Of a DNA stretch of 64,000 nt, positions 1-64,000 are shown piece after piece (the stretch's first letter is position 1; every line of letters begins with the position of its first letter). The stretch is from the NCBI GenBank assembly GCA_905234395.1, contig CAJOHG010000013.1, positions 5,253 through 69,252 on the forward strand, in the 5' to 3' direction. A program made the position numbers and the translations under genes. The notes under the pieces were generated by a model. That model was not told the DNA's origin, made no database searches, and worked only from the letters and a program-made list of their open reading frames with translations. This DNA is from an uncultured Selenomonadaceae bacterium (GTDB lineage: Bacteria > Bacillota > Negativicutes > Selenomonadales > Selenomonadaceae).

Positions 1-714
1 GCGATTGAACGGCGGCCACGGAAAATTATTGTAAACGACATCAGCTGAATAACGATAATCATCCCGAATTCGCCCGCAAACTGCACGCATCCACGTCATA
101 TGCGGAAAGCTCGTTAAAACTCCGAAGTGCCACAACTTTGCGCCGGGTATCATCAAATTTGCGTCGCCGCAGATAATTTCGCTCGAAACATAATCCATTG
201 GCACATAGAAACGATTTTTCGAGGAGTGTCGCGGCACCAAAAGATAATCCGTTGTCGGCTGTCGACGTTCGGCAAAAAGCCACGGCGTTTCCGCTCTTTT
301 ACGAGTAAGTGCCTTCTTACTTGACAATCGAAAATCTCTGACGGCTTGCACGCGTTGATAAACCGGCGGCATTTTGCGCAATTCATTTGGCGGACAATCT
401 TCGAGCCATAAGCAATAGCGCAGAATATTTTGAATAAATTCCCGCGAGCCGACAAATTTGCGAATCCATTTCTGCGCGGCAGGATTTTCAGCAACGAGTT
501 CATCACGCTCATCGGACGTCAAAAGTAAATTGCCGCCGTCAACAGGCATACTGCCTAAAGTCATATCGGGCACGGTGTAGAAAGGCTCGTTGAAGTCTCG
601 CAGATAAGTTTTCTTGCCGGTGCGTGCGAAGTAGCAAGGAAAGTCGTTGCAATAAAAATCCTTTACCTCAACTTCGATATAACCGTTGCCGCTCGTGTCG
701 AAAAGTTTAACCAT
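1..714 (-). CDS. Stand-alone MmeI-family (type IIL/IIG R-M) target-recognition plus C-terminal region; the 3' end runs off the left edge
   Basis: My own translation from ATG 714..712 has no stop through position 1, checked triplet by triplet. It is missing from the ORF track because there is no stop in the window. MVKLFDTSGNGY...GSMPVDGGNLLLTSDERDEL...RYCLWLEDCPPNELRKMP...HFGVLTSFPHMTWMRAVCGRIRDDYRYSADVVYNNFPW is collinear with GNKPSDGGNLILSPAERKEIL...RYCLWLVNATPKELRKS...HFGILTSSIHMAWMRTVCGYLGTSYRYSSNVVYNNFPW of the ORF at 38184..40298. The start overlaps the upstream stop (ATGGTTAA). Confidence 0.75.
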   Translation of the reverse strand, partial: MVKLFDTSGNGYIEVEVKDFYCNDFPCYFARTGKKTYLRDFNEPFYTVPDMTLGSMPVDGGNLLLTSDERDELVAENPAAQKWIRKFVGSREFIQNILRYCLWLEDCPPNELRKMPPVYQRVQAVRDFRLSSKKALTRKRAETPWLFAERRQPTTDYLLVPRHSSKNRFYVPMDYVSSEIICGDANLMIPGAKLWHFGVLTSFPHMTWMRAVCGRIRDDYRYSADVVYNNFPWPPFNR

Positions 715-1423
715 TGTCGCTCTCCAAGCAGTCGGAAAGTTTTGCCGCGAGTTTGTCGAACAGAGAAATATATTTCTGCGCGACGTGCCGATAAATTTCC
801 GCAGCAGTCTCCGCGTCGTAGGTGTGGCTTGAAAGGTTGCGTTTCTCCAGCATATCTAACCACGTTGCGGCGTCGTCAATCAGCTCCGTTTGAAAAGCTT
901 GACGGATTGCAGAACGCGGGCTGTTGACTTCGAGACCTTCATATTCCAGAAAGGCGCGCATAAGTTTCCACGACAACTCAAAGCAAAATTCAAAACGTTT
1001 AATCGTCGCGTCAAGGTAAAGTTCGTCCGCCGCGATGTCTTTTTCCAATGCCGCATGAAGTTTTGCCAGAGCGTGTGAAAAATCTTCGTGCTTGAGTTTG
1101 ACACGTTCGAGCGTCATTAAAATTTTACCTCCGTCCGCCGCGAATAAAAGTTTGCCGTCGCGTTCGATGTTGAGCAAAAGTTTTTCGCCCGCCGTCTGCA
1201 AATTTACAATGTCAATCGCGTAAGGAAAGGTGCCGCCTTCCAAAGCCGCCGCCAGTTGTGAATGAATCGGTTGCGAAAATTTTATCGCCAAGTCCACATC
1301 GGAATTTTTTCTGTAGTCGCCGCGTGCCCGTGAGCCGAACAATTTCACTTGCGACAAGCCGTCTTTGTGCGCGAAAAAAATTTTCAGCAGAGCTTTTAAT
1401 TGGTCGCTCGATAAACCGTACAT
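707..1423 (-). CDS. Fused minimal nucleotidyltransferase (MNT) - HEPN (HI0074/HepT-like) protein
   Basis: 238 aa. N-terminal LFGSRARG...SDVDLA matches the Pol-beta NTase GS/DxD motifs. C-terminal FEFCFELSWKLM...EKRNLSSHTYD matches a HEPN domain with Rx4H. A TAATG overlap links it to the Hsp70-like gene. Confidence 0.85.
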   Translation of the reverse strand: MYGLSSDQLKALLKIFFAHKDGLSQVKLFGSRARGDYRKNSDVDLAIKFSQPIHSQLAAALEGGTFPYAIDIVNLQTAGEKLLLNIERDGKLLFAADGGKILMTLERVKLKHEDFSHALAKLHAALEKDIAADELYLDATIKRFEFCFELSWKLMRAFLEYEGLEVNSPRSAIRQAFQTELIDDAATWLDMLEKRNLSSHTYDAETAAEIYRHVAQKYISLFDKLAAKLSDCLESDNG

Positions 1424-3042
1424 TAGTCGGCGGAAATGCGGAGCTGATGAACTGCACTGCGCTCAACGTCAATATCGGATTCGGTGCGCAGGAAAGTTTC
1501 AAAAGTCTCATCGGTCTTCGTGTTGACTGCTTCGACATGCACGCCGGACGCGTCAACTTTGAACGTGACTTTAATCGGAGTGTCGCGGCTTGTATTCGGC
1601 GGCAGATTAACGACGAGTTCGCCCAAAAGTTTGACGTTGTGCGCAGGATCGGTAGCTTGCGGGTTGCCGTCCTCGTCGACGCAGGGAATTAACGTGTCGA
1701 ATGCACGGAGCAAAACGCGTTCCTGATTGTCTTCAAGCGGATAGTAAGTCTTGGAAAAAATCGCGGGCATTTTCTCGCCAATCTTGATGAAATTTTCCAA
1801 AACGTATTTATGCTTTGCTCCCGTTGTATCGACGACACCGGGACCGAATGAGCGCGGCGTTTGATCCTCGACTGTGAATTTGCTCGTGAGCTGTTCGGCG
1901 TGCGGAATAGTTTTGCCGGAGCCGTCGGAATTTTCAGTGCCGTCCGCAGAAAGTGAATCGACTTCTTCAACCAACATGCTCGCATAAATCGCCGCACCTT
2001 TCGCGACAGCTTGATCGGGATCGTGTTGCTGAACTTTGCCGGGAAATTTCGCTTCAACCGCGTTGATAATCATCGGCATATACGTTGAGCCGCCGACTAA
2101 CAGCACAGTATCAATCGCTTCGGCGGGAACTTTTTCCAACGTGGCGTCGACAAAATTCATCGTCTTTGCGACAATGTCGGAAGTCATTTGCTCAAAGTCC
2201 GAACGTTTGATTGTAATTTCGGTGCGCGAGCCGTTCACGTCAATGCGAACTTTGGCGGATTGTTTCTTGCTGAGTTTACGTTTAGCCTCCTCGACTTTGG
2301 AGCGAATGTCCTGCCGAGTTTCAGCTTCGACTTCTTCGGGCGTCAAGCCGTTTTCGTCGCAGCAGGCGTGCAAAATGTGGTTGTAAAGTCTGTCGTCCCA
2401 ATCTTTGCCGCCGAGTCTGTCATCGCCGCCGGTAGCAAGCACCGTGATTTTCTGAACGTCGCGTCCCGAATCGTTTTGCGCCATTGACATTTTGACAACG
2501 GTCACGTCGAATGTGCCGCCGCCGAGGTCGTAAACGAGAATCGTCCTGTCTTCCTGGAATTGACGTGCGCAATAACTCAACGCCGCCGCAGTCGGTTCGT
2601 TAATCAAGCTCAAGACGTTTAGCCCGGCAAGTTCGCCTGCCTGTTTGGTCGCGGAACGTTCTTCAAGTCCGAAGTAAGCGGGAACGGTGATGACCACGTC
2701 TTGAATGGTGCCGCCTTGATCTTCGACGAGATTTTTCAGCCGCGTCAAAATCAGTGCGCTAATCTCAACGGGCGTATAAGTTTTGCCGTCGAATTCGTAG
2801 GTGCGAGTGTCGCGTTTGCCGATTTCGCGTTTGACGAATTGCACGACGCGTTCGCCGTCCGTCTCAACGTTTTCTTTAGCCGCCTGTCCGACGACGACAT
2901 TATTTTCATTCTCAAAAAAAACTACGCTTGCCACGGTGTTCGAGTCGTCTTCGTTGTTGCGAATGACTTCGGGATTGCCGTTCGAGTCCAAGCGCGCAAT
3001 GCAAGAGTAAGTTGTTCCCAAATCTATGCCGTAAGTGCTCAT
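1423..3042 (-). CDS. Non-canonical Hsp70-family ATPase lacking the helical lid
   Basis: 539 aa. IDLGTTYSCIA, VITVPAYF, NEPTAAAL, DLGGGTFDV and LVGGSTYMP are Hsp70 NBD motifs. A beta-sandwich SBD follows (PIKVTFKVDASGVHVEAV), and the ORF ends about where the DnaK lid would begin. An RBS GAAGGAGA precedes the ATG. Confidence 0.85.
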   Translation of the reverse strand: MSTYGIDLGTTYSCIARLDSNGNPEVIRNNEDDSNTVASVVFFENENNVVVGQAAKENVETDGERVVQFVKREIGKRDTRTYEFDGKTYTPVEISALILTRLKNLVEDQGGTIQDVVITVPAYFGLEERSATKQAGELAGLNVLSLINEPTAAALSYCARQFQEDRTILVYDLGGGTFDVTVVKMSMAQNDSGRDVQKITVLATGGDDRLGGKDWDDRLYNHILHACCDENGLTPEEVEAETRQDIRSKVEEAKRKLSKKQSAKVRIDVNGSRTEITIKRSDFEQMTSDIVAKTMNFVDATLEKVPAEAIDTVLLVGGSTYMPMIINAVEAKFPGKVQQHDPDQAVAKGAAIYASMLVEEVDSLSADGTENSDGSGKTIPHAEQLTSKFTVEDQTPRSFGPGVVDTTGAKHKYVLENFIKIGEKMPAIFSKTYYPLEDNQERVLLRAFDTLIPCVDEDGNPQATDPAHNVKLLGELVVNLPPNTSRDTPIKVTFKVDASGVHVEAVNTKTDETFETFLRTESDIDVERSAVHQLRISAD

Positions 3043-3285
3043 GTGATTGTTGTCTCCTTCGATTGATTTTTTAGGATCTACTTTTTTTTTGCTGATGAAC
3101 TTCCTTTCTTTGCTTGCCCAAAGAAAGGAAGCGAAAGAAAGGGCACCTCGCAGGGGCGTTCAGTCGTTCGTTGACGCAACGTTAAAACTTTCATCAGCCG
3201 TTAGTGTCGGCAAACTTCGCGTCACGCTCAGTGTGCCGACGACCGCGCGTCCATGCGCGGTCTTTGTTACGTCAATTTGAATATT

Positions 3286-3864
3286 TTATTCCGTGCGAAC
3301 CGATTCAGATTTTCTGACGGTTGTAATTGCCGAGGCGTCGTAAACATAAACGTCAACGAATTCGCGATAGAGCGGGCGACCATTTCTCATGACGCCGGGA
3401 CGACGACTGCGGGCAATGGTGTTGTGCAAATTTTTATCGGCAGTCTTAACGGTGTCGACGATTTTTGTCAGCAGCGGACGACGTTGCTCGCCGACCCGTG
3501 ACGTGAAAATTTCTGCATCGTATTCCGCCAAAATATCTTCCAGCTCGTCGAACATCAAATTGAGTGTCCGACGCATTCGCCGCGAAATTGATTCGTCCGC
3601 CAAAAGTTTTCTATACTCCACGCACACTGTCGCGACTGATTTCAATATCGGCGTGAATTCTTCGCCGCGCTGCTGCTCACGAAAGGCATCCAGTTCTTTC
3701 TGCATTCCGATTCGCACTTGGTTTTGAAAGTTCACGTTCTCGCGCAGTACTTGAGTCAGTTGCCGCGAATTTTTTTCTTGCAAGTCCAAAATTTTTTCTA
3801 CTGTCGCCGCGAATTGATTTTGCTCCGAAATTTCTTCCGCGACGATTTCCGATTGCGTCTCCAA
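3286..3864 (-). CDS. Divergent GrpE-like nucleotide-exchange factor
   Basis: 192 aa with a TTG start after AAAGGAGG. A coiled-coil N-terminal half is followed by a C-terminal AEIFTSRVGEQRRPLLTKIV...RPGVMRNGRPLYREFVDVYVY. This follows the GrpE pattern G.E.I...G..FDP..H.A...GY...gR.lRpA.V.V. Confidence 0.55.
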   Translation of the reverse strand: METQSEIVAEEISEQNQFAATVEKILDLQEKNSRQLTQVLRENVNFQNQVRIGMQKELDAFREQQRGEEFTPILKSVATVCVEYRKLLADESISRRMRRTLNLMFDELEDILAEYDAEIFTSRVGEQRRPLLTKIVDTVKTADKNLHNTIARSRRPGVMRNGRPLYREFVDVYVYDASAITTVRKSESVRTE

Positions 3865-3993
3865 TTTACCGACCTCCTTTCATCGGCAAGATATTATCAG
3901 AAATTCTTCAGATAAACAAGACGCAAGCCTCAACTTCTACGCAAAAAAGCGCAACCCTTCAAAGAGTCACGCTTTTAATTTTACGGTCAATGA

Positions 3994-4695
3994 TTAGCGG
4001 GCAGAAAATTTTTTCCACGCCGCGACGAGTTCACGAGCCGCAAGCTTTGGATTGTCTGCACCGGCTACAGCTGACACGACGAAAAATCCTTGAACTTTTG
4101 TGGCGGCAAGATCGGGAATGTCCGCGAGTTTGACGCCGCCGCCGACAACTACGGGTATCGGGCTAATTTTGGCGAGTTCGGCAAATTCGTCAAAGTCGTG
4201 CGTGATAATTCGTCCGTCCGCAGTTTTGCCGCAATCGGGCTTCGTCAAAGTTTTATGCAACGGCCCGGCACCGAAATAATCAATCTGCGAAACGTCCGCG
4301 CCTTTAACGTAGTCGATAAGCTCTTCCGTCCGCGCACTAAGTCCGACGATTGAATCTTCGCCCAAAAATTTTCGGCACACGTCAACGGGAATGTCGCTCT
4401 GTCCGACGTGAATGCCGTCAACTTTAATGCCGACTTCTCGCGCCGCCAATACAACGTCAAGCCTGTCGTCGACAAGTAGCGCAACCGAATCACTTTTGCC
4501 GAGTTCACGAATCGCCCGCGCAGATTTTTCCAACGTCGCAATTAATTCACGGGCAGTGGCGACTTTCGAGCGAATTTGCACGCAAGTAAAGCCTTCACTG
4601 ACCGCCGCCGCAACGACTTCCTCAACGGGACGCGACGTGTTCTCTTGACCGATAACCAGATACGCGGAAATGTCCAAACGTTCACGAATGCTCAT
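3994..4695 (-). CDS. thiE: Thiamine-phosphate synthase
   Basis: 233 aa. Contains CVQIRSK, GIHVGQSD and VVVGGGV, a TMP-synthase TIM-barrel pattern. It sits in an operon with thiM. Confidence 0.9.
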   Translation of the reverse strand: MSIRERLDISAYLVIGQENTSRPVEEVVAAAVSEGFTCVQIRSKVATARELIATLEKSARAIRELGKSDSVALLVDDRLDVVLAAREVGIKVDGIHVGQSDIPVDVCRKFLGEDSIVGLSARTEELIDYVKGADVSQIDYFGAGPLHKTLTKPDCGKTADGRIITHDFDEFAELAKISPIPVVVGGGVKLADIPDLAATKVQGFFVVSAVAGADNPKLAARELVAAWKKFSAR

Positions 4696-5057
4696 CGCAC
4701 GACCTCCAAACGTCTTGCTTTTGCTTTGGTGACAAGGTGCGGAGTTTCTTCAGCGTCGAGTGCTTGAGCGAGCCGAGCCAATTTTCCGTCCATCATGCCG
4801 ACAAATCCGGGGCGAATGTCCGCTTTCAAAACGACTTCCGTGCGAATTCCCTTTTCCGCCAAAACAAACGTCGCGCGCTTGACGACCGCCATAACTTCAT
4901 CCCAATCGCCTTCAATCTCAGTGAACATCGAGTAAGTTCTGTTCGGCAAGCCCGATTCGCGAATGACTTTGACGACCTCGGCAACGTCACTGCTAAGTTC
5001 GGAGCCGACACCGACGGGCGAAATTGCCACTGCAACCAACGTATTCAAATCAATCAC
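4692..5057 (-). CDS. MTH1187/YkoF-family thiamine-binding protein (DUF77)
   Basis: 121 aa. VAVAISPVGVG...VAEVVKVIRESGL...TEIEGDWDEVMAVVK matches the family pattern. It overlaps thiM and thiE by 4 nt each. Confidence 0.7.
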   Translation of the reverse strand: MIDLNTLVAVAISPVGVGSELSSDVAEVVKVIRESGLPNRTYSMFTEIEGDWDEVMAVVKRATFVLAEKGIRTEVVLKADIRPGFVGMMDGKLARLAQALDAEETPHLVTKAKARRLEVVR

Positions 5058-5941
5058 CCCAAAATATTTTTGAGTTCTTGAGACTGCAACGCGAATTCAA
5101 AAATTTCGCCCATTGAACCGACGACACGGAAATTATCCGCGACTTCCTCGCCCGTCAATTCGTAAAGGTTATCCAGAAACGCAACTTTGAAACTCGCGGG
5201 AGCATTTGCTTGAGCCGCCGCTTTTGTGCCTGCCAAATTGAAAATTGTCGTGCCTGCCAATGCCGCAATGAAAGGCGTCGTGACTGCCAAATAAATCGCC
5301 ATGATGCCGCCGAGTGCACAACCGCTGCCCGTAATTTTTGTTGAGAGTATCGAGCCGCCCGCGCATTGAATCGACTCTTTGCCGTCGGTGACCAAATCTT
5401 CTTCGCCGGAAACCGCAACAGCTCCGCCGGTAAATTTTGCAATGGCAACGGCAGACGTTTTGGCAGCGGAAACTTTTTCGGTCGTGTCGACGCCGCGAAC
5501 TTGTCCGCCTTGCGATGCGTCAATCAGTCCCCAAAGTTTTGCGAGCGAAATTATTTCGGAAGCATTGCCGCGAACGATTGACGGTTTGTAAATTTTCAGC
5601 TGACTTAAAATCTGCGTGCGCAAGTCCGAAAGTCCGATGCCGACCGGATCGAGCACCCAAGGCTTTTGATTCGCGAAAAGTGCCCGCGCAGTTCTCGGCA
5701 AAGTCTCCGCGTAAAACGGCATTGCCGTGCCCATGTTGATGTAAAATGCCGGTGCGATTTTGGCGATTGATTCACACTCGTCCGCCAGATAGAGCATTGC
5801 CGCAGAGCCGCCGATTGCCAGTTGCGCGTTGGCGACAAAGTCTTGAGTGACGGTGTTTGTTATTGACGGTGCCAACGGATTTTTTTCGCGCACATCGTTG
5901 ACTGCCTTTGCCAATGCCGCACGAATTTGTTGTTCTCTCAT
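5054..5941 (-). CDS. thiM: Hydroxyethylthiazole kinase
   Basis: 295 aa. Contains SITNTVTQDFVANAQLAIGGSAAM, INMGT, VLDPVG and VRGNASEI. Confidence 0.9.
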   Translation of the reverse strand: MREQQIRAALAKAVNDVREKNPLAPSITNTVTQDFVANAQLAIGGSAAMLYLADECESIAKIAPAFYINMGTAMPFYAETLPRTARALFANQKPWVLDPVGIGLSDLRTQILSQLKIYKPSIVRGNASEIISLAKLWGLIDASQGGQVRGVDTTEKVSAAKTSAVAIAKFTGGAVAVSGEEDLVTDGKESIQCAGGSILSTKITGSGCALGGIMAIYLAVTTPFIAALAGTTIFNLAGTKAAAQANAPASFKVAFLDNLYELTGEEVADNFRVVGSMGEIFEFALQSQELKNILG

Positions 5942-6004
5942 AAATATCCTCCTTTATAACGCGAAAGGACGTTGCCGCACGCAACGCCCTTGTTATTTTC
6001 GTTA

Positions 6005-6079
6005 TGGTGACGCCTAAGGGATTCGAACCCTTGAACCCGCCGTGAGAGGGCGGTGTCTTAACCACTTGACGAAGGCGCC
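6005..6079 (-). tRNA. tRNA-Glu (anticodon CUC)
   Basis: The reverse complement is GGCGCCTTCGTCAAGTGGTTAAGACACCGCCCTCTCACGGCGGGTTCAAGGGTTCGAATCCCTTAGGCGTCACCA. It folds as a cloverleaf with anticodon loop CT-CTC-AC, T-loop GGTTCGAATCC and an encoded CCA. Confidence 0.9.
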
Positions 6080-6170
6080 GAATCACTGCGCCGAATCATA
6101 ACATGCACTAAACTTTTCGTCAAGCAAAACTTTTTTCGCGCACGGAATTGGACGGGCGTAGAAATGTCCT

Positions 6171-7745
6171 TCAAATATTTTTTGGCGCGACGTAAAACAT
6201 TTCGGGCGTAAAAAACATTTCTTCCGCGTGAAGCATTGCCTCCGTCAAGAAAATCAACTTCGCGTCGTCGGTGATTTTCTGATTGAATCTGATGTTGTTG
6301 TCCTGCAAAAATTTCCGCTTGAAAATTTTTGTGGCAAGAGGCGCAACATTATCTGATAAAATTTTTAGAATCGTCGGCTTGTCGAGTTCCGCGCGAAGAT
6401 TCTCTTTCAAGTCTCCAAAAGCCGCGTCAAATTCCACGAAAAATTTTCTGCCGTCAACGTCGATGTCACCGTCAGCGTCTTCGCGGAACCAAACGACAGA
6501 ATTGACGATGTTCAGCAAAGCGCGATTATTTATGGGATAAATTAAAGTCAAAGCGTTGTCCACGAGGCGATCCTTGCCGTTTAGGAACATTACAAAGTCA
6601 CCTTGCGCCAAATTTAAAGCCATGTTATAAGCGGCACCCGGCGTGATTTTTTCGTAGAGACCCATGAACGTGACCTTATCATTCGTTTTGGCGACCTGCC
6701 TGCAAATGTCGTCGCTGCCGTCGATCGAGGCGTTGTCGATAATGATGACTTCGTAATATTTGTAATCCTGCGACAAAACCGTGCTCAACGTCTCTTGAAT
6801 AGTTGCGGCGTCATCATCAACTGCGAGCAACAGCGAAAAGTACGGTTTTTGATCAATGTTCGGCTCCTTTGCGGCATCGATTGGAACATCGAGCCATGAA
6901 GCACCTTGCGGCAGAGCGATTTTATTTTCCGCCGCCATATCGAGAAATTGTTGAGCTGTTTCGGGCGGAGACGCCACGGAATGAAAAATTTTTTTGTCGG
7001 GATTTGCATTCAACGATGAGGCGCACATGCTGAATGTGCTGTGCGGAATTATATCGTGCTTGCAAAGGCTCATCAAAATGAATTCCTCGTCGTCCGTCGC
7101 ACAACCTTCGACAAATTCCACGGGAATATCCAAACGCAGATTCTTCTTGACCCAGCGTAAATTGTCCGAAAAGACAAACGCCGTCAAATTGCCGTAACAG
7201 TGTCTCAAAATCTTCAGACAGATGTAATAATATTCGAGCGGCGGAATGACAGACCAGGGATAGGCAGCGCGGTTATTAAAATATTCGGGAATATAAGCAT
7301 AATCACCGTGACGGAAATGCAAACATACAGAACATTCGGCGGCAAGAATTTTTTCTTTCCAACGTTGAGCCGTCGCGCTCAAAGGATTCTTCAACGTGAA
7401 TTCTTTGCGAATGATGTCGATAATATCGACAAAGCAACATTCGTCGTGCATCCAATTCCCTTGAATGTAGATATCGCGCTGAAAGTTTTCAAGATTCGGC
7501 AACGGCGGCGGAATTATCCCGTTTGCTTTGACGCGGGCAATTTCTTCGGGCGCAGCGATATTTTCTTGAATGTTGAAAGCACCCAATCTGTATCGTCCAA
7601 TCCATTCATCACCGGGTCTGACAGAATCACTGAAATAGCTCAAATCCAATTTGAGTTCCGTGTTCAGTTTGTGCGCAAGACACCTTGCAAGAGCGTACTG
7701 ATAAAATTGGTTGCCAAGTCCTGCTCGAATTTCAACGATAACCAC
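6171..7745 (-). CDS. Bifunctional glycosyltransferase: GT11 alpha-1,2-fucosyltransferase domain fused to a GT2 domain
   Basis: 524 aa. The N-terminus has GLGNQFYQYALARCLA and HFRHGDY, which are GT11 motifs. The C-terminus has FSLLLAVDDDAATIQETLSTVLSQDYKYYEVIIIDNASIDGS, a GT2 pattern. Confidence 0.8.
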   Translation of the reverse strand: MVIVEIRAGLGNQFYQYALARCLAHKLNTELKLDLSYFSDSVRPGDEWIGRYRLGAFNIQENIAAPEEIARVKANGIIPPPLPNLENFQRDIYIQGNWMHDECCFVDIIDIIRKEFTLKNPLSATAQRWKEKILAAECSVCLHFRHGDYAYIPEYFNNRAAYPWSVIPPLEYYYICLKILRHCYGNLTAFVFSDNLRWVKKNLRLDIPVEFVEGCATDDEEFILMSLCKHDIIPHSTFSMCASSLNANPDKKIFHSVASPPETAQQFLDMAAENKIALPQGASWLDVPIDAAKEPNIDQKPYFSLLLAVDDDAATIQETLSTVLSQDYKYYEVIIIDNASIDGSDDICRQVAKTNDKVTFMGLYEKITPGAAYNMALNLAQGDFVMFLNGKDRLVDNALTLIYPINNRALLNIVNSVVWFREDADGDIDVDGRKFFVEFDAAFGDLKENLRAELDKPTILKILSDNVAPLATKIFKRKFLQDNNIRFNQKITDDAKLIFLTEAMLHAEEMFFTPEMFYVAPKNI

Positions 7746-9044
7746 TCAATTCATCTCCTGCCAAATAATTTTGTCGTCAATTGTAATGTCGCACCCGAAT
7801 TGGACTTCGATAATTTTCAGCGGCTCGTCGGCAATGACGGTGTGTTTGCTGCCAATCGGAAGTTGAATCACGTCACCTGCGCGGACGATTTTTTCCAAGC
7901 CGTCAACGATAATTCTGCCTGTGCCCGCAATAAAATTCCAAACCTCCGAGCGGCGTTCGTGACTGTGATATCTCATGCGGCTGCCGCGATTCAAAGTCAC
8001 TTTGACGGTCAAACTTTCGCTTTCCACGTCGATAATCTTGAAACTGCCCCACGATTTCTCCGCGAAACGAATTTGCTTGTCCAAACGTTCTACGAAAGGT
8101 TTAATGTAACTGGACGCAACTTTATCGGAAACAAGAATGCCTTCGGGCCCGGCGGCAACAACGGCGTCGCGCAAGCCCATGCAAATTATCGGCACGTCGG
8201 AATTGTTTATCACGTGAAGATTCGCGCAGGTCGCATCCGATTGCACTTGACCGATTGAATTCGACGCGAGGACTTCCGTCAGCGTGTTCCATGTGCCGAT
8301 GTCTTTCCATTCGTCCGAATATCGAACGACCGAAATTTTTTTCTCGTGCTCAACAACAGCATAGTCAAAGCTGATATTCGGAAGGTCAGCATAAATTTTT
8401 TTCAACGTGTCGTGCGCGGACGTGCCCAAAAGTTTTTCTGCTTTATCAAGAACGTAACCGAGCTTGAACGCAAAAATTCCGCCGTTCCACAGCGCACCGG
8501 CAGCGATAAATTTTTTCGCATCGGCAAGATTCGGCTTCTCTTTGAACGTGACAACGCGGCTAATATTATCGGCAGTTTGCGGGATTATGTAGCCGTATTT
8601 TTCAGATGGATAAGTCGGCGCAATTCCCATCAGTACAAGAGGCGTATCGGCAACCTGCGCGGCGAGCGTGGTGAATAACGCAAAAAAATTATCGTCAACG
8701 TAAGGATCGACGGGACAAACGATAATCGATTCGTTCAAGTCAATGCGTTTAACTTCGTGCAGATAAGCCGCCGCCAAAGCTATTGACGGAAAAGTATTTC
8801 GTCGACAAGGTTCGGGCGACAAGTCGAATTCATCGCCGAGAAATTTTTTTATGAGCGGCACTTGTTTGTCTGCCGTCGCGATCGTGATTGACGCGTTTGA
8901 ATTTGTGCGGCGAATTTGTTTGACGACTCGTTGCAACATGCATTCTCCGTTGTCGAAAATTTTCAGGAATTGTTTTGAGCGCACGTCGTTTGACAGTGGC
9001 CACAATCTTTGCCCGGAGCCGCCCGACAATAAAATTATCTGCAT
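7746..9044 (-). CDS. manC: Mannose-1-phosphate guanylyltransferase with C-terminal cupin (ManC-like)
   Basis: 432 aa. The N-terminus is LLSGGSGQRLWPLS. The C-terminal cupin contains RMRYHSHERRSEVW. Confidence 0.85.
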   Translation of the reverse strand: MQIILLSGGSGQRLWPLSNDVRSKQFLKIFDNGECMLQRVVKQIRRTNSNASITIATADKQVPLIKKFLGDEFDLSPEPCRRNTFPSIALAAAYLHEVKRIDLNESIIVCPVDPYVDDNFFALFTTLAAQVADTPLVLMGIAPTYPSEKYGYIIPQTADNISRVVTFKEKPNLADAKKFIAAGALWNGGIFAFKLGYVLDKAEKLLGTSAHDTLKKIYADLPNISFDYAVVEHEKKISVVRYSDEWKDIGTWNTLTEVLASNSIGQVQSDATCANLHVINNSDVPIICMGLRDAVVAAGPEGILVSDKVASSYIKPFVERLDKQIRFAEKSWGSFKIIDVESESLTVKVTLNRGSRMRYHSHERRSEVWNFIAGTGRIIVDGLEKIVRAGDVIQLPIGSKHTVIADEPLKIIEVQFGCDITIDDKIIWQEMN

Positions 9045-9063
9045 GAGTTCTCCTTTCGTAAGT

Positions 9064-9666
9064 TTATTTCGTTGCGACCACGTTTAAGCTCATCAATCGC
9101 CCGTGTTCAAAGTCCATGTGCGGAAGATAAGACCTGCTGTAGTCGTCATAATCCTGCGGTAAAAATTCCCGCCAATCATAGCGTTTAACGTCCGAGAATC
9201 CTGCATCCGTCAGCAAATCGGACAATCTCTTGAAGTCGTAGGTTTGATAGTGGAAGTCCAATTCGTATTTACTTCCGCCGTGAAGAAACGACTGCAACTT
9301 GTCAAGATTTTTTGATGACAAATATTCCTCAACGACAGCTTCAAAATCGGGCACGGCAATTCTCAAGATGCCTCCGGGTTTTAAAATCCTGTACCATTCG
9401 CAAAGAACAGAGATTTCATTAATCCCCCCGTCTACTTTGACGGAGAGCAGGTTAACAATACCGCCGTCCACAGAGGCATTTCGTATCCTTGAGCGCGGCA
9501 TATGCTCAATCAAATGACAAGCGTAAATTTCCGCGACAGAATTGTCCGCGAACATATCCAGCTTATCAAGTTTATTTGTGACGTAGTCGACGTGAAGAAA
9601 TTTTCGGGCGTCAAGATGTTTCCAGCCCGGCAAAAATTTTTCGCCGCAACCAATATGCAGTTTCAT
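9064..9666 (-). CDS. Class I SAM-dependent methyltransferase
   Basis: I prefer the internal start MKLHIGCGEKFLPGWKHLD (ATG 9666). It has an ATGA overlap with the upstream reading frame. LKPGGILRIAVPD is also present. Confidence 0.7.
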   Translation of the reverse strand: MKLHIGCGEKFLPGWKHLDARKFLHVDYVTNKLDKLDMFADNSVAEIYACHLIEHMPRSRIRNASVDGGIVNLLSVKVDGGINEISVLCEWYRILKPGGILRIAVPDFEAVVEEYLSSKNLDKLQSFLHGGSKYELDFHYQTYDFKRLSDLLTDAGFSDVKRYDWREFLPQDYDDYSRSYLPHMDFEHGRLMSLNVVATK

Positions 9667-10817
9667 TTCAATTTCCGCTCCTTCAAGAAGTCGTGAATAC
9701 AACGAACAATCTTGCTCAAATGTTCCTTGTTTAAGCCGTGATGGCAACCGACATAAAAGCCGCAATGATTAATCCATTCGGCGACGGGATAATTTTTCTC
9801 CAGGTCACCGAAAAATTTTTTGTACAGCGGCTGATTCAAAAGAGGCATCATCGAGCATGTCTCAATGTTGTTTTTCTCCAATCGCGTCGTCAAATCTCGG
9901 CGGGTGAAGGGCGAATTTTTCTTTATGACAATCGGATACATCATAAAAGAATGCGTGACATAATCGGGATACTGCGGCAAATGAAGATAGTCTTGAACGT
10001 CCTGCAAATTTTCCGTGAGATATTTCGCATTTTCTTTGCGCGTGTTCATGATAAAATCCTTATTCTCGATCTGATCCGGATCAATCGCGCCCTCGAATTC
10101 GCCGATTCGATAACTTTAGCCAAGCCGTAAAAATGTGAAACGTCTGTCCATTTCAGTTTGCGTGCGAAGCGGAGCAAGCAATGAACGGCAAATTTCCATG
10201 AGTTCGCTATCATTTGTCGTGACGACGCCGCCGACGCCCGTGGTTATCGTGTGCGCAAAGTAGGTGCTGAATCCCGCAACTTCGCCGAAATTTCCAATCG
10301 TTTTTCCTTTGTACGTGGCAAAGTGTGCCTCTGCGCAGTCTTCAATGATTTTGAGATTGTATTTCTTCGCAAGCGCAACTATCGGCTCCGTCTCGCAGGG
10401 CTGTCCGAAAAGATGAACAGGCATTATCGCGACGGTGTCCGCGTCAATTTTCTCTTCAACGCGATTCGGATCAATGTTTTAAGTTTTCGGATCAACATCG
10501 ACGAAAACCGGCTCAAGTCCCGTGTGCAAACAGGCATTCGACGTGGCAATAAACGTCACGGCGGGAACAAGCACTTTCAAATTTCTGTCGGCGGTCTTCC
10601 AATCGAATTTCTCTTTCATCGCCTCAAGTCCGACGTGCAAAGCTGAAGTCCCGCTGTTGAGTGCGATACCGTATCTTTGCTCATGCAGATGAGCGAATTC
10701 TTTTTCAAATTTGCGGACAAACGTACCTTGCGACAGGCGATTTGCGTCAAGCATTTCATTGACAAGACGTTTGCCCGTTTCGTTTACAAAAGCTCAGCCG
10801 ATACCGATTTTGTCCAT
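9663..10817 (-). pseudogene. DegT/ColD-type PLP enzyme (GDP-4-keto-6-deoxymannose 3-dehydratase-like) interrupted by three in-frame stops
   Basis: One reading frame runs from ATG 10817 through track ORFs 10479..10754, 10116..10424 and 9663..10049. The stops are TGA 10794-10796, TAA 10479-10481 and TAA 10116-10118, with no frameshift. The active-site segment FSTYFAHTITTGVGG has His where aminotransferases have Lys. Confidence 0.75.
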
Positions 10818-11755
10818 TATTTTTCCTCCGCGAAATGTTTTAAAAAATCTTCGTAAGCGAGCTTGATGCCGTCTTGCAATTCAGTCTTGTAAGTCCAGCC
10901 CAGAGCCGCCGACTTAGACACGTCCAAAACTTTTCGCGGAGTGCCGTTGGGTTTGGAAGGATCCCAAAGAATTTCGCCGTTGTAGCCGATAATTTCTGCG
11001 ACAAGGTTTGCAAAATCTTTTATGGTAATTTCTTTGCCGGTGCCCACGTTGATAATCTCGTTGCTGTCGTAATTGTCCATTGCAAAGACGCAGAACTCCG
11101 CCATATCGTCGACGTAGAGAAATTCACGCATGGGAGTGCCGTCGCCCCAGCAGGTCACGCTCGGCAGATTTTTTTCTTTGGCTTCGTGAAAGCGTCTAAT
11201 CATTGCCGGAAGAACATGCCCGTTTATCGGGTGATAATTATCATTCGGACCGTAAAGATTGGGCGGCATAATCGAAATAAAATTCGTGCCGTATTGCTCA
11301 TTCAGATAACGGCAGTATTTTATACCGATAATTTTTGCCAGCGCGTAACCTTCGTTCGTCGATTCGGGCGCGGCACTTAAAAGAGCATCTTCTTTAATCG
11401 GTTGAGGCGCAAATTTGGGATAAATGCACGACGAGCCGAGAAATAACAATTTTTTGCAACCGTGTATCCACGCCTCATGAATTACGTTCATTTCAATCAT
11501 TGTATTGCAATAAGTTGAGTCAGCGGGATAATCTCTGTTGCCGATAATGCCGCCGACCTTTGCCGCCGCAAGGAAGACGTATTCGGGCTGTTCCTCGGCG
11601 AAAAATTTTTCAACGTCCGCTTGCCGAATCAAATCAAGTTCAGCGTGAGTCCGCGTGATAATGTTGTCGTAACCTTGCCGCACAAGTTCACGAACGATGG
11701 CCGAACCGACCATTCCGCGATGTCCCGCGACAAAAATTTTAGCGTTCTTCTCCAT
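10817..11755 (-). CDS. fcl: GDP-L-fucose synthase (could alternatively be a ColC-type GDP-colitose synthase)
   Basis: 312 aa. Contains FVAGHRGMVGSAI, LGSSCIYP and YALAKI (SDR YxxxK). It neighbours gmd, manC and a fucosyltransferase. Confidence 0.8.
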   Translation of the reverse strand: MEKNAKIFVAGHRGMVGSAIVRELVRQGYDNIITRTHAELDLIRQADVEKFFAEEQPEYVFLAAAKVGGIIGNRDYPADSTYCNTMIEMNVIHEAWIHGCKKLLFLGSSCIYPKFAPQPIKEDALLSAAPESTNEGYALAKIIGIKYCRYLNEQYGTNFISIMPPNLYGPNDNYHPINGHVLPAMIRRFHEAKEKNLPSVTCWGDGTPMREFLYVDDMAEFCVFAMDNYDSNEIINVGTGKEITIKDFANLVAEIIGYNGEILWDPSKPNGTPRKVLDVSKSAALGWTYKTELQDGIKLAYEDFLKHFAEEK

Positions 11756-11769
11756 AAAAAAAATTCCTT

Positions 11770-12768
11770 TCAGTCTCGTAAGAGTTCACGATATTTTTCC
11801 GCGTACCAAGAATACATTTCCGGCAGAGCTTCTGCAAGAGTGATTCGCGCCTTGAAACCTGTCAATGAAAATAATTTCTGCGTGTCGGGACAACGGCGAG
11901 CAACGGAGCCGATTGGTGCGGGATGAATTTCAACGGCGGGATGAAAATTCGCCACATCGAACACCAACGCCAACAAGTCAAGAATTTTTATTTCCTGCGC
12001 GCTGTTGCCGATGTGAATCAATTCGCCGTTGCATTTGTCGCAAAGCATGACGGCTTCCGTCGCGTGAACGGCATCTTCAACTGCGCAAAAAGCCCGCGTC
12101 TCTTGTCCGCCGAAAATCGGAAACGGATCAACTTTGTCGTGAACGCGCTTGAAAAATTCCGGCAGAACGTGATCAAAGCCCATGCGCACTCCGTAAACGT
12201 TATGATAGCGAATAATTTTGAACGGCACGTTACGAGTTCGGCAATAGTTTATCGTCAAAAGTTCGCCCGCAATTTTGCTGCCGCCGTATGACCAGCGCGG
12301 ATTGAAAACGTCATCGACAGTCAACGGAATATCTTCGCGGCTTGGAATGAACTGCGCGGCATTGGAAAATCGATTGACGGTTCCCGCATAAGCTTCCGAC
12401 GAGGACGAAAATAGAAACGCGCCGCAATTCTCCGACGTGCACCACTCCAGCATATTCATCAACGACAGCATATTGACGCGCAAAACTTCATAGGGACGCT
12501 CGTAAAAATTTTTCGTGCCGTTAATCGCCGCAAGGTGATAAATTTCGTCGTAGCGACCGGAAAGTTTGGCGCAGAAATTTTTTTGCGTCATGTCCTCGTT
12601 GAGAGCGATAACGTTTTCACGCGCAGAAAGTTTCGCAAACATTTCGTCAGCCGCGCCGCGCGAGTGATTGTCAATAATCGTTATCTGCGTGTCTGCTTGC
12701 CGCGAAAGATATTCCGCCAAATGACAGCCGATGAATCCGCCGCCGCCCGTAACAATTATTCTGCGCAT
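11770..12768 (-). CDS. NAD-dependent sugar epimerase/dehydratase (extended SDR)
   Basis: 332 aa. Contains VTGGGGFIGCHL and YGGSKIAGE. Confidence 0.75.
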   Translation of the reverse strand: MRRIIVTGGGGFIGCHLAEYLSRQADTQITIIDNHSRGAADEMFAKLSARENVIALNEDMTQKNFCAKLSGRYDEIYHLAAINGTKNFYERPYEVLRVNMLSLMNMLEWCTSENCGAFLFSSSSEAYAGTVNRFSNAAQFIPSREDIPLTVDDVFNPRWSYGGSKIAGELLTINYCRTRNVPFKIIRYHNVYGVRMGFDHVLPEFFKRVHDKVDPFPIFGGQETRAFCAVEDAVHATEAVMLCDKCNGELIHIGNSAQEIKILDLLALVFDVANFHPAVEIHPAPIGSVARRCPDTQKLFSLTGFKARITLAEALPEMYSWYAEKYRELLRD

Positions 12769-14063
12769 GTGTCAGCCTCCTCAAGCAGAAAATTTCCCAA
12801 CGTGAAGACTTTGATTGAATCACTCGCGAAGATTTTTTTGCAGACGTGCCACGCATCAAACACGACGAAATTTTTCAGCGCGGGCAGTTGAAATTCTTCG
12901 TAGCGTTCATGATTGTTGAGCACCAGCAATGCCGCCGAATCTTCGCAAGCCGCCGATAAATCCGTGACGACCGCTCCGAGTTGCAATGTCTCCAAATCTT
13001 CGACAGGCGCAACAATATCATGCAACCGCAGTGAATAACCCGCCGCGTGTAATTTTCGGGCGATGTTCACCGACGACGAGCCGCGCAAATCCGACGTTGC
13101 GGGACGACCTTTGAAAGCCATGCCCGACAAGACGACCGCCTTTGATTTGTCAACGTGACGTTTGATCCAATCGACGATGAAATCTTCAAGAGATTCGTTT
13201 ATCTTGCGTGCAGAGAGAATAAAATTTTTGCTCGCGCAATCGGGCAAGTTGTCCGTCAAAATGTAAGCGTCCTTTTCAAGGCAAGGACCCGCGACAAAGC
13301 CCGGCAAAGAAATTTTCGCACGTGAATAGCCTTCATTGGCAAGACGAATCACATTTGCGCCGTCCACGCCGAATTTTTGCGCCGCAAGACAAAACGCATT
13401 GCCGACGGAAAAATTTATGTCACGATAGGTGTTGCAGTAAAGTTTGGCAAGTTCAGCCTCTTCCAAAGTGTTCGCCGTGATTATCTGCGGAGAAATTTTT
13501 TCAAAGACTCGCCGCGCCATTTGCAGTGCCGATGAATTGTTTCCGCTGATGATTTGCGGCAACGTCGTCAATTCGCGCAGAGCTTTACCTTCGACGGTGC
13601 GTTCAGGACACATGCTCACGAAAAGTTCTTCCGCAGGTTTGCCGCTCAACTTTGCCAGCAACGGCAGGACAACTTTGCGCGTGGTGCCGACCGAAACTGT
13701 CGAACGAATTATCACGAGTTGCTTGCCGTCGTAAACGGTGCGCAGTGATTCAATCGCGGTGCTTATCGCCTCGAAGTTCGGTTGCGTTGAATTCGGATAG
13801 AGCGGCGTGCCGACTGTGATTATAAACGCGTCAAATAATTCAATGGGGGGGTTATTGAATGTGTCGACGCAGTGAAAATTTTTGCGATTGTGTTTGGCAA
13901 TGAGTTCGTCAAGTCCCGGCTCAAAAAAATTGGCGCGATCTTTTTGCAGGCAAGCTTTGATCTTCGGATTGAGCTCCGTGCCGAAAATTTCTGCGCCGCG
14001 TGATGCCGCCGCAATCGCCAAAGTCAGCCCGACGTAGCCGAGTCCGACAATTCCTATTCTCAA
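12756..14063 (-). CDS. Nucleotide-sugar dehydrogenase (UDP-glucose/GDP-mannose dehydrogenase family)
   Basis: 435 aa. Has an N-terminal Rossmann segment IGIVGLGYVGL, a central GPCLEKD catalytic-Cys motif and a C-terminal GMAFKG. Confidence 0.8.
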   Translation of the reverse strand: MRIGIVGLGYVGLTLAIAAASRGAEIFGTELNPKIKACLQKDRANFFEPGLDELIAKHNRKNFHCVDTFNNPPIELFDAFIITVGTPLYPNSTQPNFEAISTAIESLRTVYDGKQLVIIRSTVSVGTTRKVVLPLLAKLSGKPAEELFVSMCPERTVEGKALRELTTLPQIISGNNSSALQMARRVFEKISPQIITANTLEEAELAKLYCNTYRDINFSVGNAFCLAAQKFGVDGANVIRLANEGYSRAKISLPGFVAGPCLEKDAYILTDNLPDCASKNFILSARKINESLEDFIVDWIKRHVDKSKAVVLSGMAFKGRPATSDLRGSSSVNIARKLHAAGYSLRLHDIVAPVEDLETLQLGAVVTDLSAACEDSAALLVLNNHERYEEFQLPALKNFVVFDAWHVCKKIFASDSIKVFTLGNFLLEEADTCAE

Positions 14064-15061
14064 ATTGAATCGCCTCCAAAAATTTTCAAATCGGCTTGCA
14101 CCATCATTTTGACCAGTTCGCGGAATGAAACTTTTCTTTGCCAGCCGAGCAGACGTTGAGCTTTTGACGGATCGCCCAAAAACAAATCGGCTTCGGCGGG
14201 ACGGAAATATTTAGGATCGACTTCAACCAAAAGCTTTCCCGTCTTAGTGCAATAAGCCTTCTCGTCCAAGCCCGTGCCGTGCCATTCGATTTGTATGCCA
14301 ATTTCTTCAAATGCCAACGCGACGAATTCTCTAAGTGTATGTGTCTCGCCGGTTGCCAAAACAAAATCGTCGGGCTTGTCGTGTTGAAGAATCAGCCACA
14401 TTCCCTCGACGTAATCACCGGCAAATCCCCAATCGCGTTTGGAATCCAGATCGCCCAAAGCCAATTTGTCCTGCAAGCCCACGCAGATTTTTGCGACAGC
14501 GATTGAAATTTTCCGCGTGACGAATTCAATGCCACGCCTCGGCGACTCGTGATTAAATGCAATGCCGTTGCAAGCAAACATTTTGTAAGCCTCGCGATAG
14601 TTGATTGTAGTGAAGTAAGCGTATAATTTTGCCATCGCGTAGGGATTTTTGGGATGAAGTGGAGATTTTTCGGATTGCGGAGCCGTGCCCGGAGAGCCGT
14701 CAAAAAGTTGTGATGTGGCGGCTTGATAAAATTTTGCGTCAGATTTATTTTGACGAATCGCCTCCAAAATTTTTAACGCGCCGAGTCCGTTTACCTGTGC
14801 AGTGTATTCGGGCATTTTGAAAGAAAGTCCCGTGGAAGACTGTGCCGCCAAATTGTAAACTTCATCGGGCTGAACGTCGCGAATTAAATTCATCATACGC
14901 AATGAGTCCGTCACGTCGCCATAGTGCAGAAAAAAATTCGCGTCGTCAATGTGGTCAATGCGTTCAGTGCAAGGTGTGCTGTTGTAGCGAATCAGCCCGT
15001 GAACCTCATAACCTTTCGACAGCAACAGTTCTGCCAAATACGAGCCGTCTTGCCCGGTCAC
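14060..15061 (-). CDS. gmd: GDP-mannose 4,6-dehydratase
   Basis: Contains TGQDGSYLAELLLSKGYEVHG, YAMAKLYA and NHESPRRG. The track start (GTG 15061) removes the first Rossmann strand. An in-frame ATT at 15085 would give MKSAIITGVTGQDG (see findings). Confidence 0.9.
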   Translation of the reverse strand: MTGQDGSYLAELLLSKGYEVHGLIRYNSTPCTERIDHIDDANFFLHYGDVTDSLRMMNLIRDVQPDEVYNLAAQSSTGLSFKMPEYTAQVNGLGALKILEAIRQNKSDAKFYQAATSQLFDGSPGTAPQSEKSPLHPKNPYAMAKLYAYFTTINYREAYKMFACNGIAFNHESPRRGIEFVTRKISIAVAKICVGLQDKLALGDLDSKRDWGFAGDYVEGMWLILQHDKPDDFVLATGETHTLREFVALAFEEIGIQIEWHGTGLDEKAYCTKTGKLLVEVDPKYFRPAEADLFLGDPSKAQRLLGWQRKVSFRELVKMMVQADLKIFGGDSI

Positions 15062-15185
15062 GCCCGTTATTATCGCGCTCTTAATAAAAAATTTTCACCT
15101 CACGTTGATTTTGTGTATTCTATTTGACGCCCCGCGCAAAGTCAATTAAAATTCAAGAAACAAATCAAAATTCGGGAGAGATTCA

Positions 15186-17564
15186 ATGATTAGAGACGCT
15201 TTCAAAACTTTGGAGTTCGATAAAATTTTGGCGCGACTGCGTGACTGCGCGACGAGTAATTTCGGAAAAGAGCTTGCCGAAAAATTAAAGCCCGACGACG
15301 ACTTCGACATCGTCCGCGAAAATTTATCGTTGACGACCGAAGCCGTTAAAATTTTTGCCGTGAGTTCGCCGCCGCTCGGAGGATTCAGAGACGTTCGCGA
15401 GACGTTCAAGAAAATTCGCCTAGGTTCCGTTGCCGACGCCGAAGAATTATTAAACGTGCTGTCGACGATGTACACCATGCGCCAAGTCAAAAAATTTTTC
15501 AAAGAGAGCGAAATCGACGCGCCGCAATTAAAATCGCGTGCCACCGAACTTGAAATTCTCGGCAACCTGGAACGTCAACTTGAAAACGCAATCGACGACC
15601 ACGGAGCCGTTCGCGACACCGCAAGCGTCGAACTGCAAAAGATTCGTCGTGAACTGCGCAACGCTCAAAGCCGAATCAAGAGCGAAATTTTTAACATTCT
15701 TCACGACAGCGGCAAGCAAAAATTTTTTCAGGATGCACTCGTCACCATGCGCGGCGACCGTTACGTTCTGCCCGTCAAACTCGAATACAAGGCGCAATTT
15801 CCCGGCATTGTTCACGATCAATCGGCGACCGGCGCGACAGTTTTTATTGAGCCGTTGAGCGTCGTCAATCTTAACAACAGCGTCAAACAGCTTGAGGCGG
15901 AAGAACGCCACGAGGTCATGAGAATTCTGCGCAACTTGAGCGACGCCGTCAGAAAAAATCTCGACTCGCTTACAAACAACGTGAAAATTTTGGCGGACAT
16001 CGATTTGCTTTTCGCGAAGGCAAAACTTGCACGAGATTTGAACGCGACGGAACCGATGCTTGAAAATTTCACGGACTTAAAATCTGCGCGGCACCCGCTG
16101 ATTGATTCGGCAAGCGTCGTTCCGATTGACATTCAGCTCGGCGAAAAATTTTCAATGCTGCTCGTAACCGGGCCGAACACCGGCGGAAAAACCGTTTCCA
16201 TGAAAACTCTCGGACTGCTCGCTTTGATGACACAATGCGGGCTTTACATTCCTGCGGCAAGCGGCTCACGTATTGCGGTCTTCACGAACATTTTCGCGGA
16301 CATCGGCGACGAACAATCAATCGAACAGAGCTTGTCGACTTTCTCGGCGCACATGAAAAAAATCGTGGCGATTCTTGATGACGTGACCTCAAGCGATTTG
16401 GTTTTGCTCGACGAAATTGGCGCAGGAACCGATCCCGATGAAGGCGCGGCTTTGGCGATGGCGATCCTTGAACGACTGCTGCAAATCGGAGCGGCGACAA
16501 TCGCGACAACTCATTATTCCGAACTGAAAACTTTTGCATATTCGACGGACGGAATTGAAAATGCTTGCGTGGAATTCGACGCCGAAACTTTGCGACCGAC
16601 TTATCGGCTGTTGATTGGCATTCCCGGCGCGAGCAACGCTTTTGCAATCAGTCAACGTCTCGGCTTGCCAAAAAGTTTGATTCTTCGCGCGAAGCAACTA
16701 ATCACCGCCGACCACGCGAATTTTGAACAAGTCATCAGCGAACTTGAGAACCAACGCATGATTTTTGAGCAACGTAACGCAGAAATTTTTGAACGTCAAC
16801 AGCAGGCGATTCGTCACGAGAAAAAAATTGCCGAGATGCGCGACGAAATTGCCAAGACCAAGGGCGACATCATTCGCAAGGCTCGTGAAAAATCTGCGGC
16901 AATGGTGCGCGAGACCAAACGCGAGGCTGAAGAAATTATCGCGGCACTTAAAGAGCAATTCGACGACGCGGGCATTAAACGCCGGCAACAAGTCATTCAA
17001 CAATCGCGCGACAAAATTCGTGAGGCTGAAATCGATTCGGCAACGGGAATCATCGCGGATAAACACGTTGGCACACGAATTGACAAGAAAAAAATTTTCA
17101 TCGGCGACACGGTTTATATCAAGCCGCTTGACCAGAAAGGCGCGGTGCTGTCAATCGAAAAGGACGGCGACGAATTGAGCGTACAAATCGGAGCAATGCG
17201 CACGACCGTTAAAACTTCTTCGTGCCGATTCGTCAGTCGCGGACAACAAGAAAATTTTCCGCCGTCAACTTCCACGAATCAAAATCGCGGCTCGCTCGGA
17301 CTTTTGCAGAAAATGGAAACGGTTAAACGGAGCATTGACATTCGCGGAATGACGGTTGACGAGGCAGAACAAATTTGCGGCAAATTCATCGACGACGCGC
17401 AACTTTCCGGGCTCAAGCAGATTTTGATAATTCACGGCAAAGGGACGGGCGCACTTCGGCAAGGCGTGCATGAATTTTTGCGCGGGAACAAATCGGTTGC
17501 GAGTTTCCAATTCGCCGACCAAGACGAAGGCGGCTCCGGCGCGACACTCGTCACGATAAAATAA
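15186..17564 (+). CDS. mutS2: Endonuclease MutS2
   Basis: 792 aa. Has a MutS ATPase domain (VTGPNTGGKT, LLDEIGAGTDP) and a C-terminal Smr domain (IDIRGMTVDEA...IIHGKGTGALR). Confidence 0.92.
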   Translation: MIRDAFKTLEFDKILARLRDCATSNFGKELAEKLKPDDDFDIVRENLSLTTEAVKIFAVSSPPLGGFRDVRETFKKIRLGSVADAEELLNVLSTMYTMRQVKKFFKESEIDAPQLKSRATELEILGNLERQLENAIDDHGAVRDTASVELQKIRRELRNAQSRIKSEIFNILHDSGKQKFFQDALVTMRGDRYVLPVKLEYKAQFPGIVHDQSATGATVFIEPLSVVNLNNSVKQLEAEERHEVMRILRNLSDAVRKNLDSLTNNVKILADIDLLFAKAKLARDLNATEPMLENFTDLKSARHPLIDSASVVPIDIQLGEKFSMLLVTGPNTGGKTVSMKTLGLLALMTQCGLYIPAASGSRIAVFTNIFADIGDEQSIEQSLSTFSAHMKKIVAILDDVTSSDLVLLDEIGAGTDPDEGAALAMAILERLLQIGAATIATTHYSELKTFAYSTDGIENACVEFDAETLRPTYRLLIGIPGASNAFAISQRLGLPKSLILRAKQLITADHANFEQVISELENQRMIFEQRNAEIFERQQQAIRHEKKIAEMRDEIAKTKGDIIRKAREKSAAMVRETKREAEEIIAALKEQFDDAGIKRRQQVIQQSRDKIREAEIDSATGIIADKHVGTRIDKKKIFIGDTVYIKPLDQKGAVLSIEKDGDELSVQIGAMRTTVKTSSCRFVSRGQQENFPPSTSTNQNRGSLGLLQKMETVKRSIDIRGMTVDEAEQICGKFIDDAQLSGLKQILIIHGKGTGALRQGVHEFLRGNKSVASFQFADQDEGGSGATLVTIK

Positions 17565-17576
17565 CGACGCGTTCAT

Positions 17577-17616
17577 AAAAAAAAATTCCTCGTGAAATCT
17601 TCGCGAGGATTTTTTG
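17577..17616. terminator. Bidirectional rho-independent terminator between mutS2 and the LCP gene
   Basis: The stem TCCTCG/CGAGGA is flanked by an A-run on the left and a T-run on the right. Confidence 0.7.
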
Positions 17617-17626
17617 TGCAAAGGTC

Positions 17627-18718
17627 TCAAAGTTTATTTTCGGACAAATCAAGCTTGCGGCGGTCAAGAGAATCCATAACGCTCAAATCTTTTTCGGGAT
17701 TGGGATTCACGTCGTAATACTCATATTCGGTACCGGGCGTATATTCCATGGCGAGCTTTTCAAAATGTTTCTTGTCCGCCTTGAAGTCGAGATTTTTGCG
17801 CATGACTTTGCCGAGACGAACGGCATCGGGAATAAGGTAACTGCCGCCGTTAATGTATTGAATCCAGCCGGGCACGACGCCGGTTTTGATTTTGCCGGAA
17901 GACTCCGCACTTTTGAGAGAGCCTGCCGCTTCCAACATTTCTTTCGAGCTTAAATCGGTGTCAATCGCCTTGACTGCAACGCTCAACAAATCGGGAATTT
18001 TAATCAGCATTGAAGGTTCGCTCAATCTGTCGACGCAGGCACGCAAGAAAGCTTGTTGACGACGCACGCGCCCGATGTCGCCTTCTTCAGAATCACGATA
18101 GCGCACGTATTCAATCGCACTCTGCCCGTCGAGATGTTGAATGCCCTGCTTGAAGTCGATGACAAGTCCGCCGTTGTCGTCCCAGGGATCTTCGTAGTGC
18201 ATGTCGCGTTCGACGTAAATATCAATGCCGCCGAGTGCGTCAATCACGTCGACGAATCGCGCCTTGTTAATCGTGACGTAGTGATTGATTTCAATGCCGA
18301 GAAATTCTTCAACGGTCTTGCGTGACAATTTCTCGCCGCCGTAAGCATAAGCCGCGTTGATTTTTTCGTAGCCGTGCTTTTCAATGTAAACCATGGTGTC
18401 GCGCGGGATTGTTAAAAGTGACGCAGAATCTTTGGACAGCCGCAAAATCATCAGCGTATCGGAGCGACCAACGTCATCTTTGCGTTCGTCGACGCCCATC
18501 AAAATTATCGTCGTCGGTTTGCGGAATGTCGGCAAAACATTTTCGGGCGCGATTTTTGATTTCAAGTCCTCTTTGATTCGCGTGAAGTCCGAATTAAATC
18601 CCATGTGAGCAAGTGAGCCGACGATTATCAACGCGCAAATTATCAGCGACCAAAAAATTCTGCGGTTGCGCATTTTCCGTTCCAAATCGCCGCGTTTTTT
18701 CTCAAGACGTTCGCGCAT
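17627..18718 (-). CDS. LytR-CpsA-Psr (LCP) family protein
   Basis: 363 aa. Has an N-terminal TM segment, then ILMGVDERKDDVGRSDTLMILRL and TIPRDT. Confidence 0.85.
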   Translation of the reverse strand: MRERLEKKRGDLERKMRNRRIFWSLIICALIIVGSLAHMGFNSDFTRIKEDLKSKIAPENVLPTFRKPTTIILMGVDERKDDVGRSDTLMILRLSKDSASLLTIPRDTMVYIEKHGYEKINAAYAYGGEKLSRKTVEEFLGIEINHYVTINKARFVDVIDALGGIDIYVERDMHYEDPWDDNGGLVIDFKQGIQHLDGQSAIEYVRYRDSEEGDIGRVRRQQAFLRACVDRLSEPSMLIKIPDLLSVAVKAIDTDLSSKEMLEAAGSLKSAESSGKIKTGVVPGWIQYINGGSYLIPDAVRLGKVMRKNLDFKADKKHFEKLAMEYTPGTEYEYYDVNPNPEKDLSVMDSLDRRKLDLSENKL

Positions 18719-18743
18719 TGAGTCACCACCGTTCTAACAATTA

Positions 18744-18771
18744 GGAATGAGGAATTAGGAATGTGGAATTA
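18744..18771. repeat. Heptamer tandem repeat (GGAATGA)(GGAATTA)(GGAATGT)(GGAATTA)
   Basis: GGAAT starts at 18744, 18751, 18758 and 18765. Related copies lie at 34338-34349, 49404-49430 and 57943-57954. Confidence 0.8.
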
Positions 18772-18785
18772 AAAATTTTTACACG

Positions 18786-19322
18786 TCAAAATCTAATGGA
18801 CGCTTTGAACTTTGTCAAGTCAATGCTCGTTTGAATTTCGGGATGTTTGCGCAGGAAATGTTGTTCGACTTCGGGCGCGGCGACGAAATTTTTTAGGCGA
18901 CCTACCTTCACGAAACATTTGCGCACAGCTTTATCAACGTTCGGATCGTTAATCGTTAGACAAGCTTTTGAAACGACAGGCTCCTTGCCGCGATTGGCGA
19001 TAAAATTTACGTGCAGTTCGACTTGCGGTTCATCCTCGCCGCTTGAATAGTAGACGCCCAAACTTTTGTCGGCATAAGGATTGAGCACGTTGAACAAAAT
19101 ATCCATGAGCATTGACAAATCCATTTTTTTTGGATTGAATTCGATTTCGATGCCCGTGACGTTTTCAAGCGTCTGCAATTCGGGATTAACATAGCTGTGA
19201 ACGTTACGCGCGGAAATTTTTCCAATCAATACATTCACGACGCCGGGCAAGTCACTAAAAATTTCTTGCAGCTCGTGAACATTCTCGCCGCTGAAATAAA
19301 TTTTCTTCGTGTACAAAATCAT
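18786..19322 (-). CDS. MsrA-fold protein lacking the catalytic Cys motif
   Basis: I prefer the start MILYTKKIYFSGENV (ATG 19322 after AAAGGAG). It is collinear with MsrA (GV.NV..G, IEIEFNPKKMDLSMLMDILF, FVAAPEVEQHFLRKHPE), but GCFWG is replaced by SGENVH. The 86 codons upstream in the track ORF are low-complexity. Confidence 0.6.
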   Translation of the reverse strand: MILYTKKIYFSGENVHELQEIFSDLPGVVNVLIGKISARNVHSYVNPELQTLENVTGIEIEFNPKKMDLSMLMDILFNVLNPYADKSLGVYYSSGEDEPQVELHVNFIANRGKEPVVSKACLTINDPNVDKAVRKCFVKVGRLKNFVAAPEVEQHFLRKHPEIQTSIDLTKFKASIRF

Positions 19323-19413
19323 CGCTCCTTTCGATAAAAAATTTTCGTGTCCGCCAATGAAATTCCTGCCGAAAGTATTTATAATTGACTTCTCAAACAG
19401 GAGGTGCGTTGAA

Positions 19414-19554
19414 ATGGTTTTGCTGGTGACTTTGATTGTTATTGTGGCATTTGTTATCGCGTGGGTGTATTTTCGCGGCGGCGGTTCAGATGGCGGCAAC
19501 GGCATTGACTTTGACGACGACAACGACAGCGACGGCGGAGACGGCGGAGATTGA
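19414..19554 (+). CDS. Small membrane peptide with an acidic Asp/Gly tail (46 aa)
   Basis: AGGAGG lies 8 nt before the ATG. The peptide is MVLLVTLIVIVAFVIAWVYFRGGGSDGGNGIDFDDDNDSDGGDGGD. An upstream ATGAAA-N17-TATAAT could be a promoter. Confidence 0.5.
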   Translation: MVLLVTLIVIVAFVIAWVYFRGGGSDGGNGIDFDDDNDSDGGDGGD

Positions 19555-19584
19555 AAAATTTTTCTGCACGGGAGATGCATTGCG

Positions 19585-19695
19585 ATGAATTTGTTTTTGA
19601 TTTTGATGGCAATGGTCGCTGTAGCATGGATTTGTTTTCACGACGACGATGACGACGACGATGATTGCGGCGGAGACGATGACGGCGGCTATTAA
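19585..19695 (+). CDS. Small membrane peptide with a poly-Asp tail (36 aa)
   Basis: A GGGAG-type RBS precedes the ATG. The peptide is MNLFLILMAMVAVAWICFHDDDDDDDDCGGDDDGGY. It has the same architecture as the preceding ORF. Confidence 0.45.
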   Translation: MNLFLILMAMVAVAWICFHDDDDDDDDCGGDDDGGY

Positions 19696-19765
19696 AAAAA
19701 ATTTTACAAAATATTTCCGCGCGAGTATAATCATTGCGTTTTGAACCGGAAGGAGGAATTTTAAT

Positions 19766-21225
19766 TTGACAAACGACGTAATGATTATCAATGCTTTCGT
19801 GCTGTATATCGGCGTGATGATGGGCATCGGCGTCTATTACTATCGGCAGACCAAAAACATGAGCGATTATTTTCTCGGCAACCGCAAACTCGGCGCGTGG
19901 GTAACGTCGCTGAGTGCTGAAGCGTCCGACATGAGCGGCTGGATGTTGATGGGCGTACCGGGCTTTGCTTATCTTGCAGGACTTAACGCAGGATGGATCG
20001 CTGTCGGCATTGCTATCGGCACGTGGGCGAATTGGCACTTCGTGGCGGCGCGACTCCGTCAATACACCGAACTTGCCGGAAACGCGTTGACACTGCCCGA
20101 ATTTTTGCAGAATCGCTATAAAGACACGAGCAACTTGCTCCGAATCGTGCCCGCAATTTTTATTCTGATATTCTTCATTCTGTACACGTCAAGCGGTTTC
20201 GTTGCGGCAGGAAAACTTTTTGAAACTGTCTTCGGTATGCCGTTCCAATACGCGATATTTCTCGGCGCAGGCTCCGTCGTCTTCTACACGTTGATTGGCG
20301 GTTTTCTCGCGGTCAGTCGCACAGATTTTATTCAAGGCGTGATGATGTTCTTTGCAATTTTAATCGTTCCAATCTGCGCGGCGATGAGTTTGGGCGGCTT
20401 CGGCGAAACGGTCTTGAAAATAATCGAATACAAAGAAACACTGTTTGAGCCTTTCCTTAAACCGGACGGCACGACGCTCGGCACGATCGAATTAATCTCG
20501 TTATTGGCTTGGGGCATCGGCTATTTCGGACAACCGCACATTTTGGTCAGGTTTATGGCTATCAAATCGACAAGTGAATTGCCGCAAGCAACACGAATCG
20601 CAATGACTTGGGTAACATTGAGCTTAGCAGCGGCAGTTTCTATCGGAATGGTCGGCACAGTTTACGTTACGACTCTGAAACGGTCTTCCTGGTGATGACG
20701 AATCAGCTTTTCCCGCCGATTGTCGCAGGTTTGGTTTTGAGCGCGGTTTTGGCGGCGATAATGTCCACGGCGTCAAGTCAACTGCTCGTCGCGGCGTCGG
20801 CATTCGCCCAAGACTTTTACAAAACGCTGATTCGCAAGGACGCCAATCAAACGGAACTCGTGTGGATTTCGCGGGCATCGGTGCTGATTATCGCATCAAT
20901 CGCCGTATTTTTAGGCTTCAATCCCGACAGCTTTATCCTTGACATGGTCGCCTATGCATGGGCAGGATTCGGCGCGGCGTTCGGCCCGGTTGTGCTGATG
21001 AGTTTGTTTTGGCGCAGAACTACTCGTCGCGGCGTCATTGCGGGAATAATCGTCGGCGGCGTCACGGTCATTGCATGGAAACAACTTGCGCTCTTCGGGC
21101 TGTATGAAATTGTTCCGGGATTTTTATTCGCGCTGATTGCAATTTACATTGTCAGCAAATTCGACGCTGAACCCGAAAAAGAAATTTTGGAGACGTTCGA
21201 CAAAGTCGGCGAGAGCAAAATCTGA
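19766..21225 (+). pseudogene. putP: Sodium/proline symporter disrupted by a 5-bp tandem duplication
   Basis: Track ORFs 19766..20695 and 20608..21225 are the two halves of an SSS-family PutP (GWMLMGVPG..., ILSAVLAAIMSTASSQLL). TTACGTTACG lies at 20662-20671. Removing one TTACG joins ...GTVY to DSETVFLVMTNQLF in frame. Confidence 0.85.
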
Positions 21226-21226
21226 A

Positions 21227-21270
21227 CAAAAAAAATTTCCCGCGACTAAGTGTCGTGGGATTTTTTTTTT
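21227..21270. terminator. Bidirectional terminator between putP and brnA
   Basis: The stem TCCCGCGAC/GTCGTGGGA sits between an A-run and a T10 run. Confidence 0.7.
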
Positions 21271-21470
21271 CAATCTTCAATCAATGTAAGTCTGTAACGT
21301 CTCCAAATATCTCTTGCAGGTTTCATTCTGGCGAGTTCTTCATCTGTCAGCGGCGGTATATCGCTGTAATCGATGTCTTCATCGCTCATCTCTGCCAATT
21401 TTGCAAGTTCTGCCTTCTGTTCAGGCGTCAATTCCGGTTTTTGTCCCTTAATCAGGAAGAAACTGCCCAT
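21270..21470 (-). CDS. brnA: BrnA-type antitoxin (DUF4415-like)
   Basis: The peptide is MGSFFLIKGQKPELTPEQKAELAKLAEMSDEDIDYSDIPPLTDEELARMKPA. The DIDxSDIPxLTDEE signature is present. It overlaps the 3' end of brnT. The start was chosen by AAGGA spacing; the track start is 21500. Confidence 0.7.
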   Translation of the reverse strand: MGSFFLIKGQKPELTPEQKAELAKLAEMSDEDIDYSDIPPLTDEELARMKPARDIWRRYRLTLIED

Positions 21471-21750
21471 AATAATCATTCCTTTCTTTTTTATTCGCAC
21501 GTCTAGCCGATATTATCCTTAATTTCTCTTTTCGTTCAGTATAAATCACAACTAAAACCTCGTCAACTTTACCGATAACTTTTATCCTGTCTTCGTCGTC
21601 ACTATGCTTATAATCATAATCCTCAAAAAGAAATTCATCAAAAAATACAAGCATAGCAACTTCAAACCTTACTCCGTGTTTTTTAAGATTAATTTTCGCC
21701 TTTTCGTCGTCCCACTCGAATTCAATACCTCTAAGTTCAACTTCTCCCAT
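21448..21750 (-). CDS. brnT: BrnT-family toxin (DUF497)
   Basis: The start MGEVELRGIEFEWDDEKAKINLKKHGVRFEVA follows GGAGG. RIISARRANKKERNDY lies at the C-terminus. Confidence 0.8.
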   Translation of the reverse strand: MGEVELRGIEFEWDDEKAKINLKKHGVRFEVAMLVFFDEFLFEDYDYKHSDDEDRIKVIGKVDEVLVVIYTERKEKLRIISARRANKKERNDYYGQFLPD

Positions 21751-21881
21751 GAAAAATCGCCTCCGAGCGAAGATTATCACAAACATTTTCCGCCGTCAAA
21801 ATCGCCGAAAAATTTTTAGTCGCGACGAGTTTTAGCCGAAATATTTACGGGAAAAAATTTTTCGATAACGGAGGTGCCGCG

Positions 21882-22694
21882 ATGAAAAAAATTTTGCTTA
21901 CCGTGACGATTTTACTTTGCATAACCTGCGCGGGCTGTTTGGAAGGCGAATCGAATCTGATTATCACCGACGACGGCGAAGTTTATATGCGCAACCGATT
22001 AACCGGCGTGCCGTTAATCGCTGAACACGTCGAATCCTTCCGCAAAAGCTACGAAAACAATCCAAACGCCGAAATTTCTCCTGTCGCCGAAAACAACATG
22101 AGCGGCTACGAAATTCGCGTGCACTATCCGAGCATTGAAACTTTCGCGGCGGAAAGCAACGAACTTTACACGACGCACGACAAATGCAAGGGCATTCAAC
22201 GGCGCAAAAGCTGGTTCTTCGACGCGTACAACTTCGATTTGATGATGACGGGCGACAAAAAATTTTCTCCGAGTGAAGCCGCCGCCGTTCAAAGCATGTT
22301 GTCGCAGGTCTCGTTTAATCTCGTGATTGAGCTGCCTTACGCCGCCGATAAGCACAACGCCGACAAATTCGACGCCGAAAACAAAATCTTGACGTGGCAA
22401 CTTGCGCCCGTTATTATCGGCAGTACCGCTGATAAACACATGCGCGCGCAATTCAAAATCTGGCACCGTGACAAAATCGCGCTGACAATTTTCGTCGGCG
22501 TGCTGTTGATTGCGGCGACAATTTTTTTCCACGTCAAAGCCCGTGCCGAAGAATCGGAGAGCGTCGCAAAGGATTTGAATTTTAAACGCAACGTCTTCGC
22601 GGGAATTTTTATCGCGCTGATGTTTATCGCGGCTTATCTGCTCTTCGCGAACGTAAATTTCACGGACGCCGACATAATTTCAGTTAGGAGCTAA
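21882..22694 (+). CDS. Putative lipoprotein / membrane protein
   Basis: 270 aa. Has a signal peptide with a CAGC lipobox-like site and two C-terminal TM helices. I recognise no family. Confidence 0.6.
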   Translation: MKKILLTVTILLCITCAGCLEGESNLIITDDGEVYMRNRLTGVPLIAEHVESFRKSYENNPNAEISPVAENNMSGYEIRVHYPSIETFAAESNELYTTHDKCKGIQRRKSWFFDAYNFDLMMTGDKKFSPSEAAAVQSMLSQVSFNLVIELPYAADKHNADKFDAENKILTWQLAPVIIGSTADKHMRAQFKIWHRDKIALTIFVGVLLIAATIFFHVKARAEESESVAKDLNFKRNVFAGIFIALMFIAAYLLFANVNFTDADIISVRS

Positions 22695-22697
22695 AAT

Positions 22698-24899
22698 TTG
22701 ATGCTAATCGCCAAAGTTTGCGTGAACGTTACGAGCAACGCTGTCGACAAAAATTATACATACCGCGTGCCCGACGACTTGAAGTTTTTAACGGCAGGTT
22801 GGCGCGTAATAATTCCGTTTGGAAGGCAAAAAACCGATGGATTTGTGATAAGCGTTCACGAAATCGACGACTCGACGACATTTGAATTCACGCTGAAAGA
22901 TATTGCAGGAGTTTTTGACGATGAACCGTGGTTTACGCCCACAATGATGAATTCAGCGCGATGGCTGTCGGAATTTTACATGTGTCCGTTGTCGCAGACG
23001 ATGAGTTTGTTTATGCCGGGTCAGCACGTGAAAAAAATTTCCGCACGCTTTGAACGCGTCTTTAAACTCGCGGGCACCTTCGACGAAAAAAAATTCTCCA
23101 ACAAACGCTCACAGCTGAAACTTTTGCGACTGCTTGAAGAGCGCGGCGAATTGTCTTCCGCTGAACTCAAGGAGCACAAAATTTTAACGTCGACGGCGAA
23201 AATTTTAATCGATGCGGGCTTAATCACGGTTGAACAGCGAAGAATTTTGCGCGACAGCTATTCACAGATAAAGTCGTTGCCGAGAGAATTCGATTTGACG
23301 GCAGAACAAGCCGCCGCGATTCAAGCGATCGAAAAATTTTTGTCCGCGCAGAAATTTCAAGGCGTCCTGCTTAACGGCGTGACAGGTTCCGGCAAAACTC
23401 AAGTTTACGTCGAGCTGACAAAAATAACCCGGCAACTTGGTCGGCGAGTGATAATTCTCGTGCCGGAGATCGCGTTGACGGGTCAAGCAGTTGCAAATTT
23501 CAAAGCACATTTCGCGGACGTGGCGGTAATTCACAGCAGATTGAGCATTGCCGAACGAAACGACACTTTTTACAGGATTCGTAGCGGTGAAATTGGAATT
23601 GTCATTGGTGCACGCTCCGCATTGTTCACGCCGATTGAAAATGTCGGCTTGATTGTCGTTGATGAAGAACAGGACACGTCTTATAAGCAGGACAAAAATC
23701 CGCCGCGCTATCACGCACGCATTGTCGCCGAAGAATTTGCCAAATTTCACGACGCGGTTATAGTTTTCGGTTCAGCGACGCCGAGCCTGGAAAATTTTTA
23801 TCGCGCACTTAACGGCGAGCTGATTCTATTAAAAATGCCGCATCGTGTGCTGGATAATCCGTTGCCCGAAGTAAAATGCGTCGACATGCGCGGAGAACTC
23901 AAAGCCGGCAACAAATCGGTCTTGAGTCGTGAATTGACGGAGCTGCTTAGAAAAACGGTTGCAGAAAATCAGCAGGCGATTTTGCTTTTGAATCGGCGCG
24001 GCTGGTCAACGGTTGTGATGTGTCGTTCATGCGGCGCGGTGTCCACTTGTCCCGATTGCGGCTTGCCAATGACTTATCACGCGGACGGGAAATTGCGTTG
24101 TCACCGTTGCGAAGTCGAATCAATTCCGCCGACGATTTGTCCGACTTGCGGCAGTAAGCACATAAAATTTTTGGGCACGGGAACGGAGAAACTTGAACGC
24201 GCGTTGAAAACTTCGTTGCCCGAAGCAAGAGTTTTGCGCATGGACAGAGATTCGACCGGCGGAAAATTCGGGCACCAAAAAATTCTGGACGCTTTTGCCG
24301 CTCACGAATACGATATTCTTTTCGGAACGCAGATGGTTGCAAAAGGTCACGACATCAGCGGCGTTACGACGGTCGGCATTTTGAGTGCGGACGCGGCGTT
24401 GAGCTTTTCAAACTTTCGGGCGGCGGAAACGTGTTTTGAACTGATAACTCAAGCGGCGGGTCGTGCGGGACGTGCTGATTTGCCGGGCAAAGTCATCGTG
24501 CAAGCTTACAACGTCGACGCGGCGGCTATCAGATTCGGTTGCGAGCAGGACTACGAAAAATTTTGCGCGAGTGAATTGCCGCAACGTGAAGAAGTTTTTT
24601 TTCCGCCGTTTTGCAGATTGGTCAAGCTTATTTTCACGGGCAAGGATGAACTTAAAACTAAAACTCGTGCCAAAGAAATTGCCAAAGCTTTCCGCGCCGA
24701 AGTCGTTCAAAATTCCCGCAAGCGTCAAGAAATTTTCGGTCCGATACCCGCCGCAATCGCTCACTTGCGCGAAAATTTCAGATTCGTTGTGCTGATTAAG
24801 TCGGAAGATTTATCGAGCGTCAGAAATTTTTTGCGTGCTCACGATTTGCACAGGCGCGACGACGTTCAGCTTGACATTGACCCGACGACTACCGATTGA
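22698..24899 (+). CDS. priA: Primosomal protein N' (replication restart helicase)
   Basis: 733 aa. Contains LLNGVTGSGKT, VVDEEQD and Cys4 zinc-binding CRSCG...CPDCG...CHRC...CPTCG. Confidence 0.92.
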   Translation: MMLIAKVCVNVTSNAVDKNYTYRVPDDLKFLTAGWRVIIPFGRQKTDGFVISVHEIDDSTTFEFTLKDIAGVFDDEPWFTPTMMNSARWLSEFYMCPLSQTMSLFMPGQHVKKISARFERVFKLAGTFDEKKFSNKRSQLKLLRLLEERGELSSAELKEHKILTSTAKILIDAGLITVEQRRILRDSYSQIKSLPREFDLTAEQAAAIQAIEKFLSAQKFQGVLLNGVTGSGKTQVYVELTKITRQLGRRVIILVPEIALTGQAVANFKAHFADVAVIHSRLSIAERNDTFYRIRSGEIGIVIGARSALFTPIENVGLIVVDEEQDTSYKQDKNPPRYHARIVAEEFAKFHDAVIVFGSATPSLENFYRALNGELILLKMPHRVLDNPLPEVKCVDMRGELKAGNKSVLSRELTELLRKTVAENQQAILLLNRRGWSTVVMCRSCGAVSTCPDCGLPMTYHADGKLRCHRCEVESIPPTICPTCGSKHIKFLGTGTEKLERALKTSLPEARVLRMDRDSTGGKFGHQKILDAFAAHEYDILFGTQMVAKGHDISGVTTVGILSADAALSFSNFRAAETCFELITQAAGRAGRADLPGKVIVQAYNVDAAAIRFGCEQDYEKFCASELPQREEVFFPPFCRLVKLIFTGKDELKTKTRAKEIAKAFRAEVVQNSRKRQEIFGPIPAAIAHLRENFRFVVLIKSEDLSSVRNFLRAHDLHRRDDVQLDIDPTTTD

Positions 24900-24939
24900 A
24901 CACTTGAAAAATTTTTCGTGCCGTGATATTATTCGCGCA

Positions 24940-25047
24940 GTCAATGAGACAAAACGAAAGGCAGGGCGTCGGATTTATCGCGTCGACTCCCTCCCGATTG
25001 ATAGAACTACGTTAATCCGTTAGAAGCCGCCCGCTAGCGGCTTTTTT
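24940..25047 (+). ncRNA. Candidate antisense/antitoxin sRNA convergent with the small ORF at 25054..25134
   Basis: A promoter TTGAAA (24904-24909)-N17-TATTAT (24927-24932) lies upstream, and no ORF follows. It ends at the shared hairpin 25023-25047. It contains the CU-rich CTCCCTCCC (24987-24995). Confidence 0.35.
25023..25047. terminator. Bidirectional terminator
   Basis: The stem AGCCGC/GCGGCT is followed by T6 on the + strand and preceded by an A-rich run. Confidence 0.7.
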
Positions 25048-25053
25048 CGTACC

Positions 25054-25134
25054 TTATTTATCCAGATACATGAGCAATGCCACGATGGTCTGAATCAAGT
25101 TGAGCACAAGCATCAACCAATCGAATTTATCCAT
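25054..25134 (-). CDS. 26-aa hydrophobic peptide, type I toxin-like (Hol-Tox-like)
   Basis: GGGGGTGA lies 4 nt before the ATG. The peptide is MDKFDWLMLVLNLIQTIVALLMYLDK. The 5' UTR hairpin CCTCTC-GAAAA-GAGAGG abuts the SD. A promoter CTGAAA (25225-25220)-N17-TATTAT (25202-25197) lies upstream. Confidence 0.5.
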   Translation of the reverse strand: MDKFDWLMLVLNLIQTIVALLMYLDK

Positions 25135-25264
25135 GACATCACCCCCCTCTCTTTTCGAGAGGAAGCCGAGCTACCTAGCCCTGTCTTTCGCACCGAATAA
25201 TATCACGTGTCAAAAATTTTTTCAGGATAATTTTCAGCCAGCGTCACTGTCGAGCGGCAGTGAT

Positions 25265-26176
25265 TTATTTTTTTTCAACGCCGTCAATGAACGCGAACAC
25301 TTTATCGAAATAAGCGGCGGGATTCGTGCTTTTGGCGTCAGCGTGACCGGCACCGGCAACGATAAATTTTTCCTTTGGAGCCGCGCAGACGTCGAACAAT
25401 CTGCTCATCATCGCGAAAGGAACAAGTCCGTCAGCGTCGCCGTGAATGAACAGCACGGGCACTTTGATTTTGTCGACAACTTCAATCGGTGCAGCGTCAG
25501 AAATTTTTATGCCGGTCTTGAGCTTGCAAACCAAATTCGCGCAAGGCATAACGGGATATTCAGGCAAACTAAAAATTTTTTCGAGTTGCGCGGTGAACAT
25601 CTCGTAAGCGGAAGTGTAGCCGCAATCTTCGACGACGGCAATCAAATTGGACGGTTCAAGCGCGGCAGTCAACATCACAGTTGCGGCACCCATTGACACG
25701 CCATGCAAGATAATTTCAGCGTCGGGATGAGCGTCGGAAATTTTTTTTGCCCAATCGAAAACATCACGACTTTCCAACGCACCCATCGTGATAAATTCGC
25801 CGTCACTCTTGCCGCTCGCACGCAGATCGGGAACTACGACATTCCAGCCGCGTTTGAGATATTCTTCAGCGTAATCGAAGGCAAAAGTTCCGTCGCGCCC
25901 GTAGCCGTGCACGAGAATCGCCCAACGATTTGACGGCTCGGCAGGTGAAAAATTCCACGCGTGAAGTTTGAGACCGTCGAAACTTTCAAGCGTCCATTCA
26001 TCGGCAGGATAATTCGGTGCGGGCGGAGCTTTCAAATTCGGGTCGGCAATGTTCGCGCAAGCTTTCGGCGGCGACAAATCCTCGCCACGGTGCAACGCGA
26101 AATCTACGAAATAATTTCCGACACCATAGCCCGCGCAGATTAGCAGAACAATCACCGCGATAAAAAATTTTTTCAT
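25265..26176 (-). CDS. Alpha/beta hydrolase with an N-terminal membrane anchor
   Basis: 303 aa. Contains HGYG, the nucleophile elbow GVSMGA, and IHGDAD. Confidence 0.8.
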   Translation of the reverse strand: MKKFFIAVIVLLICAGYGVGNYFVDFALHRGEDLSPPKACANIADPNLKAPPAPNYPADEWTLESFDGLKLHAWNFSPAEPSNRWAILVHGYGRDGTFAFDYAEEYLKRGWNVVVPDLRASGKSDGEFITMGALESRDVFDWAKKISDAHPDAEIILHGVSMGAATVMLTAALEPSNLIAVVEDCGYTSAYEMFTAQLEKIFSLPEYPVMPCANLVCKLKTGIKISDAAPIEVVDKIKVPVLFIHGDADGLVPFAMMSRLFDVCAAPKEKFIVAGAGHADAKSTNPAAYFDKVFAFIDGVEKK

Positions 26177-26307
26177 GACAACACCTTCTCAATATCGTTT
26201 TGTTCAACGATTGTCGTTTCAATATCGCCGTCGATTTTATCAACGTCAACTACGTAAGCCGTCTCGCCCGTCTTCAATAAAACTTTGTCGAATTCTTTTA
26301 TTTCCAA
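26173..26307 (-). CDS. Possible 44-aa protein (SH3-like/DUF4926-like pattern)
   Basis: A TTG start follows GAGG. The peptide is EIKEFDKVLLKTGETAYVVDVDKIDGDIETTIVEQNDIEKVLS. Its stop overlaps the hydrolase ATG (TCATGA). This is a weak call. Confidence 0.3.
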   Translation of the reverse strand: MEIKEFDKVLLKTGETAYVVDVDKIDGDIETTIVEQNDIEKVLS

Positions 26308-26417
26308 AGCGCAACCTCATAAAAATTTTTTTCATAATGACTCCTTGAATCAAATACGTAAGTTCAATACAACGCGAAAGGCGGAAGCTTTGAGCCTCCG
26401 CCTGAAAATGTCAGTGT

Positions 26418-26494
26418 TGGTCGGGATGACAGGACTTGAACCTGCGACCTCATCGTCCCGAACGATGCGCGCTACCAAACTGTGCTACATCCCG
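26418..26494 (-). tRNA. tRNA-Pro (anticodon CGG)
   Basis: The reverse complement is CGGGATGTAGCACAGTTTGGTAGCGCGCATCGTTCGGGACGATGAGGTCGCAGGTTCAAGTCCTGTCATCCCGACCA. An upstream TTGCAA-N17-TAAAAT and a downstream hairpin GGCGGAAGC/GCCTCCGCC are present. Confidence 0.9.
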
Positions 26495-26554
26495 AAAACG
26501 TTTGCAATTTTAGCAGATTGACTTTCAAATTGCAAGCGTTTTTTTATAGCAAAA

Positions 26555-27499
26555 TTATTTTGCGGCTTTGGTGGTTGTCAAATCTTTGACGGGCTTTGCT
26601 TTGAGAACGTTCTTCGGGATGTCGAATTTCTTTTTGGCGGCGGGATCGGCAGGATAAGTCGTGTAAGCGCGAATCTCGCTGTAATAGGCGACGGTTTCAA
26701 GCATGTTGCTGATTTCGTCGGGCCATTGCTGATTCGGATCGTTAAGTGCGGCGCGTGCAAGTTCCTGGATGATGCCGGAGAAATTGTATTGCATTTGAAC
26801 GGTGTGCCAATCGCGTTTGTCAATCGTCCACATGTACCAGACGTCCGCTTTGCGCAGAGCCGTATCCATATATTTTAAGAACGTTTCTTGCATTGCGCTG
26901 TCCTCGGCGGTGCCTTTGTCGGCAGGATTTTCAGCGGAAAGTTTCTTGAGCGAATTGGCAACATAATCTCCGTTGAGCGTGACGAGCATTGTGCGGCGAT
27001 AACGATTGTCTTGCAGGATTGTAACTTCTTTTGTGCCCGCGATAATTTCTTCAATCTCGGCGTCGGTCGGCGTGGCAACAATATCGGTGATGGCGGCGGC
27101 AATGCTCGGCGTGGTGAATTTTTGCCACTGCTTATCGGGCTTGAAATAAATCGTCATGTCTTTTTCGTTTTGCACAAGGTAATAAGGGATAATCGTCTCT
27201 TCCTCGGAGCCGTCGTCTTTGTAAAACCAAATCGACAAATCGCCGGTCGAACGGAATTCTGTGCCATTGACAATGCCGTAAATGTCAAGCTCACTCATGA
27301 TGAACGGAGACGCGAAGAAAATGTCCTGTCGGAAAATTCTGTCCGCCGCGTCCGAATCTTTCGTCAACGCTTGACGGAAAGCCTGTATACCCTCCGATTC
27401 GGGATTGTCCGCCGCGAATGACTTTGCGGGAAAGATCACTGCGCCGAGCACCAGCAATGCTACGCTCAAGCGCGCGACCAGGTTAAAAAATTTTTTCAC
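26555..27499 (-). CDS. Exported hypothetical protein
   Basis: 314 aa with signal peptide ...PAKSFA/ADN. I recognise no family. Confidence 0.6.
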   Translation of the reverse strand: MKKFFNLVARLSVALLVLGAVIFPAKSFAADNPESEGIQAFRQALTKDSDAADRIFRQDIFFASPFIMSELDIYGIVNGTEFRSTGDLSIWFYKDDGSEEETIIPYYLVQNEKDMTIYFKPDKQWQKFTTPSIAAAITDIVATPTDAEIEEIIAGTKEVTILQDNRYRRTMLVTLNGDYVANSLKKLSAENPADKGTAEDSAMQETFLKYMDTALRKADVWYMWTIDKRDWHTVQMQYNFSGIIQELARAALNDPNQQWPDEISNMLETVAYYSEIRAYTTYPADPAAKKKFDIPKNVLKAKPVKDLTTTKAAK

Positions 27500-27518
27500 A
27501 AAAATTCCTCCTTACATA

Positions 27519-28220
27519 TCATCTGATTTTTTTGCCGACGTCTTCAAAGAACGAATGAGCAATTCTGCCGAGCATTCCCTTTTGTGCTTGATAATCTTCG
27601 CGGTCACGAACATCTTTACGGGCGAAAACGAGATCGCCGTTTCTTGCCTCGTGAAGTTCAAGCGTCATCTGAATGGAAGTCACATCAACGCGGCGCGGCG
27701 GATAATTCACGGGCACTTGGATGTAACGAGTTTCTTCGCGGCGATTGCCATATCTGTCGCGATAAGTGCGGGTATCACGTCTGGACTCCCAAACAGTGTG
27801 CGCGGGTTGAACGTAGTAAGTGTTCTCCATGTTGTCGACGTTGCCGATAATCCAAGCGTCGGCGATCGTGTAGGCGTTTTGCATGATGATTCGTCGCGCC
27901 TCCAATGGATTGGAATAGGCAAGCGAATCAAGATTCATGCCGATTCGATAGCCGATTTCACGACGAGCTTGAGCTTCTGTTATGACGTTGCATTTGAGTT
28001 TGCCGGAATCTTGCATGAAACTGTCTTGCAGGTTGCGCATCTCAATCGAATAATCGTAGCCCAAATCTTGGCTGAACGTTGCGTCGAAAACGATAATGCT
28101 TCTGATGTTGCGAAAGTTAAAGCCTCTGTCGTACCAGTCGGTTTTTTCGGCGCAGACTGTTTGCGGCAAAATTAAAATCGCCGTCAAAAGCATCACGCCG
28201 AAAAATTTTTTGATAAGCAT
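27519..28220 (-). CDS. Exported hypothetical protein
   Basis: I prefer the start MLIKKFFGVMLLTAILILPQTVCA (ATG 28220 after GGAGGTGA). The upstream part of the 328-aa track ORF overlaps the nitroreductase gene. Confidence 0.6.
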   Translation of the reverse strand: MLIKKFFGVMLLTAILILPQTVCAEKTDWYDRGFNFRNIRSIIVFDATFSQDLGYDYSIEMRNLQDSFMQDSGKLKCNVITEAQARREIGYRIGMNLDSLAYSNPLEARRIIMQNAYTIADAWIIGNVDNMENTYYVQPAHTVWESRRDTRTYRDRYGNRREETRYIQVPVNYPPRRVDVTSIQMTLELHEARNGDLVFARKDVRDREDYQAQKGMLGRIAHSFFEDVGKKIR

Positions 28221-28239
28221 AAATTCACCTCCGATAATT

Positions 28240-28896
28240 TTAATTGACAAAGCCGACACTCTGCGCGAGAAGAATATTTTTCGCGTCAGAGATTTTGGCG
28301 ACCTTTGCGAATTTGGCGCGATTGATTGAGCCGCGCACGCAGTTGCCGAGACCTTCAGTTTGTGCGGCAAGAGCAACACTTTGCACCATTGCACCGACTG
28401 AAATGTTCGCAAACGAGACTTGAGCCTCACGCGGCGGAGTTTGTTTGGCATTTGACCAAACGTCCGGCGTTTCAACATAAACCAGATTGACAGCAGCCTT
28501 TGCAACGAAACTTTGACCTGTCGTCGTCAATGCGCGGAAATCGCCTTCGGCAACGAGATTGAGCTTGTGATTCGCGGCGTCGTAAAGGTAAATTCCTTCG
28601 CGGGTGACGGCGTAGACTTCTACGGAATAGACGCCCAGAGCCGCAGGATTGACGCGCTTTTGAGTGTCGTAGCGATTGACGCCGTTCGCCGCCCAAAGAA
28701 TTTTCGAGAGCTGTTCGGACGTTAAATCTTTGTCGACGAAATTTCTGTTGCTTGCACGCTGATTGAGAGCCGCCATAACAGAGAGTTCGCTGTTCAAATT
28801 GAGTGCAGGCAAATTTATTTCGCTCTGCGCGGCAAAGGAAGTCGTCGGCAGGAAAAATGTCGTCGCCATAATCGTCGCGGTTAGAAATTTTTTCAT
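28240..28896 (-). CDS. Nitroreductase-family protein with a Sec-type signal peptide
   Basis: 218 aa. The N-terminus is MKKFLTATIMATTFFLPTTSFA/AQ. It then has RASNRNF, LSKILWAANGVNR and GLGNCVRG. Confidence 0.75.
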   Translation of the reverse strand: MKKFLTATIMATTFFLPTTSFAAQSEINLPALNLNSELSVMAALNQRASNRNFVDKDLTSEQLSKILWAANGVNRYDTQKRVNPAALGVYSVEVYAVTREGIYLYDAANHKLNLVAEGDFRALTTTGQSFVAKAAVNLVYVETPDVWSNAKQTPPREAQVSFANISVGAMVQSVALAAQTEGLGNCVRGSINRAKFAKVAKISDAKNILLAQSVGFVN

Positions 28897-28899
28897 GGC

Positions 28900-29874
28900 T
28901 TATCTCCCCAACGTGTAATAGCCGCCTGCGTCAAGAAATCTGCAGTATTCTTCAACGGCGATAACAAAATTCGTGAAACCGCCCTTATATCCTGCCGCCG
29001 TCAAATTTTTCATGTCGGCTTCGGTGAAACTCTGATACTTGCCGCGCAGTTCGTCGGGAAAGTCGCAATAAGTCGTTCGCATTTTTGAATGCATGGACTC
29101 AATCATTGCTTTAGCCGCGGCGTTGAAAGTGTGCGCGTGACCGGTGCCGCAGTTGTAAATTCCGTTGGCAACGTCGCTTTCGAGACACCACAGATTGATT
29201 TTCGCAACGTCCTTGACGTAAATAAAATCGCGTTTCTGTTCGCCGTCGCCGTAGCCGTCAGTGCCTTTGAAAAGTCGCGGGCCTCCGCCGAGTTTCATGC
29301 GCTTGTAAATTTGATAGAAAATCGACGCCATTTTACCTTTGTGACTTTCCTGCGGACCAAAGACGTTGAAATATCTCAAGCCGATAATTTTGCTCTTTGC
29401 CGCGTTGAAAAATTGTCGTGCATAACGATCGAACATCAGCTTTGAAAACGCGTAGGGATTGAGCGGCATTTCGCAAGCCTCGTCCTCGCGAAAACCTTTC
29501 TTGCCCATGCCGTAAACCGACGCACTCGACGCATAAATCAGCGGAATTTGTTTGCGAATGCAGAATCGGAGCAATTCCTTTGAGTAGTCGTAATTCGTCC
29601 GCATCATTAAGTTCACGTCGTATTCCATCGTATCAGAACACGCGCCTTGATGAAAAATTGCCTCGACGTTTGAGCCGAAAGCAGCGTTGCCGGTCACGAG
29701 CTTTAGGAAGTCGTCTTTGTGCTGATAATCCATGAAACGCAGTCCGACGAGATTTTTGTATTTGTCGCCGCCGTTCAAATCGTCAACAATCATGATGTCG
29801 GTACGACTGCGTTCGTTGAGTGCGCGGACGATATTTGAGCCGATAAATCCTGCGCCGCCGGTCACGATAATCAT
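28900..29874 (-). CDS. hldD: ADP-L-glycero-D-manno-heptose 6-epimerase
   Basis: 324 aa. Contains IIVTGGAGFIGSN, HQGACSDT, YAFSKLMFD and RYFNVFGP. Confidence 0.9.
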   Translation of the reverse strand: MIIVTGGAGFIGSNIVRALNERSRTDIMIVDDLNGGDKYKNLVGLRFMDYQHKDDFLKLVTGNAAFGSNVEAIFHQGACSDTMEYDVNLMMRTNYDYSKELLRFCIRKQIPLIYASSASVYGMGKKGFREDEACEMPLNPYAFSKLMFDRYARQFFNAAKSKIIGLRYFNVFGPQESHKGKMASIFYQIYKRMKLGGGPRLFKGTDGYGDGEQKRDFIYVKDVAKINLWCLESDVANGIYNCGTGHAHTFNAAAKAMIESMHSKMRTTYCDFPDELRGKYQSFTEADMKNLTAAGYKGGFTNFVIAVEEYCRFLDAGGYYTLGR

Positions 29875-29889
29875 AAAGCTTTGCCTCCT

Positions 29890-30690
29890 TTAATCAACGT
29901 CTTCTTTGACGTATTGAATATATTTTTCGCCTATACGTTCTTTGCACGCCGCGACAATCGGTTCCAAAATTTTCAAAGCCTCGTCGTGATTTTTAGCCGC
30001 CGCCGTCACGCGAACAATGCAACCGTCTTCCTTGGCATATGTGGCGACAGTCGGATTGACGCCGTCCAAAAGTTCGTTCAATCTGTCGGCAACGGGCGAC
30101 TCTCCGACAATGGAAATCGGCGCGTCGAATTTGCTCACGCACTTAATTATAATCGACACGAAAATTTTATCGCGCTTGCCGTTGAGATAAAGCTCGCAAC
30201 ATTCCTCAAACATGGGTTGCATTTCTTTCGGCGGGCCGGGCAACAGAATACAAATTTTTTCGTCGCGTTCCATTACGCAACCGGGCGCGGTGCCGTGATG
30301 ATTGTACAGAATCAGCGAATCGGCGGGAACAATCGCTTGCTTTTTCATGCCGTCGGAAAGTTTTTCAAAGCCTCTTGCACGCGCACGTTCTTCTAAAAAA
30401 TTCAAAACTTGCTCATCAACAACGGGACGCTTGCCGAAATATTCCATGAGCATTTCTTTTGTCAAGTCGTCTTTCGTAGGACCAAGACCGCCGGTCATTA
30501 TGACGGCATCAGCCCGCGAATATGCAACATCAAGCGCAGATTTGATACGCGCGGGATTGTCGCCGACGACTGTTTGAAAGTGGCAGTCGAATCCGAGATG
30601 AGCAAGACGTTTCGCCAAATATTGAGCATTCGTGTTGATGATGTTGCCCATCAAAATTTCCGTGCCGACGCTGATAATTTCCACGATCAT
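29890..30690 (-). CDS. cinA: CinA-like MoCF-domain protein without the C-terminal PncC deamidase domain
   Basis: Contains MIVEIISVGTEILMGNIINTNAQYLAKRL and TGGLGPTKDDLT. It ends at about 266 aa, versus about 410 aa for full CinA. The start is taken at M4, after GGTGA. Confidence 0.8.
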   Translation of the reverse strand: MIVEIISVGTEILMGNIINTNAQYLAKRLAHLGFDCHFQTVVGDNPARIKSALDVAYSRADAVIMTGGLGPTKDDLTKEMLMEYFGKRPVVDEQVLNFLEERARARGFEKLSDGMKKQAIVPADSLILYNHHGTAPGCVMERDEKICILLPGPPKEMQPMFEECCELYLNGKRDKIFVSIIIKCVSKFDAPISIVGESPVADRLNELLDGVNPTVATYAKEDGCIVRVTAAAKNHDEALKILEPIVAACKERIGEKYIQYVKEDVD

Positions 30691-30744
30691 TTGAATCACC
30701 GCCGAAAAATTTTATTGCCGCCAAGCGTTTGAAAATGTCAGTTC

Positions 30745-30872
30745 AATCCGAGATGAGCAAGACGTTTCGCCCAAAAAATTGAGCGTTCGTGTTGACGATG
30801 TTGCCCATCAAAATTTCCGTGCCGACGCTGATAATTTCTACGACCATTTAAATCACCGCCGAAAAATTTTTT
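30745..30872 (-). pseudogene. Duplicated, frameshifted copy of the cinA 5' end plus its RBS
   Basis: Near-identical to 30590-30713, with a few substitutions and an indel (CCAAATATT vs CCCAAAAAATT). It would encode MVVEIISVGTEILMGNIVNTNAQFFGRNVLLISD followed by a stop. Confidence 0.7.
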
Positions 30873-31071
30873 TATCATGTGCGAACGAGTTTAACCGAAA
30901 GGCTACATTTTTTCAAGCGTTTTTTGCCCGCGCGCAACAGCACTCAAGAATTGCTGATTGACATTTCGGGCGATAATAGATATATTCGCCTATGAATTAA
31001 TATTGCGTTAGAAATTTTCTTGCGCACAAAAGCTTGCGACGTTTGGAAAGGAGAGTGTCAGCAAAAAACTG

Positions 31072-32955
31072 ATGGCTCGAAAAATGGCAGAGCATAGAAA
31101 AATCTTACGTTCCGAAATGGAGTTGAAAGACTTGCAAAGATTGTTCATGAAATTATTTTTAATTATCTTGACCGCAATTTTAATCGCACCGTGCACGGCT
31201 CTTGCCATGCCGGAAATTTTTCCTTTCGATCGGTTGCAAAACGGAATGACCGGCAAAGCTTATACCGTCGTCGACAGCTCCGGCAAGATTGAAAATTTTG
31301 ACGTGCAAATTGTCGGTTTTACGAACGAAAGTAAAGGCACGAAACGATATATCTTGGCGAAAGCTTCGGGCGAAGTCGTGAAACGCACGGGCGGCATTTT
31401 GCAGGGAATGAGCGGCAGTCCGTTTTACATTGACGGCAAACTCGTCGGTGCACTTGCCGCCACGCTCAAAGACATGGACACTTACACCGTTTTAATCACG
31501 CCGATTGAAGATATGCTTGAGCTTTGGAATTTGCCCGACCCGAAAGCGCAGGTCAATTTCCCTCGAAGAATTTCAGTCGATTCGGAAAAAGCTGACGAAA
31601 ATAAACCCGCCGAGGACGCGTCCGCAAATGACGACTCCGCCGATAAAAGCGCGACTCTTACCGACAAATTGACTGTGCCCGAAGTCGAAAAGCTCAACGC
31701 ATTTTATTTGAGCGGCTTCGACGTGAACGGCGCACAATTTTTGCAACAAGAACTTAAACCGTTCGGCTTGAATAATTTGCAAACGTCGTCCAAAAACATC
31801 GAACACGGTTTGGATTTCAACGCCACGCTTGAACCCGGTTCTGCGCTGGGTGTTGCCATTGTCTACGGCGATTTTTCGCTCGGTGCGACAGGCACGGTCA
31901 CTGCCGTTGACGACAAAAAAATTCTTGCCTTTGGACATTCGTTTATGCATTCGGGCAACGTCAACTATTTCATGACGGATGCCTCCGTTATCGGCTCTAT
32001 CAGCGGGCTCACCGGCAACGGTGTTAAAGTCGCGGATGTCAAGCACATTATCGGGCGCGTCAATCAAGATCGCGATTCGGGCATAGCGGGCACTTTGGGA
32101 ACATTCCCTGCCGTCGTGCCGGTCACCGTCAACGTTAAAAACAACGAATCCAACAAGCAAGAAAGTTTCAACGTGGTTATCGCCTACAACGAAAATCTCA
32201 TTCCAAAACTCGGCGCGACTGTTGCCTATGGTGCGCTCAGCAGAATGGCTGATTCGTTGGCAGAGAGCACCGTTGATTTTGAATTCTGCATAAAGACAAA
32301 CGTCGTTGAAGGCGGCAAATTTGTGCGCAAAAATGTTTTCTACAATGGCTCGGACGTCGGGCAAGTCGCTGTAGTTGAACTCATGCAGGCGTTGAATCTT
32401 ATCTGCTCAAACACCAAGGAAGAGTCGAATATTTTTGGCGTGGACGTGAACATCGCTTTTGATACGGAGCGTCGCACTGCCTCAATCATCGACATCACGC
32501 CCGAAAAAAAGAATGTCAAACCCGGCGAGACGGTCAATTTGGTCGTCGAACTGCAACCCTATCGCAAACCCGTTGAAAAAGTCATTGTGCCCTACACCGT
32601 GCCTTTGACGGTCGGTCCCGGACTTCATTCTCTTGAAATTCACGGCGGCGGACTTGTACCAGTAAATCAATCGGCGTCTTCGGGAACAATCAGCGCGGAC
32701 TCCAATCAAAGCTACGAAGACAAGATCAAAAAAATTCTCAACGCCGGCAGAAACAATCAGCTCGTCGTGGAAGTCGTTTCGTCGGGCACAAAGAGAACCG
32801 ATAAGGAAATTCGCAAGGGCATTGCTCAAGCAAAACGCTTGCAGGAACGTTTGAAGAAAGAAGGCAAAACTTTCAAGAAATCCGACAGCAAGGTTGACAC
32901 GAACTATATAATCGACAACGTCATGCGCACGACTTTCAATGTGGAAAAAGTTTAG
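31072..32955 (+). CDS. SpoIVB-type peptidase S55 domain protein, exported
   Basis: [21 protein letters not shown] matches the S55 Ser motif. A signal peptide [20 protein letters not shown] begins at the internal ATG 31147, so the start is uncertain. Confidence 0.75.
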
Positions 32956-33002
32956 GTTGTTGGTGCCAATTTCCCGATAACCTGACAAGGAGGTTTGAAA
33001 TT

Positions 33003-34268
33003 TTGGAGAGACTTGTCATAAAGGGCGGCAACAGATTGAGCGGCACCGTTAAAATCAGCGGCGCGAAAAATGCTGTCCTGCCCGTCATTGCGGCAACGCT
33101 CCTCGGTCAAGACAAAGAAACTTGCTTGGACGAGGTGCCAAACCTTGATGACGTTCGCACAATCAGTGAAGTTCTTCGGACGCTCGGCGTGACTGTTCGC
33201 CACGAGCCCGCTAAAGGTCAACTCTTCGTCGACGCCTCGACGATTGAAAATATAACCGCGCCTTATGATCTCGTTCGCAAAATGCGTGCATCGTTTTTGA
33301 TTATGGGCCCGTTGCTCGCACGACTCGGCAGAGCAAAAATTTCATTGCCCGGCGGTTGCGCGATTGGCACTCGTCCGATTGATTTGCACTTGAAAGGTTT
33401 TGAGGCTCTCGGCGCAAAAATTTCTATCGGGCACGGCTACATCGAGGCTGTTGCTCCCGACGGCTTGAAAGGTGCTCAAATTTATCTTGACTTCCCGTCC
33501 GTCGGCGCGACGGAAAATATTTTGATGGCTGCGTCAATGGCACAAGGTCAAACCGTCATCGAAAATCCCGCGCAGGAGCCGGAGATTGTCGACCTTGCAA
33601 ATTATCTTAATCTTATGGGCGCAAAAATTCGCGGAGCAGGCACCAACGTCATCAAAGTCGAAGGCGCGAAAAAATTAATTGCCCGCGACTACACGATAAT
33701 TCCCGACCGAATTGAAGCAGGAACTTACATGATAGCCGCCGCAATGACGCAGGGCGACGTTTACATTGCCAACGCCATCAGCGAACATCTAAAGCCCGTT
33801 ATCGCCAAACTCAAGGAAGCAGGCGTCAAAGTCATTGAAGACGTTGACGGAATTCGCGTCATCTGCGACAAACGCCCGCGTGCCGTCGACATCAAGACGT
33901 TGCCTTATCCCGGCTTTCCGACCGATATGCAGGCGCAGTTCATGGCAATGTTGACAATCTCCGAAGGTACAAGCGTCGTCACGGAAACTGTCTTCGAGAA
34001 TCGTTTTATGCACGTCGACGAACTGAGACGCATGGGCGCGAAAATCAAAATTGACGGGCGCAGTGCCGTTGTCCACGGTCAAGACAAGTTGACGGGCTGC
34101 CAAGTCAAAGCGACTGATTTGCGTGCAGGTGCGGCGATTGTTTTGGCGGCACTCATCGCGGAAGGCGAAACTCAAGTAGGTTACATTCATCACATCGATC
34201 GCGGCTACGATAATCTCGTTCAAAAGCTGGTCAAGCTCGGCGCGGACATCAAACGCGTTGACAACTGA
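33003..34268 (+). CDS. murA: UDP-N-acetylglucosamine 1-carboxyvinyltransferase
   Basis: 421 aa with a TTG start after AAGGAGG. Contains [27 protein letters not shown] and HHIDRGY. Confidence 0.95.
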
Positions 34269-34287
34269 AAAATTTTTTGCAAACTAA

Positions 34288-34324
34288 AAGCCCGGCTGTC
34301 ATCAAAGACGGTCGAGCTTTTTTA
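34288..34324 (+). terminator. murA terminator
   Basis: A 13-bp stem AAGCCCGGCTGTC/GACGGTCGAGCTT (one mismatch, two G-U pairs) is followed by a T-run. Confidence 0.6.
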
Positions 34325-34362
34325 GTTTGGAGTTTTAATTTCTAATTCCTCATTTGATTGCG

Positions 34363-35256
34363 TTAAACTTTCTTGTTGCCGAATTTGCGAAGCTCAAGCC
34401 ACAGCGGTCCGGCAATGAAGATTGATGAGTAACAACCGCTCATGAAACCGACAATCAGCGCGAACGCAAAATCTTTTGTCGTCTCGCCGCCGAAGAAAAA
34501 CAGTGCAAACGTCGTAAACAGGCACGTGAAGACCGTGTACAGCGAACGAGTCAGCGTCTGATAAATGGAGCGGTTGACCAATTCGACGACGTTGCCGCCG
34601 CGTCTGAAGTGCAGTTTCAAATTCTCGCGTATCCTGTCAAAGATAACAATCGTGTCGTTGATTGAGTAGCCGACGACCGTCAACAATGCCGCGACGAACG
34701 ACGAATCGACTTGCCGTTGCGTGAATGAGAAAAATGCCAGAACGATTAAAATGTCGTGAACGAGAGCCAATACCGCCGCCACGCCGAATCGCCATTCAAA
34801 ACGATAAGCGATGTACAAAATTATCAGTGCCCACGAAATGACGAGCGCAAGTACCGCGTTCATGATGAGTTCGCCGCCGATAACCGCACCGACTTTTTCC
34901 TCGCGCAGAACTTCGTAGCCGCCGACTTTCTCGCGAATTGCCGCCATAACTTCTTTGCGCTGAACTTCTTCCAAATCAACCGTGCGAATCATTACGTCCG
35001 TTGAAGTTTCAACGTCGGAAGTCTCGCCGGAAAGTTGAATCGTCGCTCCGTCAAGTCCAAACGGTTTCAAACTTTCGCGGACTTGAGCAATCGCGACGGG
35101 CTGTTCAAATTTCAAATCGATAATCGTGCCGCCCGTGAAGTCAATCCCGAAGTTGAAGCCGCGCGTCAACATTGAAATGAGACCCGGAACAATTACGAGC
35201 AGCGAAATGATAAACCACATCTTGCCGCGCCCGGCAATGTCAAATTTCGGCATCAC
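34363..35256 (-). CDS. secF: Protein translocase subunit SecF
   Basis: 297 aa. Contains GIDFTGGT and a SecD/F transmembrane core. It overlaps secD by 4 nt. Confidence 0.92.
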   Translation of the reverse strand: MMPKFDIAGRGKMWFIISLLVIVPGLISMLTRGFNFGIDFTGGTIIDLKFEQPVAIAQVRESLKPFGLDGATIQLSGETSDVETSTDVMIRTVDLEEVQRKEVMAAIREKVGGYEVLREEKVGAVIGGELIMNAVLALVISWALIILYIAYRFEWRFGVAAVLALVHDILIVLAFFSFTQRQVDSSFVAALLTVVGYSINDTIVIFDRIRENLKLHFRRGGNVVELVNRSIYQTLTRSLYTVFTCLFTTFALFFFGGETTKDFAFALIVGFMSGCYSSIFIAGPLWLELRKFGNKKV

Positions 35257-36503
35257 GACTTCACCTCCTTGGCAACGTCAAACAAAACGAAACCGTCCGC
35301 GCCGTATATCGACGGACTTTCCACGACCTTTGAATTGACCAAAAGTTTCAGCAAGAATTGCGTTAAAGTTATCGCCGTGAACATTGAGAGCAAAACTCCG
35401 AGTCCCAACGTTATTGCGAAGCCGCGAATCGTGCCCGTGCCGAACATGAACAGAACTCCCGCCGCGATAATCGTCGTGATGTTCGAGTCGAAAATTGTCG
35501 TGAAGGCGCGCTTAAATCCTGCGTCCATTGCCAGACGAATCGATTTGCCCATGCGGAATTCTTCCTTGAAATGTTCAAAGATGAGCACGTTCGCATCGAC
35601 AGCCATACCGATTGACAAAATTATTCCCGCAACGCCCGGCAATGTCAACGTCGCGTCGAGACCCTTCAGCGTGCCCAAAAGCATTAACGTATACGCCATC
35701 AAGCTGATGTCCGCGATAAAGCCCGGCAGTCGATAGAAAAGAATCATGAAGATTAAAACCGCCGCGATGCCGACAACGAACGCGAATTCCGATTTGTCTT
35801 TTGAATCTTGACCGAGCGACGGGCCGACGGTGCGCGTTTCGATGATGTTGACTTTCACGGGCAATGCGCCGCTCCTCAAAAGCACTGCGAGACGTTGAGC
35901 CTCTTCAAGGTCGCGTTGACCGGAAATTTCAGCTTTGCCGCCGAGAATCGGTTCACGCACAACGGGATTGGTTAAAATTTCTCCGTCGAGCAGGATTGCG
36001 ATTGTTCTGCCGACATTATCAAGCGTGGCGTCCGCAAATTTTTGAGCACCTTCGTCGCTGAATTCGAGATTGACAACGCATTGACCGTTCTGTTGATTCA
36101 TGGCGGCTTGCGCGTCTTTAAGGTCGGTGCCCGTCAAAAGCGTGTTGCCGGCGTCGTCTTTGAACTCCAACATTGCGGTCTTGCCAATCGTCTCAATCGC
36201 CTTGTCCGGGTCTTTAATGCCGGGCAATTCGATAATCACACGACGTTCGCCTTCGCGCTGAATAATCGGTTCCGTTAAGCCCAACTCGTTTATGCGCCGC
36301 TCCATGATTGAAACGACGCGTTGCATTGCGTCTTCGTCGACTTTGGCAATTTCGGTGTCCTCGGCTTGAAGTACGACATGCGTGCCGCCCTGCAAGTCAA
36401 GTCCTTGTCGAATCGAATTGGCGAGCGGGCGAATAAAAATCACAAACACTGCCACGATTGCCACCAGACAAATCAGCAGCTTGATTAAACTGTTCGTCCT
36501 CAC
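35253..36503 (-). CDS. secD: Protein translocase subunit SecD
   Basis: 416 aa with a GTG start after GAAGGGAGA. Contains LGLDLQGGTH. An upstream TTGCCT-N17-TATATT is present. Confidence 0.92.
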   Translation of the reverse strand: MRTNSLIKLLICLVAIVAVFVIFIRPLANSIRQGLDLQGGTHVVLQAEDTEIAKVDEDAMQRVVSIMERRINELGLTEPIIQREGERRVIIELPGIKDPDKAIETIGKTAMLEFKDDAGNTLLTGTDLKDAQAAMNQQNGQCVVNLEFSDEGAQKFADATLDNVGRTIAILLDGEILTNPVVREPILGGKAEISGQRDLEEAQRLAVLLRSGALPVKVNIIETRTVGPSLGQDSKDKSEFAFVVGIAAVLIFMILFYRLPGFIADISLMAYTLMLLGTLKGLDATLTLPGVAGIILSIGMAVDANVLIFEHFKEEFRMGKSIRLAMDAGFKRAFTTIFDSNITTIIAAGVLFMFGTGTIRGFAITLGLGVLLSMFTAITLTQFLLKLLVNSKVVESPSIYGADGFVLFDVAKEVKS

Positions 36504-36647
36504 AAAAAATGTTCTCCCTTCAAATTTTCATGTTCGCACGTCAATATACTGCAAAGCCGTTTGAAAGGCAAGCCGCCCGTAATTTTCGACAAGAAAAATT
36601 TTCCGAAGTTCAACGAATTGTCCGCTCAATCGCTTGTCAATTCCACG

Positions 36648-36676
36648 TTGTACAGTTGAAAATTCTCTGTTATAAT
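36648..36676 (+). promoter_or_regulatory. Unit 1 toxin promoter
   Basis: TTGTAC (36648-36653)-N17-TATAAT (36671-36676), with TGT immediately upstream of the -10. Confidence 0.6.
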
Positions 36677-36733
36677 CGCGCCGATGCTACGACTCTCGTC
36701 AGGCAGAACAACTTGCGAGAGGAGGTGAGCATT

Positions 36734-36844
36734 ATGTTCAGTATCGTGACGATGCTGGCAGTAGGTGTGGTCTCGACCGCCGTCGGAACCGTTATCGGAA
36801 CCGTCGTTGGCGTCTACATCTGCAACCGCTGGCTCAAGAAGTAG
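36734..36844 (+). CDS. Type I toxin-like peptide, unit 1 (36 aa)
   Basis: GAGAGGAGGTGA precedes the ATG. The peptide is MFSIVTMLAVGVVSTAVGTVIGTVVGVYICNRWLKK, one TM helix plus a basic tail. Confidence 0.7.
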   Translation: MFSIVTMLAVGVVSTAVGTVIGTVVGVYICNRWLKK

Positions 36845-36895
36845 CAGGCGTATCCACTCCTGCGCCATTTGACTGAGTAGCGTTCAGTTATGGCA

Positions 36896-36992
36896 AACGA
36901 AAACTCCCTGGACGATGTAGCGTTTCGTTTCAGGGAGTTTTTCGTTTGGTGAAACATCATGTTCAGTATCTCGTGTGAATTTCTTAAGTAGC
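36896..36992 (-). ncRNA. Predicted antisense antitoxin RNA, unit 1
   Basis: Runs from the minus-strand promoter to the shared hairpin. It is transcribed across 36948-36970 (GGTGAaacatcATGTTCAGTATC), a same-strand copy of the unit 1 SD/start region (GGTGAgcattATGTTCAGTATC, 36724-36745). The ends are approximate. Confidence 0.5.
36900..36946. terminator. Shared bidirectional terminator, unit 1
   Basis: AAAACTCCCTG...CAGGGAGTTTTT, with A-rich and T-rich flanks on both sides. Confidence 0.65.
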
Positions 36993-36998
36993 GTTGAC

Positions 36999-37063
36999 AA
37001 TTTATCACAGAATCAATCGCTTGTCAATTCCGCGTTGCCCGGCTGAAAATTTCCTGCTATAAT
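36999..37063. promoter_or_regulatory. Back-to-back promoters: antisense RNA of unit 1 (-) and toxin of unit 2 (+)
   Basis: Minus strand: TTGACA (37027-37022)-N17-TAAATT (37004-36999). Plus strand: TTGCCC (37035-37040)-N17-TATAAT (37058-37063). Confidence 0.6.
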
Positions 37064-37122
37064 CGCGCCAATGCCGCACCTCACAAGCGGTAAGTTCACG
37101 CTTGAGGAGGGAGGTGAGATTT

Positions 37123-37215
37123 ATGCTGGAGAGCCTTTCGCAATTCGGCTGGGACGTTCTGGCGATCGTGGTCGGAGGTATGATCCTCGACTACATTATC
37201 AACAGACGTCGCTAA
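37123..37215 (+). CDS. Type I toxin-like peptide, unit 2 (30 aa, different family)
   Basis: GAGGAGGGAGGTGA precedes the ATG. The peptide is MLESLSQFGWDVLAIVVGGMILDYIINRRR, which looks Fst/Ldr-like. Confidence 0.65.
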   Translation: MLESLSQFGWDVLAIVVGGMILDYIINRRR

Positions 37216-37277
37216 GCGGCAGCAAACTCTAACCAGTTGCCCAAGATAATCGCATCACCCTGCGGTTAGGCAAAACG

Positions 37278-37380
37278 AAGCCCCCGTGCAGTTCACCCTT
37301 CTGCGCGGGGGTTTTTCGTTCGGTGATACTCATGCCGGAACTGCGAGCCTTTCATTTCACAGTTGTTGCCTTTTGTCAAC
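37278..37380 (-). ncRNA. Predicted antisense antitoxin RNA, unit 2
   Basis: Transcribed across 37322-37353 (GGTGAtactcATGCcGGAactgcGAGCCTTTC). The unit 2 mRNA reads GGTGAgatttATGCtGGAGAGCCTTTC. The ends are approximate. Confidence 0.45.
37281..37318. terminator. Shared bidirectional terminator, unit 2
   Basis: CCCCCGTGCAG...CTGCGCGGGGGTTTTT. Confidence 0.65.
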
Positions 37381-37386
37381 GCTGTA

Positions 37387-37451
37387 AATTTATCACAGAA
37401 TCAATCGCTTGTCAATTCCACGTTGTACAGTTGAAAATTCTCTGTTATAAT
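37387..37451. promoter_or_regulatory. Back-to-back promoters: antisense RNA of unit 2 (-) and toxin of unit 3 (+)
   Basis: Minus strand: TTGACA (37415-37410)-N17-TAAATT (37392-37387). Plus strand: TTGTAC (37423-37428)-N17-TATAAT (37446-37451). Confidence 0.6.
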
Positions 37452-37510
37452 CGCGCCGATGCTACGACTCTCGGTCAGGCATGAATCCACGACGAGAGGA
37501 GGTGTCAATT

Positions 37511-37621
37511 ATGCTTAGCATTTGCACGATGCTGGCAGTAGGTGTGGTCTCGACCGCTATCGGTACCGCCATTGGAACCGTAATAGGCGTCTACATCTGC
37601 AACCGCTGGCTCAAGAAGTAG
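37511..37621 (+). CDS. Type I toxin-like peptide, unit 3 (36 aa)
   Basis: GAGAGGAGGTG precedes the ATG. The peptide is MLSICTMLAVGVVSTAIGTAIGTVIGVYICNRWLKK. Confidence 0.7.
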   Translation: MLSICTMLAVGVVSTAIGTAIGTVIGVYICNRWLKK

Positions 37622-37675
37622 CAGGCATATCGTCTCCTGCGCCCTCTAACTGAAGTCGCGTTTGGTTATGGCAAA

Positions 37676-37768
37676 CGAAAACTCCCTTGACGGCGTCGCG
37701 TTCCGTTTCAGGGAGTTTTTCGTTTGGTGTCAACATGCTTAGCATTTCATGTGTATTTCTTAAGTAGC
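37676..37768 (-). ncRNA. Predicted antisense antitoxin RNA, unit 3
   Basis: Transcribed across 37726-37747 (GGTGTCAAcATGCTTAGCATTT). The unit 3 mRNA reads GGTGTCAAttATGCTTAGCATTT. The ends are approximate. Confidence 0.5.
37677..37725. terminator. Shared bidirectional terminator, unit 3
   Basis: AAAACTCCCTTG...CAGGGAGTTTTT. Confidence 0.65.
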
Positions 37769-37774
37769 GTTGAC

Positions 37775-37839
37775 AATTTATCACAGAATCAATCGCTTGT
37801 CAATTCCACGTTGCCCGGCTGAAAATTTCCTGTTATAAT
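37775..37839. promoter_or_regulatory. Back-to-back promoters: antisense RNA of unit 3 (-) and toxin of unit 4 (+)
   Basis: Minus strand: TTGACA (37803-37798)-N17-TAAATT (37780-37775). Plus strand: TTGCCC (37811-37816)-N17-TATAAT (37834-37839). Confidence 0.6.
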
Positions 37840-37901
37840 CGCGCCGATGCTACGACTCCTCGAACACTTCAGCAGAACTTCTTCGAGAGGAGGTGAGCAC
37901 A

Positions 37902-38012
37902 ATGATCAGTATTCTGGTCACGCTGGCAGTGGGTGTGGTCTCGACCGCTATCGGTACCGCCATTGGAACCGTAATCGGCGTCTACATCTGCAATCGTCGA
38001 CAAAAGAAGTAG
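37902..38012 (+). CDS. Type I toxin-like peptide, unit 4 (36 aa)
   Basis: GAGAGGAGGTGA precedes the ATG. The peptide is MISILVTLAVGVVSTAIGTAIGTVIGVYICNRRQKK. The track ORF 37847..38044 is in another frame and is rejected. Confidence 0.7.
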   Translation: MISILVTLAVGVVSTAIGTAIGTVIGVYICNRRQKK

Positions 38013-38064
38013 CAGGCGTATCCACTCTTTCGCCCTCTAACTGAAGTCACGTTTGGTTATGGCA

Positions 38065-38163
38065 AACGAAAACTCCCTTGACGGCGTCACGTTCCGTTTC
38101 AGGGAGTTTTTCGTTTGTGAGCCAATGATCAGCATTCTCACGAATATCTTCTAAATTCTGGTC
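38065..38163 (-). ncRNA. Predicted antisense antitoxin RNA, unit 4
   Basis: Transcribed across 38118-38138 (TGAGCcAATGATCAGcATTCT). The unit 4 mRNA reads TGAGCacAATGATCAGtATTCT. The ends are approximate. Confidence 0.5.
38066..38115. terminator. Shared bidirectional terminator, unit 4
   Basis: AAAACTCCCTTG...CAGGGAGTTTTT. Confidence 0.65.
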
Positions 38164-38169
38164 GCGGCT

Positions 38170-38198
38170 AATCTATCACACAATCAATCGCTTGTCAA
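38170..38198 (-). promoter_or_regulatory. Antisense RNA promoter of unit 4; its -35 lies inside the last codons of the R-M gene
   Basis: TTGACA (38198-38193, codons L-T of ...VELTSD*)-N17-TAGATT (38175-38170). Confidence 0.55.
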
Positions 38199-40990
38199 TT
38201 CCACGTAGCGATTCATCAGCTCGCCGACAATTTTTGCCTCGTCGTCCAAAATGTTTTCAAAGCCGTAAGCCAAAGCAACTGCCTTGTCATTTTCGCGATG
38301 AGCTTTTCTCAAATCGGCGGGCATTGTCAATTCGTCGTACAAATCGGCAAGCGTAGAGTCGGGATAATTTTTTCGCGCGTCCAAAATTTTTTGCGCAGTC
38401 GTTTCAATCGCTCGACGCCGGTTATCTGTCGGCTCGCACCACGGAAAATTATTATAAACCACGTTGCTTGAATAGCGATAACTCGTTCCAAGGTAGCCGC
38501 AGACCGTTCGCATCCAAGCCATATGAATTGACGACGTTAAAATTCCAAAGTGATACAGCGTCGCGTTCGGGATAATCAAATTTGCATTGCTCGCGATAAT
38601 ATCAGGTGATACAAATCCCATTGGAATATATTTTCGTCCGCCCGATGAATGACACGGAATTAAAATGTATTCAGTTGTCGGTTGTGATATGAAGAAAAAT
38701 TTATGCGGCGTCTCTGCAGTCTTTCTAGTTGCAGCTGAAGTGCTAGCCTCGCGCATTTTTCTGACGGCATCAACTCGCCGATAAAGTTCTTTGCTTTTGC
38801 GAAGTTCCTTAGGCGTCGCGTTGACAAGCCATAAGCAATAACGTTCGATGTTGTTGATGAATTCGTTGCCGCCGACGTAACGGAAGATAAATTTTTCAAG
38901 TGCAGGCTCGCGTTGAAGAATCTCTTTGCGTTCGGCAGGCGACAGAATCAAATTTCCGCCGTCACTCGGTTTGTTGCCTAAAATAATTCGCGGCACGAAG
39001 TCTTGAAGATGTTTTGCACGGCTCTCGATAAAAATTGTCGGCGCGTCGCACAGGTAAGGATTGATATTTTTCGCGCTGATGATTTCGTCGCCGTCAAAGA
39101 TTTTCTTTTCGACGGGCAAAGACTTATCGGCAATGCAGATAACGACGCAATGAACGCTTGCCTTGTCGAGAGATTCGCTGTCCCATTTGAAAGTTCGGCG
39201 TGCGAAAATGATTTGCATGTTGTATTCGTCGAAAACCTTTTTCCAAAGCGGAGCGAGCTGTTCGCCCTGCGTGATAGAGTTCGTGCTTACAAAGGCGGCT
39301 TTGATGTTGGTGCCGGTCATGAATTTTGCGGCGAGATGATACCACGCGCCAACGTAGTCGACGCTGTTAGAGAGTTTGACTTTGCCGAAAATCTTGACGG
39401 CTTCGGCTTTCTGCGCGGCGTTCATCATGCTTGCACCGACGAAAGGCGGATTTCCGATGATGTAATTCGGTTGCGGACAAATTTTTTGCCAGTCGATTTT
39501 CAAAGCGTTGCCTTCGTGAATGTTTGAATAACTTTTCAGCGGCAGAAAGTCTAAGTCGCGGTGAATAATCTCTCGCGTGTCCTGCATCATTTGCAATTCA
39601 GCGATCCACAATGCAGTTTGCGCGACGGCTACAGCAAAGTCGTTGATTTCGATGCCGTAAAATTGTCCGATTGAAACTTTTATCGGGTTGACGAGTTCGC
39701 CGAGCTGAATTTGACTGCCGAGCAATTCCTTGAGCAATTCGTTTTCAAGTCGACGCAACGACAGATAACTTTCCGTCAAAAAATTCCCGGAGCCGCACGC
39801 AGGATCGAAAATTTTCAACGACGCAAGCTTATCTTGGAACGCGAGCAAATTTTTCTTGCGGTTACGTGACGGAATTTTGGCGATGTCAAATTCGGCTTTA
39901 AGTTCGTCCAAAAATAACGGGTCGATGACTTTGTGGATGTTTTCAATCGCCGTGTAGTGCATGCCGCCGGCGCGTCGAGTTTCGGGATTCAACGTCGATT
40001 CAAACACTGCGCCGAATATCGTCGGACTGATTCCGCTCCAGTTGAAACCGCTTGACGCTTCTTCAAACAACAGCTCGCGAATTTTGGGCGTGAAGTTCGG
40101 AATTTCGATTGAGCCGCTGAAAAGTCCGCCGTTGACGTAAGGAAATTTTTTCAACGTGTCGTCAAGATACGGGTCGCGCTCATCAATCGGAGTGTTCAGC
40201 ACGTCAAACAGATGAATCAAATCCCAACGAATATTTCTTGCCAGTCGCGGAAAATTTTGTGCTTGCCGAAAATGCCCGATGACTCGGCGTAAAGACAAAA
40301 GACCAATCGGACGCAGAGCTTGTTGAGACTGGCTTGACTTTCCGCAGAATTCGGATTGACGTATTGCGCGAGCAAAGCGTTGTAAAGTTTGCCGACGATT
40401 TCGCCCGCCTTCAAGCTCAATTCCAACTCAATGCGAATCTTGTTGCGTTCCTTGTCAATCAGAAAATCCAGCGCGTGAAATTTTTCGGGCAACTCTTCGA
40501 GCAAAATTTTAATCGGCGGCTTCAAAGTTTCCATGTCGTAAATCAGAAACTCTTTGAAATTGCACGTGATGATTTTTTTCGGGTGCATTGAGACCGGCAA
40601 GCCGATAACATACCGCCGCGCCTGTTCGTAAGGTGTGAGCTTCGTTCCGTCCGATTGCGTGATTTCCTTTTCCAAATCGACGCCGCAAGCTTTCTGCTCA
40701 ATCAAAACGTTTGTGTCGGGAAAATAGCCGTCGATAAAACTTTTGTGCGCGAGCTGAACTGGCACTTCAAAGTTTATAAAATTTTCGGGCTTGTCGATGT
40801 CGAAAACGTCACGAATCAGCGTGAGCCAAAATTTTTGATAATCAGCACGTTCATTGGCGACAACGTTTGAGCGCGGCTTATCGGTTGAAATTTTTTGAAA
40901 CTCCGTCGCGTCCGCTGTTCCGTCGCTTTTAAAGCGACCACGTTCGCCGTTGACTTCGCGCCACTGCTTGACAAAATTTTTTACGTTCAA
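38184..40990 (-). pseudogene. MmeI-family type IIL/IIG restriction-modification fusion enzyme, split by one frameshift
   Basis: Track ORFs 40217..40990 and 38184..40298 overlap by 82 nt in different frames. The first carries the nuclease FIDGYFPDTNVLIEQK and the helical LVFCLYAESSGIF. The second carries LFDVLNTP, FPYVNGGLF, FDPACGSGNFL, GNPPFVG, the TRD and HMAWMRTVCG...YNNFPW. Together they total about 940 aa, similar to MmeI. The start is TTG after GGAAGGAGG. Confidence 0.85.
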
Positions 40991-41124
40991 GCTAAAACCT
41001 CCTTCCGCACCGATTATATCACATTTAAACGTTTCGTCGATTCAAAGATTTTATTCCGACAAACAACTTGCAAGTGAGATGATTAAATGCTAAAATCAGC
41101 CAAAATTTATTGGGAGGAATTTCT

Positions 41125-41529
41125 ATGTTGGAAGGATTTGTGGAGATACCGATTTTGCAAGGGAGTTCGTTCCTTTCTGTGACAGACAACGGCTTGAATT
41201 TCAACAAAAACGTTGTGAAACACATGCGACGGGCGGAGAGCATTAAAATCTTTTGCAATTCGTCCAAGAAACAACTTGCCATTCAAAAATGCGACAAGAA
41301 CGCCGAAAATTCCATTCCGTTTTACCGTGACGAGAAAAATTTGACAAACGGCGTAAGATTCAACAATCGCGAAGTTCAACAGATGATTGCAACGTTGATG
41401 GATTGGAATTTAAGCGAATACAATTACAGAGCAGACGGCTTTCTTGCTGACGACGGTGAAACTATGATATTCAATTTAAATTGTGTCAGGAAATTCTCTA
41501 AAAAGAACAAGACTGTAACAAATACTTAA
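41125..41529 (+). CDS. Hypothetical protein, first gene of the AT-rich cassette (possibly a small DNA-binding fold)
   Basis: 134 aa from the ATG after GGGAGGA: MLEGFVEIPILQGSSFLSVTDNGLNFNKNVVKHM.... An upstream TTGCAA-N17-TAAAAT lies at about 41067-41095. I recognise no confident family. Confidence 0.55.
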   Translation: MLEGFVEIPILQGSSFLSVTDNGLNFNKNVVKHMRRAESIKIFCNSSKKQLAIQKCDKNAENSIPFYRDEKNLTNGVRFNNREVQQMIATLMDWNLSEYNYRADGFLADDGETMIFNLNCVRKFSKKNKTVTNT

Positions 41530-41753
41530 CAAAAGACGATTTGACGTTTAAGCTTAAGCTCGTAAAGGAGTGATGCGATTGCTTGAGTGTAAATTCGTCT
41601 CGACAAAGTAAAAAAATTACGCCGACAAAGTGGATTGTCAACGCTAATTGCAAAATATATAAGTTCAAAAACATTTTAACACATTTATAAAAAATAGCAA
41701 TGGCTTTTGGCAATTCCTCTTTTGGCGTGGAAATTTCAAAGGAGGAATTAATC

Positions 41754-42473
41754 ATGGCTAACGAAAAGAAAATTAGTGCTGATTGCAAAGACGTTTGGAA
41801 CGCATTCATGGTGAGAAGTGCAGATTTTCCGCAGAATGGTATTGGCATTCCGTTTTGCCCGACGACCGCGAAAGAAATTCCGTGCGAACTCATCTCCTAC
41901 ACCGAAGCGAGAGCTACTTACAATCGGCAGATGAAGCGCGACAACAAAAATTTTTTCGTGAACTCTTTTGTTCACTTCTATCAACATGATCGCAAATTCG
42001 ACGGTAAACGTTGCGGGATATGGTTTCAACCTCGGAGAGCCGCAGAAATTTTTCGGCACTTCGCGGGCATCATTACTCCCGACTTCTCGACCAATCTCGA
42101 TTTCCCGTTCCCGTGGAAAATTTTCAACACCTATCGAATGCGGGCGTTCGGCTATTGGTACGGCACACTCGGCGGCGCGGTCATTAACAATGTTCGTTGG
42201 GGCGAAGAGGATACTTTCAGCTGGTGCTTTGAGGGTATAGCGCACAACAGTATCGTTTCAATCGGAACGGTTGCGAGCGGACTTCGTGATTTTGAAAATC
42301 GTAAACTTTTTGAGACCGGCTTTTTCAAGATGATTGAAGTGTTGCGCCCGCATACAATAATTGTTTACGGCTCGGACAAATATTCATGCATTGAAAGCGT
42401 GCGTCAGCAAATCAAAATTGTACAATTCGACAGCGAACGCGCCCTTGCCTTTGCGGAGAAAAATCATGTCTAA
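41754..42473 (+). CDS. DUF4417-family protein
   Basis: The start MANEKK follows AAAGGAGGA. FVHFYQHDRKFD...GIITPDFSTNLDFPFPWKIFNTYRMRAFGYWY...VINNVRWGEEDTFSWCFEGIAHNSIVSIG matches the DUF4417 pattern as I recall it (HFF.DD.FE...PDFS...N.YR...VIP...W...S...CF.G). Confidence 0.65.
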   Translation: MANEKKISADCKDVWNAFMVRSADFPQNGIGIPFCPTTAKEIPCELISYTEARATYNRQMKRDNKNFFVNSFVHFYQHDRKFDGKRCGIWFQPRRAAEIFRHFAGIITPDFSTNLDFPFPWKIFNTYRMRAFGYWYGTLGGAVINNVRWGEEDTFSWCFEGIAHNSIVSIGTVASGLRDFENRKLFETGFFKMIEVLRPHTIIVYGSDKYSCIESVRQQIKIVQFDSERALAFAEKNHV

Positions 42474-42903
42474 GCCGGACAGCGGACATTTTCATGGCGC
42501 GAACGGCAAAGGCGGCGGCTCAACTTCTCCGCTCTTCAACAACGGACATGTGACTTATGAAAGCATTGAGGCGCACCGCGAAGAATTCATGGGCAAAACT
42601 GTCGAACAAATCGCTGAACTGCTCAGTCAAAACGGTTATAAGTTTAATATTCGCCCGTCAAAAAATCGTGAGAAAACCGGCTCGACAGCTCAAATAATCG
42701 AAATAACCAATGCATCAAAAGATCGCAATATTAAGCAAGTCCAAGTTTCGCCTGACGGGAGCAGTCGACACGGCAATGTTCCTTATGTAAAAATCAGCAC
42801 GTCAAACGAGAGTAAAATTAAAGTTATCGACGGAACACCAGAAAAATATATACCTGGCGATAACGAAAAAGCGCGTTTAATTTTCTGGAGGGATAGCGAA
42901 TGA
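42466..42903 (+). CDS. Hypothetical 145-aa protein (orphan toxin-domain-like)
   Basis: The ATG overlaps the DUF4417 stop (ATGTCTAA). The peptide is MSKPDSGHFHGANGKGGG...GKTVEQIAELLSQNGYKF...SSRHGNVPYVKISTSNESKIKV. It has no signal peptide or trafficking domain. Confidence 0.5.
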   Translation: MSKPDSGHFHGANGKGGGSTSPLFNNGHVTYESIEAHREEFMGKTVEQIAELLSQNGYKFNIRPSKNREKTGSTAQIIEITNASKDRNIKQVQVSPDGSSRHGNVPYVKISTSNESKIKVIDGTPEKYIPGDNEKARLIFWRDSE

Positions 42904-43367
42904 TTGATTTAACCACGCCGATTATTCCTTACGTTGGCACGGGAATTTTTAAGCTTGATTCTTCTTATAATGAAATCAAATCTCTTCTTGCAGAGCACAA
43001 CATTTCGTATAAAGAGGAAATTTGGGAAGCAACTGACGTTGATCCGCCGTGGCATATCATCGGTATATCTAGAGTCGGCGAAGAATACGATGCATTAAGC
43101 CTTACTTTTGCCAAGAACAGACTCTTCAGGATTTGTCTTTACGAGGATTTCTACGGGAAATTGCCGAATGGGATTCATACTAACATGACGATTGAAGAAG
43201 CTTTGATTATTGATAAAAACTTGTACTATAATGATGACAATGATGAACTTTATGAATCACCTGACGGCTATTGGCTCGATTATCACAGAGGTACAAGAAA
43301 AATTTTGACAATCATTATTTTCATTCCGGCACTTGAGAGCGACGATTTCTTCGATTACAACTGGTAA
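42900..43367 (+). CDS. Hypothetical acidic 155-aa protein (immunity-protein-like)
   Basis: ATGA start/stop overlap with the previous ORF. It is Asp/Glu/Tyr-rich (LYYNDDNDELYESPDGYWLDY...ESDDFFDYNW). Confidence 0.5.
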   Translation: MIDLTTPIIPYVGTGIFKLDSSYNEIKSLLAEHNISYKEEIWEATDVDPPWHIIGISRVGEEYDALSLTFAKNRLFRICLYEDFYGKLPNGIHTNMTIEEALIIDKNLYYNDDNDELYESPDGYWLDYHRGTRKILTIIIFIPALESDDFFDYNW

Positions 43368-43374
43368 GCGACTT

Positions 43375-43419
43375 TACAAAAAAATTTTTCCCCGCCAAAT
43401 TTCTGACGGGGATTTTTTT
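43375..43419. terminator. Bidirectional terminator between the cassette and the MmeI remnant
   Basis: A-run, then CCCCG...CGGGG, then a T-run. Confidence 0.65.
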
Positions 43420-44589
43420 ATTTGCTCGCGTGTTGTTCGTAGAGTTTGAGCAACTTTACGGCTAAAGTCGGCTCGTCGTCCAAAAATTTTTCCCAACCGT
43501 AAGCTTTTGCCACTGCCAAATCGTTTTCGCGATGAGCTTTTCTCAATTCATACGGCATGGAAACTTCATCATACAAAGCGGCAAGCGTCGACTTCGGATA
43601 ATTTTTTCGTGCATCCAAAATATTCTGCGCGAACTGCTCGACAGCAAGGCGTTGCGTTTCTGTCGGCTCAATCCACACAAAATTATTGTACACCACGTCT
43701 TTTGAGTAGAGATAATCACTTTTCAAACGACCGCCGACCGTTCTAAGCCACGCCATGTGTATTGAACTCGTCAAAATTTTAAAATGATACAATGTAAAGT
43801 TGGGAATTTCAATCTTTCCGCTGAAAAGTCCGCCGTTGACGTATGGAAATTTTTTCAACGTGTCGTCAAGATACGGGTCGCGCTCATCAATCGGAGTGTT
43901 CAGCACGTCAAACAGATGAATCAAATCCCAACGAATATTTCTTGTGCTTGCCGAAAAAGATGCCCGAAGACTCGGCGTAAAGACAAAAGACCAATCGGAC
44001 GCAGAGCTTGTTGAGACTGGCTTGACTTTCCGCAGAATTCGGATTGACGTATTGGGCGAGCAAGGCGTTGTAAAGTTTGCCGACGATTTCGCCTGCTTTA
44101 AGCGAAAGTTCAACTTCAATGCGGAGCTTGTTGCGTTCCTTGTCAATCAGAAAATCCAGCGCGTGAAATTTTTCCGGGCAACTCTTCGAGCAAAATTTTC
44201 GTCGGTGCCGCGAGCGTTTCCATATCGTAAATCAGAAACTCTTTGAAATTGCACGTGACGATTTTTTTCGGGTGCATGGAGACCGGCAAGCCGATAACAT
44301 ATCGTCGCGCCTGTTCATAAGGTGTGAGCTTCGAGCCGTCGGACTGCGTGATTTCCTTTTCCAAATCGACACCGCAAGCTTTCTGCTCAATCAAAACGTT
44401 TGTGTCGGGAAAATAGCCGTCGATAAAACTTTTGTGCGCGAGCTGAACGGGCACTTCAAAGTTTATAAAATTTTCGGGCTTGTCGATGTCGAACACGTCG
44501 CGAATCAACGTGAGCCAAAATTTTTGATAGTTTGCGCGTTCGCCGCTGACGTGTGCCCATTGCTTGACAAAATTTTTTATGTCGCTCAT
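43418..44589 (-). pseudogene. Degenerate second copy of the MmeI-family gene (nuclease domain plus extreme C-terminus; methyltransferase and TRD deleted)
   Basis: The N-terminal ~150 codons are near-identical to copy 1 but carry a 1-nt insertion (TTTTTCCGGGC vs TTTTTCGGGC) and a 19-nt deletion relative to copy 1. IEIPNFT is joined directly to LYHFKILTSSIHMAWLRTVGG at about 43792/43793. Confidence 0.85.
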
Positions 44590-44598
44590 TTCACTGCC

Positions 44599-45759
44599 TC
44601 ACGTCTCGAACAAATCAACTTTTTTCTGCGCGGCACGTTTAATGTCGAAGAGCTTCACGAGTTCGGCAACGGCTTGCGTCGGCGAAATGACACCGTTCAA
44701 AACGGCTTCTTTGATTTCGGGCATACGACCTGTAACCATCGCGTCGCCGAAAAATAAATTGTGCAAATGCTCATCAATCATCGCGTGCATCCAATCGAGC
44801 AGTTGCGAATCTCTGCGCCGTTGAAATACGCCGCTTTCAGTCGTCGTCTTCTTGAAAATTTGAATGACCTGCCACAATTCGGGCAAGCCAAGCTTCGTGA
44901 CGGCACTGGCAAGGTAAGCGTGAGTATTCCAACCTTCAGTCGCGGGACGTATAAATTCCGTCATGCGCTCATATTCGCCGCGAGTGACTTTCGCGCGAAC
45001 AAGGTTATCACCGTCAGCTTTATTGACGACAATCGCATCGGCAAGCTCCATGATTCCTTTCTTAATGCCCTGCAATTCGTCACCTGCGCCGGTCAAGACG
45101 ACGAGCATAAAAAAATCCACCATCGAACGAACGGTAGTTTCAGATTGTCCGACGCCGACAGTCTCAATCAAAATCACGTCGTAACCTGCCGCTTCGCACA
45201 TCAACATCGTTTCGCGACTTTTACGGGCAACACCGCCCAAAGTTCCGCCTGCGGGACTTGGTCTGATAAAAGCTTCGGGACGACGGCTTAAAGTTCCCAT
45301 GCGAGTTTTGTCGCCGAGAATTGAGCCTTTCGTTATGGAGCTTGTAGGATCGATTGACAGCACCGCGACTTTGTGACCTTCATCGCAGAGCATGTTGCCG
45401 AACGCTTCGATTATCGTTGATTTGCCCGCACCGGGAACGCCCGTTATTCCGATTCGCAAAGCATTGCCTGTTCGCGGCAGGAGTCGTTGCAAAACTCTTT
45501 GCGCCTTCGCGAAATGTTTTGGGCTGTTGCTTTCAATCAGAGTTATTGCCCGCGAGAGAATCATTCTGTCGGAGCGTGTCACACCGTCAACGAGTTCATC
45601 TTCCGTCAATGTCATGCGACGTTTCGGCTTGAACGCGCCCGACGTAAACGCAGGATTGATGTTGCCGACCGTGGTATCTTTTATGCCTTCAATGCCGCTC
45701 ATCACCGCCGATTGATTTGAGACCGCCCAATCGGGTGTCGTCGTCGTATAATTTGCCAT
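44599..45759 (-). CDS. meaB: Methylmalonyl-CoA mutase-associated GTPase MeaB/ArgK
   Basis: Contains GITGVPGAGKST, VLSIDPTS, ETVGVGQSE and NKAD. The start MANYTT follows AGAGGAG; the track start is 45783. Confidence 0.88.
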   Translation of the reverse strand: MANYTTTTPDWAVSNQSAVMSGIEGIKDTTVGNINPAFTSGAFKPKRRMTLTEDELVDGVTRSDRMILSRAITLIESNSPKHFAKAQRVLQRLLPRTGNALRIGITGVPGAGKSTIIEAFGNMLCDEGHKVAVLSIDPTSSITKGSILGDKTRMGTLSRRPEAFIRPSPAGGTLGGVARKSRETMLMCEAAGYDVILIETVGVGQSETTVRSMVDFFMLVVLTGAGDELQGIKKGIMELADAIVVNKADGDNLVRAKVTRGEYERMTEFIRPATEGWNTHAYLASAVTKLGLPELWQVIQIFKKTTTESGVFQRRRDSQLLDWMHAMIDEHLHNLFFGDAMVTGRMPEIKEAVLNGVISPTQAVAELVKLFDIKRAAQKKVDLFET

Positions 45760-45850
45760 GCGCTCAACTCCTCTGCTTATCATTTTGCCGATAAGTATAA
45801 GTTACGACGCGGTTAATTGCAACTTGAAAGGTTTATGGAAAAATTTTTGC

Positions 45851-45879
45851 TTGAAAAAAATTTTCGACTGTGTTATATT
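45851..45879 (+). promoter_or_regulatory. Promoter of the porin transcript
   Basis: TTGAAA-N17-TATATT, with TGT immediately upstream of the -10. Confidence 0.6.
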
Positions 45880-45883
45880 CTGC

Positions 45884-46121
45884 GCGGTTTGAAGTTGCGG
45901 CAACAGGAGCCGGACATTTTGAGGAAACACGGCCACTCAAGTTTGAAAGTCTCCTAAGCCGAAATCAAAAGCCACAAAAGCATTCATCAATTAATTTTAT
46001 CGGCGGTTTGAAGTTGCGGCGACAGGAGCCCGACATTTTGAGGAAACACGGCCACTCAAGCTTGAAAGTCTCCTGCACCAATGCCAAAAACCACCAAGGC
46101 ATTTATCGGTTAATTTATCGG
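45884..46121 (+). repeat. Two tandem 119-bp copies forming the 5' leader of the SLH-porin gene
   Basis: CGGTTTGAAGTTGCGGC[A/G]ACAGGAGCC[G/C]GACATTTTGAGGAAACACGGCCACTCAAG[T/C]TTGAAAGTCTCCT... begins at 45884 and again at 46003. The second copy ends in the real RBS GGAGG. Confidence 0.85.
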
Positions 46122-46132
46122 AGGTTTTCAAA

Positions 46133-47482
46133 ATGAAAAAGTCAGTAGTAGCAGCTCTTGCGGCGGCAGTTGTCGTCGGAGCAAGTTCAACCACATTCGC
46201 AGCGACAAATCCTTTCAGCGAAGTCCCGGCAGGGCACTGGGCTTATCAAGCAGTCACGTCTCTTTCACAGAGCGGTATCGTTGAAGGTTACGGCGACGGC
46301 ACCTATCGCGGCGAACGTCAAATCACCCGCTATGAAATGGCGCAGATGATCGCCAAAGCTCTTGCCAGAACCGATGAAATGTTCGACAGAGAAGCAAGAC
46401 AGTATGAGAATCGCGGCACCGGCGGCTCCAAAGTTGCAAAAAACTATCACGCAACCAAAGCCGATTTGGCAGAACTTCAACGTCTCGTGGAAGAATTCCG
46501 TCCCGAACTTGAAAGACTCGGCGTTCTCGAAGAGAGAGTCGACGAGATGTGGAAGTATCACGACAAAGTCACGTGGACAGGCGAACTTCGTTACCGCTAT
46601 TACAACGACAAAGAAGATCGCAAAGGCACCAGCGACAAGAAGAGAACCAATAACCAACTTCAACTCCGTCTCTTCCCCACGGCTGAAGTCAATAAGCACT
46701 TGAAAATTAAAGCCCGTTTGACGGCAAGCAACAACATGAAAACCAACACGTCGGGCGACTTCAAACTTACTTATGCTTTCGCTGAAGGCAAATTCGGCAA
46801 ACTGCAAGTCAACGTCGGTAAAATGCCGTTCTACACCAACGTCGACGACGGTCTCGTAATGGATGACTTCTTCAGCGGCGTGGCGGCGGTTTACGGCGAC
46901 AAATTCAAAGTTGCGTTGATGGCAGGTCGTTGGGATTTGGACAGTGCAAACCTCAATCTGCCCGCAGATGCAACTCTTAGCGATAATGCCGCAAGCTATC
47001 AAGGTGCCGAAATTTCTTACGACAACGACAAACTTTATCTCGGCGCAGGTTATCATCATTTCCGCAGCGACGACTTCCGCAACCTGCCCGGCTACAAGAA
47101 TAATAAGAATGCCAATGTCTGGACTGTCGGCGCACGTTACAACTTCAGCGATTTCGGTATCGGCGGTGCATATGCTCAAAACACCAAAGCTGATGATTTC
47201 AAGCGTTCGTGGTGGGCAGGTCTCTCCTACAAAGGCGCAAATCGCAAAGAAGCCGGCACGTGGGGCATCAGTGCCGCTTATCGCTACGTCGGTCAAAACG
47301 TCAGCTTGGCTCCCACTTATGACACCTTCTCTTTGAGAACCAATAAAAAAGGTGTCGACATTGGTGTTGACTGGTCGCCGTGGACGAACACCTACGCGCA
47401 ACTCGGTTATTTCTGGGGCAAGACGCTCGACACTCATCAAGACGACAGGACTTTCTTCGGACGTTTCAGCTGGTTCTTCTAA
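46133..47482 (+). CDS. SLH-domain outer-membrane porin (Mep45/OmpM-like)
   Basis: 449 aa. Has a signal peptide ...TTFA/A and an SLH motif FSEVPAGHWAYQAVTSLSQSGIVEGYGDGTYRG...TRYEMAQMIAKAL. A coiled-coil and a beta-barrel follow, ending ...FFGRFSWFF. Confidence 0.88.
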   Translation: MKKSVVAALAAAVVVGASSTTFAATNPFSEVPAGHWAYQAVTSLSQSGIVEGYGDGTYRGERQITRYEMAQMIAKALARTDEMFDREARQYENRGTGGSKVAKNYHATKADLAELQRLVEEFRPELERLGVLEERVDEMWKYHDKVTWTGELRYRYYNDKEDRKGTSDKKRTNNQLQLRLFPTAEVNKHLKIKARLTASNNMKTNTSGDFKLTYAFAEGKFGKLQVNVGKMPFYTNVDDGLVMDDFFSGVAAVYGDKFKVALMAGRWDLDSANLNLPADATLSDNAASYQGAEISYDNDKLYLGAGYHHFRSDDFRNLPGYKNNKNANVWTVGARYNFSDFGIGGAYAQNTKADDFKRSWWAGLSYKGANRKEAGTWGISAAYRYVGQNVSLAPTYDTFSLRTNKKGVDIGVDWSPWTNTYAQLGYFWGKTLDTHQDDRTFFGRFSWFF

Positions 47483-47517
47483 GAAATTCTCATCGGTCAC
47501 ACGACAGATATAAAAGG

Positions 47518-47547
47518 CTCCTCTGCTTATCGGCAGGGGAGTTTTTC
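47518..47547 (+). terminator. Porin gene terminator
   Basis: CTCCTCTGC-ttatcg-GCAGGGGAG followed by TTTTT. Confidence 0.75.
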
Positions 47548-47734
47548 GTTGCGCATGGTATCTTCGCCGACTTTGCTTGCAAAATTTAACTTTTATGTTA
47601 AACTGTATTCGGCAACAGCCACGATAAAAAATAACACGGAAATGTGGGTGTATGTGCAAGAAGTGACAAATAAAACTACTGAAAACACAAAAAGCCCTCC
47701 TTGTGGAGGGTAAATTTTTAGGGAGGGCAGTTTT

Positions 47735-48502
47735 ATGGTTCATATAGTCGGAGCGGGACCGGGCGATCCCGAACTCATCACAATCAAAGGGCAAAGACTT
47801 TTGAGCGAGGCGGACGTCGTAATTTTCGCCGGCTCACTCGTCAACGAAGAGATTCTGAAATTCTGCAAGCCCGAAGCAGAAATTTACAACTCCGCGCAAA
47901 TGATGTTCAACGAAATTATTCACCTCATCACTTTGGCGGAAAAGGCGGGTAAAACGACCGTGCGACTGCATACGGGCGACCCGTCACTTTACGGCGCAAT
48001 TCAAGAGCAAATGGACGCAATGACCGAACGCGGCATCGAATTCGACGTGACACCGGGCGTAAGTTCATTCTTGGCGGCGGCGGCGGCTCTCAAGCAGGAA
48101 TACACATTGCCGGGCATTTCGCAGACGGTCATCATCACGCGGCGCGGCGGACGTACACCTGTTCCCGACAGCGAATCGCTCAAAAAATTGGCGCAACATC
48201 AAACGACGCTTTGTATATTCCTGTCCGTGAATTTGTTGGCGGAAGTCAAGCAAGACTTACTTTCAGCGGGATTCAAATCGTCAACGCCGGTCGCAGTGGT
48301 TTATAAAGCGTCGTGGCCCGGTGAAGAGAAAATCATTCGCGGACGGCTCGATACAATCGTTAATCAAGTCAAGGAAGCGAATATCGAACGCACGGCAATG
48401 ATCGTCGTCGGGCACTGCTTGAATTCAAAGAAAGAGCCCTATCAAATGTCAAACCTTTATTCATCAAAATTCAGTCATATTTTCAGGCAGGCGAGATTTT
48501 AA
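47735..48502 (+). CDS. cbiF: Precorrin-4 / cobalt-precorrin-4 C11-methyltransferase
   Basis: 255 aa. Contains VHIVGAGPGDPELITIKG and LHTGDPSLYGA. Confidence 0.9.
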   Translation: MVHIVGAGPGDPELITIKGQRLLSEADVVIFAGSLVNEEILKFCKPEAEIYNSAQMMFNEIIHLITLAEKAGKTTVRLHTGDPSLYGAIQEQMDAMTERGIEFDVTPGVSSFLAAAAALKQEYTLPGISQTVIITRRGGRTPVPDSESLKKLAQHQTTLCIFLSVNLLAEVKQDLLSAGFKSSTPVAVVYKASWPGEEKIIRGRLDTIVNQVKEANIERTAMIVVGHCLNSKKEPYQMSNLYSSKFSHIFRQARF

Positions 48503-48503
48503 A

Positions 48504-49394
48504 TTGAGAACAGCAATTATTTCATTGACGGCGAACGGAGCACGCATCGCCACAAAAATTTCCGAGAAAGTCGGCGGGCAAATGTTCGCCAAAGGAAAAG
48601 AATTCACTAACCTTGCCGAAATTGTCGCCGAGATTTTTGGCAAGTTTGACGGACTGATTTTTGTTTGCGCGGCGGGAATTGTCGTGCGAATGATCGCGCC
48701 GCATATCGTCAGCAAATTGAGTGACCCGGCAGTTTTGGTCGTCGACGAACGCGGGCAAAACGTCATCAGCCTTTTGAGCGGACACATCGGACGCGCGAAC
48801 GAGCTCACCGTTGAAATTGCCAAAGCGTTGGAAGCAAATCCGGTCATCACGACGGCGACGGATGTTTTGGGAAAATTTTCAATCGACGGCATCGCGTCAA
48901 GGCTCGGACTCGTTCCCGAACCTAAAGAGGCGATTAAAGCGATTAACTCTGCGATTCTGCGCGGCGAAGATGTTTTCGTGACGGCGGGCGACGTGCGCTT
49001 GAATTTGATTCCGCAAAACCTAATCGCGGGCATCGGTTGTCGGCGCGGAACATCATCGCTGAAAATTTTCGAGGCACTGCAACGGGCTTGCGCAATGATT
49101 CATCAGCCGATAGAACGCGTGAAACTTTTGGCAAGCGTCGACGCAAAGAGCGAAGAGCACGGACTTATCGCGTTGGCGGAAGTGATGGGACTTGAGCTGA
49201 AATTTTTCTCCGTTGCCGAACTGAAAAAGAAAATCGACGAGTACAAACTTGCCGAATCAAAATTTGTCATGCGTTCAATCGGTGTCAGCAACGTCTGCGA
49301 AGCGGCGGCATTATGTTGCGTGGACAATGCACGATTCGCCCTGCCAAAGACTTCCTTCCAAGGCGTGACGGTCGCATTGCTCTGGGAACGGTAA
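48504..49394 (+). CDS. cbiG: Cobalt-precorrin-5A hydrolase
   Basis: 296 aa. Has the CbiG N-terminal and middle regions, and a C-terminal GIGCRRGT...SVDAKSEE. Confidence 0.85.
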   Translation: MRTAIISLTANGARIATKISEKVGGQMFAKGKEFTNLAEIVAEIFGKFDGLIFVCAAGIVVRMIAPHIVSKLSDPAVLVVDERGQNVISLLSGHIGRANELTVEIAKALEANPVITTATDVLGKFSIDGIASRLGLVPEPKEAIKAINSAILRGEDVFVTAGDVRLNLIPQNLIAGIGCRRGTSSLKIFEALQRACAMIHQPIERVKLLASVDAKSEEHGLIALAEVMGLELKFFSVAELKKKIDEYKLAESKFVMRSIGVSNVCEAAALCCVDNARFALPKTSFQGVTVALLWER

Positions 49395-49403
49395 ATTCAA
49401 TTA

Positions 49404-49430
49404 GGAATGAGGAATGAGCAATTAGGAATG
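49404..49430. repeat. Heptamer repeat (GGAATGA)(GGAATGA)(gcaatta)(GGAATGA)
   Basis: Same family as 18744-18771. It overlaps the first codons of the track ORF 49407..50105. Confidence 0.75.
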
Positions 49431-50105
49431 AACAATCTTGCTCCCAAACTTGAACGCGAAATTATTTTTCAGGCGCGACGTTGCGGCGTGAAGAAATTGA
49501 TTTTATTCGGCTCACGGGCACGCGGAACGAATCACGAACGCAGCGACATTGACCTTGCGGCGTCGGGCGGAGACATTGCGGAATTCGCGGAAGCTCTTGA
49601 AGAACTCGACACCTTGCTTAGATTTGACGTGATTAATCTTGACGCAAAACTTGACGCAGATTTTCAAGCGGAGATTGACCGCGACGGAATTATTTTATAT
49701 TTGGAGGTGCCCGCCGCCGTGAAAAAGTTTGACGCCTTTGCAAAATGTTTGAAAGTTTTACTCGACGCCGACAGAACTCGAACGGACGAAATTTATCATA
49801 TGGGAATCATCAGACAGTTTCATTTGACGTTTGAACTTGCGTGGAAGGCGTTGCGGGAAGTTCTTTTGATTCACGGCGTCAACGAGGCTAAGACCGGCTC
49901 ACCGCGCGAAATTCTCAAGGCGGGCTACAAATTTTATTTCATTTCCGACGAAGAGCTTTGGCTCGAAATGCTCAAGCGACGCAACGAGGCAATTCACATT
50001 TACGACGCGAACATTGCGGCGGAGCTCGTCAACTTGATTTTCGATAAATATATGGCGGCATTCATCAAACTGCGCGACGAATTGAACAGACGGCTTAACG
50101 TTTGA
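49428..50105 (+). CDS. Second fused MNT-HEPN protein
   Basis: Contains LFGSRARG...SDIDLA (the NTase), then FHLTFELAWKAL...KRRNEAIHIYD (HEPN Rx4H). The start is taken at MNNLAPK; the track start 49407 lies in the heptamer repeat. Confidence 0.8.
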   Translation: MNNLAPKLEREIIFQARRCGVKKLILFGSRARGTNHERSDIDLAASGGDIAEFAEALEELDTLLRFDVINLDAKLDADFQAEIDRDGIILYLEVPAAVKKFDAFAKCLKVLLDADRTRTDEIYHMGIIRQFHLTFELAWKALREVLLIHGVNEAKTGSPREILKAGYKFYFISDEELWLEMLKRRNEAIHIYDANIAAELVNLIFDKYMAAFIKLRDELNRRLNV

Positions 50106-50988
50106 TAATCGACGGCGCGACGATAGCCAACATAACCAAAATTATTCCGATTGATTCAACGGCTCCGAATGCTGTCCCGAAAATTAGCCAACTGATTATC
50201 ACGGACGCGGCAGGTTCAGTCGTGGCGGTTATCGACGCTTCTTCCGGCGTCAAAAATTTCAAGCCCGCGTTGAAACATTGAAAGGCGGCGACTGTCCCGA
50301 AAAGAATTATCCAGCTCACGTCGAAGAGCACGTCCGAATTCAGAAACGGCAACCAATTTGAATCGTCAATCACCGCGAACGTCGACAGCCCGCCGATAAA
50401 CATTCCTGTGCCCGTCAAAAAGTACGGGTCTATTTTTTTTGCGAACAAATGTTTCGGGAAAATCGCGCTGAATGCAAATGCCGCACCGCTTAGCAAACTC
50501 CAGACGACGCAACCGATTGGCACGAGCAATTTTGTCGGGTTGCCGCCGGTCACCAATAAAAAGACGCCGCTCATTGCCAAAATCACCGCGATAACTTCGC
50601 CGCGCTTGGGAAGTCGTCGGTTATAAAAACTTTCCCAAATCACGACCATTGCCGGGCAAGCGTAGCAGATGACGGTTGTTGCCGCCGCGCCGCCGATTGA
50701 GATTGCTTGAAAATACGTGAACTGCATGAACACGACGCCGATAACGCCGTAGATTATCAAGTCGAGCCAAAGTCGCGGTTGATTGTTCAGCAATCGGAAT
50801 GACAGCCGAAAATTTTTCCGCCGCAACGAAATCAGAATCAGTATTGCGCCCGCCGTGCACATGCGGATATTTGTCAGCTCCATTGCCGATTTTGTCGAGT
50901 GCGCAAAAAAATCTTGTACTGCGACGCCCGAACTTGCCCAAAAAATTCCCGCGAGTCCGACGACGATTAATGCCAACGTTTTGCTCAA
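50095..50988 (-). CDS. EamA/DMT-family transporter
   Basis: 297 aa with about 10 TM segments and two EamA repeats. The start is TTG after AGGTG. Confidence 0.8.
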   Translation of the reverse strand: MSKTLALIVVGLAGIFWASSGVAVQDFFAHSTKSAMELTNIRMCTAGAILILISLRRKNFRLSFRLLNNQPRLWLDLIIYGVIGVVFMQFTYFQAISIGGAAATTVICYACPAMVVIWESFYNRRLPKRGEVIAVILAMSGVFLLVTGGNPTKLLVPIGCVVWSLLSGAAFAFSAIFPKHLFAKKIDPYFLTGTGMFIGGLSTFAVIDDSNWLPFLNSDVLFDVSWIILFGTVAAFQCFNAGLKFLTPEEASITATTEPAASVIISWLIFGTAFGAVESIGIILVMLAIVAPSIIKR

Positions 50989-51004
50989 AATTTACACCTG
51001 CTTT

Positions 51005-51060
51005 GGAGCTTTAAGCTTTAAGGAAAAATCGTCAATCCTTACAGCTCAAAGCTTAAAGCT
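51005..51060. repeat. Imperfect hairpin built from AAGCT-containing 9-10-mers
   Basis: GGAGCTTTAAGCTTTAAGG - 13-nt loop - CCTTACAGCTCAAAGCTTAAAGCT. Related to 53951-54032. Confidence 0.75.
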
Positions 51061-51865
51061 ACTTTATGAATCGCGGCTTTAAAATCAGCGTCACGAAATA
51101 AATTGTCGCCGCACAAACTACAATCGTTGCGCCCGCCGCCGAATTCAATTCATAAGCCGCAAGCAAGCCGACCAGTCCCGAAATCAGCGCGATTAAAACG
51201 CTCAAAACGTGATAACTTTTCACGGAATTTGTGACGTTACGAGCCGCAGCCGCCGGTAAAACCAACAGCGCATTGATTATCAGGATGCCGACCCATTGAA
51301 TGCTTAACGCAACGACGATTGCCAACAGCACCGCGAAGATTGATTCGACTGCTTGAGTTTTTATTCCGCGAGAGCGTGCCAGAGTTTGATTCACCGACAA
51401 AATCAGCAGACGGTTGAATAAAATTGCCCAACTTGTCACGACGATTAAAAACACTGCCGCCAACGAGAACAAATCGTCGCGAGTGATGCTTAAAAGGTCT
51501 CCGATTAGGAAGCGCGAAAATTTGTTGAACTGCCCGCCTGCCGACATCAACATTAAGCCGAGAGCAATCGCCGTCGAACTGAACACGCCGATAACCGTAT
51601 CCGCGCCCGCGTGCGATTTATTTTTTATCAACGTTATCAGCAACGCGAAGATTATCGAAAATCCCAGCAGCCCGAAAATTTCAGAGCCGACGCCGAGCAA
51701 TGCGCCGAGTGCTATTCCCGTGAATGCTCCGTGACCGAGCGAGTCCGAGAAAAATGCCATGCGATTTGACACGACCATTGTCGACAGCAGACCGAAAAGC
51801 GGCGTCACCATTAGCACGGCGATTAAAGCGTTGCGCATGAATTCATATTCAAACAAAGTCATCAA
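51059..51865 (-). CDS. ABC-3 (ZnuB/MntB-type) metal transporter permease
   Basis: 268 aa. Contains FEYEFMRNALIAVLMV and FFSDSLGHGAFTGIALG. No cognate ATPase or binding protein is adjacent. Confidence 0.8.
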   Translation of the reverse strand: MMTLFEYEFMRNALIAVLMVTPLFGLLSTMVVSNRMAFFSDSLGHGAFTGIALGALLGVGSEIFGLLGFSIIFALLITLIKNKSHAGADTVIGVFSSTAIALGLMLMSAGGQFNKFSRFLIGDLLSITRDDLFSLAAVFLIVVTSWAILFNRLLILSVNQTLARSRGIKTQAVESIFAVLLAIVVALSIQWVGILIINALLVLPAAAARNVTNSVKSYHVLSVLIALISGLVGLLAAYELNSAAGATIVVCAATIYFVTLILKPRFIK

Positions 51866-52040
51866 CCCGATTAAAAATTTTTAACGCGCAGATTTTAGCA
51901 ACCAACGGCGAAGTTGTAAAGAATCGGCGGCTTGAGCGGCTACGGTATCTTCAAGGTAAGTAAGTGCCCGAAAAGTGCGTACTTGTTTTTTTGCGCCGTT
52001 CCGATACAATGACAGAAAAATTTTACGGAGTGTGATTCAC

Positions 52041-52553
52041 ATGCTGAACGAAATTAATTGGACGCAAGAATATTTGCCGGGCACAACCGACAACTTCGCC
52101 TCGAACGAAATTATCATCAAGGGCATCACCGCCGCTGAAGTCTTCGCCAATCTGATTGACACGTCGATTTGGCAGACTTACTACGATAACGTCGCGGACA
52201 TTCATTTTTATTCAGACGGTGCGCCGATTCTCAAAGCCGATACGCGTTTCAGATTCTCGACGTTTGGTTTTCCGATTGAAGCGCAAGTCGTTGAGTTTGA
52301 GCCGCCGCACGACGATAAGCCCGGACGTTTATCTTGGCACGGTTGGGCTGAAGGTGATGCCGATCATCGCCTTGACGTGATTCATGCGTGGCTGATTGAG
52401 GATTTGCCTTTCGAGCGCGTGCGAATTTTGACGCAGGAGTCGCAGAAAGGTAAGCCCGCAAAAGATTTGTTCAACACCAAGCCCGACATCATGAATCAAG
52501 GTCATCAAGACTGGATTAAAGGTCTGGCGCGCACTGTCCTTGCAAAAAAATGA
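52041..52553 (+). CDS. SRPBCC-superfamily protein
   Basis: The start MLNEINW follows GGAGTG. About 170 aa with an alpha/beta pattern. This is a weak family call. Confidence 0.5.
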   Translation: MLNEINWTQEYLPGTTDNFASNEIIIKGITAAEVFANLIDTSIWQTYYDNVADIHFYSDGAPILKADTRFRFSTFGFPIEAQVVEFEPPHDDKPGRLSWHGWAEGDADHRLDVIHAWLIEDLPFERVRILTQESQKGKPAKDLFNTKPDIMNQGHQDWIKGLARTVLAKK

Positions 52554-52873
52554 CGGCGGAAAAAAATTTTGATTGTCCGATCGACGCGGCGTTGAAATTC
52601 ATCGGCGGCAAATACAAACCGATTATTCTGTATCATCTCTTGCACCGCACCTTGAGATTCAGTCAGTTGCAAAAATTAATTCCGCGAGCCACGCAAAAAG
52701 TTTTGACGCAACAGCTTAGAGAATTGGAACGCGACGGAATCATTCACCGCGAAGTTTATCCTGTCGTGCCGCCGAAAACCGAATACTCAATCACGGAATT
52801 TGGCAAGACGCTCCGACCGATTATCGCCGCAATGTCCGAGTTCGGCAAACAATTTCTTCGTGAGAAAGGTTGA
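52550..52873 (+). CDS. HxlR-family transcriptional regulator
   Basis: 107 aa. Contains CPIDAALKFIGGKYKPIILYHL...RFSQLQKLIP.ATQKVLTQQLRELERDGIIHR. Confidence 0.88.
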   Translation: MTAEKNFDCPIDAALKFIGGKYKPIILYHLLHRTLRFSQLQKLIPRATQKVLTQQLRELERDGIIHREVYPVVPPKTEYSITEFGKTLRPIIAAMSEFGKQFLREKG

Positions 52874-52879
52874 ATTGCA

Positions 52880-53350
52880 ATGGCAAACGTTGGAAAAGAT
52901 TTGGCTCTCATCAGTGCCGGCACTTCCGAAAATTTCAACGCCATGACGATAATGTATGGCGCAGTCGGCATGCTTTGGAGCAAAGACGTTTATTTTGCCT
53001 TCGTGAAGCCCGAACGTTACACTTTCGACTTCATCAAGGCGAACGAATATTTCACGGTCTCTTATTTCCCGAAAGAGTTCAACAAGATTCACAAAGTCTT
53101 CGGCTTTAAGTCGGGCAGAGACACGGATAAAATCGCCGCGACGGGTATCACGCCCGAATTCTTCGATAACGCCGTCACTTTCAAAGAGGCTAATGAAATT
53201 TTCATCTGCAAAAAGATTTACTTCAAGCAGATGGACAAAAATTTTGAGCCTGCAGACGTTGTAGCAAAATATTCCGACCCGAAAGATATAATCTACGGCG
53301 AATCGCATTACGCGCTTATCGGCGAGATTGAAAAGCACATCGTCAGATGA
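52880..53350 (+). CDS. Flavin reductase-like domain protein
   Basis: 156 aa. Contains NAMTIMYGAVGMLW...FTVSYF...GFKSGRDTDKIAATG. Confidence 0.6.
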   Translation: MANVGKDLALISAGTSENFNAMTIMYGAVGMLWSKDVYFAFVKPERYTFDFIKANEYFTVSYFPKEFNKIHKVFGFKSGRDTDKIAATGITPEFFDNAVTFKEANEIFICKKIYFKQMDKNFEPADVVAKYSDPKDIIYGESHYALIGEIEKHIVR

Positions 53351-53387
53351 TTCACGAAAAATTTTTCGGACTTTGAACTGTCAACGG

Positions 53388-53420
53388 TCTCCTGTGATAA
53401 AATTGCGGGAGATTTTTTTT
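53388..53420 (+). terminator. Rho-independent terminator
   Basis: TCTCCTG...CGGGAGA followed by T8. Confidence 0.7.
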
Positions 53421-53468
53421 ATGTCGAAGTTGCGTTGAAAATTTTTAGTCGAAAGGAAATCAAACGTT

Positions 53469-53906
53469 ATGAAAAAAATTTTGCTCATCGTCGCCGCAAC
53501 AATGGCACTGTTCACGTTGACGAGTTCGCCGAAAATTTTTGTCGGCACGGAGAATTTAACAGTCGCAGTCGTCGACGCACGAGAAAATTTGCCGTTCACG
53601 ATAGAATTTATGCATTCGGTGCAGAAGACGCCCGTCATTGAGGAATTGACGTTTCACGCGGACGAATTTATTTTGCGTCGCACGAAATACAAATCGCAAG
53701 GCGTCGGACTGCCCTTTGACGCGTCGGACGGAAATTTTCATCGCGAAGGCGAATGGTTCATCATGGACGACATGAATCGCCCGATAAAAAATCTTGAGTT
53801 GCGCACGGGCAAAGGCACGCGTTTGAAAATCACGTTGGACGGTCGCGAATTCAAGCTCTACGAAAAATTTCCGCTCGGCACAAAAATTTTCGTCAGAACT
53901 TTTTGA
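53469..53906 (+). CDS. DUF1850-domain protein
   Basis: 145 aa with a signal/anchor segment. Contains FTIEFMHSVQKTPVIEELTF and KSQGVGLPFD. Confidence 0.6.
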   Translation: MKKILLIVAATMALFTLTSSPKIFVGTENLTVAVVDARENLPFTIEFMHSVQKTPVIEELTFHADEFILRRTKYKSQGVGLPFDASDGNFHREGEWFIMDDMNRPIKNLELRTGKGTRLKITLDGREFKLYEKFPLGTKIFVRTF

Positions 53907-53950
53907 CAGCGTTAAGAATTGCAATTTCGCCGCCGCTGTTATATCATGTT

Positions 53951-54032
53951 AAAGCTTTAAGCTGTAAGCTGTAAGCTTTAAGGAAAAAACCTAAAAGCTC
54001 AAAGCTCCAAGCTCAAAGCTCAAAGCTCAAGG
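53951..54032. repeat. Long imperfect hairpin of AAGCT-containing repeats
   Basis: AAAGCTTTAAGCTGTAAGCTGTAAGCTTTAAGG - AAAAAA - CCTAAAAGCTCAAAGCTCCAAGCTCAAAGCTCAAAGCTCAAGG. Confidence 0.75.
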
Positions 54033-54049
54033 TTGCGGAGTGATTTTCT

Positions 54050-54814
54050 TTGGTGTACCTTTTGAAATTCGGAGCGAGTTGGATTTTGCCGCCGGGAATT
54101 TTCATTTTGCTGATGCTTGCGCTGTGTGTCAAGCTCTTGAAATTCAGCAAGAAACTTTCGATAACGGTGCTCGTCGTCACGCTGATTTTCTATCTGCTGT
54201 GCACAAGTCTCGTTGCGGAAAGATTTATGGGTTGGCTTGAAGAAATGCATTCGCCGCCCGCGCAGGTCGAAACGTCCGGTGCCGATGTGATCGTCTTGCT
54301 CGGCGGCGGAGCAATAAGTCAAGTTCCCGACGTTGACGGCGTGGGAGCATTGTGTGCAAGTCCCGCGAATCGATTGTTGACGGCGGTCAGACTGCAAAAA
54401 CTTTTGAACGTGCCGATAATCGTAAGCGGCGGACAAGTTTACAGCGATTCGGGTGCGGAGGCAGAAATTTCCGCGAGAATTTTAAAAACGCTCGGCGTGC
54501 CCGAAGACAAAATCCTAACCGAAACGAAAAGCGTCAACACGTCGCAGAACGCCCGCTACACCGCCGCATTGATGCGCGAAAAAAATTTTAAGAAGCCGCT
54601 GCTCGTGACGAGTGCCTTTCACATGAACCGCGCCATGCTAAATTTCAGCCTGCACCGATTCAAGCCGATAGCCTACCCGACCGATTTCACCGTGGCGCAC
54701 AATTCGACTTTCCACTACACGAAACTGCGCCCGCAAGCCGAAGCTCTCTTGCTCAACGTGACGGTCATGCAGGAACTTTTGCGCACTTGTGTCACGGAAA
54801 TTTTCGGCGTATGA
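54050..54814 (+). CDS. YdcF/ElyC (DUF218) family protein
   Basis: 254 aa. Has N-terminal TM segments, then VIVLLGGG, SQNARYT and LVTSAFHMNRA. Confidence 0.75.
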   Translation: MVYLLKFGASWILPPGIFILLMLALCVKLLKFSKKLSITVLVVTLIFYLLCTSLVAERFMGWLEEMHSPPAQVETSGADVIVLLGGGAISQVPDVDGVGALCASPANRLLTAVRLQKLLNVPIIVSGGQVYSDSGAEAEISARILKTLGVPEDKILTETKSVNTSQNARYTAALMREKNFKKPLLVTSAFHMNRAMLNFSLHRFKPIAYPTDFTVAHNSTFHYTKLRPQAEALLLNVTVMQELLRTCVTEIFGV

Positions 54815-54823
54815 GGTGACAAC

Positions 54824-55195
54824 ATGAAAAAATTTTTGCTGATATTGTCGACGATAATTTTGTTGAGCAGTTCAATCTGCGCAGCTGAAGATTTGAGATT
54901 CATCGACGCGCTTGACGACACCGGCTATTACTACGACGCCGAAAGCGTTCAAACTGAAAGTGACGGCGTTATCAAAGTACAAATGGCGGTCATCAAAGCG
55001 AGTCTCAATCGCATGTACACCTACGACGTGCGAATCACTCATACGGAAAAAACTTACGAGATTTTGTCGTCGAAGATTCTTTCCTACGACACGCGCGCCG
55101 TGATTGAAATTAACGATAATCGACGTTCACCGCGAGGATATTCCGACCGTTCAGAGATGGGACAAATGGTCAGTCTGATTCTTTACGGCAGATGA
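54824..55195 (+). CDS. Exported hypothetical protein
   Basis: 123 aa with signal peptide ...SSSICA/AED. Confidence 0.55.
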   Translation: MKKFLLILSTIILLSSSICAAEDLRFIDALDDTGYYYDAESVQTESDGVIKVQMAVIKASLNRMYTYDVRITHTEKTYEILSSKILSYDTRAVIEINDNRRSPRGYSDRSEMGQMVSLILYGR

Positions 55196-55204
55196 TTGAA
55201 TCTT

Positions 55205-55234
55205 GTTGACAAAAAATTTCCCGCGTGTTAAACT
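55205..55234 (+). promoter_or_regulatory. ssrA promoter
   Basis: TTGACA-N18-TAAACT, about 20 nt upstream of the mature 5' end. Confidence 0.6.
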
Positions 55235-55253
55235 GCGTCAACTTGTATGCAAA

Positions 55254-55602
55254 GGGGATGTAATGGTTTCGACGGGAATGGATGAAGTTTGATAAGCGAG
55301 TGCCGGGCTCCTCGAACCGGCTCAACAAGGGGAAACTCAAACAATAACTGCGGATAACGATTTCGCACTGGCGGCTTAAACGCCACGTCGCCTGATTGAT
55401 TCTTCCCGTCAGATCAGAGTCGACGCCAATAACGGGATACCGCACTTGAGAGCACTGCAGAGTTGCGGGAACTTCCAAAGTGCTTGACGTTGCAAAGGTT
55501 GTCATTGAACTTTGCGCCGTTGAAATTGATCAATGACTGCACTCGGAGAAAATCTTGCGGCATCATTTTCGGACAGGAGTTCGATTCTCCTCATCTCCAT
55601 CA
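55254..55602 (+). ncRNA. ssrA: tmRNA (SsrA)
   Basis: The 5' end is GGGGATGTAATGGTTTCGACGGG and the 3' end is GGACAGGAGTTCGATTCTCCTCATCTCCA. The acceptor stem GGGGATG/CATCTCC contains a G3-U pair. The tag ORF GCG GAT AAC GAT TTC GCA CTG GCG GCT TAA (55350-55379) encodes ADNDFALAA. Confidence 0.93.
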
Positions 55603-55606
55603 ATAA

Positions 55607-55640
55607 AACAGCCCGTCGGCTTAAGCCTTCGGGTTGTTTT
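55607..55640 (+). terminator. ssrA terminator
   Basis: AACAGCCCG...CGGGTTGTT followed by a T-run. Confidence 0.7.
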
Positions 55641-55669
55641 GATTTCTGACGCAATAATTTTGATTTTAT

Positions 55670-56299
55670 TCATTGTGACATTTGATAGCTTAATGCGCTC
55701 AAGCCGATTGATAAGTCCTCGTTAAAAAGCGATACTTCGGGCGGCACGGAAAGTTTTATCGGCGCGAAATTCCAAATGCCTTTGACGCCCGCCGCCACAA
55801 GCAAATCAGCCACATCTTGAGCTTCACCGGCCGGCACGGTAATGACACCAATATCAACAGCCGCTTCCGCAATAACCGCGTTCATTTCAATTACATTGTT
55901 GACTTTGATGCCGTTAATCGCGCTGCCAATGACCGAACTGTTCTTGTCGAAGAGAGCCACGACTGAAAAGCCCAGCGACGAAAAGTTTGTATAGTTGGCA
56001 AGTGCGCCGCCCAAATGACCTACGCCGACGATAGCCAGCCGCCAATGATTCTGCAGACCCAAGATATTGCCGATTTGTTCTTTTAACTCGTGCACGTCGT
56101 AACCTATGCCCTTCTTGCCGAATTGTCCGAACGTCGCCAAATCCTTGCGTATTTGTTCGGGCGTGATGTCGAGTTTGCGTCCCAGTTCGTCCGAAGAAAT
56201 GATCTTATTTTCCTCGCTCTCCATAAGACGCAGTGTTCGGAAATACAGCGGCAATCGGTCAATCGTTGCTTGCGAAATTGTTTTCTTCAAATGTGTCAC
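55670..56299 (-). CDS. rex: Redox-sensing transcriptional repressor Rex
   Basis: 209 aa. Contains IDRLPLYFRTL..., SSDELG, IRKDLATFGQFGKKGIGY and the Rossmann segment VGVGHLGGAL. Confidence 0.9.
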   Translation of the reverse strand: MTHLKKTISQATIDRLPLYFRTLRLMESEENKIISSDELGRKLDITPEQIRKDLATFGQFGKKGIGYDVHELKEQIGNILGLQNHWRLAIVGVGHLGGALANYTNFSSLGFSVVALFDKNSSVIGSAINGIKVNNVIEMNAVIAEAAVDIGVITVPAGEAQDVADLLVAAGVKGIWNFAPIKLSVPPEVSLFNEDLSIGLSALSYQMSQ

Positions 56300-57936
56300 C
56301 TCCCGGTCTCAATCGTCGCGCTCAATGCGCCCAGTTGCCACATAAGCATTGAACTGGGAATGTTGAACAGCAAATCGTCCGTGAAGCCGTTTAAAGCCAT
56401 CGACAGAAATGCAAGCCCAATTCCCAATCTGAAGCCTTCCAAAAATTTTTTATCGTCGAGTTTCGTCACGTCGCTGAAGTCAACAATAGGTTTGTCAACG
56501 TCCGAATTATCTGCCGTGTCGAGAGGCGTGTCAAGCTTGACGATTTTGGCGGAAATTTTTTCGCCGCCTACAGAAATTTTTTCAACCGAGGCAATGTTTT
56601 CGTCGTCCGAATTTGATTGATGACTTCTGCCGCGTCGACTGCTCAATTTCAATTCGTCGTGGTGAACAAGCTCAACGTCCGAACGGCGAACTTTCTTGAC
56701 TTTGACGGGCGGCGAATTTTTTTTGCTGAAAAGATTTATGACCGCGTCGGAAAAGGCGGCAAGTTTGTCGTTAATCACCTGCGCAAGTTCAGATAAGTAT
56801 TGCAGGAAAGAATTGCTCTCGAAAATTTTTTTAACGCGCACCGTGAAAGAATCGTCGCCTTCCGAGCTGAAACTCACGCCGAACGACATAAACATTGTCC
56901 CGAAAAAATACCAGAAAAATGCCAGCGCACCGACAATGCCGATTTCTGCCGCGTAGTTGAGATAAATGTTGTGCGCGTGATAGATGATGATGTTCGGGTC
57001 GGCGACGTAGTAATTGTATTGCGGATAGACGAATTGATAAGCACCCCAACCGATTCCGGCGAACGGATGATCGCTTATCATTGCGACTGTGCTGACCCAA
57101 ATTCCTACGCGCACGCCCTCGGAAGTGTCGCCCATCGTGAATGCCGATAAAATTCTGTCGATAAAAGTTGCGTCGTTGTAAGCGATTAATCCCGTGACCG
57201 CCGCGAACAAAATCAGCACGTGCCAATCTTTCAGCACGCCGAAAATCGCAAAGACAATCGCTATCGACAGGAACGCGCCGCGCGAATAAGTCATTGCCAA
57301 ACATGCCGCGAACATCACAATCGCGCCGATTAGAACAATTCTTTGCGAGCGACGTTCGACTTTTGCGAGCAGACCTAACGCCAGGCAGATGAACACGTCC
57401 AAATATCCCGCGAGCACGTTTGGATTTTCCAGCGTCGAGAAAATTCTTTTGCGCAATTCGGGAAAGGCATCGGGATCTGTCCATTTCACGTCCGCCGCGT
57501 CCACGCCGAAGATAAATTGGAAAAATCCCCACAGCACGACTAAAATTGCCGACGCGCCGAGAGCTTGAGCGACTTGCCGAATCTGCGCGGGCGTGTGAAT
57601 CGTTTGACCGACGATTAGATACGTTAAGCCGTAAACTCCGACGAGTGAGCAATAATTGTAAATCAGCTCAAGACTTCGCGCGGACGACAGAAAGACGCTT
57701 GCCGCACCGATTAGCAGGAAAATCGCGACGGGCACATCAAACGGCAGGCTCCGCATTTTGTATTTGTTGTCGATTCGACTGCGAAGGAACCACGTCATCA
57801 CGCCGAAGACGACCGCTGCAGCAGCGATTGTCGGACTGAGCGCGAGAAAAAATGCCTCCGTCAAAATGGCGTAGAGTGTCCATTGCTCAAGATTTTTGAT
57901 ACGCTGTCTTCGGGCGAAAACGCTGATCCTGTCCAC
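56296..57936 (-). CDS. O-antigen ligase (Wzy_C) family membrane protein with a C-terminal extension
   Basis: 546 aa, polytopic. Contains YSRGAFLSIAI and HAHNIYLNYAAEIG. Confidence 0.8.
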   Translation of the reverse strand: MDRISVFARRQRIKNLEQWTLYAILTEAFFLALSPTIAAAAVVFGVMTWFLRSRIDNKYKMRSLPFDVPVAIFLLIGAASVFLSSARSLELIYNYCSLVGVYGLTYLIVGQTIHTPAQIRQVAQALGASAILVVLWGFFQFIFGVDAADVKWTDPDAFPELRKRIFSTLENPNVLAGYLDVFICLALGLLAKVERRSQRIVLIGAIVMFAACLAMTYSRGAFLSIAIVFAIFGVLKDWHVLILFAAVTGLIAYNDATFIDRILSAFTMGDTSEGVRVGIWVSTVAMISDHPFAGIGWGAYQFVYPQYNYYVADPNIIIYHAHNIYLNYAAEIGIVGALAFFWYFFGTMFMSFGVSFSSEGDDSFTVRVKKIFESNSFLQYLSELAQVINDKLAAFSDAVINLFSKKNSPPVKVKKVRRSDVELVHHDELKLSSRRGRSHQSNSDDENIASVEKISVGGEKISAKIVKLDTPLDTADNSDVDKPIVDFSDVTKLDDKKFLEGFRLGIGLAFLSMALNGFTDDLLFNIPSSMLMWQLGALSATIETGR

Positions 57937-57969
57937 TTAACAATTCCTCATTCCAAATTTTCGCGTGTC

Positions 57970-59664
57970 TTAATCCGGGATAATTATTTCCGCGCCGTCT
58001 TGCGAATCTGTTCTGTCGATAAGAGATTGCTCCGAATCTTTCGGGAAACGTGCGCGGAATTTGGCGATCTCCTCGCGGAATTGCGGAATGTATTTACCGA
58101 TTCGCGCCGCCGCCTCCTTAGTCAATTCGGGCAAACGTGCAAGCAATTCGCGATACCAATCCAATCGCTCCTCGTAATGCTGACTCATCAGCCTTTCAAA
58201 GCGCACGTAGTCATAAGCTTTTTCCGCAACCATGCGCCGCAAATTTTTATTCTTAATCAGCAGATTGAGCTTGTTTGTAAATTCGCGCTCGTCCCGGTAA
58301 ATGAAACCGGTTTTGCCCTCGTCGATTGAGTTTGCATAGACGACCGGCGACGCTAAAACAACCGTACCATTGCCAGCGCATTCGATGAACTTCAAGTCGG
58401 ATTTTGAGCGATTGAATTCATTATCGCGCAACGGCAAAATCGCAATGTCCGAATCGCGAATTGCCGCCTCGTATTCGTCGTAGGAAACGAATTGCCCTTC
58501 GTATTTGCGCATGTCGCCGATAAAAGTTTTGTTGTCTGATTCGAGCGCGTCGAAAAGATTTTTGCGCGACAAAATTTTGAACGCGAGCTTGTTGCCGTAT
58601 TGCTTGGCGAGTTTGTTGAGCATCGGCAAAATTTCTATAAAGTCACCGTCACGATTGAGCGCGCCGAAAAAAATCGTCGTAGTCTTTTTCTTTTTGAATT
58701 CGGCATCAAAATCGCGCGGAGGCGGCAGTCGTCGCAACTGATTGGCAAAAACTGTCACGTGCGGATTGAATTGGCTGAGGAAGTCCGCAAGATAAGGCGT
58801 CGACGTTTGAATGGCGTGCACTGCCCGGAAATTTATCCACGCGGTTTTTTCGTATTCGCTTTCCCACAGCACGGGATGATCGTCCATTTCCGAAATAAAA
58901 AGTATTTCTTTTTCGCGCAGCACGTTGAAAAAATCCAAGCCGACTGCAAACGACGGGAAACACATTCGCTGATTGATGAAGATTCGCTGATCGAATTGCT
59001 CCTGCTCAAAAAGTTTGTATGGCTTGCCGACGGGCGACGACACGATAAAAACATTTTGCTCCGTCATGAAGAAGGAATTCGGTATGTGCACACGAGTCGG
59101 TGCGCAAACTGTTCCTTCGCCGATTAGCGTTTGAATCAGAGTTTTTTTTGGCGGAACGTTTTTGCACGCAGTGAAGATGTACACGAAGACAGCCATATCC
59201 GTTTGCAAAAGGTCAGCGAGTTGACGTTTGACTTTGACGCCGCGACCGGCATTGAGTGAGCGCAAAACGTTCAAGCCTGCCTCTTCAATCGCCTCTTGCA
59301 ATTCATCGCGCGTGATTGTGACTCTGAATTTCGGCGGCTTGCCTTCCATCAATGCTGCGATGTTATCCGCGTGACCGATGTTGTCGAGCGTGAAAATCAG
59401 CGTGCCGTTGTCTTTTATGTGTTTGGCGACTTTCTTTAGGAGCGGAACGAGTTTTTTTTGTGACAGCGTGCCGACGAACGGACTTTGAATCAAAATCGCG
59501 TCGAAAGTGCCCGTGACCTTGTTCAAGTCTTCGGCGACGGTGTAAGAGCATTCGGGCTGTATCTCTAAAAATTTTTCTTCCGTCGTTTCAAAATCCGGCG
59601 GCGCGTCTCCGATTAGTTCAAGGACAAATTTCGCCCGCGCAGGAATAAAAGTTTCAAAAGTCAT
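57970..59664 (-). CDS. Two-domain protein: N-terminal methyltransferase-like domain plus C-terminal GT1-fold glycosyltransferase
   Basis: 564 aa. Contains FDAILIQSP...IKDNGTLIFTLDN, then FIECAGNGTVVLASPVVYANSIDEGKTGFIY. Confidence 0.6.
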   Translation of the reverse strand: MTFETFIPARAKFVLELIGDAPPDFETTEEKFLEIQPECSYTVAEDLNKVTGTFDAILIQSPFVGTLSQKKLVPLLKKVAKHIKDNGTLIFTLDNIGHADNIAALMEGKPPKFRVTITRDELQEAIEEAGLNVLRSLNAGRGVKVKRQLADLLQTDMAVFVYIFTACKNVPPKKTLIQTLIGEGTVCAPTRVHIPNSFFMTEQNVFIVSSPVGKPYKLFEQEQFDQRIFINQRMCFPSFAVGLDFFNVLREKEILFISEMDDHPVLWESEYEKTAWINFRAVHAIQTSTPYLADFLSQFNPHVTVFANQLRRLPPPRDFDAEFKKKKTTTIFFGALNRDGDFIEILPMLNKLAKQYGNKLAFKILSRKNLFDALESDNKTFIGDMRKYEGQFVSYDEYEAAIRDSDIAILPLRDNEFNRSKSDLKFIECAGNGTVVLASPVVYANSIDEGKTGFIYRDEREFTNKLNLLIKNKNLRRMVAEKAYDYVRFERLMSQHYEERLDWYRELLARLPELTKEAAARIGKYIPQFREEIAKFRARFPKDSEQSLIDRTDSQDGAEIIIPD

Positions 59665-59679
59665 CGCGGTGACCTCGCT

Positions 59680-60915
59680 TTAACGAACCATGCGGTACAT
59701 CAAATCTTCTTGCGCCTTCATGCATTTCATCAGCTCAAATCGTTCCAAAATCGTTTCGCGAGCCGCCGCGCCGAGTTTCCGTGCACGTTCGGGATCGTCG
59801 AGTTGCTCTTCAATCTTTCGCGCAATGTGATAAGGTGAGCGGAACTCTGCAAGCAAACCGTTGACGCCGTCTTCCATGACTTCTTGCACAGGCGGAGTTT
59901 TTGAGCCGACCATCGGACAAGCAAAACTCATTGCCTCAAGACACGACCAACTTAAAACGAATGGACGCGTCAAATAAACGTGACAGCTTGACGCACGCAA
60001 AATTTTCTGATAGTCGCCGCGATTTCTCAAGCCGACGAAATGCACACGGTCTGTTGGGTAGCCGCCCTTCTTCTCTTCTTCCTTAAGATAAGTCGTGTCC
60101 TTGAGTTGCGCGCCGTAACAGATTCTGTCCTTGCCGACAACAACAACATGAGTATTCGGGCGACGAGCCAACACGTGGCGAATCGCGTCCATGAAATACG
60201 GGAAGCCGCGATAAATTTCAAAGCCGCGAGCAACGTAAGTGATAATTTCTGTGCCTTCGGGCAGGTTAAGTTGAACGTCGTCAAGCACAAGTCCGGGACG
60301 TTTGCCGCTGGGATCGGGCGAACAAAATCTCGTGTCGATGCCCTCGTGAATGATGTTGAGCTTAGGCTTGTACTCTTCCGGGAATTGCGAATACTGCCAC
60401 TTAGTCGGACAAATTCCGGCGTCACACAGCTGCAAATTCATCAAGTGATGAGCGTTGCGCGTGCGAATGGAAATGCGGTTGCCGACTTGCGGAATTTCAT
60501 CGGGCCACCAATAACAATCGCTGTCCTCAACGAGATAATACCACTCGAAATAGCCGATAATCGGAACGTTCGGATACATGTCCTTACAATAGAGCGTCGA
60601 TCCCCAACCTGTGTGACCGATAATCACGTCGGGCTTGACGTTCTTTTCTTTGGCGAGCCAATCCATTGCGCGAAGAACAGATTGCCCTTCAACGACAGCC
60701 TCTGCCGCCGGACGCAACGGGCCGCAAGTTTTAATCCACTCGTCGGATTTTTCATTCGGCTTTGGATAAAGTGCAAGCGTCACGCCTTTGAGTTGCGCGT
60801 TGATAGAATTTTCCTTCGACAGGAAGTAAACGTTGTTTTCGGGATTGCTTGCCAGATACGGCGCGATATTGAGATACTGCGCGGGAAACGACGGGTGCAG
60901 AATAAAAATATTCAC
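59680..60915 (-). CDS. GT4-family (GT1-fold) glycosyltransferase
   Basis: 411 aa. Contains SWSCLEAMSFACPMVGSKTPPVQEVMEDGVNGLL. The GTG start overlaps the res stop (GTGA). Confidence 0.8.
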   Translation of the reverse strand: MNIFILHPSFPAQYLNIAPYLASNPENNVYFLSKENSINAQLKGVTLALYPKPNEKSDEWIKTCGPLRPAAEAVVEGQSVLRAMDWLAKEKNVKPDVIIGHTGWGSTLYCKDMYPNVPIIGYFEWYYLVEDSDCYWWPDEIPQVGNRISIRTRNAHHLMNLQLCDAGICPTKWQYSQFPEEYKPKLNIIHEGIDTRFCSPDPSGKRPGLVLDDVQLNLPEGTEIITYVARGFEIYRGFPYFMDAIRHVLARRPNTHVVVVGKDRICYGAQLKDTTYLKEEEKKGGYPTDRVHFVGLRNRGDYQKILRASSCHVYLTRPFVLSWSCLEAMSFACPMVGSKTPPVQEVMEDGVNGLLAEFRSPYHIARKIEEQLDDPERARKLGAAARETILERFELMKCMKAQEDLMYRMVR

Positions 60916-63590
60916 GATAGATTCTCTCCTTTTGCAAACTCATTAAAAATATTGTCCAACTCATTGTTACTTGCGGCGCGAATCACTCTGTCACGAATCG
61001 CGCTCTTTGACATATCCAGCCGCGTGAAAATTTTTTGTCCGAGTATATTTTTTTCGCGAATCAGTTGCAACCTTCCGACTTTGGAATTTTCTTCGGCGTA
61101 AACGGCGAGAGCTTTTGCCTTGCCGATATTGTCTCTGAAGTTTGAATCATGCGGCTCCAAAATATCAACGACGTAAGCATTTTCATTGCGGCGCACGATT
61201 AAAAAATCCGGGTAAAAAAGTTTTGTATTGCCGTGCTCGTCTTGATAGGGAATGCTCAATGACCACGGCGCGCGTTGACAATTTCTTAACCAACAGACAA
61301 AATCCTTGCAACGTTGCTCTTCATGCAGGATACTTTCTTCCCAACCGTTGAGCTTAATCGTTGCCGTGCCCGTCGCCGCATCAACGAACAAATGATCCGA
61401 ATAACTTTTGCCGTCAACATCATGCGTCATTGAAATTGTCATCGGCAGTTCAAAATTGTGCGTGCTGACTTCGTCGCCATTTGAAACAATTTTATCATAT
61501 TCATTTTTCGTTGCGGACGGCAAGCCGATAATTTCGCGTCGGAATTTGTCGCACAGCGCATGAAATTTTTCTTTGGCGAAACGTTCAAGCTTGATAAGAT
61601 TGTCGGCGTCCTTCACAAAAAGAATCACGTCAATCTTGCCGTCGTCAAGGTTATCGGGCGGAAAAAAATTCGTCAAATATCTGTTGGCAACGCCCGCACT
61701 TTTCAACGTCTTCTCTGCCTGTCGAAATTGCCGCTCAATGTCAGTGTCGGTCGTCACGAAAAGATTTTGACTCACAGCTTGATTAACTCCTTCACCGAAC
61801 GCGTCAAAAATCTGCGCGGACAATTTGAACTCTCTGGCTTGACGATTGAGCGCGTCATATTTGCCCGCAGACTTCAGCTCGTCAATGTACTGTCGAATGA
61901 ACGCGGCAACGTCATCAAGCGCGGTATCGAATGCCTCGCGGAATAAATTGCTCCACATGAGAAAATGCGCCATGTTTAAAAAAGATTGCAAAGCGTCGTT
62001 GATTTGCGCACGATTTATTTTGTAAGTCGACAATCCCAACGCGTTGACGGCTTTGACAATTTCCTCGCGGTCGAAAGAAATTTGCGCGTTAAAATTTTTT
62101 GCGACATCCTGAACGCCTTCCGAAGCCAACGTAAAATTTTCAAGCGGCGTCGAATTGACGGCAGAAAAATTTTCAACGGGCGTCCGCGCAGATATTTTTG
62201 CAACGCCTTTGACTGTCAACGGAACGATTTTTTTCGCACCGAGACTTTCGCCGACAATCTCCGCAGGAATTTCTCCGTTCTCCGATTTGTGAAGCTTGTC
62301 GACAATTTCTTGAACGGTGCTCTCGTCGAAATGCGGCAAATACAATCGGACTTCGTTCAAAGTGTCGTCCTCATCAATGCGGCGTTGCAACGGCGTGCGA
62401 ATCATTCTGCCCAAAAGTTGAGCGATATACGTTGCGTCGACTGCGCGGCGGAAAGACATCATCGTTTCGGCTTTCGGACAGTCCCAGCCCGTTGAAAGAT
62501 TTTCTTTAAAGAACACCACGCGAATATTGTCCCTGCCCGAAATTTTTGACGGCTCAACATGATTGACGCGCAGACCGTTTATCGTCAAGTCAGCTGTCTC
62601 TCCGAACGTGTGAACGACTTCGCCAAGTTTAAATTCAATGCCCGTGCGCTGTGAAATTTTCTTCAAGCAGTCGTCCAAATCGGTATCGGAAATTTTTTTC
62701 GCGGAACTGTTCTCGACTTGCACGACAAAAATCGGATTGAAACTCTTATCGCCGAGATATTGCCGCCAATGTTCGCATTTGCTCTTCCAATCGTCAGCCG
62801 CCGCCTCAAGAATCGCCATATCCTTTGCAACGGAAATGCTCGTTCGCTCGTCGGGATAAATGACGACAATTCGCTCCTTGAGCAAGCCGGACGCTTTGAC
62901 TTCGGCATTGGTCACGATAACGCGTTGAATCGTCGCAGAACTTTTCGCAACCAAATTGTTGAATCGTTCAATCGTCGCGCTCATGCCAATCACTACGGGC
63001 ACGGGCTTAAAGTTGTCGTCAACGCTGCCCTTGATGAATTTTTGCATGATGGTCGTCGCACGTCCTGCCGCAACGCCTTTCATGCCGCGATGTGCCTCGT
63101 CAATGATGAAATAAATTTTGTCAGTCTTGGCTTTGATTGTGTTGCTCAACGTCTCCCAAATCGTGTACTGTCGAAAATCGGAGTGGCGCGTCAAATTGCT
63201 GCCCTTACCGAGTTTTTGCGTGTTCAGAAAATAAATCTTGCCGTCGTCCAAAGTTTGCGCGTCAAAAGTTTCATCTTCAATCATCACAAGTTGCGAATGA
63301 TTTATACCGTCGGCATTGAAATAAAATTTGTCAAGCGACTGCCGATTGAGTTCGGGCGAATCACTCAACCAAACAAAAATCGCGTCGGGCTGTGCAAGAT
63401 AATTTTCGTCGCCGCAATAAACTCTTTCAACCAATGACGCCAACATTATCGTTTTGCCCGCGCCCGTCGGTGCTGTGAATGAAATTGCCTGCGGAATTTT
63501 TCTGCGCAAATACAATTCCTGCGCGTCGTACAGATAATCCCGCAATTCCCGCACGGCGTTCATTTGGAAAGGGAGCAGTTCAATTTTCAT
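60912..63590 (-). CDS. res: Type III restriction enzyme Res-like helicase/endonuclease subunit
   Basis: 892 aa. Contains FTAPTGAGKT (motif I), IIDEAHRG (DEAH) and SATIE. The C-terminal FYPDFLIVRRNENAYVVDILEP looks like a possible nuclease core. Confidence 0.8.
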   Translation of the reverse strand: MKIELLPFQMNAVRELRDYLYDAQELYLRRKIPQAISFTAPTGAGKTIMLASLVERVYCGDENYLAQPDAIFVWLSDSPELNRQSLDKFYFNADGINHSQLVMIEDETFDAQTLDDGKIYFLNTQKLGKGSNLTRHSDFRQYTIWETLSNTIKAKTDKIYFIIDEAHRGMKGVAAGRATTIMQKFIKGSVDDNFKPVPVVIGMSATIERFNNLVAKSSATIQRVIVTNAEVKASGLLKERIVVIYPDERTSISVAKDMAILEAAADDWKSKCEHWRQYLGDKSFNPIFVVQVENSSAKKISDTDLDDCLKKISQRTGIEFKLGEVVHTFGETADLTINGLRVNHVEPSKISGRDNIRVVFFKENLSTGWDCPKAETMMSFRRAVDATYIAQLLGRMIRTPLQRRIDEDDTLNEVRLYLPHFDESTVQEIVDKLHKSENGEIPAEIVGESLGAKKIVPLTVKGVAKISARTPVENFSAVNSTPLENFTLASEGVQDVAKNFNAQISFDREEIVKAVNALGLSTYKINRAQINDALQSFLNMAHFLMWSNLFREAFDTALDDVAAFIRQYIDELKSAGKYDALNRQAREFKLSAQIFDAFGEGVNQAVSQNLFVTTDTDIERQFRQAEKTLKSAGVANRYLTNFFPPDNLDDGKIDVILFVKDADNLIKLERFAKEKFHALCDKFRREIIGLPSATKNEYDKIVSNGDEVSTHNFELPMTISMTHDVDGKSYSDHLFVDAATGTATIKLNGWEESILHEEQRCKDFVCWLRNCQRAPWSLSIPYQDEHGNTKLFYPDFLIVRRNENAYVVDILEPHDSNFRDNIGKAKALAVYAEENSKVGRLQLIREKNILGQKIFTRLDMSKSAIRDRVIRAASNNELDNIFNEFAKGENLS

Positions 63591-63594
63591 TTCG

Positions 63595-64000
63595 TCACCC
63601 GCTGATTCTGAAATTTTCCAAGTAGTCGCGATAAAGTTGGTAAGTCGTCTTGTCGCCGAAATTTTTTATCATGGCGCGATAACCGTACTCCGAATCCGTG
63701 ATTATAAAAATCGTGTCAATGCCCGGCTGATTGAGAACCTCGCGTTCAAAGTCGGCAAAAAATTTTTCGTCAATCAACACGGCAAAATTATTCGCGGGCA
63801 AAATCATCATCGGCGGCAAATTTTCATCGACAGTCGGACACTTGCCGCGACAACCGGCTTTGAACCACAGCACCGGCAAAAGTTCCTTAAACTGCCTGCC
63901 GAGCGCAACAAAATCTTTGTCGAGGAAACCGAGCTTGAAAAATGCAACGTTGGCTTTGAAACCGTCAGCCATCGCAAAATCCGTGCCGAGATAATTTCCT
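63595..64000 (-). CDS. C-terminal ~135 codons of a larger protein, probably the cognate Mod methyltransferase; the 5' end lies beyond the right edge
   Basis: The frame stays open upstream of the track Met (…GNYLGTDFAMADGF…). No catalytic motif is visible. The assignment rests on its position 4 nt upstream of res. Confidence 0.4.
   Translation of the reverse strand, partial: GNYLGTDFAMADGFKANVAFFKLGFLDKDFVALGRQFKELLPVLWFKAGCRGKCPTVDENLPPMMILPANNFAVLIDEKFFADFEREVLNQPGIDTIFIITDSEYGYRAMIKNFGDKTTYQLYRDYLENFRISG

Follow-up and report, generated by a model that had tools for sequence, protein, structure and literature searches.

The first 3,864 nucleotides of the stretch of DNA that was analysed (the window, 64,000 nucleotides) carry four genes, all on the minus strand. 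They encode a GrpE-like protein (3286-3864; 192 aa, TTG start), an Hsp70 without a lid (1423-3042; 539 aa), a fused MNT-HEPN protein (707-1423; 238 aa) and a stand-alone MmeI TRD, here termed solo TRD-C, of which the first 238 codons of 321 aa lie at 1-714, open at the window edge. This arrangement, proposed in a preliminary description of the locus, was confirmed, as were the two overlaps between its last three genes. CATTA on the plus strand at 1421-1425 reads TAATG on the gene strand, joining the Hsp70 stop to the MNT-HEPN start with a 1-nt overlap, while TTAACCAT at 707-714 reads ATGGTTAA on the gene strand, joining the MNT-HEPN stop to the TRD start with an 8-nt overlap. All four genes are under purifying selection (dN/dS 0.05 to 0.34), and positions 1-3864 cover the 5' portion of an operon that extends further in the same direction.

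The Hsp70 and its GrpE-like neighbour

The Hsp70 matched the Pfam HSP70 profile (2.5e-90) over residues 5-517, corresponding to profile positions 3-495 of 599. A complete nucleotide-binding domain, with ~25 aa inserted ahead of the linker, is followed by a beta substrate-binding domain; a helical lid is missing, and the ATPase motifs are intact (DLGTT, 7-11; NEPTAAA, 148-154; DLGGGTFD, 172-179; GGSTYMP, 317-323). The absence of the lid, as originally described, was borne out by alignment with the 618-aa canonical DnaK of a relative (34% identity), which stops where residue 533 pairs with DnaK residue 494. Alignments with PDB entries likewise stop at DnaK ~500 and Hsc70 497, and past residue 360 a low-confidence AlphaFold model consists of beta strands alone. 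Against the DnaK equivalog model the protein scored 299 bits (cut-off 648), and three relatives (L052-L054) also possess a canonical grpE-dnaK-dnaJ set ~8 kb away, upholding the earlier view that the pair is distinct from the housekeeping operon. Across the whole 64 kb, neither a canonical dnaK, dnaJ or grpE nor a CIRCE element (at up to 3 mismatches) was found. The Hsp70 is 77-97% identical to its counterparts in Selenomonadaceae species, compared with 61-66% for those of Clostridia, Aerococcaceae and a Bacteroides MAG, and its dN/dS is 0.045-0.06.

GrpE homology of the 192-aa protein is borderline at the level of sequence. The Pfam GrpE profile was matched over positions 5-156 of 165 (2.2e-5), and the score of 24.6 bits falls slightly short of the gathering cut-off (25.8). 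Most close homologues have a precomputed PF01025 match and some are named GrpE by NCBI. A profile of the family did not retrieve a GrpE structure from the PDB, hhalign gave no match to a relative's canonical GrpE, and in the AlphaFold model only helices 4-89 and 95-114 are predicted with confidence. A homologue of the gene (dN/dS = 0.11-0.18) lies immediately 5' of Hsp70 in nearly all of 86 loci, including those of distant Clostridia (44-54% identity), and its product is a putative nucleotide-exchange factor dedicated to the adjacent Hsp70.

The spacer between these two genes (3043-3285, minus strand) is 243 nt long, compared with only 15-220 nt in relatives. It is strongly structured (MFE -82.7 kcal/mol, z = -4.6 versus shuffles) and its 3' end carries GAAGGAG, the ribosome-binding site of Hsp70. 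At about 3100-3170 it contains a REP-like palindromic repeat of ~70 nt; this repeat is dispersed, and L003, L010, L012, L073, L078 and L095 carry copies of it at unrelated sites, in either orientation. An Rfam search of the spacer gave no match of note.

A variable slot downstream of Hsp70

The MNT-HEPN protein matched the Pfam families NTase_sub_bind (HEPN, HI0074 family; 7e-37) and Polbeta NTase (Polbeta/NTP_transf_2; 4e-14). It scored 126 bits against TIGR01987 HI0074 (cut-off 55.8), versus 54 and 18 bits, both below 60, against the NCBIfam MntA and HepT equivalogs, so that only the HI0074 subfamily model was passed. The motifs GSRARG (30-35), DVD (42-44) and RNLSSHTY (195-202), the last conforming to Rx4HxY, were identified. 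Judged from these features, the 238-aa protein is a predicted single-chain type VII toxin-antitoxin-like module. Such a module would be self-contained: as in HepT/MntA, its nucleotidyltransferase half would silence the RNase half through modification of the Rx4HxY tyrosine. Its dN/dS is 0.12-0.34, and its dS relative to L007, the closest relative sampled, equals that of Hsp70 (0.19 and 0.215), which fits co-inheritance.

The ORF at the left edge matched Pfam MmeI_TRD (6e-74). Contigs L092-L094 match the window edge at 99.2-100% identity, and the gene ends there as a complete TRD+C protein of 321 aa (P0121), carrying PF20466 and PF20467 only and 100% identical over the 238 residues in the window; the suggestion that this is not part of a full R-M gene was therefore correct. 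In-frame stops are located 5' of its ATG. The protein shares 51% identity with the TRD-C region of a frameshifted MmeI-family gene that also lies in the window, and its best 120 homologues were all TRD+C only, most of them 300-335 aa and a few shorter. With a dN/dS of 0.10-0.24, solo TRD-C is a family under purifying selection that is found also at unrelated loci: five of the eight loci retrieved by TRD-based searches were unrelated housekeeping sites, and copies away from Hsp70 were located beside mutL, fabF, rpe, an ABC permease gene and an EamA gene. No description of solo TRD-C proteins was found in the literature searched.

Both MNT-HEPN and TRD-C are cassettes in a variable slot between Hsp70 and a downstream gene, c2. 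Across relatives, the distance from Hsp70 to c2 ranges from 31 to 3013 nt and the slot contains toxin-antitoxin pairs (such as YefM/YoeB [TIGR02116, 77 bits] and a DUF4160/DhiT-like pair), solo TRD-C genes, full MmeI enzymes or helicase-HNH genes; in L064 a full MmeI-family gene lies 100 nt past Hsp70, and in L012 the slot holds a gene for a TPR-helicase-HNH protein. Using 46 Selenomonadaceae loci counted at the species level, each with at least 1.5 kb downstream of Hsp70, it was found that MNT-HEPN lies directly 3' of Hsp70 in 5, a solo TRD gene is present in 6 and both occur in 1. The proposal that the chaperone pair is hard-wired to a toxin and a TRD thus largely fails on synteny in other genomes. 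L021 is from the one other species with both MNT-HEPN and TRD-C in the slot, where the two genes are not adjacent; L007 (97% Hsp70 identity) has MNT-HEPN and no TRD, and cassette order varies among strains. The toxin fusion and the lone TRD gene are slot occupants that vary among related rumen bacteria, and not fixed partners of the chaperone.

Co-oriented slot cassettes are separated by gaps of 3-16 nt in six relatives (L001, L007, L016, L021, L033 and L037), packing so tight that it leaves no room for promoters of their own. The seamless translational coupling to Hsp70 is a counterpoint to any view of the cassettes as passengers, as it could make them functional parts.

Continuation of the operon beyond the window

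The order of genes in this strain, taken from L092-L094, is Hsp70, MNT-HEPN, TRD-C, a YefM-like gene, YoeB with a premature stop and c2. On these contigs c2 encodes at least 934 aa, 77% identical to c2 of L010, and L092 ends inside it. The c2 protein (~1,075 aa) begins with a helical domain and also contains a double zinc ribbon and beta repeats of FNIII-like type, the last assigned from weak matches (fn3 in 3 of 19 members; PDB fibronectin, E 0.006). Its N terminus has no HPD motif, a J-domain comparison by hhalign gave 9% probability, and no TPR was detected. c2 lies downstream of Hsp70 on the same strand in 22 of the 46 species loci, and in 8 of those 22 it begins 31-117 nt from the Hsp70 stop. 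In at least 10 loci of relatives, c3 and c8 come next after c2, in that order. c3 encodes a DO-GTPase with two CxxC zinc ribbons, a Walker A motif (GxxGxGK[ST]), TKxD and a Walker B motif, DGAGE, that includes the glutamate of the DO-GTPase family; a long paralogue of c3 matched Pfam DO-GTPase1 at up to 29.4 bits. c8 encodes a protein of ~198 aa with a signal peptide. The recurrent partners of the Hsp70 are c2, the zinc-ribbon DO-GTPase and the secreted c8, all of them outside the window.

A fuller gene set was identified in clostridial homologues (L072-L086), comprising a 4-TM DO-GTPase, the GrpE-like protein, Hsp70, an Hsp70-NBD-vWA protein, c2, the zinc-ribbon DO-GTPase and GAP1 (Pfam GAP1-M in 5 of 5, best 1.4e-6). 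This set agrees with section 29 of Kaur, Burroughs, Iyer, and Aravind (2020, eLife 9:e52696; PMC7159879), who by computational analysis described DO-GTPase/GAP1 systems as predicted NTP-dependent conflict systems; HSP70 and GrpE were already tied to DO-GTPase systems there, which corrects the initial remark that no described system of this composition was known.

Interpretation and comparison with known systems

We consider it probable, at roughly 0.7, that the locus is a reduced Selenomonadaceae derivative of the HSP70-GrpE DO-GTPase/GAP1 systems, with the slot cassettes as passengers. The operon in this strain runs from the GrpE-like factor through the lid-less Hsp70 and the cassette slot to c2, with the DO-GTPase and c8 following c2 in relatives. 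The ATPase-competent Hsp70, cycled by its own GrpE-like factor, may remodel or assemble a c2/GTPase complex rather than serve general folding, and the cassettes would be co-transcribed passengers of a defence and mobile-gene hotspot, not obligate chaperone partners.

The slot may instead be a dedicated site for exchangeable effector or sensor genes, in which the core licenses toxins (HEPN RNase, YoeB RNase, DUF4160/DhiT) or DNA-binding modules, making MNT-HEPN and TRD-C working parts; we regard this as rather unlikely. The systems of Kaur et al. (PMC7159879) combine a constant core with components that vary even among close relatives, and at this locus the FNIII-like gene directly follows the slot. 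A TRD+C protein without nuclease or methyltransferase would fit "a module in inactive form," and the cassettes are co-oriented, tightly packed and under purifying selection. However, the same types of cassette occur away from Hsp70 (solo TRD-C as above and a c24-like gene beside rpe), the slot is empty in 8 species, and its toxins bring their own antitoxin or neutralising domain, like free-standing modules. The YoeB of this strain is inactivated by its premature stop in three independent assemblies, and complete autonomous defence genes also occupy the slot, as expected of a hotspot.

It is unlikely that the GrpE-like/Hsp70 pair is an auxiliary chaperone particular to this lineage, comparable to HscC or HscA and outside defence, performing an envelope or assembly task with c2 and the secreted c8 beside a recombination hotspot. 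The signal peptide of c8 is in keeping with such a task, the pair often adjoins thiamine-biosynthesis genes, and no defence phenotype of any DO-GTPase system was found in the literature searched. The pair is also retained, with no c2 nearby, in 18 species whose sequence extends at least 5 kb downstream. Purifying selection on Hsp70, very strong at a dN/dS of ~0.05, is no weaker there (0.053) than where c2 is present (0.062). The pair may thus function independently of c2, unless c2 is encoded elsewhere in these genomes, a point that also weighs against the reduced-system reading above. However, this Hsp70 is patchily distributed across phyla (scattered Clostridia, one Aerococcaceae and one Bacteroides MAG), which suggests horizontal transfer, and the position of the locus varies within Selenomonadaceae. 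The GAP1, vWA and paired GTPases of the full homologues are hallmarks of predicted conflict systems, and R-M, helicase-HNH and toxin-antitoxin genes recur in the neighbourhood. That all four genes form one dedicated system, in which the Hsp70/exchange-factor pair gates the MNT-HEPN toxin and the TRD gives DNA specificity, is very improbable, as the start-to-stop overlaps, the selection on all four genes and the shared contents of L021 are set against non-conserved linkage, variable cassette order, the TRD-less slot of L007 and a TRD-C family found mostly elsewhere in genomes. Of the original conflict or defence reading, the defence-flavoured neighbourhood stands, whereas MNT-HEPN and TRD as conserved partners do not.

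The locus was compared with known systems. It has in common with the GAP1-N2-type DO-GTPase systems of the HSP70-GrpE theme (Kaur et al. 2020) that an Hsp70 is paired with a GrpE-like gene of its own, that a large protein combines zinc ribbons with FNIII-like repeats, that variable genes adjoin the FNIII gene and that, in relatives, a DO-GTPase bears two zinc ribbons at its N terminus and the glutamate in Walker B; the clostridial homologues (Hsp70 61-66%) add GAP1, the 4-TM DO-GTPase and the second Hsp70 NBD protein. It differs in that no Selenomonadaceae locus has GAP1, one of the core components that define the published systems, within 10 kb, which counts against the preferred reading. The second GTPase and the Hsp70-NBD-vWA gene are likewise missing over that distance from the Selenomonadaceae form, which adds the conserved c8 and whose c2 has no detected HPD-bearing J domain or TPR. 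A toxin-antitoxin/TRD slot between Hsp70 and c2 was not found in the parts of that paper that were searched; its text does not mention MmeI, and HEPN appears in the reference list only. Because no experimentally tested DO-GTPase system was found in the literature searched, and PADLOC has no models for c2, c3, c8 or GAP1, the defence role is itself a prediction.

The cassettes have relatives of their own. The TRD and C-terminal domains of solo TRD-C are clearly homologous to those of MmeI-family Type IIL/IIG enzymes (51-54% identity to the matching part of full-length members, the window's frameshifted copy included), but the nuclease, helicase-like spacer and methyltransferase are lacking, and the ~320-aa genes form a free-standing family of conserved length scattered among housekeeping genes. 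MNT-HEPN resembles the type VII HepT/MntA system of the HI0073/HI0074 family, in which a HEPN RNase is neutralised through AMPylation by a minimal nucleotidyltransferase, MntA modifying the Tyr of the Rx4HxY motif in HepT; both domains retain their catalytic motifs (GSx...DxD in the transferase and Rx4HxY in HEPN). Here, however, the halves are fused in one chain, and the gene is translationally coupled to Hsp70 without a promoter region of its own.

Among chaperones, HscC (YbeW)-type proteins are specialised bacterial Hsp70s with a shortened lid, and they likewise represent a second Hsp70 of ~540-560 aa, lid truncated or absent, alongside canonical DnaK. HscC reportedly works with the J-protein DjlC and does not need GrpE, whereas a GrpE-like gene is the constant partner here and no HPD-bearing J domain was found. 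CnuD/CnuCD of Type III CoCoNuT (Bell et al. 2024; PMC11090510) also place an Hsp70 NBD/SBD unit in a predicted GTPase-containing defence operon that includes HEPN RNases; in CoCoNuTs the Hsp70-like proteins have degenerate ATPase motifs and partner with a McrB-like GTPase, whereas this locus combines intact motifs with a DO-type GTPase and a dedicated exchange factor.

The four-gene locus and its lid-less Hsp70

The four genes at the left end of the window (1-3864, minus strand) are probably the leading part of a DO-GTPase/Hsp70 operon in reduced form that contains a hypervariable slot for gene cassettes, with MNT-HEPN and solo TRD-C (a stand-alone MmeI TRD plus C-terminal domain) as two of the slot's changing occupants. 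In this rumen Selenomonadaceae bacterium of the Quinella group, the genes comprise a GrpE-like ORF (3286-3864, 192 aa), an Hsp70 ORF (1423-3042, 539 aa), an MNT-HEPN ORF (707-1423, 238 aa), and an MmeI TRD ORF (1-714, 238 codons, open at the window edge), all on the minus strand. The Hsp70 and MNT-HEPN genes overlap at 1421-1425 (CATTA on the plus strand, TAATG on the gene strand), and MNT-HEPN and the TRD gene overlap at 707-714 (TTAACCAT on the plus strand, ATGGTTAA on the gene strand). The ORFs and overlaps of the preliminary description were all found in the sequence, with the domain calls backed by Pfam (that of GrpE just below the cutoff). The spacer between the GrpE-like gene and Hsp70 (3043-3285) has a folding z score of -4.6 over its entire length and contains a REP/MITE-like palindrome of approximately 70 nt (~3100-3170) with a 12-bp perfect stem, TTCCTTTCTTTG...CAAAGAAAGGAA. 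Further copies of this element, in either orientation, occupy intergenic sites unrelated to this spacer at loci L003, L010, L012, L073, L078, and L095. No credible Rfam match was obtained for window positions 1-4500, and a scan for promoter and terminator consensus sequences returned background levels only.

The Hsp70 matches Pfam HSP70 (2.5e-90) and has intact ATPase motifs. Its C terminus aligns to residue 494 of the canonical DnaK of a relative, i.e., before the lid, in agreement with the absence of a helical lid noted earlier; an AlphaFold model of low confidence (mean pLDDT of 57) has beta strands only past residue 360. Against the DnaK equivalog the protein scored 299 bits, below the cutoff of 648. 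No CIRCE operator was found at up to three mismatches, nor any canonical dnaK, dnaJ, or grpE in the entire 64 kb. Relatives at loci L052 to L054 encode an Hsp70 83 to 84% identical to that of the window together with a separate canonical grpE-dnaK-dnaJ set approximately 8 kb away (grpE, 189 aa; dnaK, 618 aa, 981 bits against the same cutoff; dnaJ, 392 aa). The low DnaK score, the lack of CIRCE and dnaJ, and this second operon in relatives sustain the claim that the locus is not the housekeeping chaperone operon; unlike the hrcA-grpE-dnaK-dnaJ arrangement, it has no full-length lidded DnaK, dnaJ, or CIRCE.

The GrpE-like protein matches Pfam GrpE over nearly its full length (2.2e-5), scoring 24.6 bits, just below the cutoff of 25.8, and many of its homologs carry PF01025. 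A profile of its family found no match among PDB sequences, hhalign against the canonical GrpE of a relative gave a probability of 0.5%, and the AlphaFold model (pLDDT below 50 over residues 117 to 192) did not confirm a GrpE fold. The gene lies directly upstream of Hsp70 in nearly all loci, including those from Lachnospiraceae, Oscillospiraceae, Aerococcaceae, and a Bacteroides MAG, where Hsp70 is 61 to 66% and the GrpE-like protein 44 to 54% identical to those of the window. Pairwise comparisons of the window genes with relatives gave dN/dS values of 0.045 to 0.06 for Hsp70 and 0.11 to 0.18 for the GrpE-like gene. PADLOC returned at this locus a weak match of the NBD to the candidate PDC-M61B alone.

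Two further observations concern the surroundings of this pair. In the clade whose Hsp70 shares approximately 85% identity with that of the window, up to four small co-oriented genes (c7, c10, c4, and c6; 120 to 220 aa) precede the GrpE-like gene (L040-L043, L047, L050, L052-L055, L069-L071, and L085), a position occupied by thiamine genes in the window; they could be further system components. At L008:8409-11321 (minus strand), a gene located approximately 4 kb downstream of that for the lid-less Hsp70 encodes a 970-aa member of the Hsp70 cluster, which may be another Hsp70 fusion.

Conserved partners and a variable slot downstream of Hsp70

Conservation was assessed in 80 loci from a one-genome-per-species scan plus six loci fetched earlier, which were processed by ORF calling, clustering, and tblastn with the window proteins; slot occupancy was counted over those Selenomonadaceae loci (46 at species level) in which the sequence extends at least 1.5 kb past Hsp70. 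Three protein clusters recurred downstream of Hsp70: c2 (~1,075 aa), c3 (~384 aa), and c8 (~198 aa), with c2 present on the same strand in 22 of the 46 loci. All 19 c2 members have a double zinc ribbon. The fn3 signal of c2 is weak (3 of 19 members, best E value of 0.0026; PDB fibronectin match, E value of 0.006), and its N terminus resembles helices I and II of a J domain with the HPD absent, a likeness to which hhalign assigned a weak 9% probability. In relatives, c3 contains two CxxC zinc ribbons, a Walker A motif (GxxGxGK[ST]), a Walker B motif (DGAGE), and TKxD, and matches Pfam DO-GTPase1 at up to 29.4 bits; the contigs of the window's strain end inside c2. The c8 protein begins with a signal-peptide-like segment. 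At loci L055 and L071, c2 is followed by c108, c109, and c110 (~468, 757, and 994 aa) instead of the DO-GTPase and c8; the operon may have a different downstream part at these loci.

In 18 species the GrpE-like/Hsp70 pair is kept and c2 is absent within 5 to 10 kb. The constraint on Hsp70 is the same there (dN/dS of 0.053, versus 0.062 elsewhere); either these genomes encode the partners at another site or the pair functions independently of them.

An exact-sequence lookup with the window Hsp70 gave no match, and the extension past the left edge came from P0121, a 321-aa protein retrieved when the visible part of the TRD ORF (238 residues) served as a homology query; the two are 100% identical over this part. 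P0121 is carried by three independent metagenome contigs (L092 to L094) that are 99.2 to 100% identical to the left end of the window. Past the edge, the TRD-C stop is followed by a 73-aa YefM-like ORF, YoeB, and an ORF of at least 934 aa that is 77% identical to the c2 protein; therefore, the co-directional gene string runs past the TRD gene, and this gene does not continue into a restriction-modification enzyme. P0121 is complete at 321 aa and contains MmeI_TRD and MmeI_C only (PF20466 and PF20467), so the earlier view of the left-edge ORF as just the recognition and C-terminal part proved correct. The YoeB gene (L092:2927-3190; also in L093 and L094) is interrupted by a premature stop codon (W17*) in each of the three assemblies, with the upstream YefM-like gene intact, and the toxin appears to be inactivated in the window's strain.

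The distance between Hsp70 and c2 varies widely. In eight species c2 starts 31 to 117 nt past the Hsp70 stop, and the remaining species have small co-oriented genes at this point that span up to 3 kb, yielding a natural series of slots from empty up to six cassettes. The insertions comprise YefM/YoeB (TIGR02116, 77 bits), a DUF4160/DhiT-like pair, MNT-HEPN, and solo TRD-C, in combinations and orders that vary among loci and with tight junctions (overlapping or with gaps of 3 to 16 nt). Downstream of Hsp70, MNT-HEPN was found in 5 of the 46 loci and solo TRD in 6, with both together in one (L021). The four genes and their non-housekeeping status stand as first described; the proposed partnership of MNT-HEPN and TRD in one dedicated system is not supported by these counts. 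Larger genes also occur here: a full MmeI-family enzyme lies just downstream of Hsp70 at L064:4140-6470 (100 nt after Hsp70) and at L060:13193-15892, and a 904-aa TPR-helicase-HNH protein lies between Hsp70 and c2 at L012:11694-14408. Judged by its gene content, the site just downstream of the lid-less Hsp70 seems to behave like a defense-gene hotspot.

The slot cassettes may be passengers, as favored by the occurrence of the same genes elsewhere in genomes and by the existence of empty slots, or payload, as favored by the fact that they lie 5' of the FNIII-like gene and are coupled in translation. We consider it unlikely that the Hsp70-c2 junction is a purpose-built cassette port, in which the chaperone/GTPase core would serve as a common trigger licensing exchangeable co-translated toxins (fused MNT-HEPN, YoeB, and DUF4160/DhiT) as well as DNA-recognition modules stripped of their catalytic domains (solo MmeI TRD-C, as sensor or decoy). 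If true, the chaperone would gate the deployment of toxins from a modular platform, and this platform would evolve through the exchange of cassettes.

Elsewhere in the window, an 892-aa ResIII/SWI2-SNF2 helicase-type protein is encoded near the right end (60912-63590, minus strand) and a DUF4417 protein at 41700-42473 (plus strand), approximately 700 nt from a frameshifted MmeI-family gene on the opposite strand; both may be further defense or mobile-element genes.

MNT-HEPN and solo TRD-C as slot occupants

The MNT-HEPN protein matches Pfam NTase_sub_bind (HEPN, HI0074 family; 7e-37) and the Polbeta nucleotidyltransferase domain (4e-14), and its catalytic motifs are GSRARG (residues 30 to 35), DVD (42 to 44), and RNLSSHTY (195 to 202), the last corresponding to Rx4HxY. 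It passes the HI0074 subfamily model (126 bits; cutoff of 55.8). Like the type VII HepT/MntA pair, it has both the MNT catalytic motif and the HEPN Rx4HxY; unlike that two-gene system, it is a single fused ORF and falls below the equivalog cutoffs of 60 (MntA, 54.3 bits; HepT, 17.8 bits). Pairwise dN/dS between the window gene and relatives was 0.12 to 0.34. Compared with L007, the closest relative sampled, dS was about equal for MNT-HEPN (0.19) and Hsp70 (0.215), which fits co-inheritance of the two genes.

The left-edge ORF matches Pfam MmeI_TRD at 6e-74; its start coincides with the TRD boundary, and stop codons precede it in the same frame. It shares the TRD and C-terminal domain with MmeI-family Type IIL restriction-modification enzymes but lacks their N-terminal nuclease, helicase-like spacer, and gamma-class methyltransferase. 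All 120 of the best TRD homologs are likewise TRD+C only, mostly 300 to 335 aa with a few shorter, and further relatives at 50% clustering are mostly 900- to 960-aa enzymes with the TRD at the C terminus. Pairwise dN/dS between the window gene and relatives was 0.10 to 0.24. Solo TRD-C is a separate family; we found no description of a free-standing MmeI TRD+C family in the literature searched.

Another role considered for the gene was to donate sequence by recombination to the full-length MmeI-family gene of the window (38184-40990, minus strand) or to supply it with a specificity subunit in trans. A frameshift near 40232-40240 divides that gene into ORFs of 257 aa (MmeI_N and the start of MmeI_hel) and 704 aa (the rest of MmeI_hel, MTase, TRD, and C), which may reflect a pseudogene, phase variation, or a sequencing error; its TRD-C part is only 51% identical to the solo protein, and the two genes are 37 kb apart. 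A phage gene was ruled out by viral-contig matches (11 of 12 checked) at 41 to 49% identity, 10 of these 11 lying in full-length enzymes of 923 to 975 aa and one in a 515-aa ORF. The conserved length and dN/dS exclude a decaying fragment.

In the loci from the TRD search, the gene follows mutL, fabF, rpe plus a small ORF, or an ABC permease, or lies between EamA and an aminotransferase, and only some have it in the Hsp70 slot. As these loci are mostly outside the slot, solo TRD-C is not specific to the Hsp70 system. Stand-alone TRD+C genes (286 to 326 aa) occupy unrelated housekeeping positions at L087, L088, L089, L090/L091, L095, and L099; at L095, the opposite strand approximately 3 kb from the TRD+C gene encodes a 553-aa Eco57I-type methylase, together with a ResIII protein and a small MNT.

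Relation to DO-GTPase/GAP1 conflict systems

Kaur et al. 2020 (PMC7159879) describe conflict systems that center on GTPases and have DO-GTPases and GAP1 as their basis, a DO-GTPase being a TRAFAC GTPase with a Walker B glutamate and usually two N-terminal zinc ribbons, and GAP1 a protein with N, M, and C domains encoded beside the GTPase. According to that study, approximately 14% of neighborhoods of the GAP1-N2 type carry HSP70 and GrpE along with a protein that joins FNIII repeats to DnaJ or TPR, and sometimes a further HSP70 that lacks the peptide-binding domain; variable components are fused to the FNIII gene or encoded beside it. No experimental follow-up of DO-GTPase systems was found in the literature searched, and PADLOC has no models for c2, c3, c8, or GAP1. 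Hsp70-containing DO-GTPase systems are known from one comparative-genomics study only, as predictions. The compactness of the rumen Selenomonadaceae form (five core genes, no GAP1) and its series of slots make it a tractable starting point for asking what a dedicated Hsp70 that lacks a lid and has its own putative exchange factor does in a conflict-type operon, whether adjacent toxin-antitoxin genes are passengers or payload, and what role is played by a free-standing MmeI TRD+C protein whose family is under purifying selection.

Clostridial homologs of the locus encode a 4-TM DO-GTPase, the GrpE-like protein, Hsp70, an Hsp70-NBD-vWA protein, c2, a zinc-ribbon DO-GTPase, and GAP1 (GAP1-M domain in five of five GAP1 proteins), an arrangement that matches the HSP70-GrpE theme of Kaur et al. 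2020 (PMC7159879). An hmmsearch with a profile of the Clostridial GAP1 found matches in loci L072 to L086 only and in no Selenomonadaceae locus, over up to 10 kb on each side. The Selenomonadaceae form shares with that theme the Hsp70 gene in the operon and, in relatives, the DO-GTPase motifs of c3; it differs in having c8 and, within 10 kb, no GAP1, second GTPase, or Hsp70-vWA gene. Since GAP1 is a defining component, we file this form as a reduced variant of the DO-GTPase systems and not as a member.

Follow-up and report, generated by a model that had tools for sequence, protein, structure and literature searches.

[quoted passage not shown] One organisation class of these systems has its antisense RNA 3' of the toxin gene, with the overlap of the two RNAs outside the ORF, and SD/anti-SD sequestration is regarded as a characteristic feature of the toxin mRNAs of type I systems (PMC8594479). 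The antitoxin SprA2AS works via its non-overlapping 5' domain (PMC6393315). In the TxpA/RatA and BsrG/SR4 pairs the complementarity spans 100-140 bp and extends into the ORF, the antitoxins have 180-222 nt and the toxins 38-59 aa (PMC6562991). Holin-like toxins belong to the TxpA family (PMC2887945), and EF3263 of Enterococcus faecalis has a 3'-overlapping small RNA (sRNA) of ~110 nt (Fozo et al. 2010, PMC2887945). None of the papers listed in our literature searches connected type I TA systems with Negativicutes, Selenomonas or Quinella.

The locus described here is situated in a short gap 3' of priA in the window (the whole 64,000-nucleotide stretch of DNA from an uncultured Selenomonadaceae bacterium that was analysed), where a type I TA-like module of ~330 bp occupies positions 24904-25225. 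It is probably one copy of a multi-copy type I TA-like module that is restricted to a single uncultured rumen Selenomonadaceae genus and in which the sRNA would neutralise the toxin mRNA. All of the sequence elements were found where a preliminary description of this DNA had placed them; its observation is confirmed and its interpretation is largely supported. Our comparisons are based on subfamily A, with 38 unique diverged copies, and on its sister, subfamily B, with 23 modules.

On the minus strand, a promoter scan identified the toxin promoter at 25197..25225, with the -35 box CTGAAA (25225-25220), a 17-nt spacer and a TG-extended -10 box, TATTAT (25202-25197). The elements TTGAAA and TGnTATAT of this promoter are conserved in 18 of 19 aligned copies. 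Based on the distance from the -10 box and on the conservation profile, the toxin mRNA is expected to have a leader of ~56 nt (25135..25190, minus strand) with the 5' end CGAAAGACAGGGC. RNAfold places the SD, GGGGGGUGA, in a hairpin with an anti-SD arm of the leader (25139..25165, minus strand; hairpin CUUCCUCUC-GAAAA-GAGAGGGGG, 25165-25143). This leader hairpin had been described as abutting the SD; its presence is borne out, but since it has 9 bp the SD is sequestered and not merely adjoined. The SD/anti-SD pairing is conserved in all 19 aligned leaders, in which every C/U change still pairs with G, and two pairs of the hairpin differ at both of their positions when subfamily A is compared with subfamily B; the SD flank GAGAGG reads GGAAGG in subfamily B. 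The AUG region, in turn, is predicted to pair with codons 17-21 in the toxin mRNA. With its SD in a 9-bp cis hairpin and its start codon region also paired, this mRNA would be poorly translated.

The toxin-like ORF from the ORF list, MDKFDWLMLVLNLIQTIVALLMYLDK, has 26 aa (25054..25134, minus strand; ATG at 25134 and stop at 25056-25054), and the peptide consists of one hydrophobic helix with a short acidic N-terminus. The length of the ORF is 24-26 aa in 38/38 unique copies. Across the same copies the codon-position entropies are 0.57, 0.29 and 0.96 (positions 1, 2 and 3) and dN/dS is ~0.22, a coding signature on which the peptide gene can be regarded as truly coding.

The peptide had been likened to Hol-Tox, and the resemblance appears to hold only in the sense of distant homology. 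In HMM searches the window peptide had no Pfam or NCBIfam match, including no match to PF16935 (Hol_Tox) at E ≤ 10, and a PF16935 profile search of the source genome at E ≤ 0.01 had none. The subfamily B peptides score 14.2-19.7 bits against PF16935, which is under its gathering cut-off of 23.3 bits; the positive control, a peptide of the Paenibacillus larvae plasmid pPLP2.1, scored 50.4 bits and the Negativicutes loci L154-L156 scored 31-39 bits. Supporting the homology is the hhalign comparison of 20 subfamily-A peptides with six Hol_Tox-type peptides (four from genuine loci and two weaker or untested), which gave a probability of 96.2% (E = 2.6e-9) with 26/26 columns aligned gaplessly, although the shortness and hydrophobicity of these sequences call for caution. 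The four genuine Hol_Tox loci also have the same layout as the module. No match to an Fst-type Pfam or NCBIfam family was found among 19 family members scanned. We expect that the minus strand encodes a membrane peptide of 25-26 residues with a single helix, distantly related to the "holin-like toxins" of the Hol_Tox/TxpA type, and the module looks like a new branch of this type I TA family in uncultured rumen bacteria.

On the plus strand, the promoter scan placed the sRNA promoter at 24904..24932 (10/12 matches, with TG), consisting of the -35 box TTGAAA (24904-24909), a 17-nt spacer, TG (24924-24925) and the -10 box TATTAT (24927-24932). If the -10 box is used to set the 5' end and the U-run to set the 3' end, the predicted antitoxin sRNA is ~110 nt in length (24939..25048, plus strand); its fold has an MFE of -34.3 kcal/mol (z = -2.1), and across copies the median predicted length is 106 nt. 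A terminator hairpin, AGAAGCCGC / GCGGCUUUU, is common to both RNAs (25022..25047, both strands; RNAfold). Only on the plus strand does a T6 run follow its stem (25022-25045), and one pair of the stem has a compensatory change, CG to UA, in 5/16 sequences. RNAalifold, applied to MAFFT alignments, recovered no more than three elements, namely the terminator, a single stem inside the sRNA and the SD hairpin, with little covariation. An Rfam scan at E ≤ 10 found no family for the sRNA. A peptide-coding plus-strand RNA was considered and rejected, as the only ORFs (24835-25023 and 24923-25015) begin upstream of the predicted transcription start; the transcript (24939-25048) contains no credible start, in agreement with the previous view of it as ORF-less.

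Since the element sits directly 3' of the priA stop codon, it might be a mere priA terminator and 3' UTR, the ORF and hairpins having arisen by chance, and the promoter scan taken by itself (3 sites versus 1.5 +/- 1.3 expected) is not significant. We consider such an explanation extremely improbable. The module was absent from the position downstream of priA in 19/19 relatives examined, which argues that the plus-strand RNA is not a priA 3' UTR; the DNA 3' of priA differs among nearly all of these relatives, with no "empty site" definable. No synteny of the module was found among the relatives compared, and at unrelated sites in the chromosome the module is conserved together with its promoter. 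It is this conservation that we take as decisive for more-than-chance status: the ORF length and coding signature are kept in all 38 copies, the extended -10 sRNA promoter is present in 36/38 subfamily-A modules (0.5 expected from shuffles) and in 22/23 subfamily-B modules (0.2 expected from shuffles), and a U-tailed terminator (GC stem and T-run) is situated 5 nt from the toxin stop codon in 36/38 copies. These data support the assignment of the sRNA as a gene separate from priA, as the preliminary description proposed in distinguishing it from priA read-through. The plus strand would then provide an independent, convergent sRNA that is transcribed from an extended -10 promoter of its own and ends at a strong terminator.

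The source genome has three intact copies of the module and one decayed copy. Among the 37 genomes of the genus (rumen Selenomonadaceae/Quinella-type MAGs), 17 have the module, in no more than five copies per genome, and it was found in 0/24 other families of the class. When 185,579 species genomes were scanned, the true matches were all in rumen Selenomonadaceae, Selenomonadales or Quinella MAGs. A tblastn search of phage records with the peptide gave no match, and a pattern scan of viral contigs gave four matches, each of them a chance match inside a long unrelated ORF. The other copies have no mobile-element context and are flanked by ordinary chromosomal genes.

The ordinary flanks and the lack of copies in phage records or viral contigs are consistent with the peptide being a small membrane protein, such as a membrane-complex modulator, that is not toxic, is tuned by cis or trans antisense RNA and has no TA biology. 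Purifying selection on the peptide suits any functional small protein, and there is a precedent in YhzE-2, a small peptide that is paired with an sRNA and is non-toxic (PMC2887945). Nevertheless, we believe this to be quite unlikely because of the variable copy number, the patchy occurrence in the genus and the absence of synteny. Copy C1 has a dead toxin (ATG->ACG and TGG->TGA) but a surviving sRNA promoter and core. Such decay, in which the toxin is lost and the sRNA is kept, would be typical of toxin-antitoxin pairs, in particular of selfish TA modules. In addition, the peptide has homology to a family, Hol_Tox/TxpA, in which some members are toxic on overproduction, and the locking of toxin translation in two ways suggests a dangerous product.

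The two promoters had been described as twins, and they do form a 31-nt inverted repeat that is 84% complementary; GAAAGGCAGGGC and GAAAGACAGGGC come next in the two transcripts. A new finding, which goes beyond the preliminary description, is that the 5' half of the sRNA repeats the toxin leader in the same sense (GAAAGGCAGGGC ... GUCGAC ... CUCCCUCCC; 24956..24995, plus strand, by local alignment), and that the copied part includes the leader's own anti-SD arm. The local alignment of leader and sRNA had z = 7.5 for the window copy, and the similarity has z > 2 in 36/38 modules (median 4.6), with the reverse-complement control at background level. A block of at least 11 nt is also common to the leader and the antisense RNA in the genuine Hol_Tox loci of P. 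larvae and other Negativicutes. Tentatively, and with slightly less than even confidence, we propose that the sRNA originated by inverted duplication of the toxin promoter and leader and acts as a trans mimic of the cis anti-SD arm, the leader and the sRNA co-evolving so that the sRNA of each subfamily matches its own SD hairpin. Since the leader block is shared by the Hol_Tox loci of Negativicutes and of the Paenibacillus plasmid, this origin or operating principle could be class-wide and possibly general for Hol_Tox/TxpA-like systems.

The same inverted repeat could instead exist mainly for a 5'-3' long-distance contact in a long read-through toxin mRNA, as in hok and aapA1, with the sRNA pairing over its full length; the toxin 3' UTR, which is antisense to the sRNA, would pair with its own leader and the "leader mimicry" would be a by-product. 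Because the shared terminator has no toxin-direction U-run, transcription of the toxin would continue through the sRNA gene, and in a 251-nt read-through transcript leader nt 1-36 are predicted to be paired to nt 194-236 (duplex -48.8 kcal/mol, total MFE -96.4). The complementarity of leader and 3' UTR is family-wide, as it is the same signal as the similarity of leader and sRNA. At L155, one of the genuine Hol_Tox loci, the leader has a block of 11 nt that is complementary to the 3' UTR, and there is a strong toxin-direction terminator at the sRNA 5' end. For type I toxin mRNAs, 5'-3' interactions are among the determinants that have been recognised (PMC8594479). However, subfamily A has no conserved toxin-direction U-rich terminator past the sRNA gene, the candidate in the window copy being absent in other copies, and the terminator of the P. 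larvae locus has U-runs in both directions, which would end the toxin mRNA ahead of the shared motif. We therefore think a role mainly in long-distance contact somewhat unlikely, and such contact is in any case compatible with the trans-acting sRNA that we favour.

For a trans-acting sRNA, the relevant segment is that found by RNAduplex to be complementary to the translation initiation region (24968..24995, plus strand). It comprises a 12-bp block, GUCGGAUUUAUC, complementary to codons 2-5 (24968-24979), and CGUCGACUCCCUCCC, complementary to the SD through the AUG at 14/16 positions (24981-24995); the sRNA core CGUCGAC-N-CCUCUC is complementary to the toxin SD-to-AUG stretch. Pairing of a CU-rich motif with the SD had been proposed before, and it is conserved and covarying, but the earlier estimate of ~7 bp was too small. 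The duplex of the window pair has an energy of -32.8 kcal/mol compared with -18.5 +/- 2.7 for 300 dinucleotide shuffles (z = -5.2). The real duplex surpasses the mean of its shuffles in 17/18 copies (z = -1.3 to -6.3) and is at background in one; in at least 14 of the 18, no more than 5/300 shuffles equal it.

The sRNA core and the SD-to-AUG stretch covary between the two subfamilies, and the initiation regions prefer sRNAs of their own type in 29/29 cases for A and 12/13 for B. Cognate pairs of subfamily A have no binding advantage over non-cognate ones (p = 0.46), and for this reason we do not claim copy-specific trans recognition; the case for trans pairing is that of conservation together with, in effect, one or two between-subfamily covariation events. 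This covariation could instead stem from gene conversion between leader and sRNA. Moreover, since cis pairing sequesters the SD in any case, it is not self-evident why an anti-SD element in trans would be needed.

Overlap of the sRNA and the mRNA over the shared terminator follows from the geometry of the module. The minimum perfect overlap is 25022..25047, and with a terminator that has no U-run in the toxin direction these ~25 nt represent the guaranteed minimum. Since the sRNA 3' end (25048) is located 5 nt past the toxin stop (25054-25056), the toxin ORF is not overlapped. If, as we infer, both RNAs are transcribed, the peptide is toxic and the sRNA represses it, then neutralisation might proceed by two routes. 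The first would be a perfect duplex of at least ~25 nt at the shared terminator, outside the ORF. In the second, the non-overlapping 5' domain, with its CGUCGAC-N-CCUCUC core, would pair in trans from the SD to the start codon, blocking ribosome loading and probably creating an RNase III substrate. As this 5' domain is a same-sense duplicate of the leader, the sRNA would provide in trans the anti-SD element that the leader has in cis.

The module is not a new kind of system. Its significance is that uncultured rumen Selenomonadaceae have here a well-supported and expanded family which current protein and RNA models miss and, if the trans-mimic origin is true, it would extend type I TA systems to diderm Firmicutes. 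The leader copy in the sRNA suggests a testable route for the birth of an RNA antitoxin, in which a cis translational lock is duplicated and then expressed in trans, and it provides a search rule for further loci, namely a mini-ORF flanked by an inverted repeat of promoter and leader. Candidate biological roles are the stabilisation of a genomic region, phage defence and persistence.

Among known systems, the Hol_Tox, or extended TxpA, family resembles the module in its peptides, which have 25-28 aa and one transmembrane helix and align without gaps from end to end (M-x-x-F/Y-[DEQ]-x-L ... ALLTY-x-K). As in EF3263, there is a convergent sRNA of ~110 nt that ends at a hairpin just beyond the toxin stop, and as in Hol_Tox loci the leader has an anti-SD hairpin followed by GGGGGUGAUG. 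The module differs in that the Pfam model misses the window peptide, in that the central F-G motif of the family is replaced by L-I-Q-T, and in that the subfamily is limited to one rumen genus.

Of the elements generic to type I TA systems, the sequence has a coding peptide, an sRNA gene with promoter and terminator, predicted base-pairing and SD sequestration. TxpA/RatA and BsrG/SR4 of Bacillus subtilis, which were the analogues first suggested, are like the module in having a convergent toxin mRNA and sRNA with 3' overlap, an SD partly sequestered in the toxin mRNA, and RNase III cleavage as the expected fate of the duplex. Unlike them, the module has a guaranteed overlap of ~25 nt that excludes the ORF, an sRNA of ~110 nt and a toxin of 26 aa; it lacks the complementarity of at least ~100 bp, with the antitoxin extending over the toxin ORF, of the TxpA/RatA type.

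The geometry of the module and its initiation-region complementarity are those of the Fst/RNAII - SprA1/SprA1AS-type layout. SprA1/SprA1AS and SprA2/SprA2AS of Staphylococcus aureus and Fst/RNAII of the Enterococcus faecalis par locus have a 3'-side antisense RNA with an ORF-free overlap, and the 5' domain of their antitoxins pairs with the RBS and start codon in trans, for which the module has the predicted complementarity. The module differs from these systems in that no homology to Fst/PepA was detected in its peptides and in that its putative trans-acting domain is a same-sense leader copy arising from a repeat that is inverted in the DNA. In par the DNA repeats are direct, which makes them complementary at the RNA level. 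SprA1/SprA1AS and Fst/RNAII are the best mechanistic analogues of the module, with TxpA/RatA and BsrG/SR4 less close.

The sequence elements listed in the preliminary description were all found at the locus by sequence inspection, an ORF list and a promoter scan. On the plus strand, the sRNA promoter directly follows the priA stop codon (24897-24899) and comprises a -35 element, TTGAAA (24904-24909), and, 17 nt downstream, a -10 element, TATTAT (24927-24932), extended by TG. The stretch from this promoter to the terminator hairpin AGAAGCCGC/GCGGCUUUU (25022-25045, plus strand), which is followed by a T6 run, has no credible ORF, and the predicted sRNA of the window copy is about 110 nt long. 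The terminator has a U-run in the plus direction only, which corrects the earlier description. On the minus strand, the toxin promoter (CTGAAA, 17-nt spacer, TATTAT; 25225-25197) precedes a leader of about 56 nt and a toxin-like ORF of 26 codons (ATG 25134, end 25054). The leader hairpin CUUCCUCUC-GAAAA-GAGAGGGGG (25165-25143, minus strand) is present as had been reported, but rather than abutting the Shine-Dalgarno sequence its 9 bp sequester the Shine-Dalgarno G-run. The twin promoters are arranged as an inverted repeat of 31 nt (84% complementary), extended by GAAAG[G/A]CAGGGC, which is common to both transcripts.

The peptide is 24-26 residues long in all 38 unique copies of the window-type module (subfamily A), with the consensus MDKFDWLxLILSLIQTVLALLTFLK. 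Entropies at the three codon positions of these ORFs are 0.57, 0.29 and 0.96, and pairwise dN/dS is ~0.22. Because the ORF lies outside the sRNA, the constraint must fall on the protein, and the pattern of substitution indicates that the peptide gene is real. The predicted plus-strand RNA also appears to be a gene of its own. On the sRNA-sense strand, 36/38 copies have an extended -10 promoter of the sigma-70 type (0.5 expected from shuffles), and 36/38 have a GC stem and trailing T-run beside the toxin stop codon; the median predicted sRNA length over the copies is 106 nt. The possibility that this RNA is simply the priA 3' UTR was rejected based on this conservation of promoter and terminator and on the fact that the module lies downstream of priA in 0/19 relatives. 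The priA downstream junction differs among almost all of the species compared (19 relatives). The region downstream of priA (24900-26500) is a synteny breakpoint in the genus, where gene content differs between nearly all relatives; in the window it contains the module and, all on the minus strand, an alpha/beta-hydrolase-like ORF (25265-26176), a 44-aa ORF (26173-26307) and tRNA-Pro(CGG) (26418-26494).

The sRNA core CGUCGACUCCCUCCC is complementary at 14/16 positions to GAGAGGGGGGUGAUGU, which runs from the Shine-Dalgarno sequence through the AUG, and in the window copy GUCGGAUUUAUC additionally pairs with codons 2-5. The window duplex has a predicted energy of -32.8 kcal/mol, versus -18.5 +/- 2.7 for dinucleotide shuffles. 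Predicted duplexes were stronger than the shuffle mean in 17/18 copies (z -1.3 to -6.3; one copy was at background), always involved the same two elements, and in at least 14/18 copies were equaled by no more than 5/300 shuffles. The initiation region is almost invariant in subfamily A, and cognate sRNA/initiation-region pairs within this subfamily had no advantage over non-cognate ones (p = 0.46); A-type copies could therefore regulate one another. Three elements change together between subfamily A and its sister in the same genus, subfamily B: in B the Shine-Dalgarno flank reads GGAAGG (GAGAGG in A), the leader cis arm CUUCC (CCUCUC in A) and the sRNA core CCUUCC (CCUCUC in A). Pairing is stronger with the sRNA of the same subfamily for 29/29 A-type and 12/13 B-type initiation regions. 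This covariation supports trans pairing but is not proof: the independent events between A and B are few, and gene conversion could also be their source.

The 5' half of the sRNA aligns in the same sense to the toxin leader (GGCAGGUC ... GUCGRC ... YCCUCUC, in order), with z > 2 in 36/38 modules (median 4.6) and the reverse-complement control at background. The alignment therefore identifies the predicted sRNA as a leader paralog, cut just past the anti-Shine-Dalgarno arm and joined to a terminator. In one reading, it would supply in trans the anti-Shine-Dalgarno element that the leader provides in cis, with 14-16 nt of complementarity to the Shine-Dalgarno-AUG stretch versus ~10 for the leader arm, and the spacer between Shine-Dalgarno and AUG could act as a toehold. 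In the other, if the toxin mRNA reads through the sRNA gene, its 3' UTR would pair with its own leader in a long-distance 5'-3' helix (predicted energy -48.8 kcal/mol), which is compatible with such trans mimicry. The MFE structure predicted for the short toxin mRNA (z = -3.8) has GGGUGAUGUCAUG, from Shine-Dalgarno to AUG, in a helix with codons 17-21 (the Ala-Leu-Leu motif; 25075-25147, minus strand). This pairing is predicted in 34/38 A-type modules, and is a prediction only because the initiation region is invariant. The helix could lock translation in cis a second time, and could be the reason why synonymous sites in TTGCTC are conserved.

The source genome (2.83 Mb, 157 contigs) has two further intact copies, on contigs C46 (13115-13411) and C8 (13803-14092), with 80-82% identity over ~300 nt; the other copies in this genome are flanked by unrelated housekeeping genes. 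In the C8 copy (13803-14295) the sRNA's own promoter looks degenerate, and a second sRNA promoter and 5' half, 94% identical, lies ~130 nt further upstream. A fourth copy, on contig C1 (29222-29560), is decayed: the toxin ATG is ACG, Trp TGG is TGA and the leader is lost. Its sRNA promoter (TTGAAA ... TGATAAGAT) and core GTCGACTTCCTCC survive the destruction of the toxin, making it an orphan-antitoxin-like remnant. A DNA search detected the module in 17/37 genomes of the same genus, at up to five copies per genome, and gave no match in the 24 further families of the class that it covered. A pattern scan over 185,579 species, each represented by a single genome, returned 71 matches; those with the peptide ORF are all from rumen MAGs labelled Selenomonadaceae, Selenomonadales or Quinella, while the others fall within long unrelated ORFs and were dismissed as chance. 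No copy was found in the phage records or viral contigs searched.

Neither peptide nor locus matched Pfam, NCBIfam or Rfam, so the "Hol-Tox-like" label of the preliminary description fails as a Pfam assignment by HMM search, but it stands as distant homology: comparison of profiles from 20 A-type and six Hol_Tox-type peptides (four above the Pfam cut-off, one at 20.1 bits and one unscored) gave a probability of 96.2% over all 26 columns, gapless. Subfamily B has the same locus design, with 28-aa peptides (e.g., MDFFDWLQFISVVGTFIIALLTYFNGKK) that score 14-20 bits against Hol_Tox (PF16935), under the 23.3-bit cut-off. B-type modules are sometimes in tandem with A-type modules, as at locus L008 of a relative (G017, C36:31856-35118), where one A and two B modules (28 aa, e.g., MDIFDWLQLFFTAGNFVLALIDYFNKRK) each have their own leader and convergent sRNA, and the anti-Shine-Dalgarno and Shine-Dalgarno-flank sequences vary in step between subfamilies. 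Genuine Hol_Tox genes share this design (leader, hairpin, GGGGGUGAUG, convergent promoter); they score 50.4 bits on Paenibacillus larvae plasmid pPLP2.1, 39 and 34 bits in two other Negativicutes families and 31 bits in one species of the genus studied here. The P. larvae locus (L031, NZ_CP020329.1:27576-29056), annotated as "putative holin-like toxin" (METFQALQLMFLFGMFILALLTYIRKK), is laid out as the window module, with leader hairpin AUCCCCU-GGAAA-GGGGGUGAUG, convergent promoter TTGAAT-17-TGATAAAAT, terminator U-runs in both directions and a 12-nt block, TAGGCGGTCGGC, in the same sense in leader and antisense RNA. Leader and convergent RNA have such a block, 11 nt or longer, in common in the four genuine Hol_Tox loci inspected. 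Fozo et al. (2010; PMC2887945) placed "holin-like toxins" in an extended TxpA family and detected a 3'-overlapping sRNA of ~110 nt at EF3263. Based on the profile link, the shared layout and this placement, we assign the window peptide to a divergent branch of the Hol_Tox/TxpA superfamily, outside the Pfam family as now defined.

Conservation, coding selection, complementarity and distant homology, along with the anatomy and the leader/sRNA paralogy, support the original reading of the locus, which is probably a type I toxin-antitoxin-like module; its transcription, repression and toxicity are inferred. From sequence comparisons, the module is best described as belonging to a branch of the Hol_Tox/TxpA superfamily that is divergent and restricted to the rumen. 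The sRNA ends 5 nt past the toxin stop codon, and the two RNAs would therefore overlap over the terminator hairpin, by at least ~25 nt, outside the ORF. This resembles Fst/RNAII and SprA1/SprA1AS, which overlap outside the ORF according to T1TAdb (PMC8594479), and differs from TxpA/RatA and BsrG/SR4, in which 100-140 bp are common and reach into the ORF (PMC6562991). The long-distance helix of a read-through toxin mRNA can be likened to hok and aapA1. At a genuine Hol_Tox locus of another Negativicutes family (L155, G055), the terminator for the toxin direction is found only beyond the body of the convergent sRNA gene, at its far (5') end, and the leader contains an 11-nt block, AACGGUUAGCC, with perfect complementarity to the 3' UTR of the toxin. 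Together these suggest a long-distance 5'-3' interaction like that of hok or aapA.

Follow-up and report, generated by a model that had tools for sequence, protein, structure and literature searches.

Four tandem cassettes of ~388 bp each lie at positions 36626..38206 of the window (the whole 64,000-nt stretch of DNA analysed here), between secD and an MmeI-family restriction-enzyme gene. As an initial annotation of this DNA had described, a repeat search delimits them by five copies of a 23-mer, TCAATCGCTTGTCAATTCCACGT, at 36626 (36626..36648, plus strand), 37013 (with one mismatch), 37401, 37789 and 38184, where shuffled sequences are expected to contain none; the copies are spaced 387, 388, 388 and 395 nt apart. 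Each cassette contains a plus-strand promoter, a 5′-UTR hairpin, a short ORF, a bidirectional terminator and a convergent promoter for a small RNA (sRNA), and the junction regions are near-identical from unit to unit. The MmeI-family restriction-modification gene (38184..40990, minus strand) is context and not part of a cassette; its last seven codons and stop (VELTSD*) make up the fifth boundary-repeat copy (38184..38206, minus strand), with which the array ends. Relative to L002, an independent metagenome assembly, this gene has a 10-nt deletion that leaves ORFs of 704 and 257 aa. Over 8,026 nt, L002 and the window share 99.07% identity; L002 carries what appears to be the same four-unit array, and we therefore rejected an assembly artefact as its source. 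The carrier is a gut or rumen Selenomonadales bacterium.

A consensus scan identified exactly one plus-strand promoter in each unit, with TTGTAC or TTGCCC separated by N17 from TGnTATAAT: TTGTAC-N17-TGtTATAAT at 36648..36676 in unit 1, TTGCCC-N17-TGcTATAAT at 37035..37063 in unit 2, and the corresponding sites at 37423..37451 and 37811..37839 in units 3 and 4. On the minus strand, the same scan identified one TTGACA-N17-TGnTAAATT promoter per unit, at 36999..37027 (TGaTAAATT), 37387..37415, 37775..37803 and 38170..38198, the last with TAGATT (TTGACA-N17-TGaTAGATT) and with its −35 element inside the MmeI-family gene, where TTGACA encodes Leu-Thr. Overall, 14 promoter-like sites occur in 2 kb, against 2.2 expected. 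The first boundary-repeat copy was also considered as a promoter and rejected, because there is no usable −10 element to its left. In every unit a hairpin between an A-run and a T-run (36894-36948, 37271-37322, 37672-37726 and 38063-38117) forms the bidirectional terminator, so that the two promoters and the two-way terminator proposed for each cassette could all be located.

The plus-strand ORFs encode peptides of 36 aa in unit 1 (MFSIVTMLAVGVVSTAVGTVIGTVVGVYICNRWLKK, 36734..36844), unit 3 (MLSICTMLAVGVVSTAIGTAIGTVIGVYICNRWLKK, 37511..37621) and unit 4 (MISILVTLAVGVVSTAIGTAIGTVIGVYICNRRQKK, 37902..38012), and of 30 aa in unit 2 (MLESLSQFGWDVLAIVVGGMILDYIINRRR, 37123..37215), which belongs to a divergent subfamily B. 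All four consist of a single transmembrane helix followed by a basic tail, as the initial annotation had described, and each contains a hydrophobic 19-residue window that scores 1.8-2.1. The net charge is +3 or +4 in the three 36-aa peptides and 0 in the unit 2 peptide, despite its basic RRR tail. Over codons 8-30, the transmembrane core, pN/pS is 0.30, whereas codons 2-7, which lie inside the RNA pairing region described below, are far more divergent (pS 0.75, pN 0.41). This substitution pattern indicates purifying selection on the ORF core, and the ORF is thus very probably translated. The initial annotation had recognized two peptide families. hhalign, however, relates the two with 67% probability (E = 5e-5, in the 17 C-terminal columns) and locus L018 encodes an intermediate peptide of 33 aa, so that the two 'families' are probably divergent homologues.

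The predicted toxin mRNAs extend over 36683..36948 (~266 nt), 37070..37322, 37458..37726 (~269 nt) and 37846..38117 (~272 nt), all on the plus strand. In each, a 5′-UTR hairpin directly abuts the Shine-Dalgarno (SD) sequence. In unit 1, CTCTCG (36693-36698) pairs with CGAGAG (36716-36721), which runs into the SD AGGAGG (36720-36725); in unit 2, CCTCA (37079-37083) pairs with TGAGG (37103-37107); and in unit 4, CCTCGAA (37858-37864) pairs with TTCGAGAGG (37882-37890). This hairpin had been noted before. To it we add a predicted second helix, in which the mRNA 5′ end pairs with the region of the stop codon: UGCUAC (36685-36690) with GUAGCA (36841-36846), which overlaps the stop codon, in unit 1, and UGCCGC (37072-37077) with GCGGCA beside the stop codon (37216-37221) in unit 2. 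Compared with units 1, 3 and 4, the unit 2 helix has changed in a compensatory manner, a change that comes from one lineage, subfamily B. When the consensus mRNA structure was scored on the same alignment from which it was derived, 93.8% of cells were paired, compared to 35-52% when the partners were slid by 1-3 columns, and double changes occurred at 15 pairs, compared to 3-7 in the slid controls; none of 500 shuffles reached the observed values.

Convergent transcription would produce minus-strand sRNAs that include the terminator, at 36894..36992 (~99 nt), 37271..37380 (~110 nt), 37672..37768 (~97 nt) and 38063..38163 (~101 nt). Because there is no terminator between it and the MmeI-family gene, the unit 4 sRNA stretch is also the obligatory 3′ UTR of the MmeI transcript. 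The 5′ tail of each sRNA is complementary to the SD-to-codon-10 region of the mRNA from its own unit; in unit 1 this tail, which is complementary to 36948-36975, pairs with positions −11 to +31 of the mRNA relative to the ATG. The complementarity arises from the same-strand copy of each start region that had been reported downstream, and we mapped these copies in all four units. They are ATGTTCAGTATC at 36734 and 36959 in unit 1, 225 nt apart; ATGCTTAGCATTT at 37511 and 37735 in unit 3 (distal copy region 37726-37747); and ATGATCAG at 37902 and 38125 in unit 4 (distal copy region 38117-38138), with one further T/C difference that would become a U•G wobble in the duplex. In unit 2, GAGCCTTTC occurs at 37131 and 37345 (distal copy region 37322-37353), and the distal copy departs from the mRNA at two points, a T/C change and an insertion of 5 nt (ATGCCGGA-ACTGC-GAGCCTTTC).

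If these copies serve to pair, each sRNA should prefer its own mRNA, as the initial annotation had predicted. In the 4×4 matrix of predicted duplexes, the cognate pairs (−40.6, −44.8, −37.3 and −46.7 kcal/mol for units 1 to 4) are each the best in both row and column, and exceed shuffled sRNA tails in stability by 3.5 to 7.3 sd (z = −3.5 to −7.3). The insulation of the units from each other may be incomplete, because sRNA 4 is predicted to pair substantially with mRNA 1 (−36.6 kcal/mol). When cassettes from other contigs were added (15×15 matrix), 13 of 15 sRNAs preferred their own mRNA; the exceptions were L014, in which the distal copy matches the 5′-UTR hairpin and not the start codon, and L018A, in which the downstream sRNA is mismatched. 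Covariation of the start-proximal word with the distal copy, as claimed for the array, extends to the independent loci L003, L009, L010, L011, L015, L018B, L022, L026 and L029, and several differences between word and copy in other loci are transitions that would keep G•U pairs. In addition, we observe a second cassette-specific repeat. The loop of a 3′-UTR hairpin carries a word that recurs in the terminator loop: GTAGCGTT in unit 1 (36877..36884, plus strand, and 36917-36924), TCACCCT in unit 2 (37255 and 37293), GTCGCGTT in unit 3 (37655 and 37695) and GTCACGTT in unit 4 (38046 and 38086). This second covarying repeat ties the two loops together in 14 of 15 cassettes, the shared word averaging 7.1 nt in cognate and 4.5 nt in non-cognate comparisons.

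The family is narrowly distributed, with only 13 cluster representatives among 1.84 billion proteins, and its named sources are all Selenomonadales MAGs. Searches of Pfam, NCBIfam, PADLOC and Rfam gave no match for the peptides or RNAs; specifically, HMMs of Fst, Ldr and other type I toxins did not match the peptides, nor did antitoxin Rfam families match the RNAs. This agrees with the earlier impression that no described locus fits, and by these searches the peptide family is undescribed. Distant members of the family, located at unrelated sites in the chromosome, have the same architecture. Copy number varies among them, as anticipated: the number of toxin genes per array ranges from one to four or more in relatives, and toxin-less sRNA genes occur besides. 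Where the flank is long enough, nearly all intact family-A toxin genes have a convergent TTGAC(A/G)-N17-TGnTA(A/G)ATT downstream, its hexamers conserved and its spacers different; the −10 element is TAAGTT in the L018 and L019 cassettes, and the scan downstream of the L032 toxin ORF found no convergent promoter. Toxin-less sRNA genes and truncated toxin ORFs are frequent in the family. For the reverse, a toxin gene that could be expressed but has no sRNA gene, there is no well-supported case among relatives' cassettes. Such an asymmetry would be expected of a harmful peptide.

Could the same RNA logic instead govern benign small membrane proteins, such as modulators of transporters or of envelope stress? 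The peptides' failure to match any toxin family would fit, as would the position of many cassettes between housekeeping genes (atpC/dapL, asd and msrAB, for example), and toxicity is our inference. We nevertheless regard this as unlikely. The orphan asymmetry, the layered control (SD sequestration, 5′-end sequestration and two pairing sites), the tandem arrays of diverged specificity and the repeated occurrence beside restriction genes (three contexts with an MmeI-family gene, one with type III Res) are all traits that type I toxins typically show and that a benign peptide would not need. Far less probable is a multi-peptide locus for leaderless bacteriocin-like or other secreted amphipathic peptides with incidental antisense-looking repeats. 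The tandem arrangement of several small peptides that are cationic and hydrophobic, every one with a separate SD, does recall such loci, but here every peptide also has a separate promoter and terminator instead of sharing an operon, genes for immunity or export do not adjoin the array, and secreted peptides leave the covariation of start region and distal copy in each cassette unexplained; leaderless export would also be less likely here, because the host class Negativicutes is described as diderm in a paper's abstract. Equally improbable is a recently amplified, non-functional repeat whose direct repeats and hairpins are mere by-products of duplication: the near-identical junctions do indicate recent duplication or gene conversion, and 23 nt of the adjoining MmeI gene form part of the boundary repeat, but the variable parts covary within units instead of drifting independently, purifying selection acts on the ORF core, promoter hexamers are conserved though spacers vary, and the architecture persists in distant relatives.

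We therefore consider it likely, from sequence analysis and in keeping with the outcome of every computational test that the initial annotation had suggested, that the array comprises four autonomous type I toxin-antitoxin cassettes, with expression and toxicity putative. In each, the near-consensus extended −10 promoter would give a ~265-nt toxin mRNA, which the helix between its 5′ end and stop-codon region and the hairpin into the SD are predicted to render stable and poorly translated. The convergent promoter would give a ~100-nt sRNA that ends at the same bidirectional terminator as the mRNA. We infer that recognition begins between the terminator loops of the two RNAs, the sRNA loop being complementary also to the identical cassette-specific word in the 3′-UTR hairpin just upstream; the unstructured sRNA 5′ tail would then complete pairing from the 3′ half of the SD through the start codon and the 5-10 codons beyond it, blocking initiation, and cleavage of the duplex may follow. 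Upon loss of the sRNA the peptide would be made, and its glycine-zipper transmembrane helix and basic tail would presumably damage the cytoplasmic membrane. Since both recognition sites have diverged among the four units, each sRNA would control mainly its own mRNA. The role of the cassettes could be to stabilise, or to back up, adjacent restriction genes.

This organization recalls known type I systems. For par (Fst RNA I / RNA II), a review by Weaver (PMC7472228) names as conserved two promoters that converge on one bidirectional terminator used by both transcripts, direct repeats that span the initiation site, an SD covered by a 5′ stem-loop, and a 5′ end that is sequestered. The array matches this published architecture, bearing out the par/Fst logic first proposed for its units, and its cassettes are built on a plan that is also like that of SprA1/SprA1AS.

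The 23-mer TCAATCGCTTGTCAATTCCACGT occurs at positions 36626, 37013, 37401, 37789 and 38184 of the window, where none would be expected from shuffled sequence, and these five copies delimit four tandem units with periods of 387, 388, 388 and 395 nt, as the initial annotation had described. Across the four aligned units the mean column identity is 75%, with near-identical junctions and variable interiors. Because an independent metagenome assembly of the region (locus L002) carries what appear to be the same four units, the array is not an assembly artefact; L002 matches the window with 99.07% identity over 8 kb and reads as the same four-unit array. A third assembly ends 195 nt upstream of secD, a break that is typical of repeats. 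We also considered a fifth cassette near 47536 and rejected it: the site has GGGGAGTTTTTCGTT, yet it is an ordinary terminator behind the gene at 46133-47482.

To each unit a consensus scan assigns one plus-strand and one minus-strand extended -10 promoter, at the positions first proposed for them, with 14 promoter-like sites found versus 2.2 expected. The plus-strand ORFs of units 1-4 are 36, 30, 36 and 36 codons long, each with GGAGG 8 nt ahead of it. Every encoded peptide has one strongly hydrophobic segment (best 19-residue hydropathy window 1.8-2.1) and a basic tail (NRWLKK, NRRQKK or NRRR); small size (<60 aa), a single predicted transmembrane segment and a charged C-terminus are what is expected of a type I toxin. 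The 36-aa type contains a GxxxGxxxG glycine zipper. The 36-aa and 30-aa types are probably homologous, judging from their profile comparison (hhalign E = 5e-5), and a 33-aa intermediate, MDILILLGVTVVGGAIGTVVGGLILDYIRAKRS, is encoded in L018, one of several other contigs with related cassettes. Over codons 8-30 pN/pS is 0.30, a sign of coding constraint, and codons 2-7, which lie within the pairing region, are far more diverged at synonymous and non-synonymous sites alike.

Behind each ORF lies a long hairpin between an A-run and a T-run, which could end transcription in both directions and whose stem carries compensatory CG/UA changes. The predicted mRNAs are 253-272 nt long and the minus-strand sRNAs 97-110 nt. 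In the predicted fold of each sRNA, a mostly open 5′ tail of ~45 nt (~60 nt in unit 2) leads into the terminator hairpin, and the predicted 3′ ends lie at 36894, 37271, 37672 and 38063, that is, ~50 nt past the stop codon in units 1, 3 and 4 and 56 nt past it in unit 2. Standard annotation misses both the peptides and the sRNAs.

Through a distal, same-strand copy of the start word, each sRNA 5′ tail is complementary to the segment of its own unit that runs from the SD to codon 5/10. The initial annotation held that cognate pairs should score best, and RNAduplex bears this out: the cognate energies for units 1-4 are -40.6, -44.8, -37.3 and -46.7 kcal/mol, each the top value of its row and column in the 4x4 matrix, and the runner-up pair is sRNA 4 with mRNA 1 (-36.6 kcal/mol). 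The cognate duplexes also exceed those formed by shuffled tails (z = -6.0, -3.5, -6.4 and -7.3) and are predicted to span -11 to +31/+39 relative to the ATG. Each unit is therefore predicted to hold an antisense RNA gene whose product pairs with the toxin mRNA, as in type I systems.

Cassettes on other contigs retain the whole architecture, and their start words and distal copies change jointly, with covariation in >10 independent cassettes. Specifically, start word and distal copy are ATGCTGAGTGTCT and ATGCTGAGCGTTT in L003, ATGCTTAGTATC and ATGCTCAGTATC in L009, and GTGCTGAGCATTT and ATGCTGAGCATTT in L010; the two are identical in L011 (GTGTTAAGTATCT) and L015 (ATGCTAAGCATTT), and one word likewise stands at both sites in L022 (AGCTTCTCG) and L018B (TATTCTTATCCTGCTC). 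L026 has ATGGCTGTTTTACTCGTT as start word and ATGACTACTTTACTCGTT as distal copy, and all three differences between them would be G.U wobbles in the duplex. When 15 sRNAs were scored against 15 mRNAs across loci, the best partner was the sRNA's own mRNA in 13 of the 15 cases. The exceptions are L018A, in which the downstream sRNA fails to match, and L014, in which the distal copy matches the 5′UTR hairpin and not the start region. At L014 820-870 the distal repeat duplicates this hairpin (CCACTTCCGTCCAGCAGAACACTAACGAGAAGAAGTG) instead of the start-codon region, which implies that the L014 sRNA would target the SD hairpin rather than the start codon.

Several features go beyond the initial annotation, namely a second repeat, a helix joining the mRNA 5′ end to the stop codon, a consensus mRNA structure, and the coding constraint and probable peptide homology described for the ORFs. 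The second repeat is again direct and cassette-specific: a 6-9-nt word is common to the terminator loop and to the loop of a small 3′UTR hairpin that sits just upstream of the terminator, past the sRNA 3′ end. The word is GTAGCGTT in unit 1 (36877-36884 and 36917-36924), TCACCCT in unit 2 (37255-37261 and 37293-37299), GTCGCGTT in unit 3 (37655-37662 and 37695-37702) and GTCACGTT in unit 4 (38046-38053 and 38086-38093). This repeat is present in 14 of 15 cassettes, and the common loop word averages 7.1 nt within a cassette versus 4.5 nt between cassettes. Because the word is in both mRNA loops, the sRNA terminator loop is complementary to two loops of the mRNA. It is plausible from this complementarity that the loops form a kissing site and a second determinant of specificity, in which the sRNA terminator loop would kiss both the 3′UTR-hairpin loop and the terminator loop of the mRNA.

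The mRNA 5′ end, UGCUAC, is predicted to pair with GUAGCA over the stop codon, and in the subfamily of the 30-aa unit-2 peptide the pair is UGCCGC/GCGGCA, a compensatory change. The consensus mRNA structure (RNAalifold) consists of this 5′-end helix, the SD hairpin, helices within the ORF, the 3′UTR hairpin and the terminator; the 5′-end/stop-codon helix and the 5′UTR hairpin have two double-change pairs each. Scored on the alignment from which it came, the structure has 93.8% paired cells versus 35-52% in slid controls and 15 double-change pairs versus 3-7.

Genes for sRNAs that lack a toxin ORF and consist only of terminator, tail and promoter are common, and are found at L003 6215-6935, L009 1790-1930, L015 2975-3105 and L018 1390-1555. 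L003 has five sRNA promoters versus one intact toxin ORF, with four toxin-less sRNA genes and one toxin ORF that bears an internal deletion; strain variants differ as to an intact second toxin ORF, and the ORF with the internal deletion is whole in L005 and L008. Decayed toxin ORFs are frequent, and the cassettes gave no well-supported case of a toxin gene that could be expressed but had no sRNA gene. Other small or unclassified ORFs lie close to cassettes. A third kind of small ORF with its own SD, at L018 1655-1747 within the array, encodes MEFLDWVSIICQVGTLAFAALTYFDNHKKK (30 aa) and may be another toxin type. At L022 5425-5547, between the cassette and an MmeI gene, a strongly basic amphipathic 41-aa ORF (VKESRKRVKRRVRKFVKRIVESVIGRFIYDVLKKFFEDND) has its own terminator. 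Two large ORFs without a Pfam family adjoin the two-cassette array of L011 (1518-4280); the second has a weak PADLOC match to mad8 (E = 5.6e-7), and the pair may be a defence system.

The peptide family is rare. With in-frame extended ORFs as queries (the peptides themselves are 30-36 aa), a search of 5.8 billion proteins returned no more than 17 relatives for the 36-aa peptide and 7 for the 30-aa one, every one an unnamed peptide from a metagenome or MAG. An exhaustive HMMER search over 1.84 billion cluster representatives gave 13 matches of 35-75 aa, all belonging to this peptide family. Among representative genomes of 185,579 species the family was found in only two MAGs, both labelled uncultured Selenomonadales, an order of the class Negativicutes, and a JGI metagenome scan added only three more short contigs. 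Two low-identity matches from the genome scan, in Streptomyces (L012) and Dehalococcoidia (L013), align with the query only in part (residues 1-26 and 8-27; 62-65% identity) and were set aside as probable chance matches. The four peptides have no Pfam or NCBIfam match even at E <= 10, and PADLOC returned nothing meaningful for them. All Rfam families searched on both strands of 34000-41000 (cmscan, E <= 10) gave chance-level sub-threshold matches only, the best relevant scores being 18.2 bits for rdlD and 21.4 bits for ctRNA_p42d, each with a gathering score of 50. A blastn search with unit 3 found no match among 72,556 plasmids and 50,697 phage records, so nothing points to an origin on a plasmid or phage.

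The array is flanked by secD (35253-36503) and an MmeI-family restriction-modification gene (38184-40990), both on the minus strand; in reverse complement, the 23-nt boundary repeat spells the final seven codons of the MmeI gene and its stop (…VELTSD*). In the window as in L003, the last sRNA promoter takes its -35 element from the Leu-Thr codons that lie at the MmeI-family gene's end (TTGACA in the window). The window sequence has no terminator between the MmeI stop codon and sRNA 4; MmeI transcripts must therefore traverse sRNA 4 to reach the common terminator, and the MmeI mRNA must hold antitoxin sequence as its 3′UTR. Relative to L002, a 10-nt deletion (GCGCCTTCGA) near 40239 splits the window MmeI gene into ORFs of 704 aa and 257 aa; the L002 gene, otherwise 99.66% identical, encodes an intact 938-aa protein. 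The frameshifted gene, which stands beside an intact array, is probably inactive in the window strain. The remainder of the islet contains a DUF4417 gene at 41700-42473 and two ORFs, 42361-42903 and 42900-43367, to which no family is assigned. A second MmeI gene survives there as a truncated remnant on the minus strand (43418-44146) that retains helicase-spacer, TRD-end and C-terminal domains and has no cassette at its 3′ end. Elsewhere the window has ordinary chromosomal features: a tmRNA gene (55254-55599, plus strand; tag peptide ADNDFALAA), tRNA-Glu (6005-6079) and tRNA-Pro (26418-26494).

Outside the window, cassettes adjoin MmeI genes in two unrelated contexts: TerD, array and MmeI in L003-L008 (the exception, L007, is a short contig cut off at the toxin gene), and HxlR, cassette and MmeI in L022, L023 and L025. 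Pairwise identity among the MmeI proteins is 47-64%. A further cassette, in L015, adjoins a type III restriction Res subunit gene (3137-5167, minus strand; PADLOC REase_III, E = 4.9e-56) whose 3′ end abuts the sRNA promoters. Other cassettes are flanked by housekeeping genes, and a universal linkage to MmeI is rejected, as L009, L010, L011, L014 and L021 have different neighbours. We consider it unlikely that the cassettes are functionally wired to the adjacent restriction genes, as opposed to being merely parked in a defence islet. If they were wired, losing the restriction gene or shutting off its transcription (for example through island deletion or phage take-over) would reduce the antitoxin and set a membrane toxin free. 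The result would be RNA-level addiction, or an abortive-infection back-up, for a single-polypeptide restriction-modification enzyme, a kind of enzyme that causes scant post-segregational killing by itself; arrays of mutually insulated cassettes and toxin-less sRNA genes would then record an arms race between addiction and anti-addiction.

These results support the type I toxin-antitoxin interpretation of the initial annotation; transcription, translation and toxicity are what we infer from them. On sequence grounds the locus is best classed as a toxin and sRNA family that is new but built on the par/SprA1 plan; what it has in addition are two covarying sites of specificity in an array of four units, toxin-less sRNA genes and a recurrent linkage to restriction genes. 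T1TAdb lists 24 type I families (PMC8594479), and type I systems have previously been noted as narrowly distributed (PMC5367252); the locus supplies a toxin family whose hosts are diderm Firmicutes living in animal guts. We found no literature report of type I systems in Negativicutes, including Selenomonas, Veillonella and Megasphaera, nor one linking MmeI to type I toxins. Four adjacent paralogous cassettes with two covarying recognition sites constitute a natural experiment on how antisense specificity and insulation evolve, and the repeated restriction-enzyme linkage and the toxin-less sRNA genes lead to concrete hypotheses on toxin-antitoxin modules as stabilisers of, or back-ups for, defence genes.

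Weaver's review lists as conserved in par convergent promoters, a bidirectional terminator whose loops initiate the interaction, direct repeats at the initiation site, an SD-covering 5′ stem-loop and a sequestered 5′ end (PMC7472228). All of these are present in the array in silico, in keeping with the par-like logic originally proposed for it. As in par of Enterococcus faecalis pAD1 (RNA I / RNA II), convergent promoters face a common bidirectional intrinsic terminator with complementary loops, direct repeats transcribed in opposite directions yield an sRNA complementary to the toxin initiation region (SD and start codon), and an intramolecular SD stem-loop is accompanied by a helix that hides the mRNA 5′ end (PMC7472228). 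The lack of a terminator between MmeI and sRNA 4 has a precedent in par_EF0409, whose antitoxin follows an upstream gene without one, making read-through possible (PMC7472228). Like Fst, the peptides are ~30-36 aa with a single transmembrane helix and a charged C-terminal tail, and some peptides of the family have the Trp between helix and tail (NRWLKK) that is a signature of the Fst/Ldr superfamily (PMC7472228). Membership of that superfamily is nevertheless not supported by the peptide sequences: compared via Pfam they match neither Fst_toxin nor Ldr_toxin, they have the glycine zipper instead of PXXXG and a helix Pro, and the Trp occurs in only part of the family. Nor did cmscan of 34000-41000 place the sRNAs in an Rfam antitoxin family. 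The array further differs from par in its longer sRNA (~100 nt versus ~40-65 nt for RNA II), in a second repeat that is a 3′UTR-hairpin loop word and not a second 5′-end block, in an mRNA 5′ end that pairs with the stop-codon region, in its diderm Negativicute host, and in arrays of up to four or more cassettes with diverged specificities plus toxin-less sRNA genes.

T1TAdb puts Fst/RNAII and SprA1/SprA1as together as the families whose asRNA overlaps just the 3′ end of the mRNA but interacts with it elsewhere (PMC8594479), and by this grouping the array system is in the same class. As in SprA1/SprA1AS of Staphylococcus aureus, the predicted overlap takes in the toxin mRNA at its 3′ end alone, leaving the ORF free, and a non-overlapping sRNA 5′ domain would pair with the initiation region (PMC8594479); the peptide also resembles PepA1, a 30-aa transmembrane helix with a basic tail. 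The array has no sequence or Rfam similarity to SprA1/SprA1AS, and SprA1 sits in a pathogenicity island and is not arrayed. CD2517.1/RCd8 and other modules adjacent to CRISPR arrays in Clostridioides difficile likewise combine small membrane toxins with convergent overlapping antisense RNAs, and they offer a precedent from a gut Firmicute for consistent co-location with an immunity locus (PMC5961336). They differ in toxin length (50-53 aa), in antisense RNAs that overlap the mRNA by 131-283 nt and act via that overlap, and in a partner locus that is CRISPR and not a restriction gene, and they share no sequence similarity with the array. TxpA/RatA and BsrG/SR4 of Bacillus subtilis, also from Firmicutes, have a convergent toxin mRNA and sRNA with overlapping 3′ ends, and there the sRNA acts through its overlap with the ORF or 3′ end (PMC8594479). 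The array does not follow that mode of action: its predicted overlap stops ~50-56 nt past the stop codon, and the specific contact is made by the remote copy of the start region.
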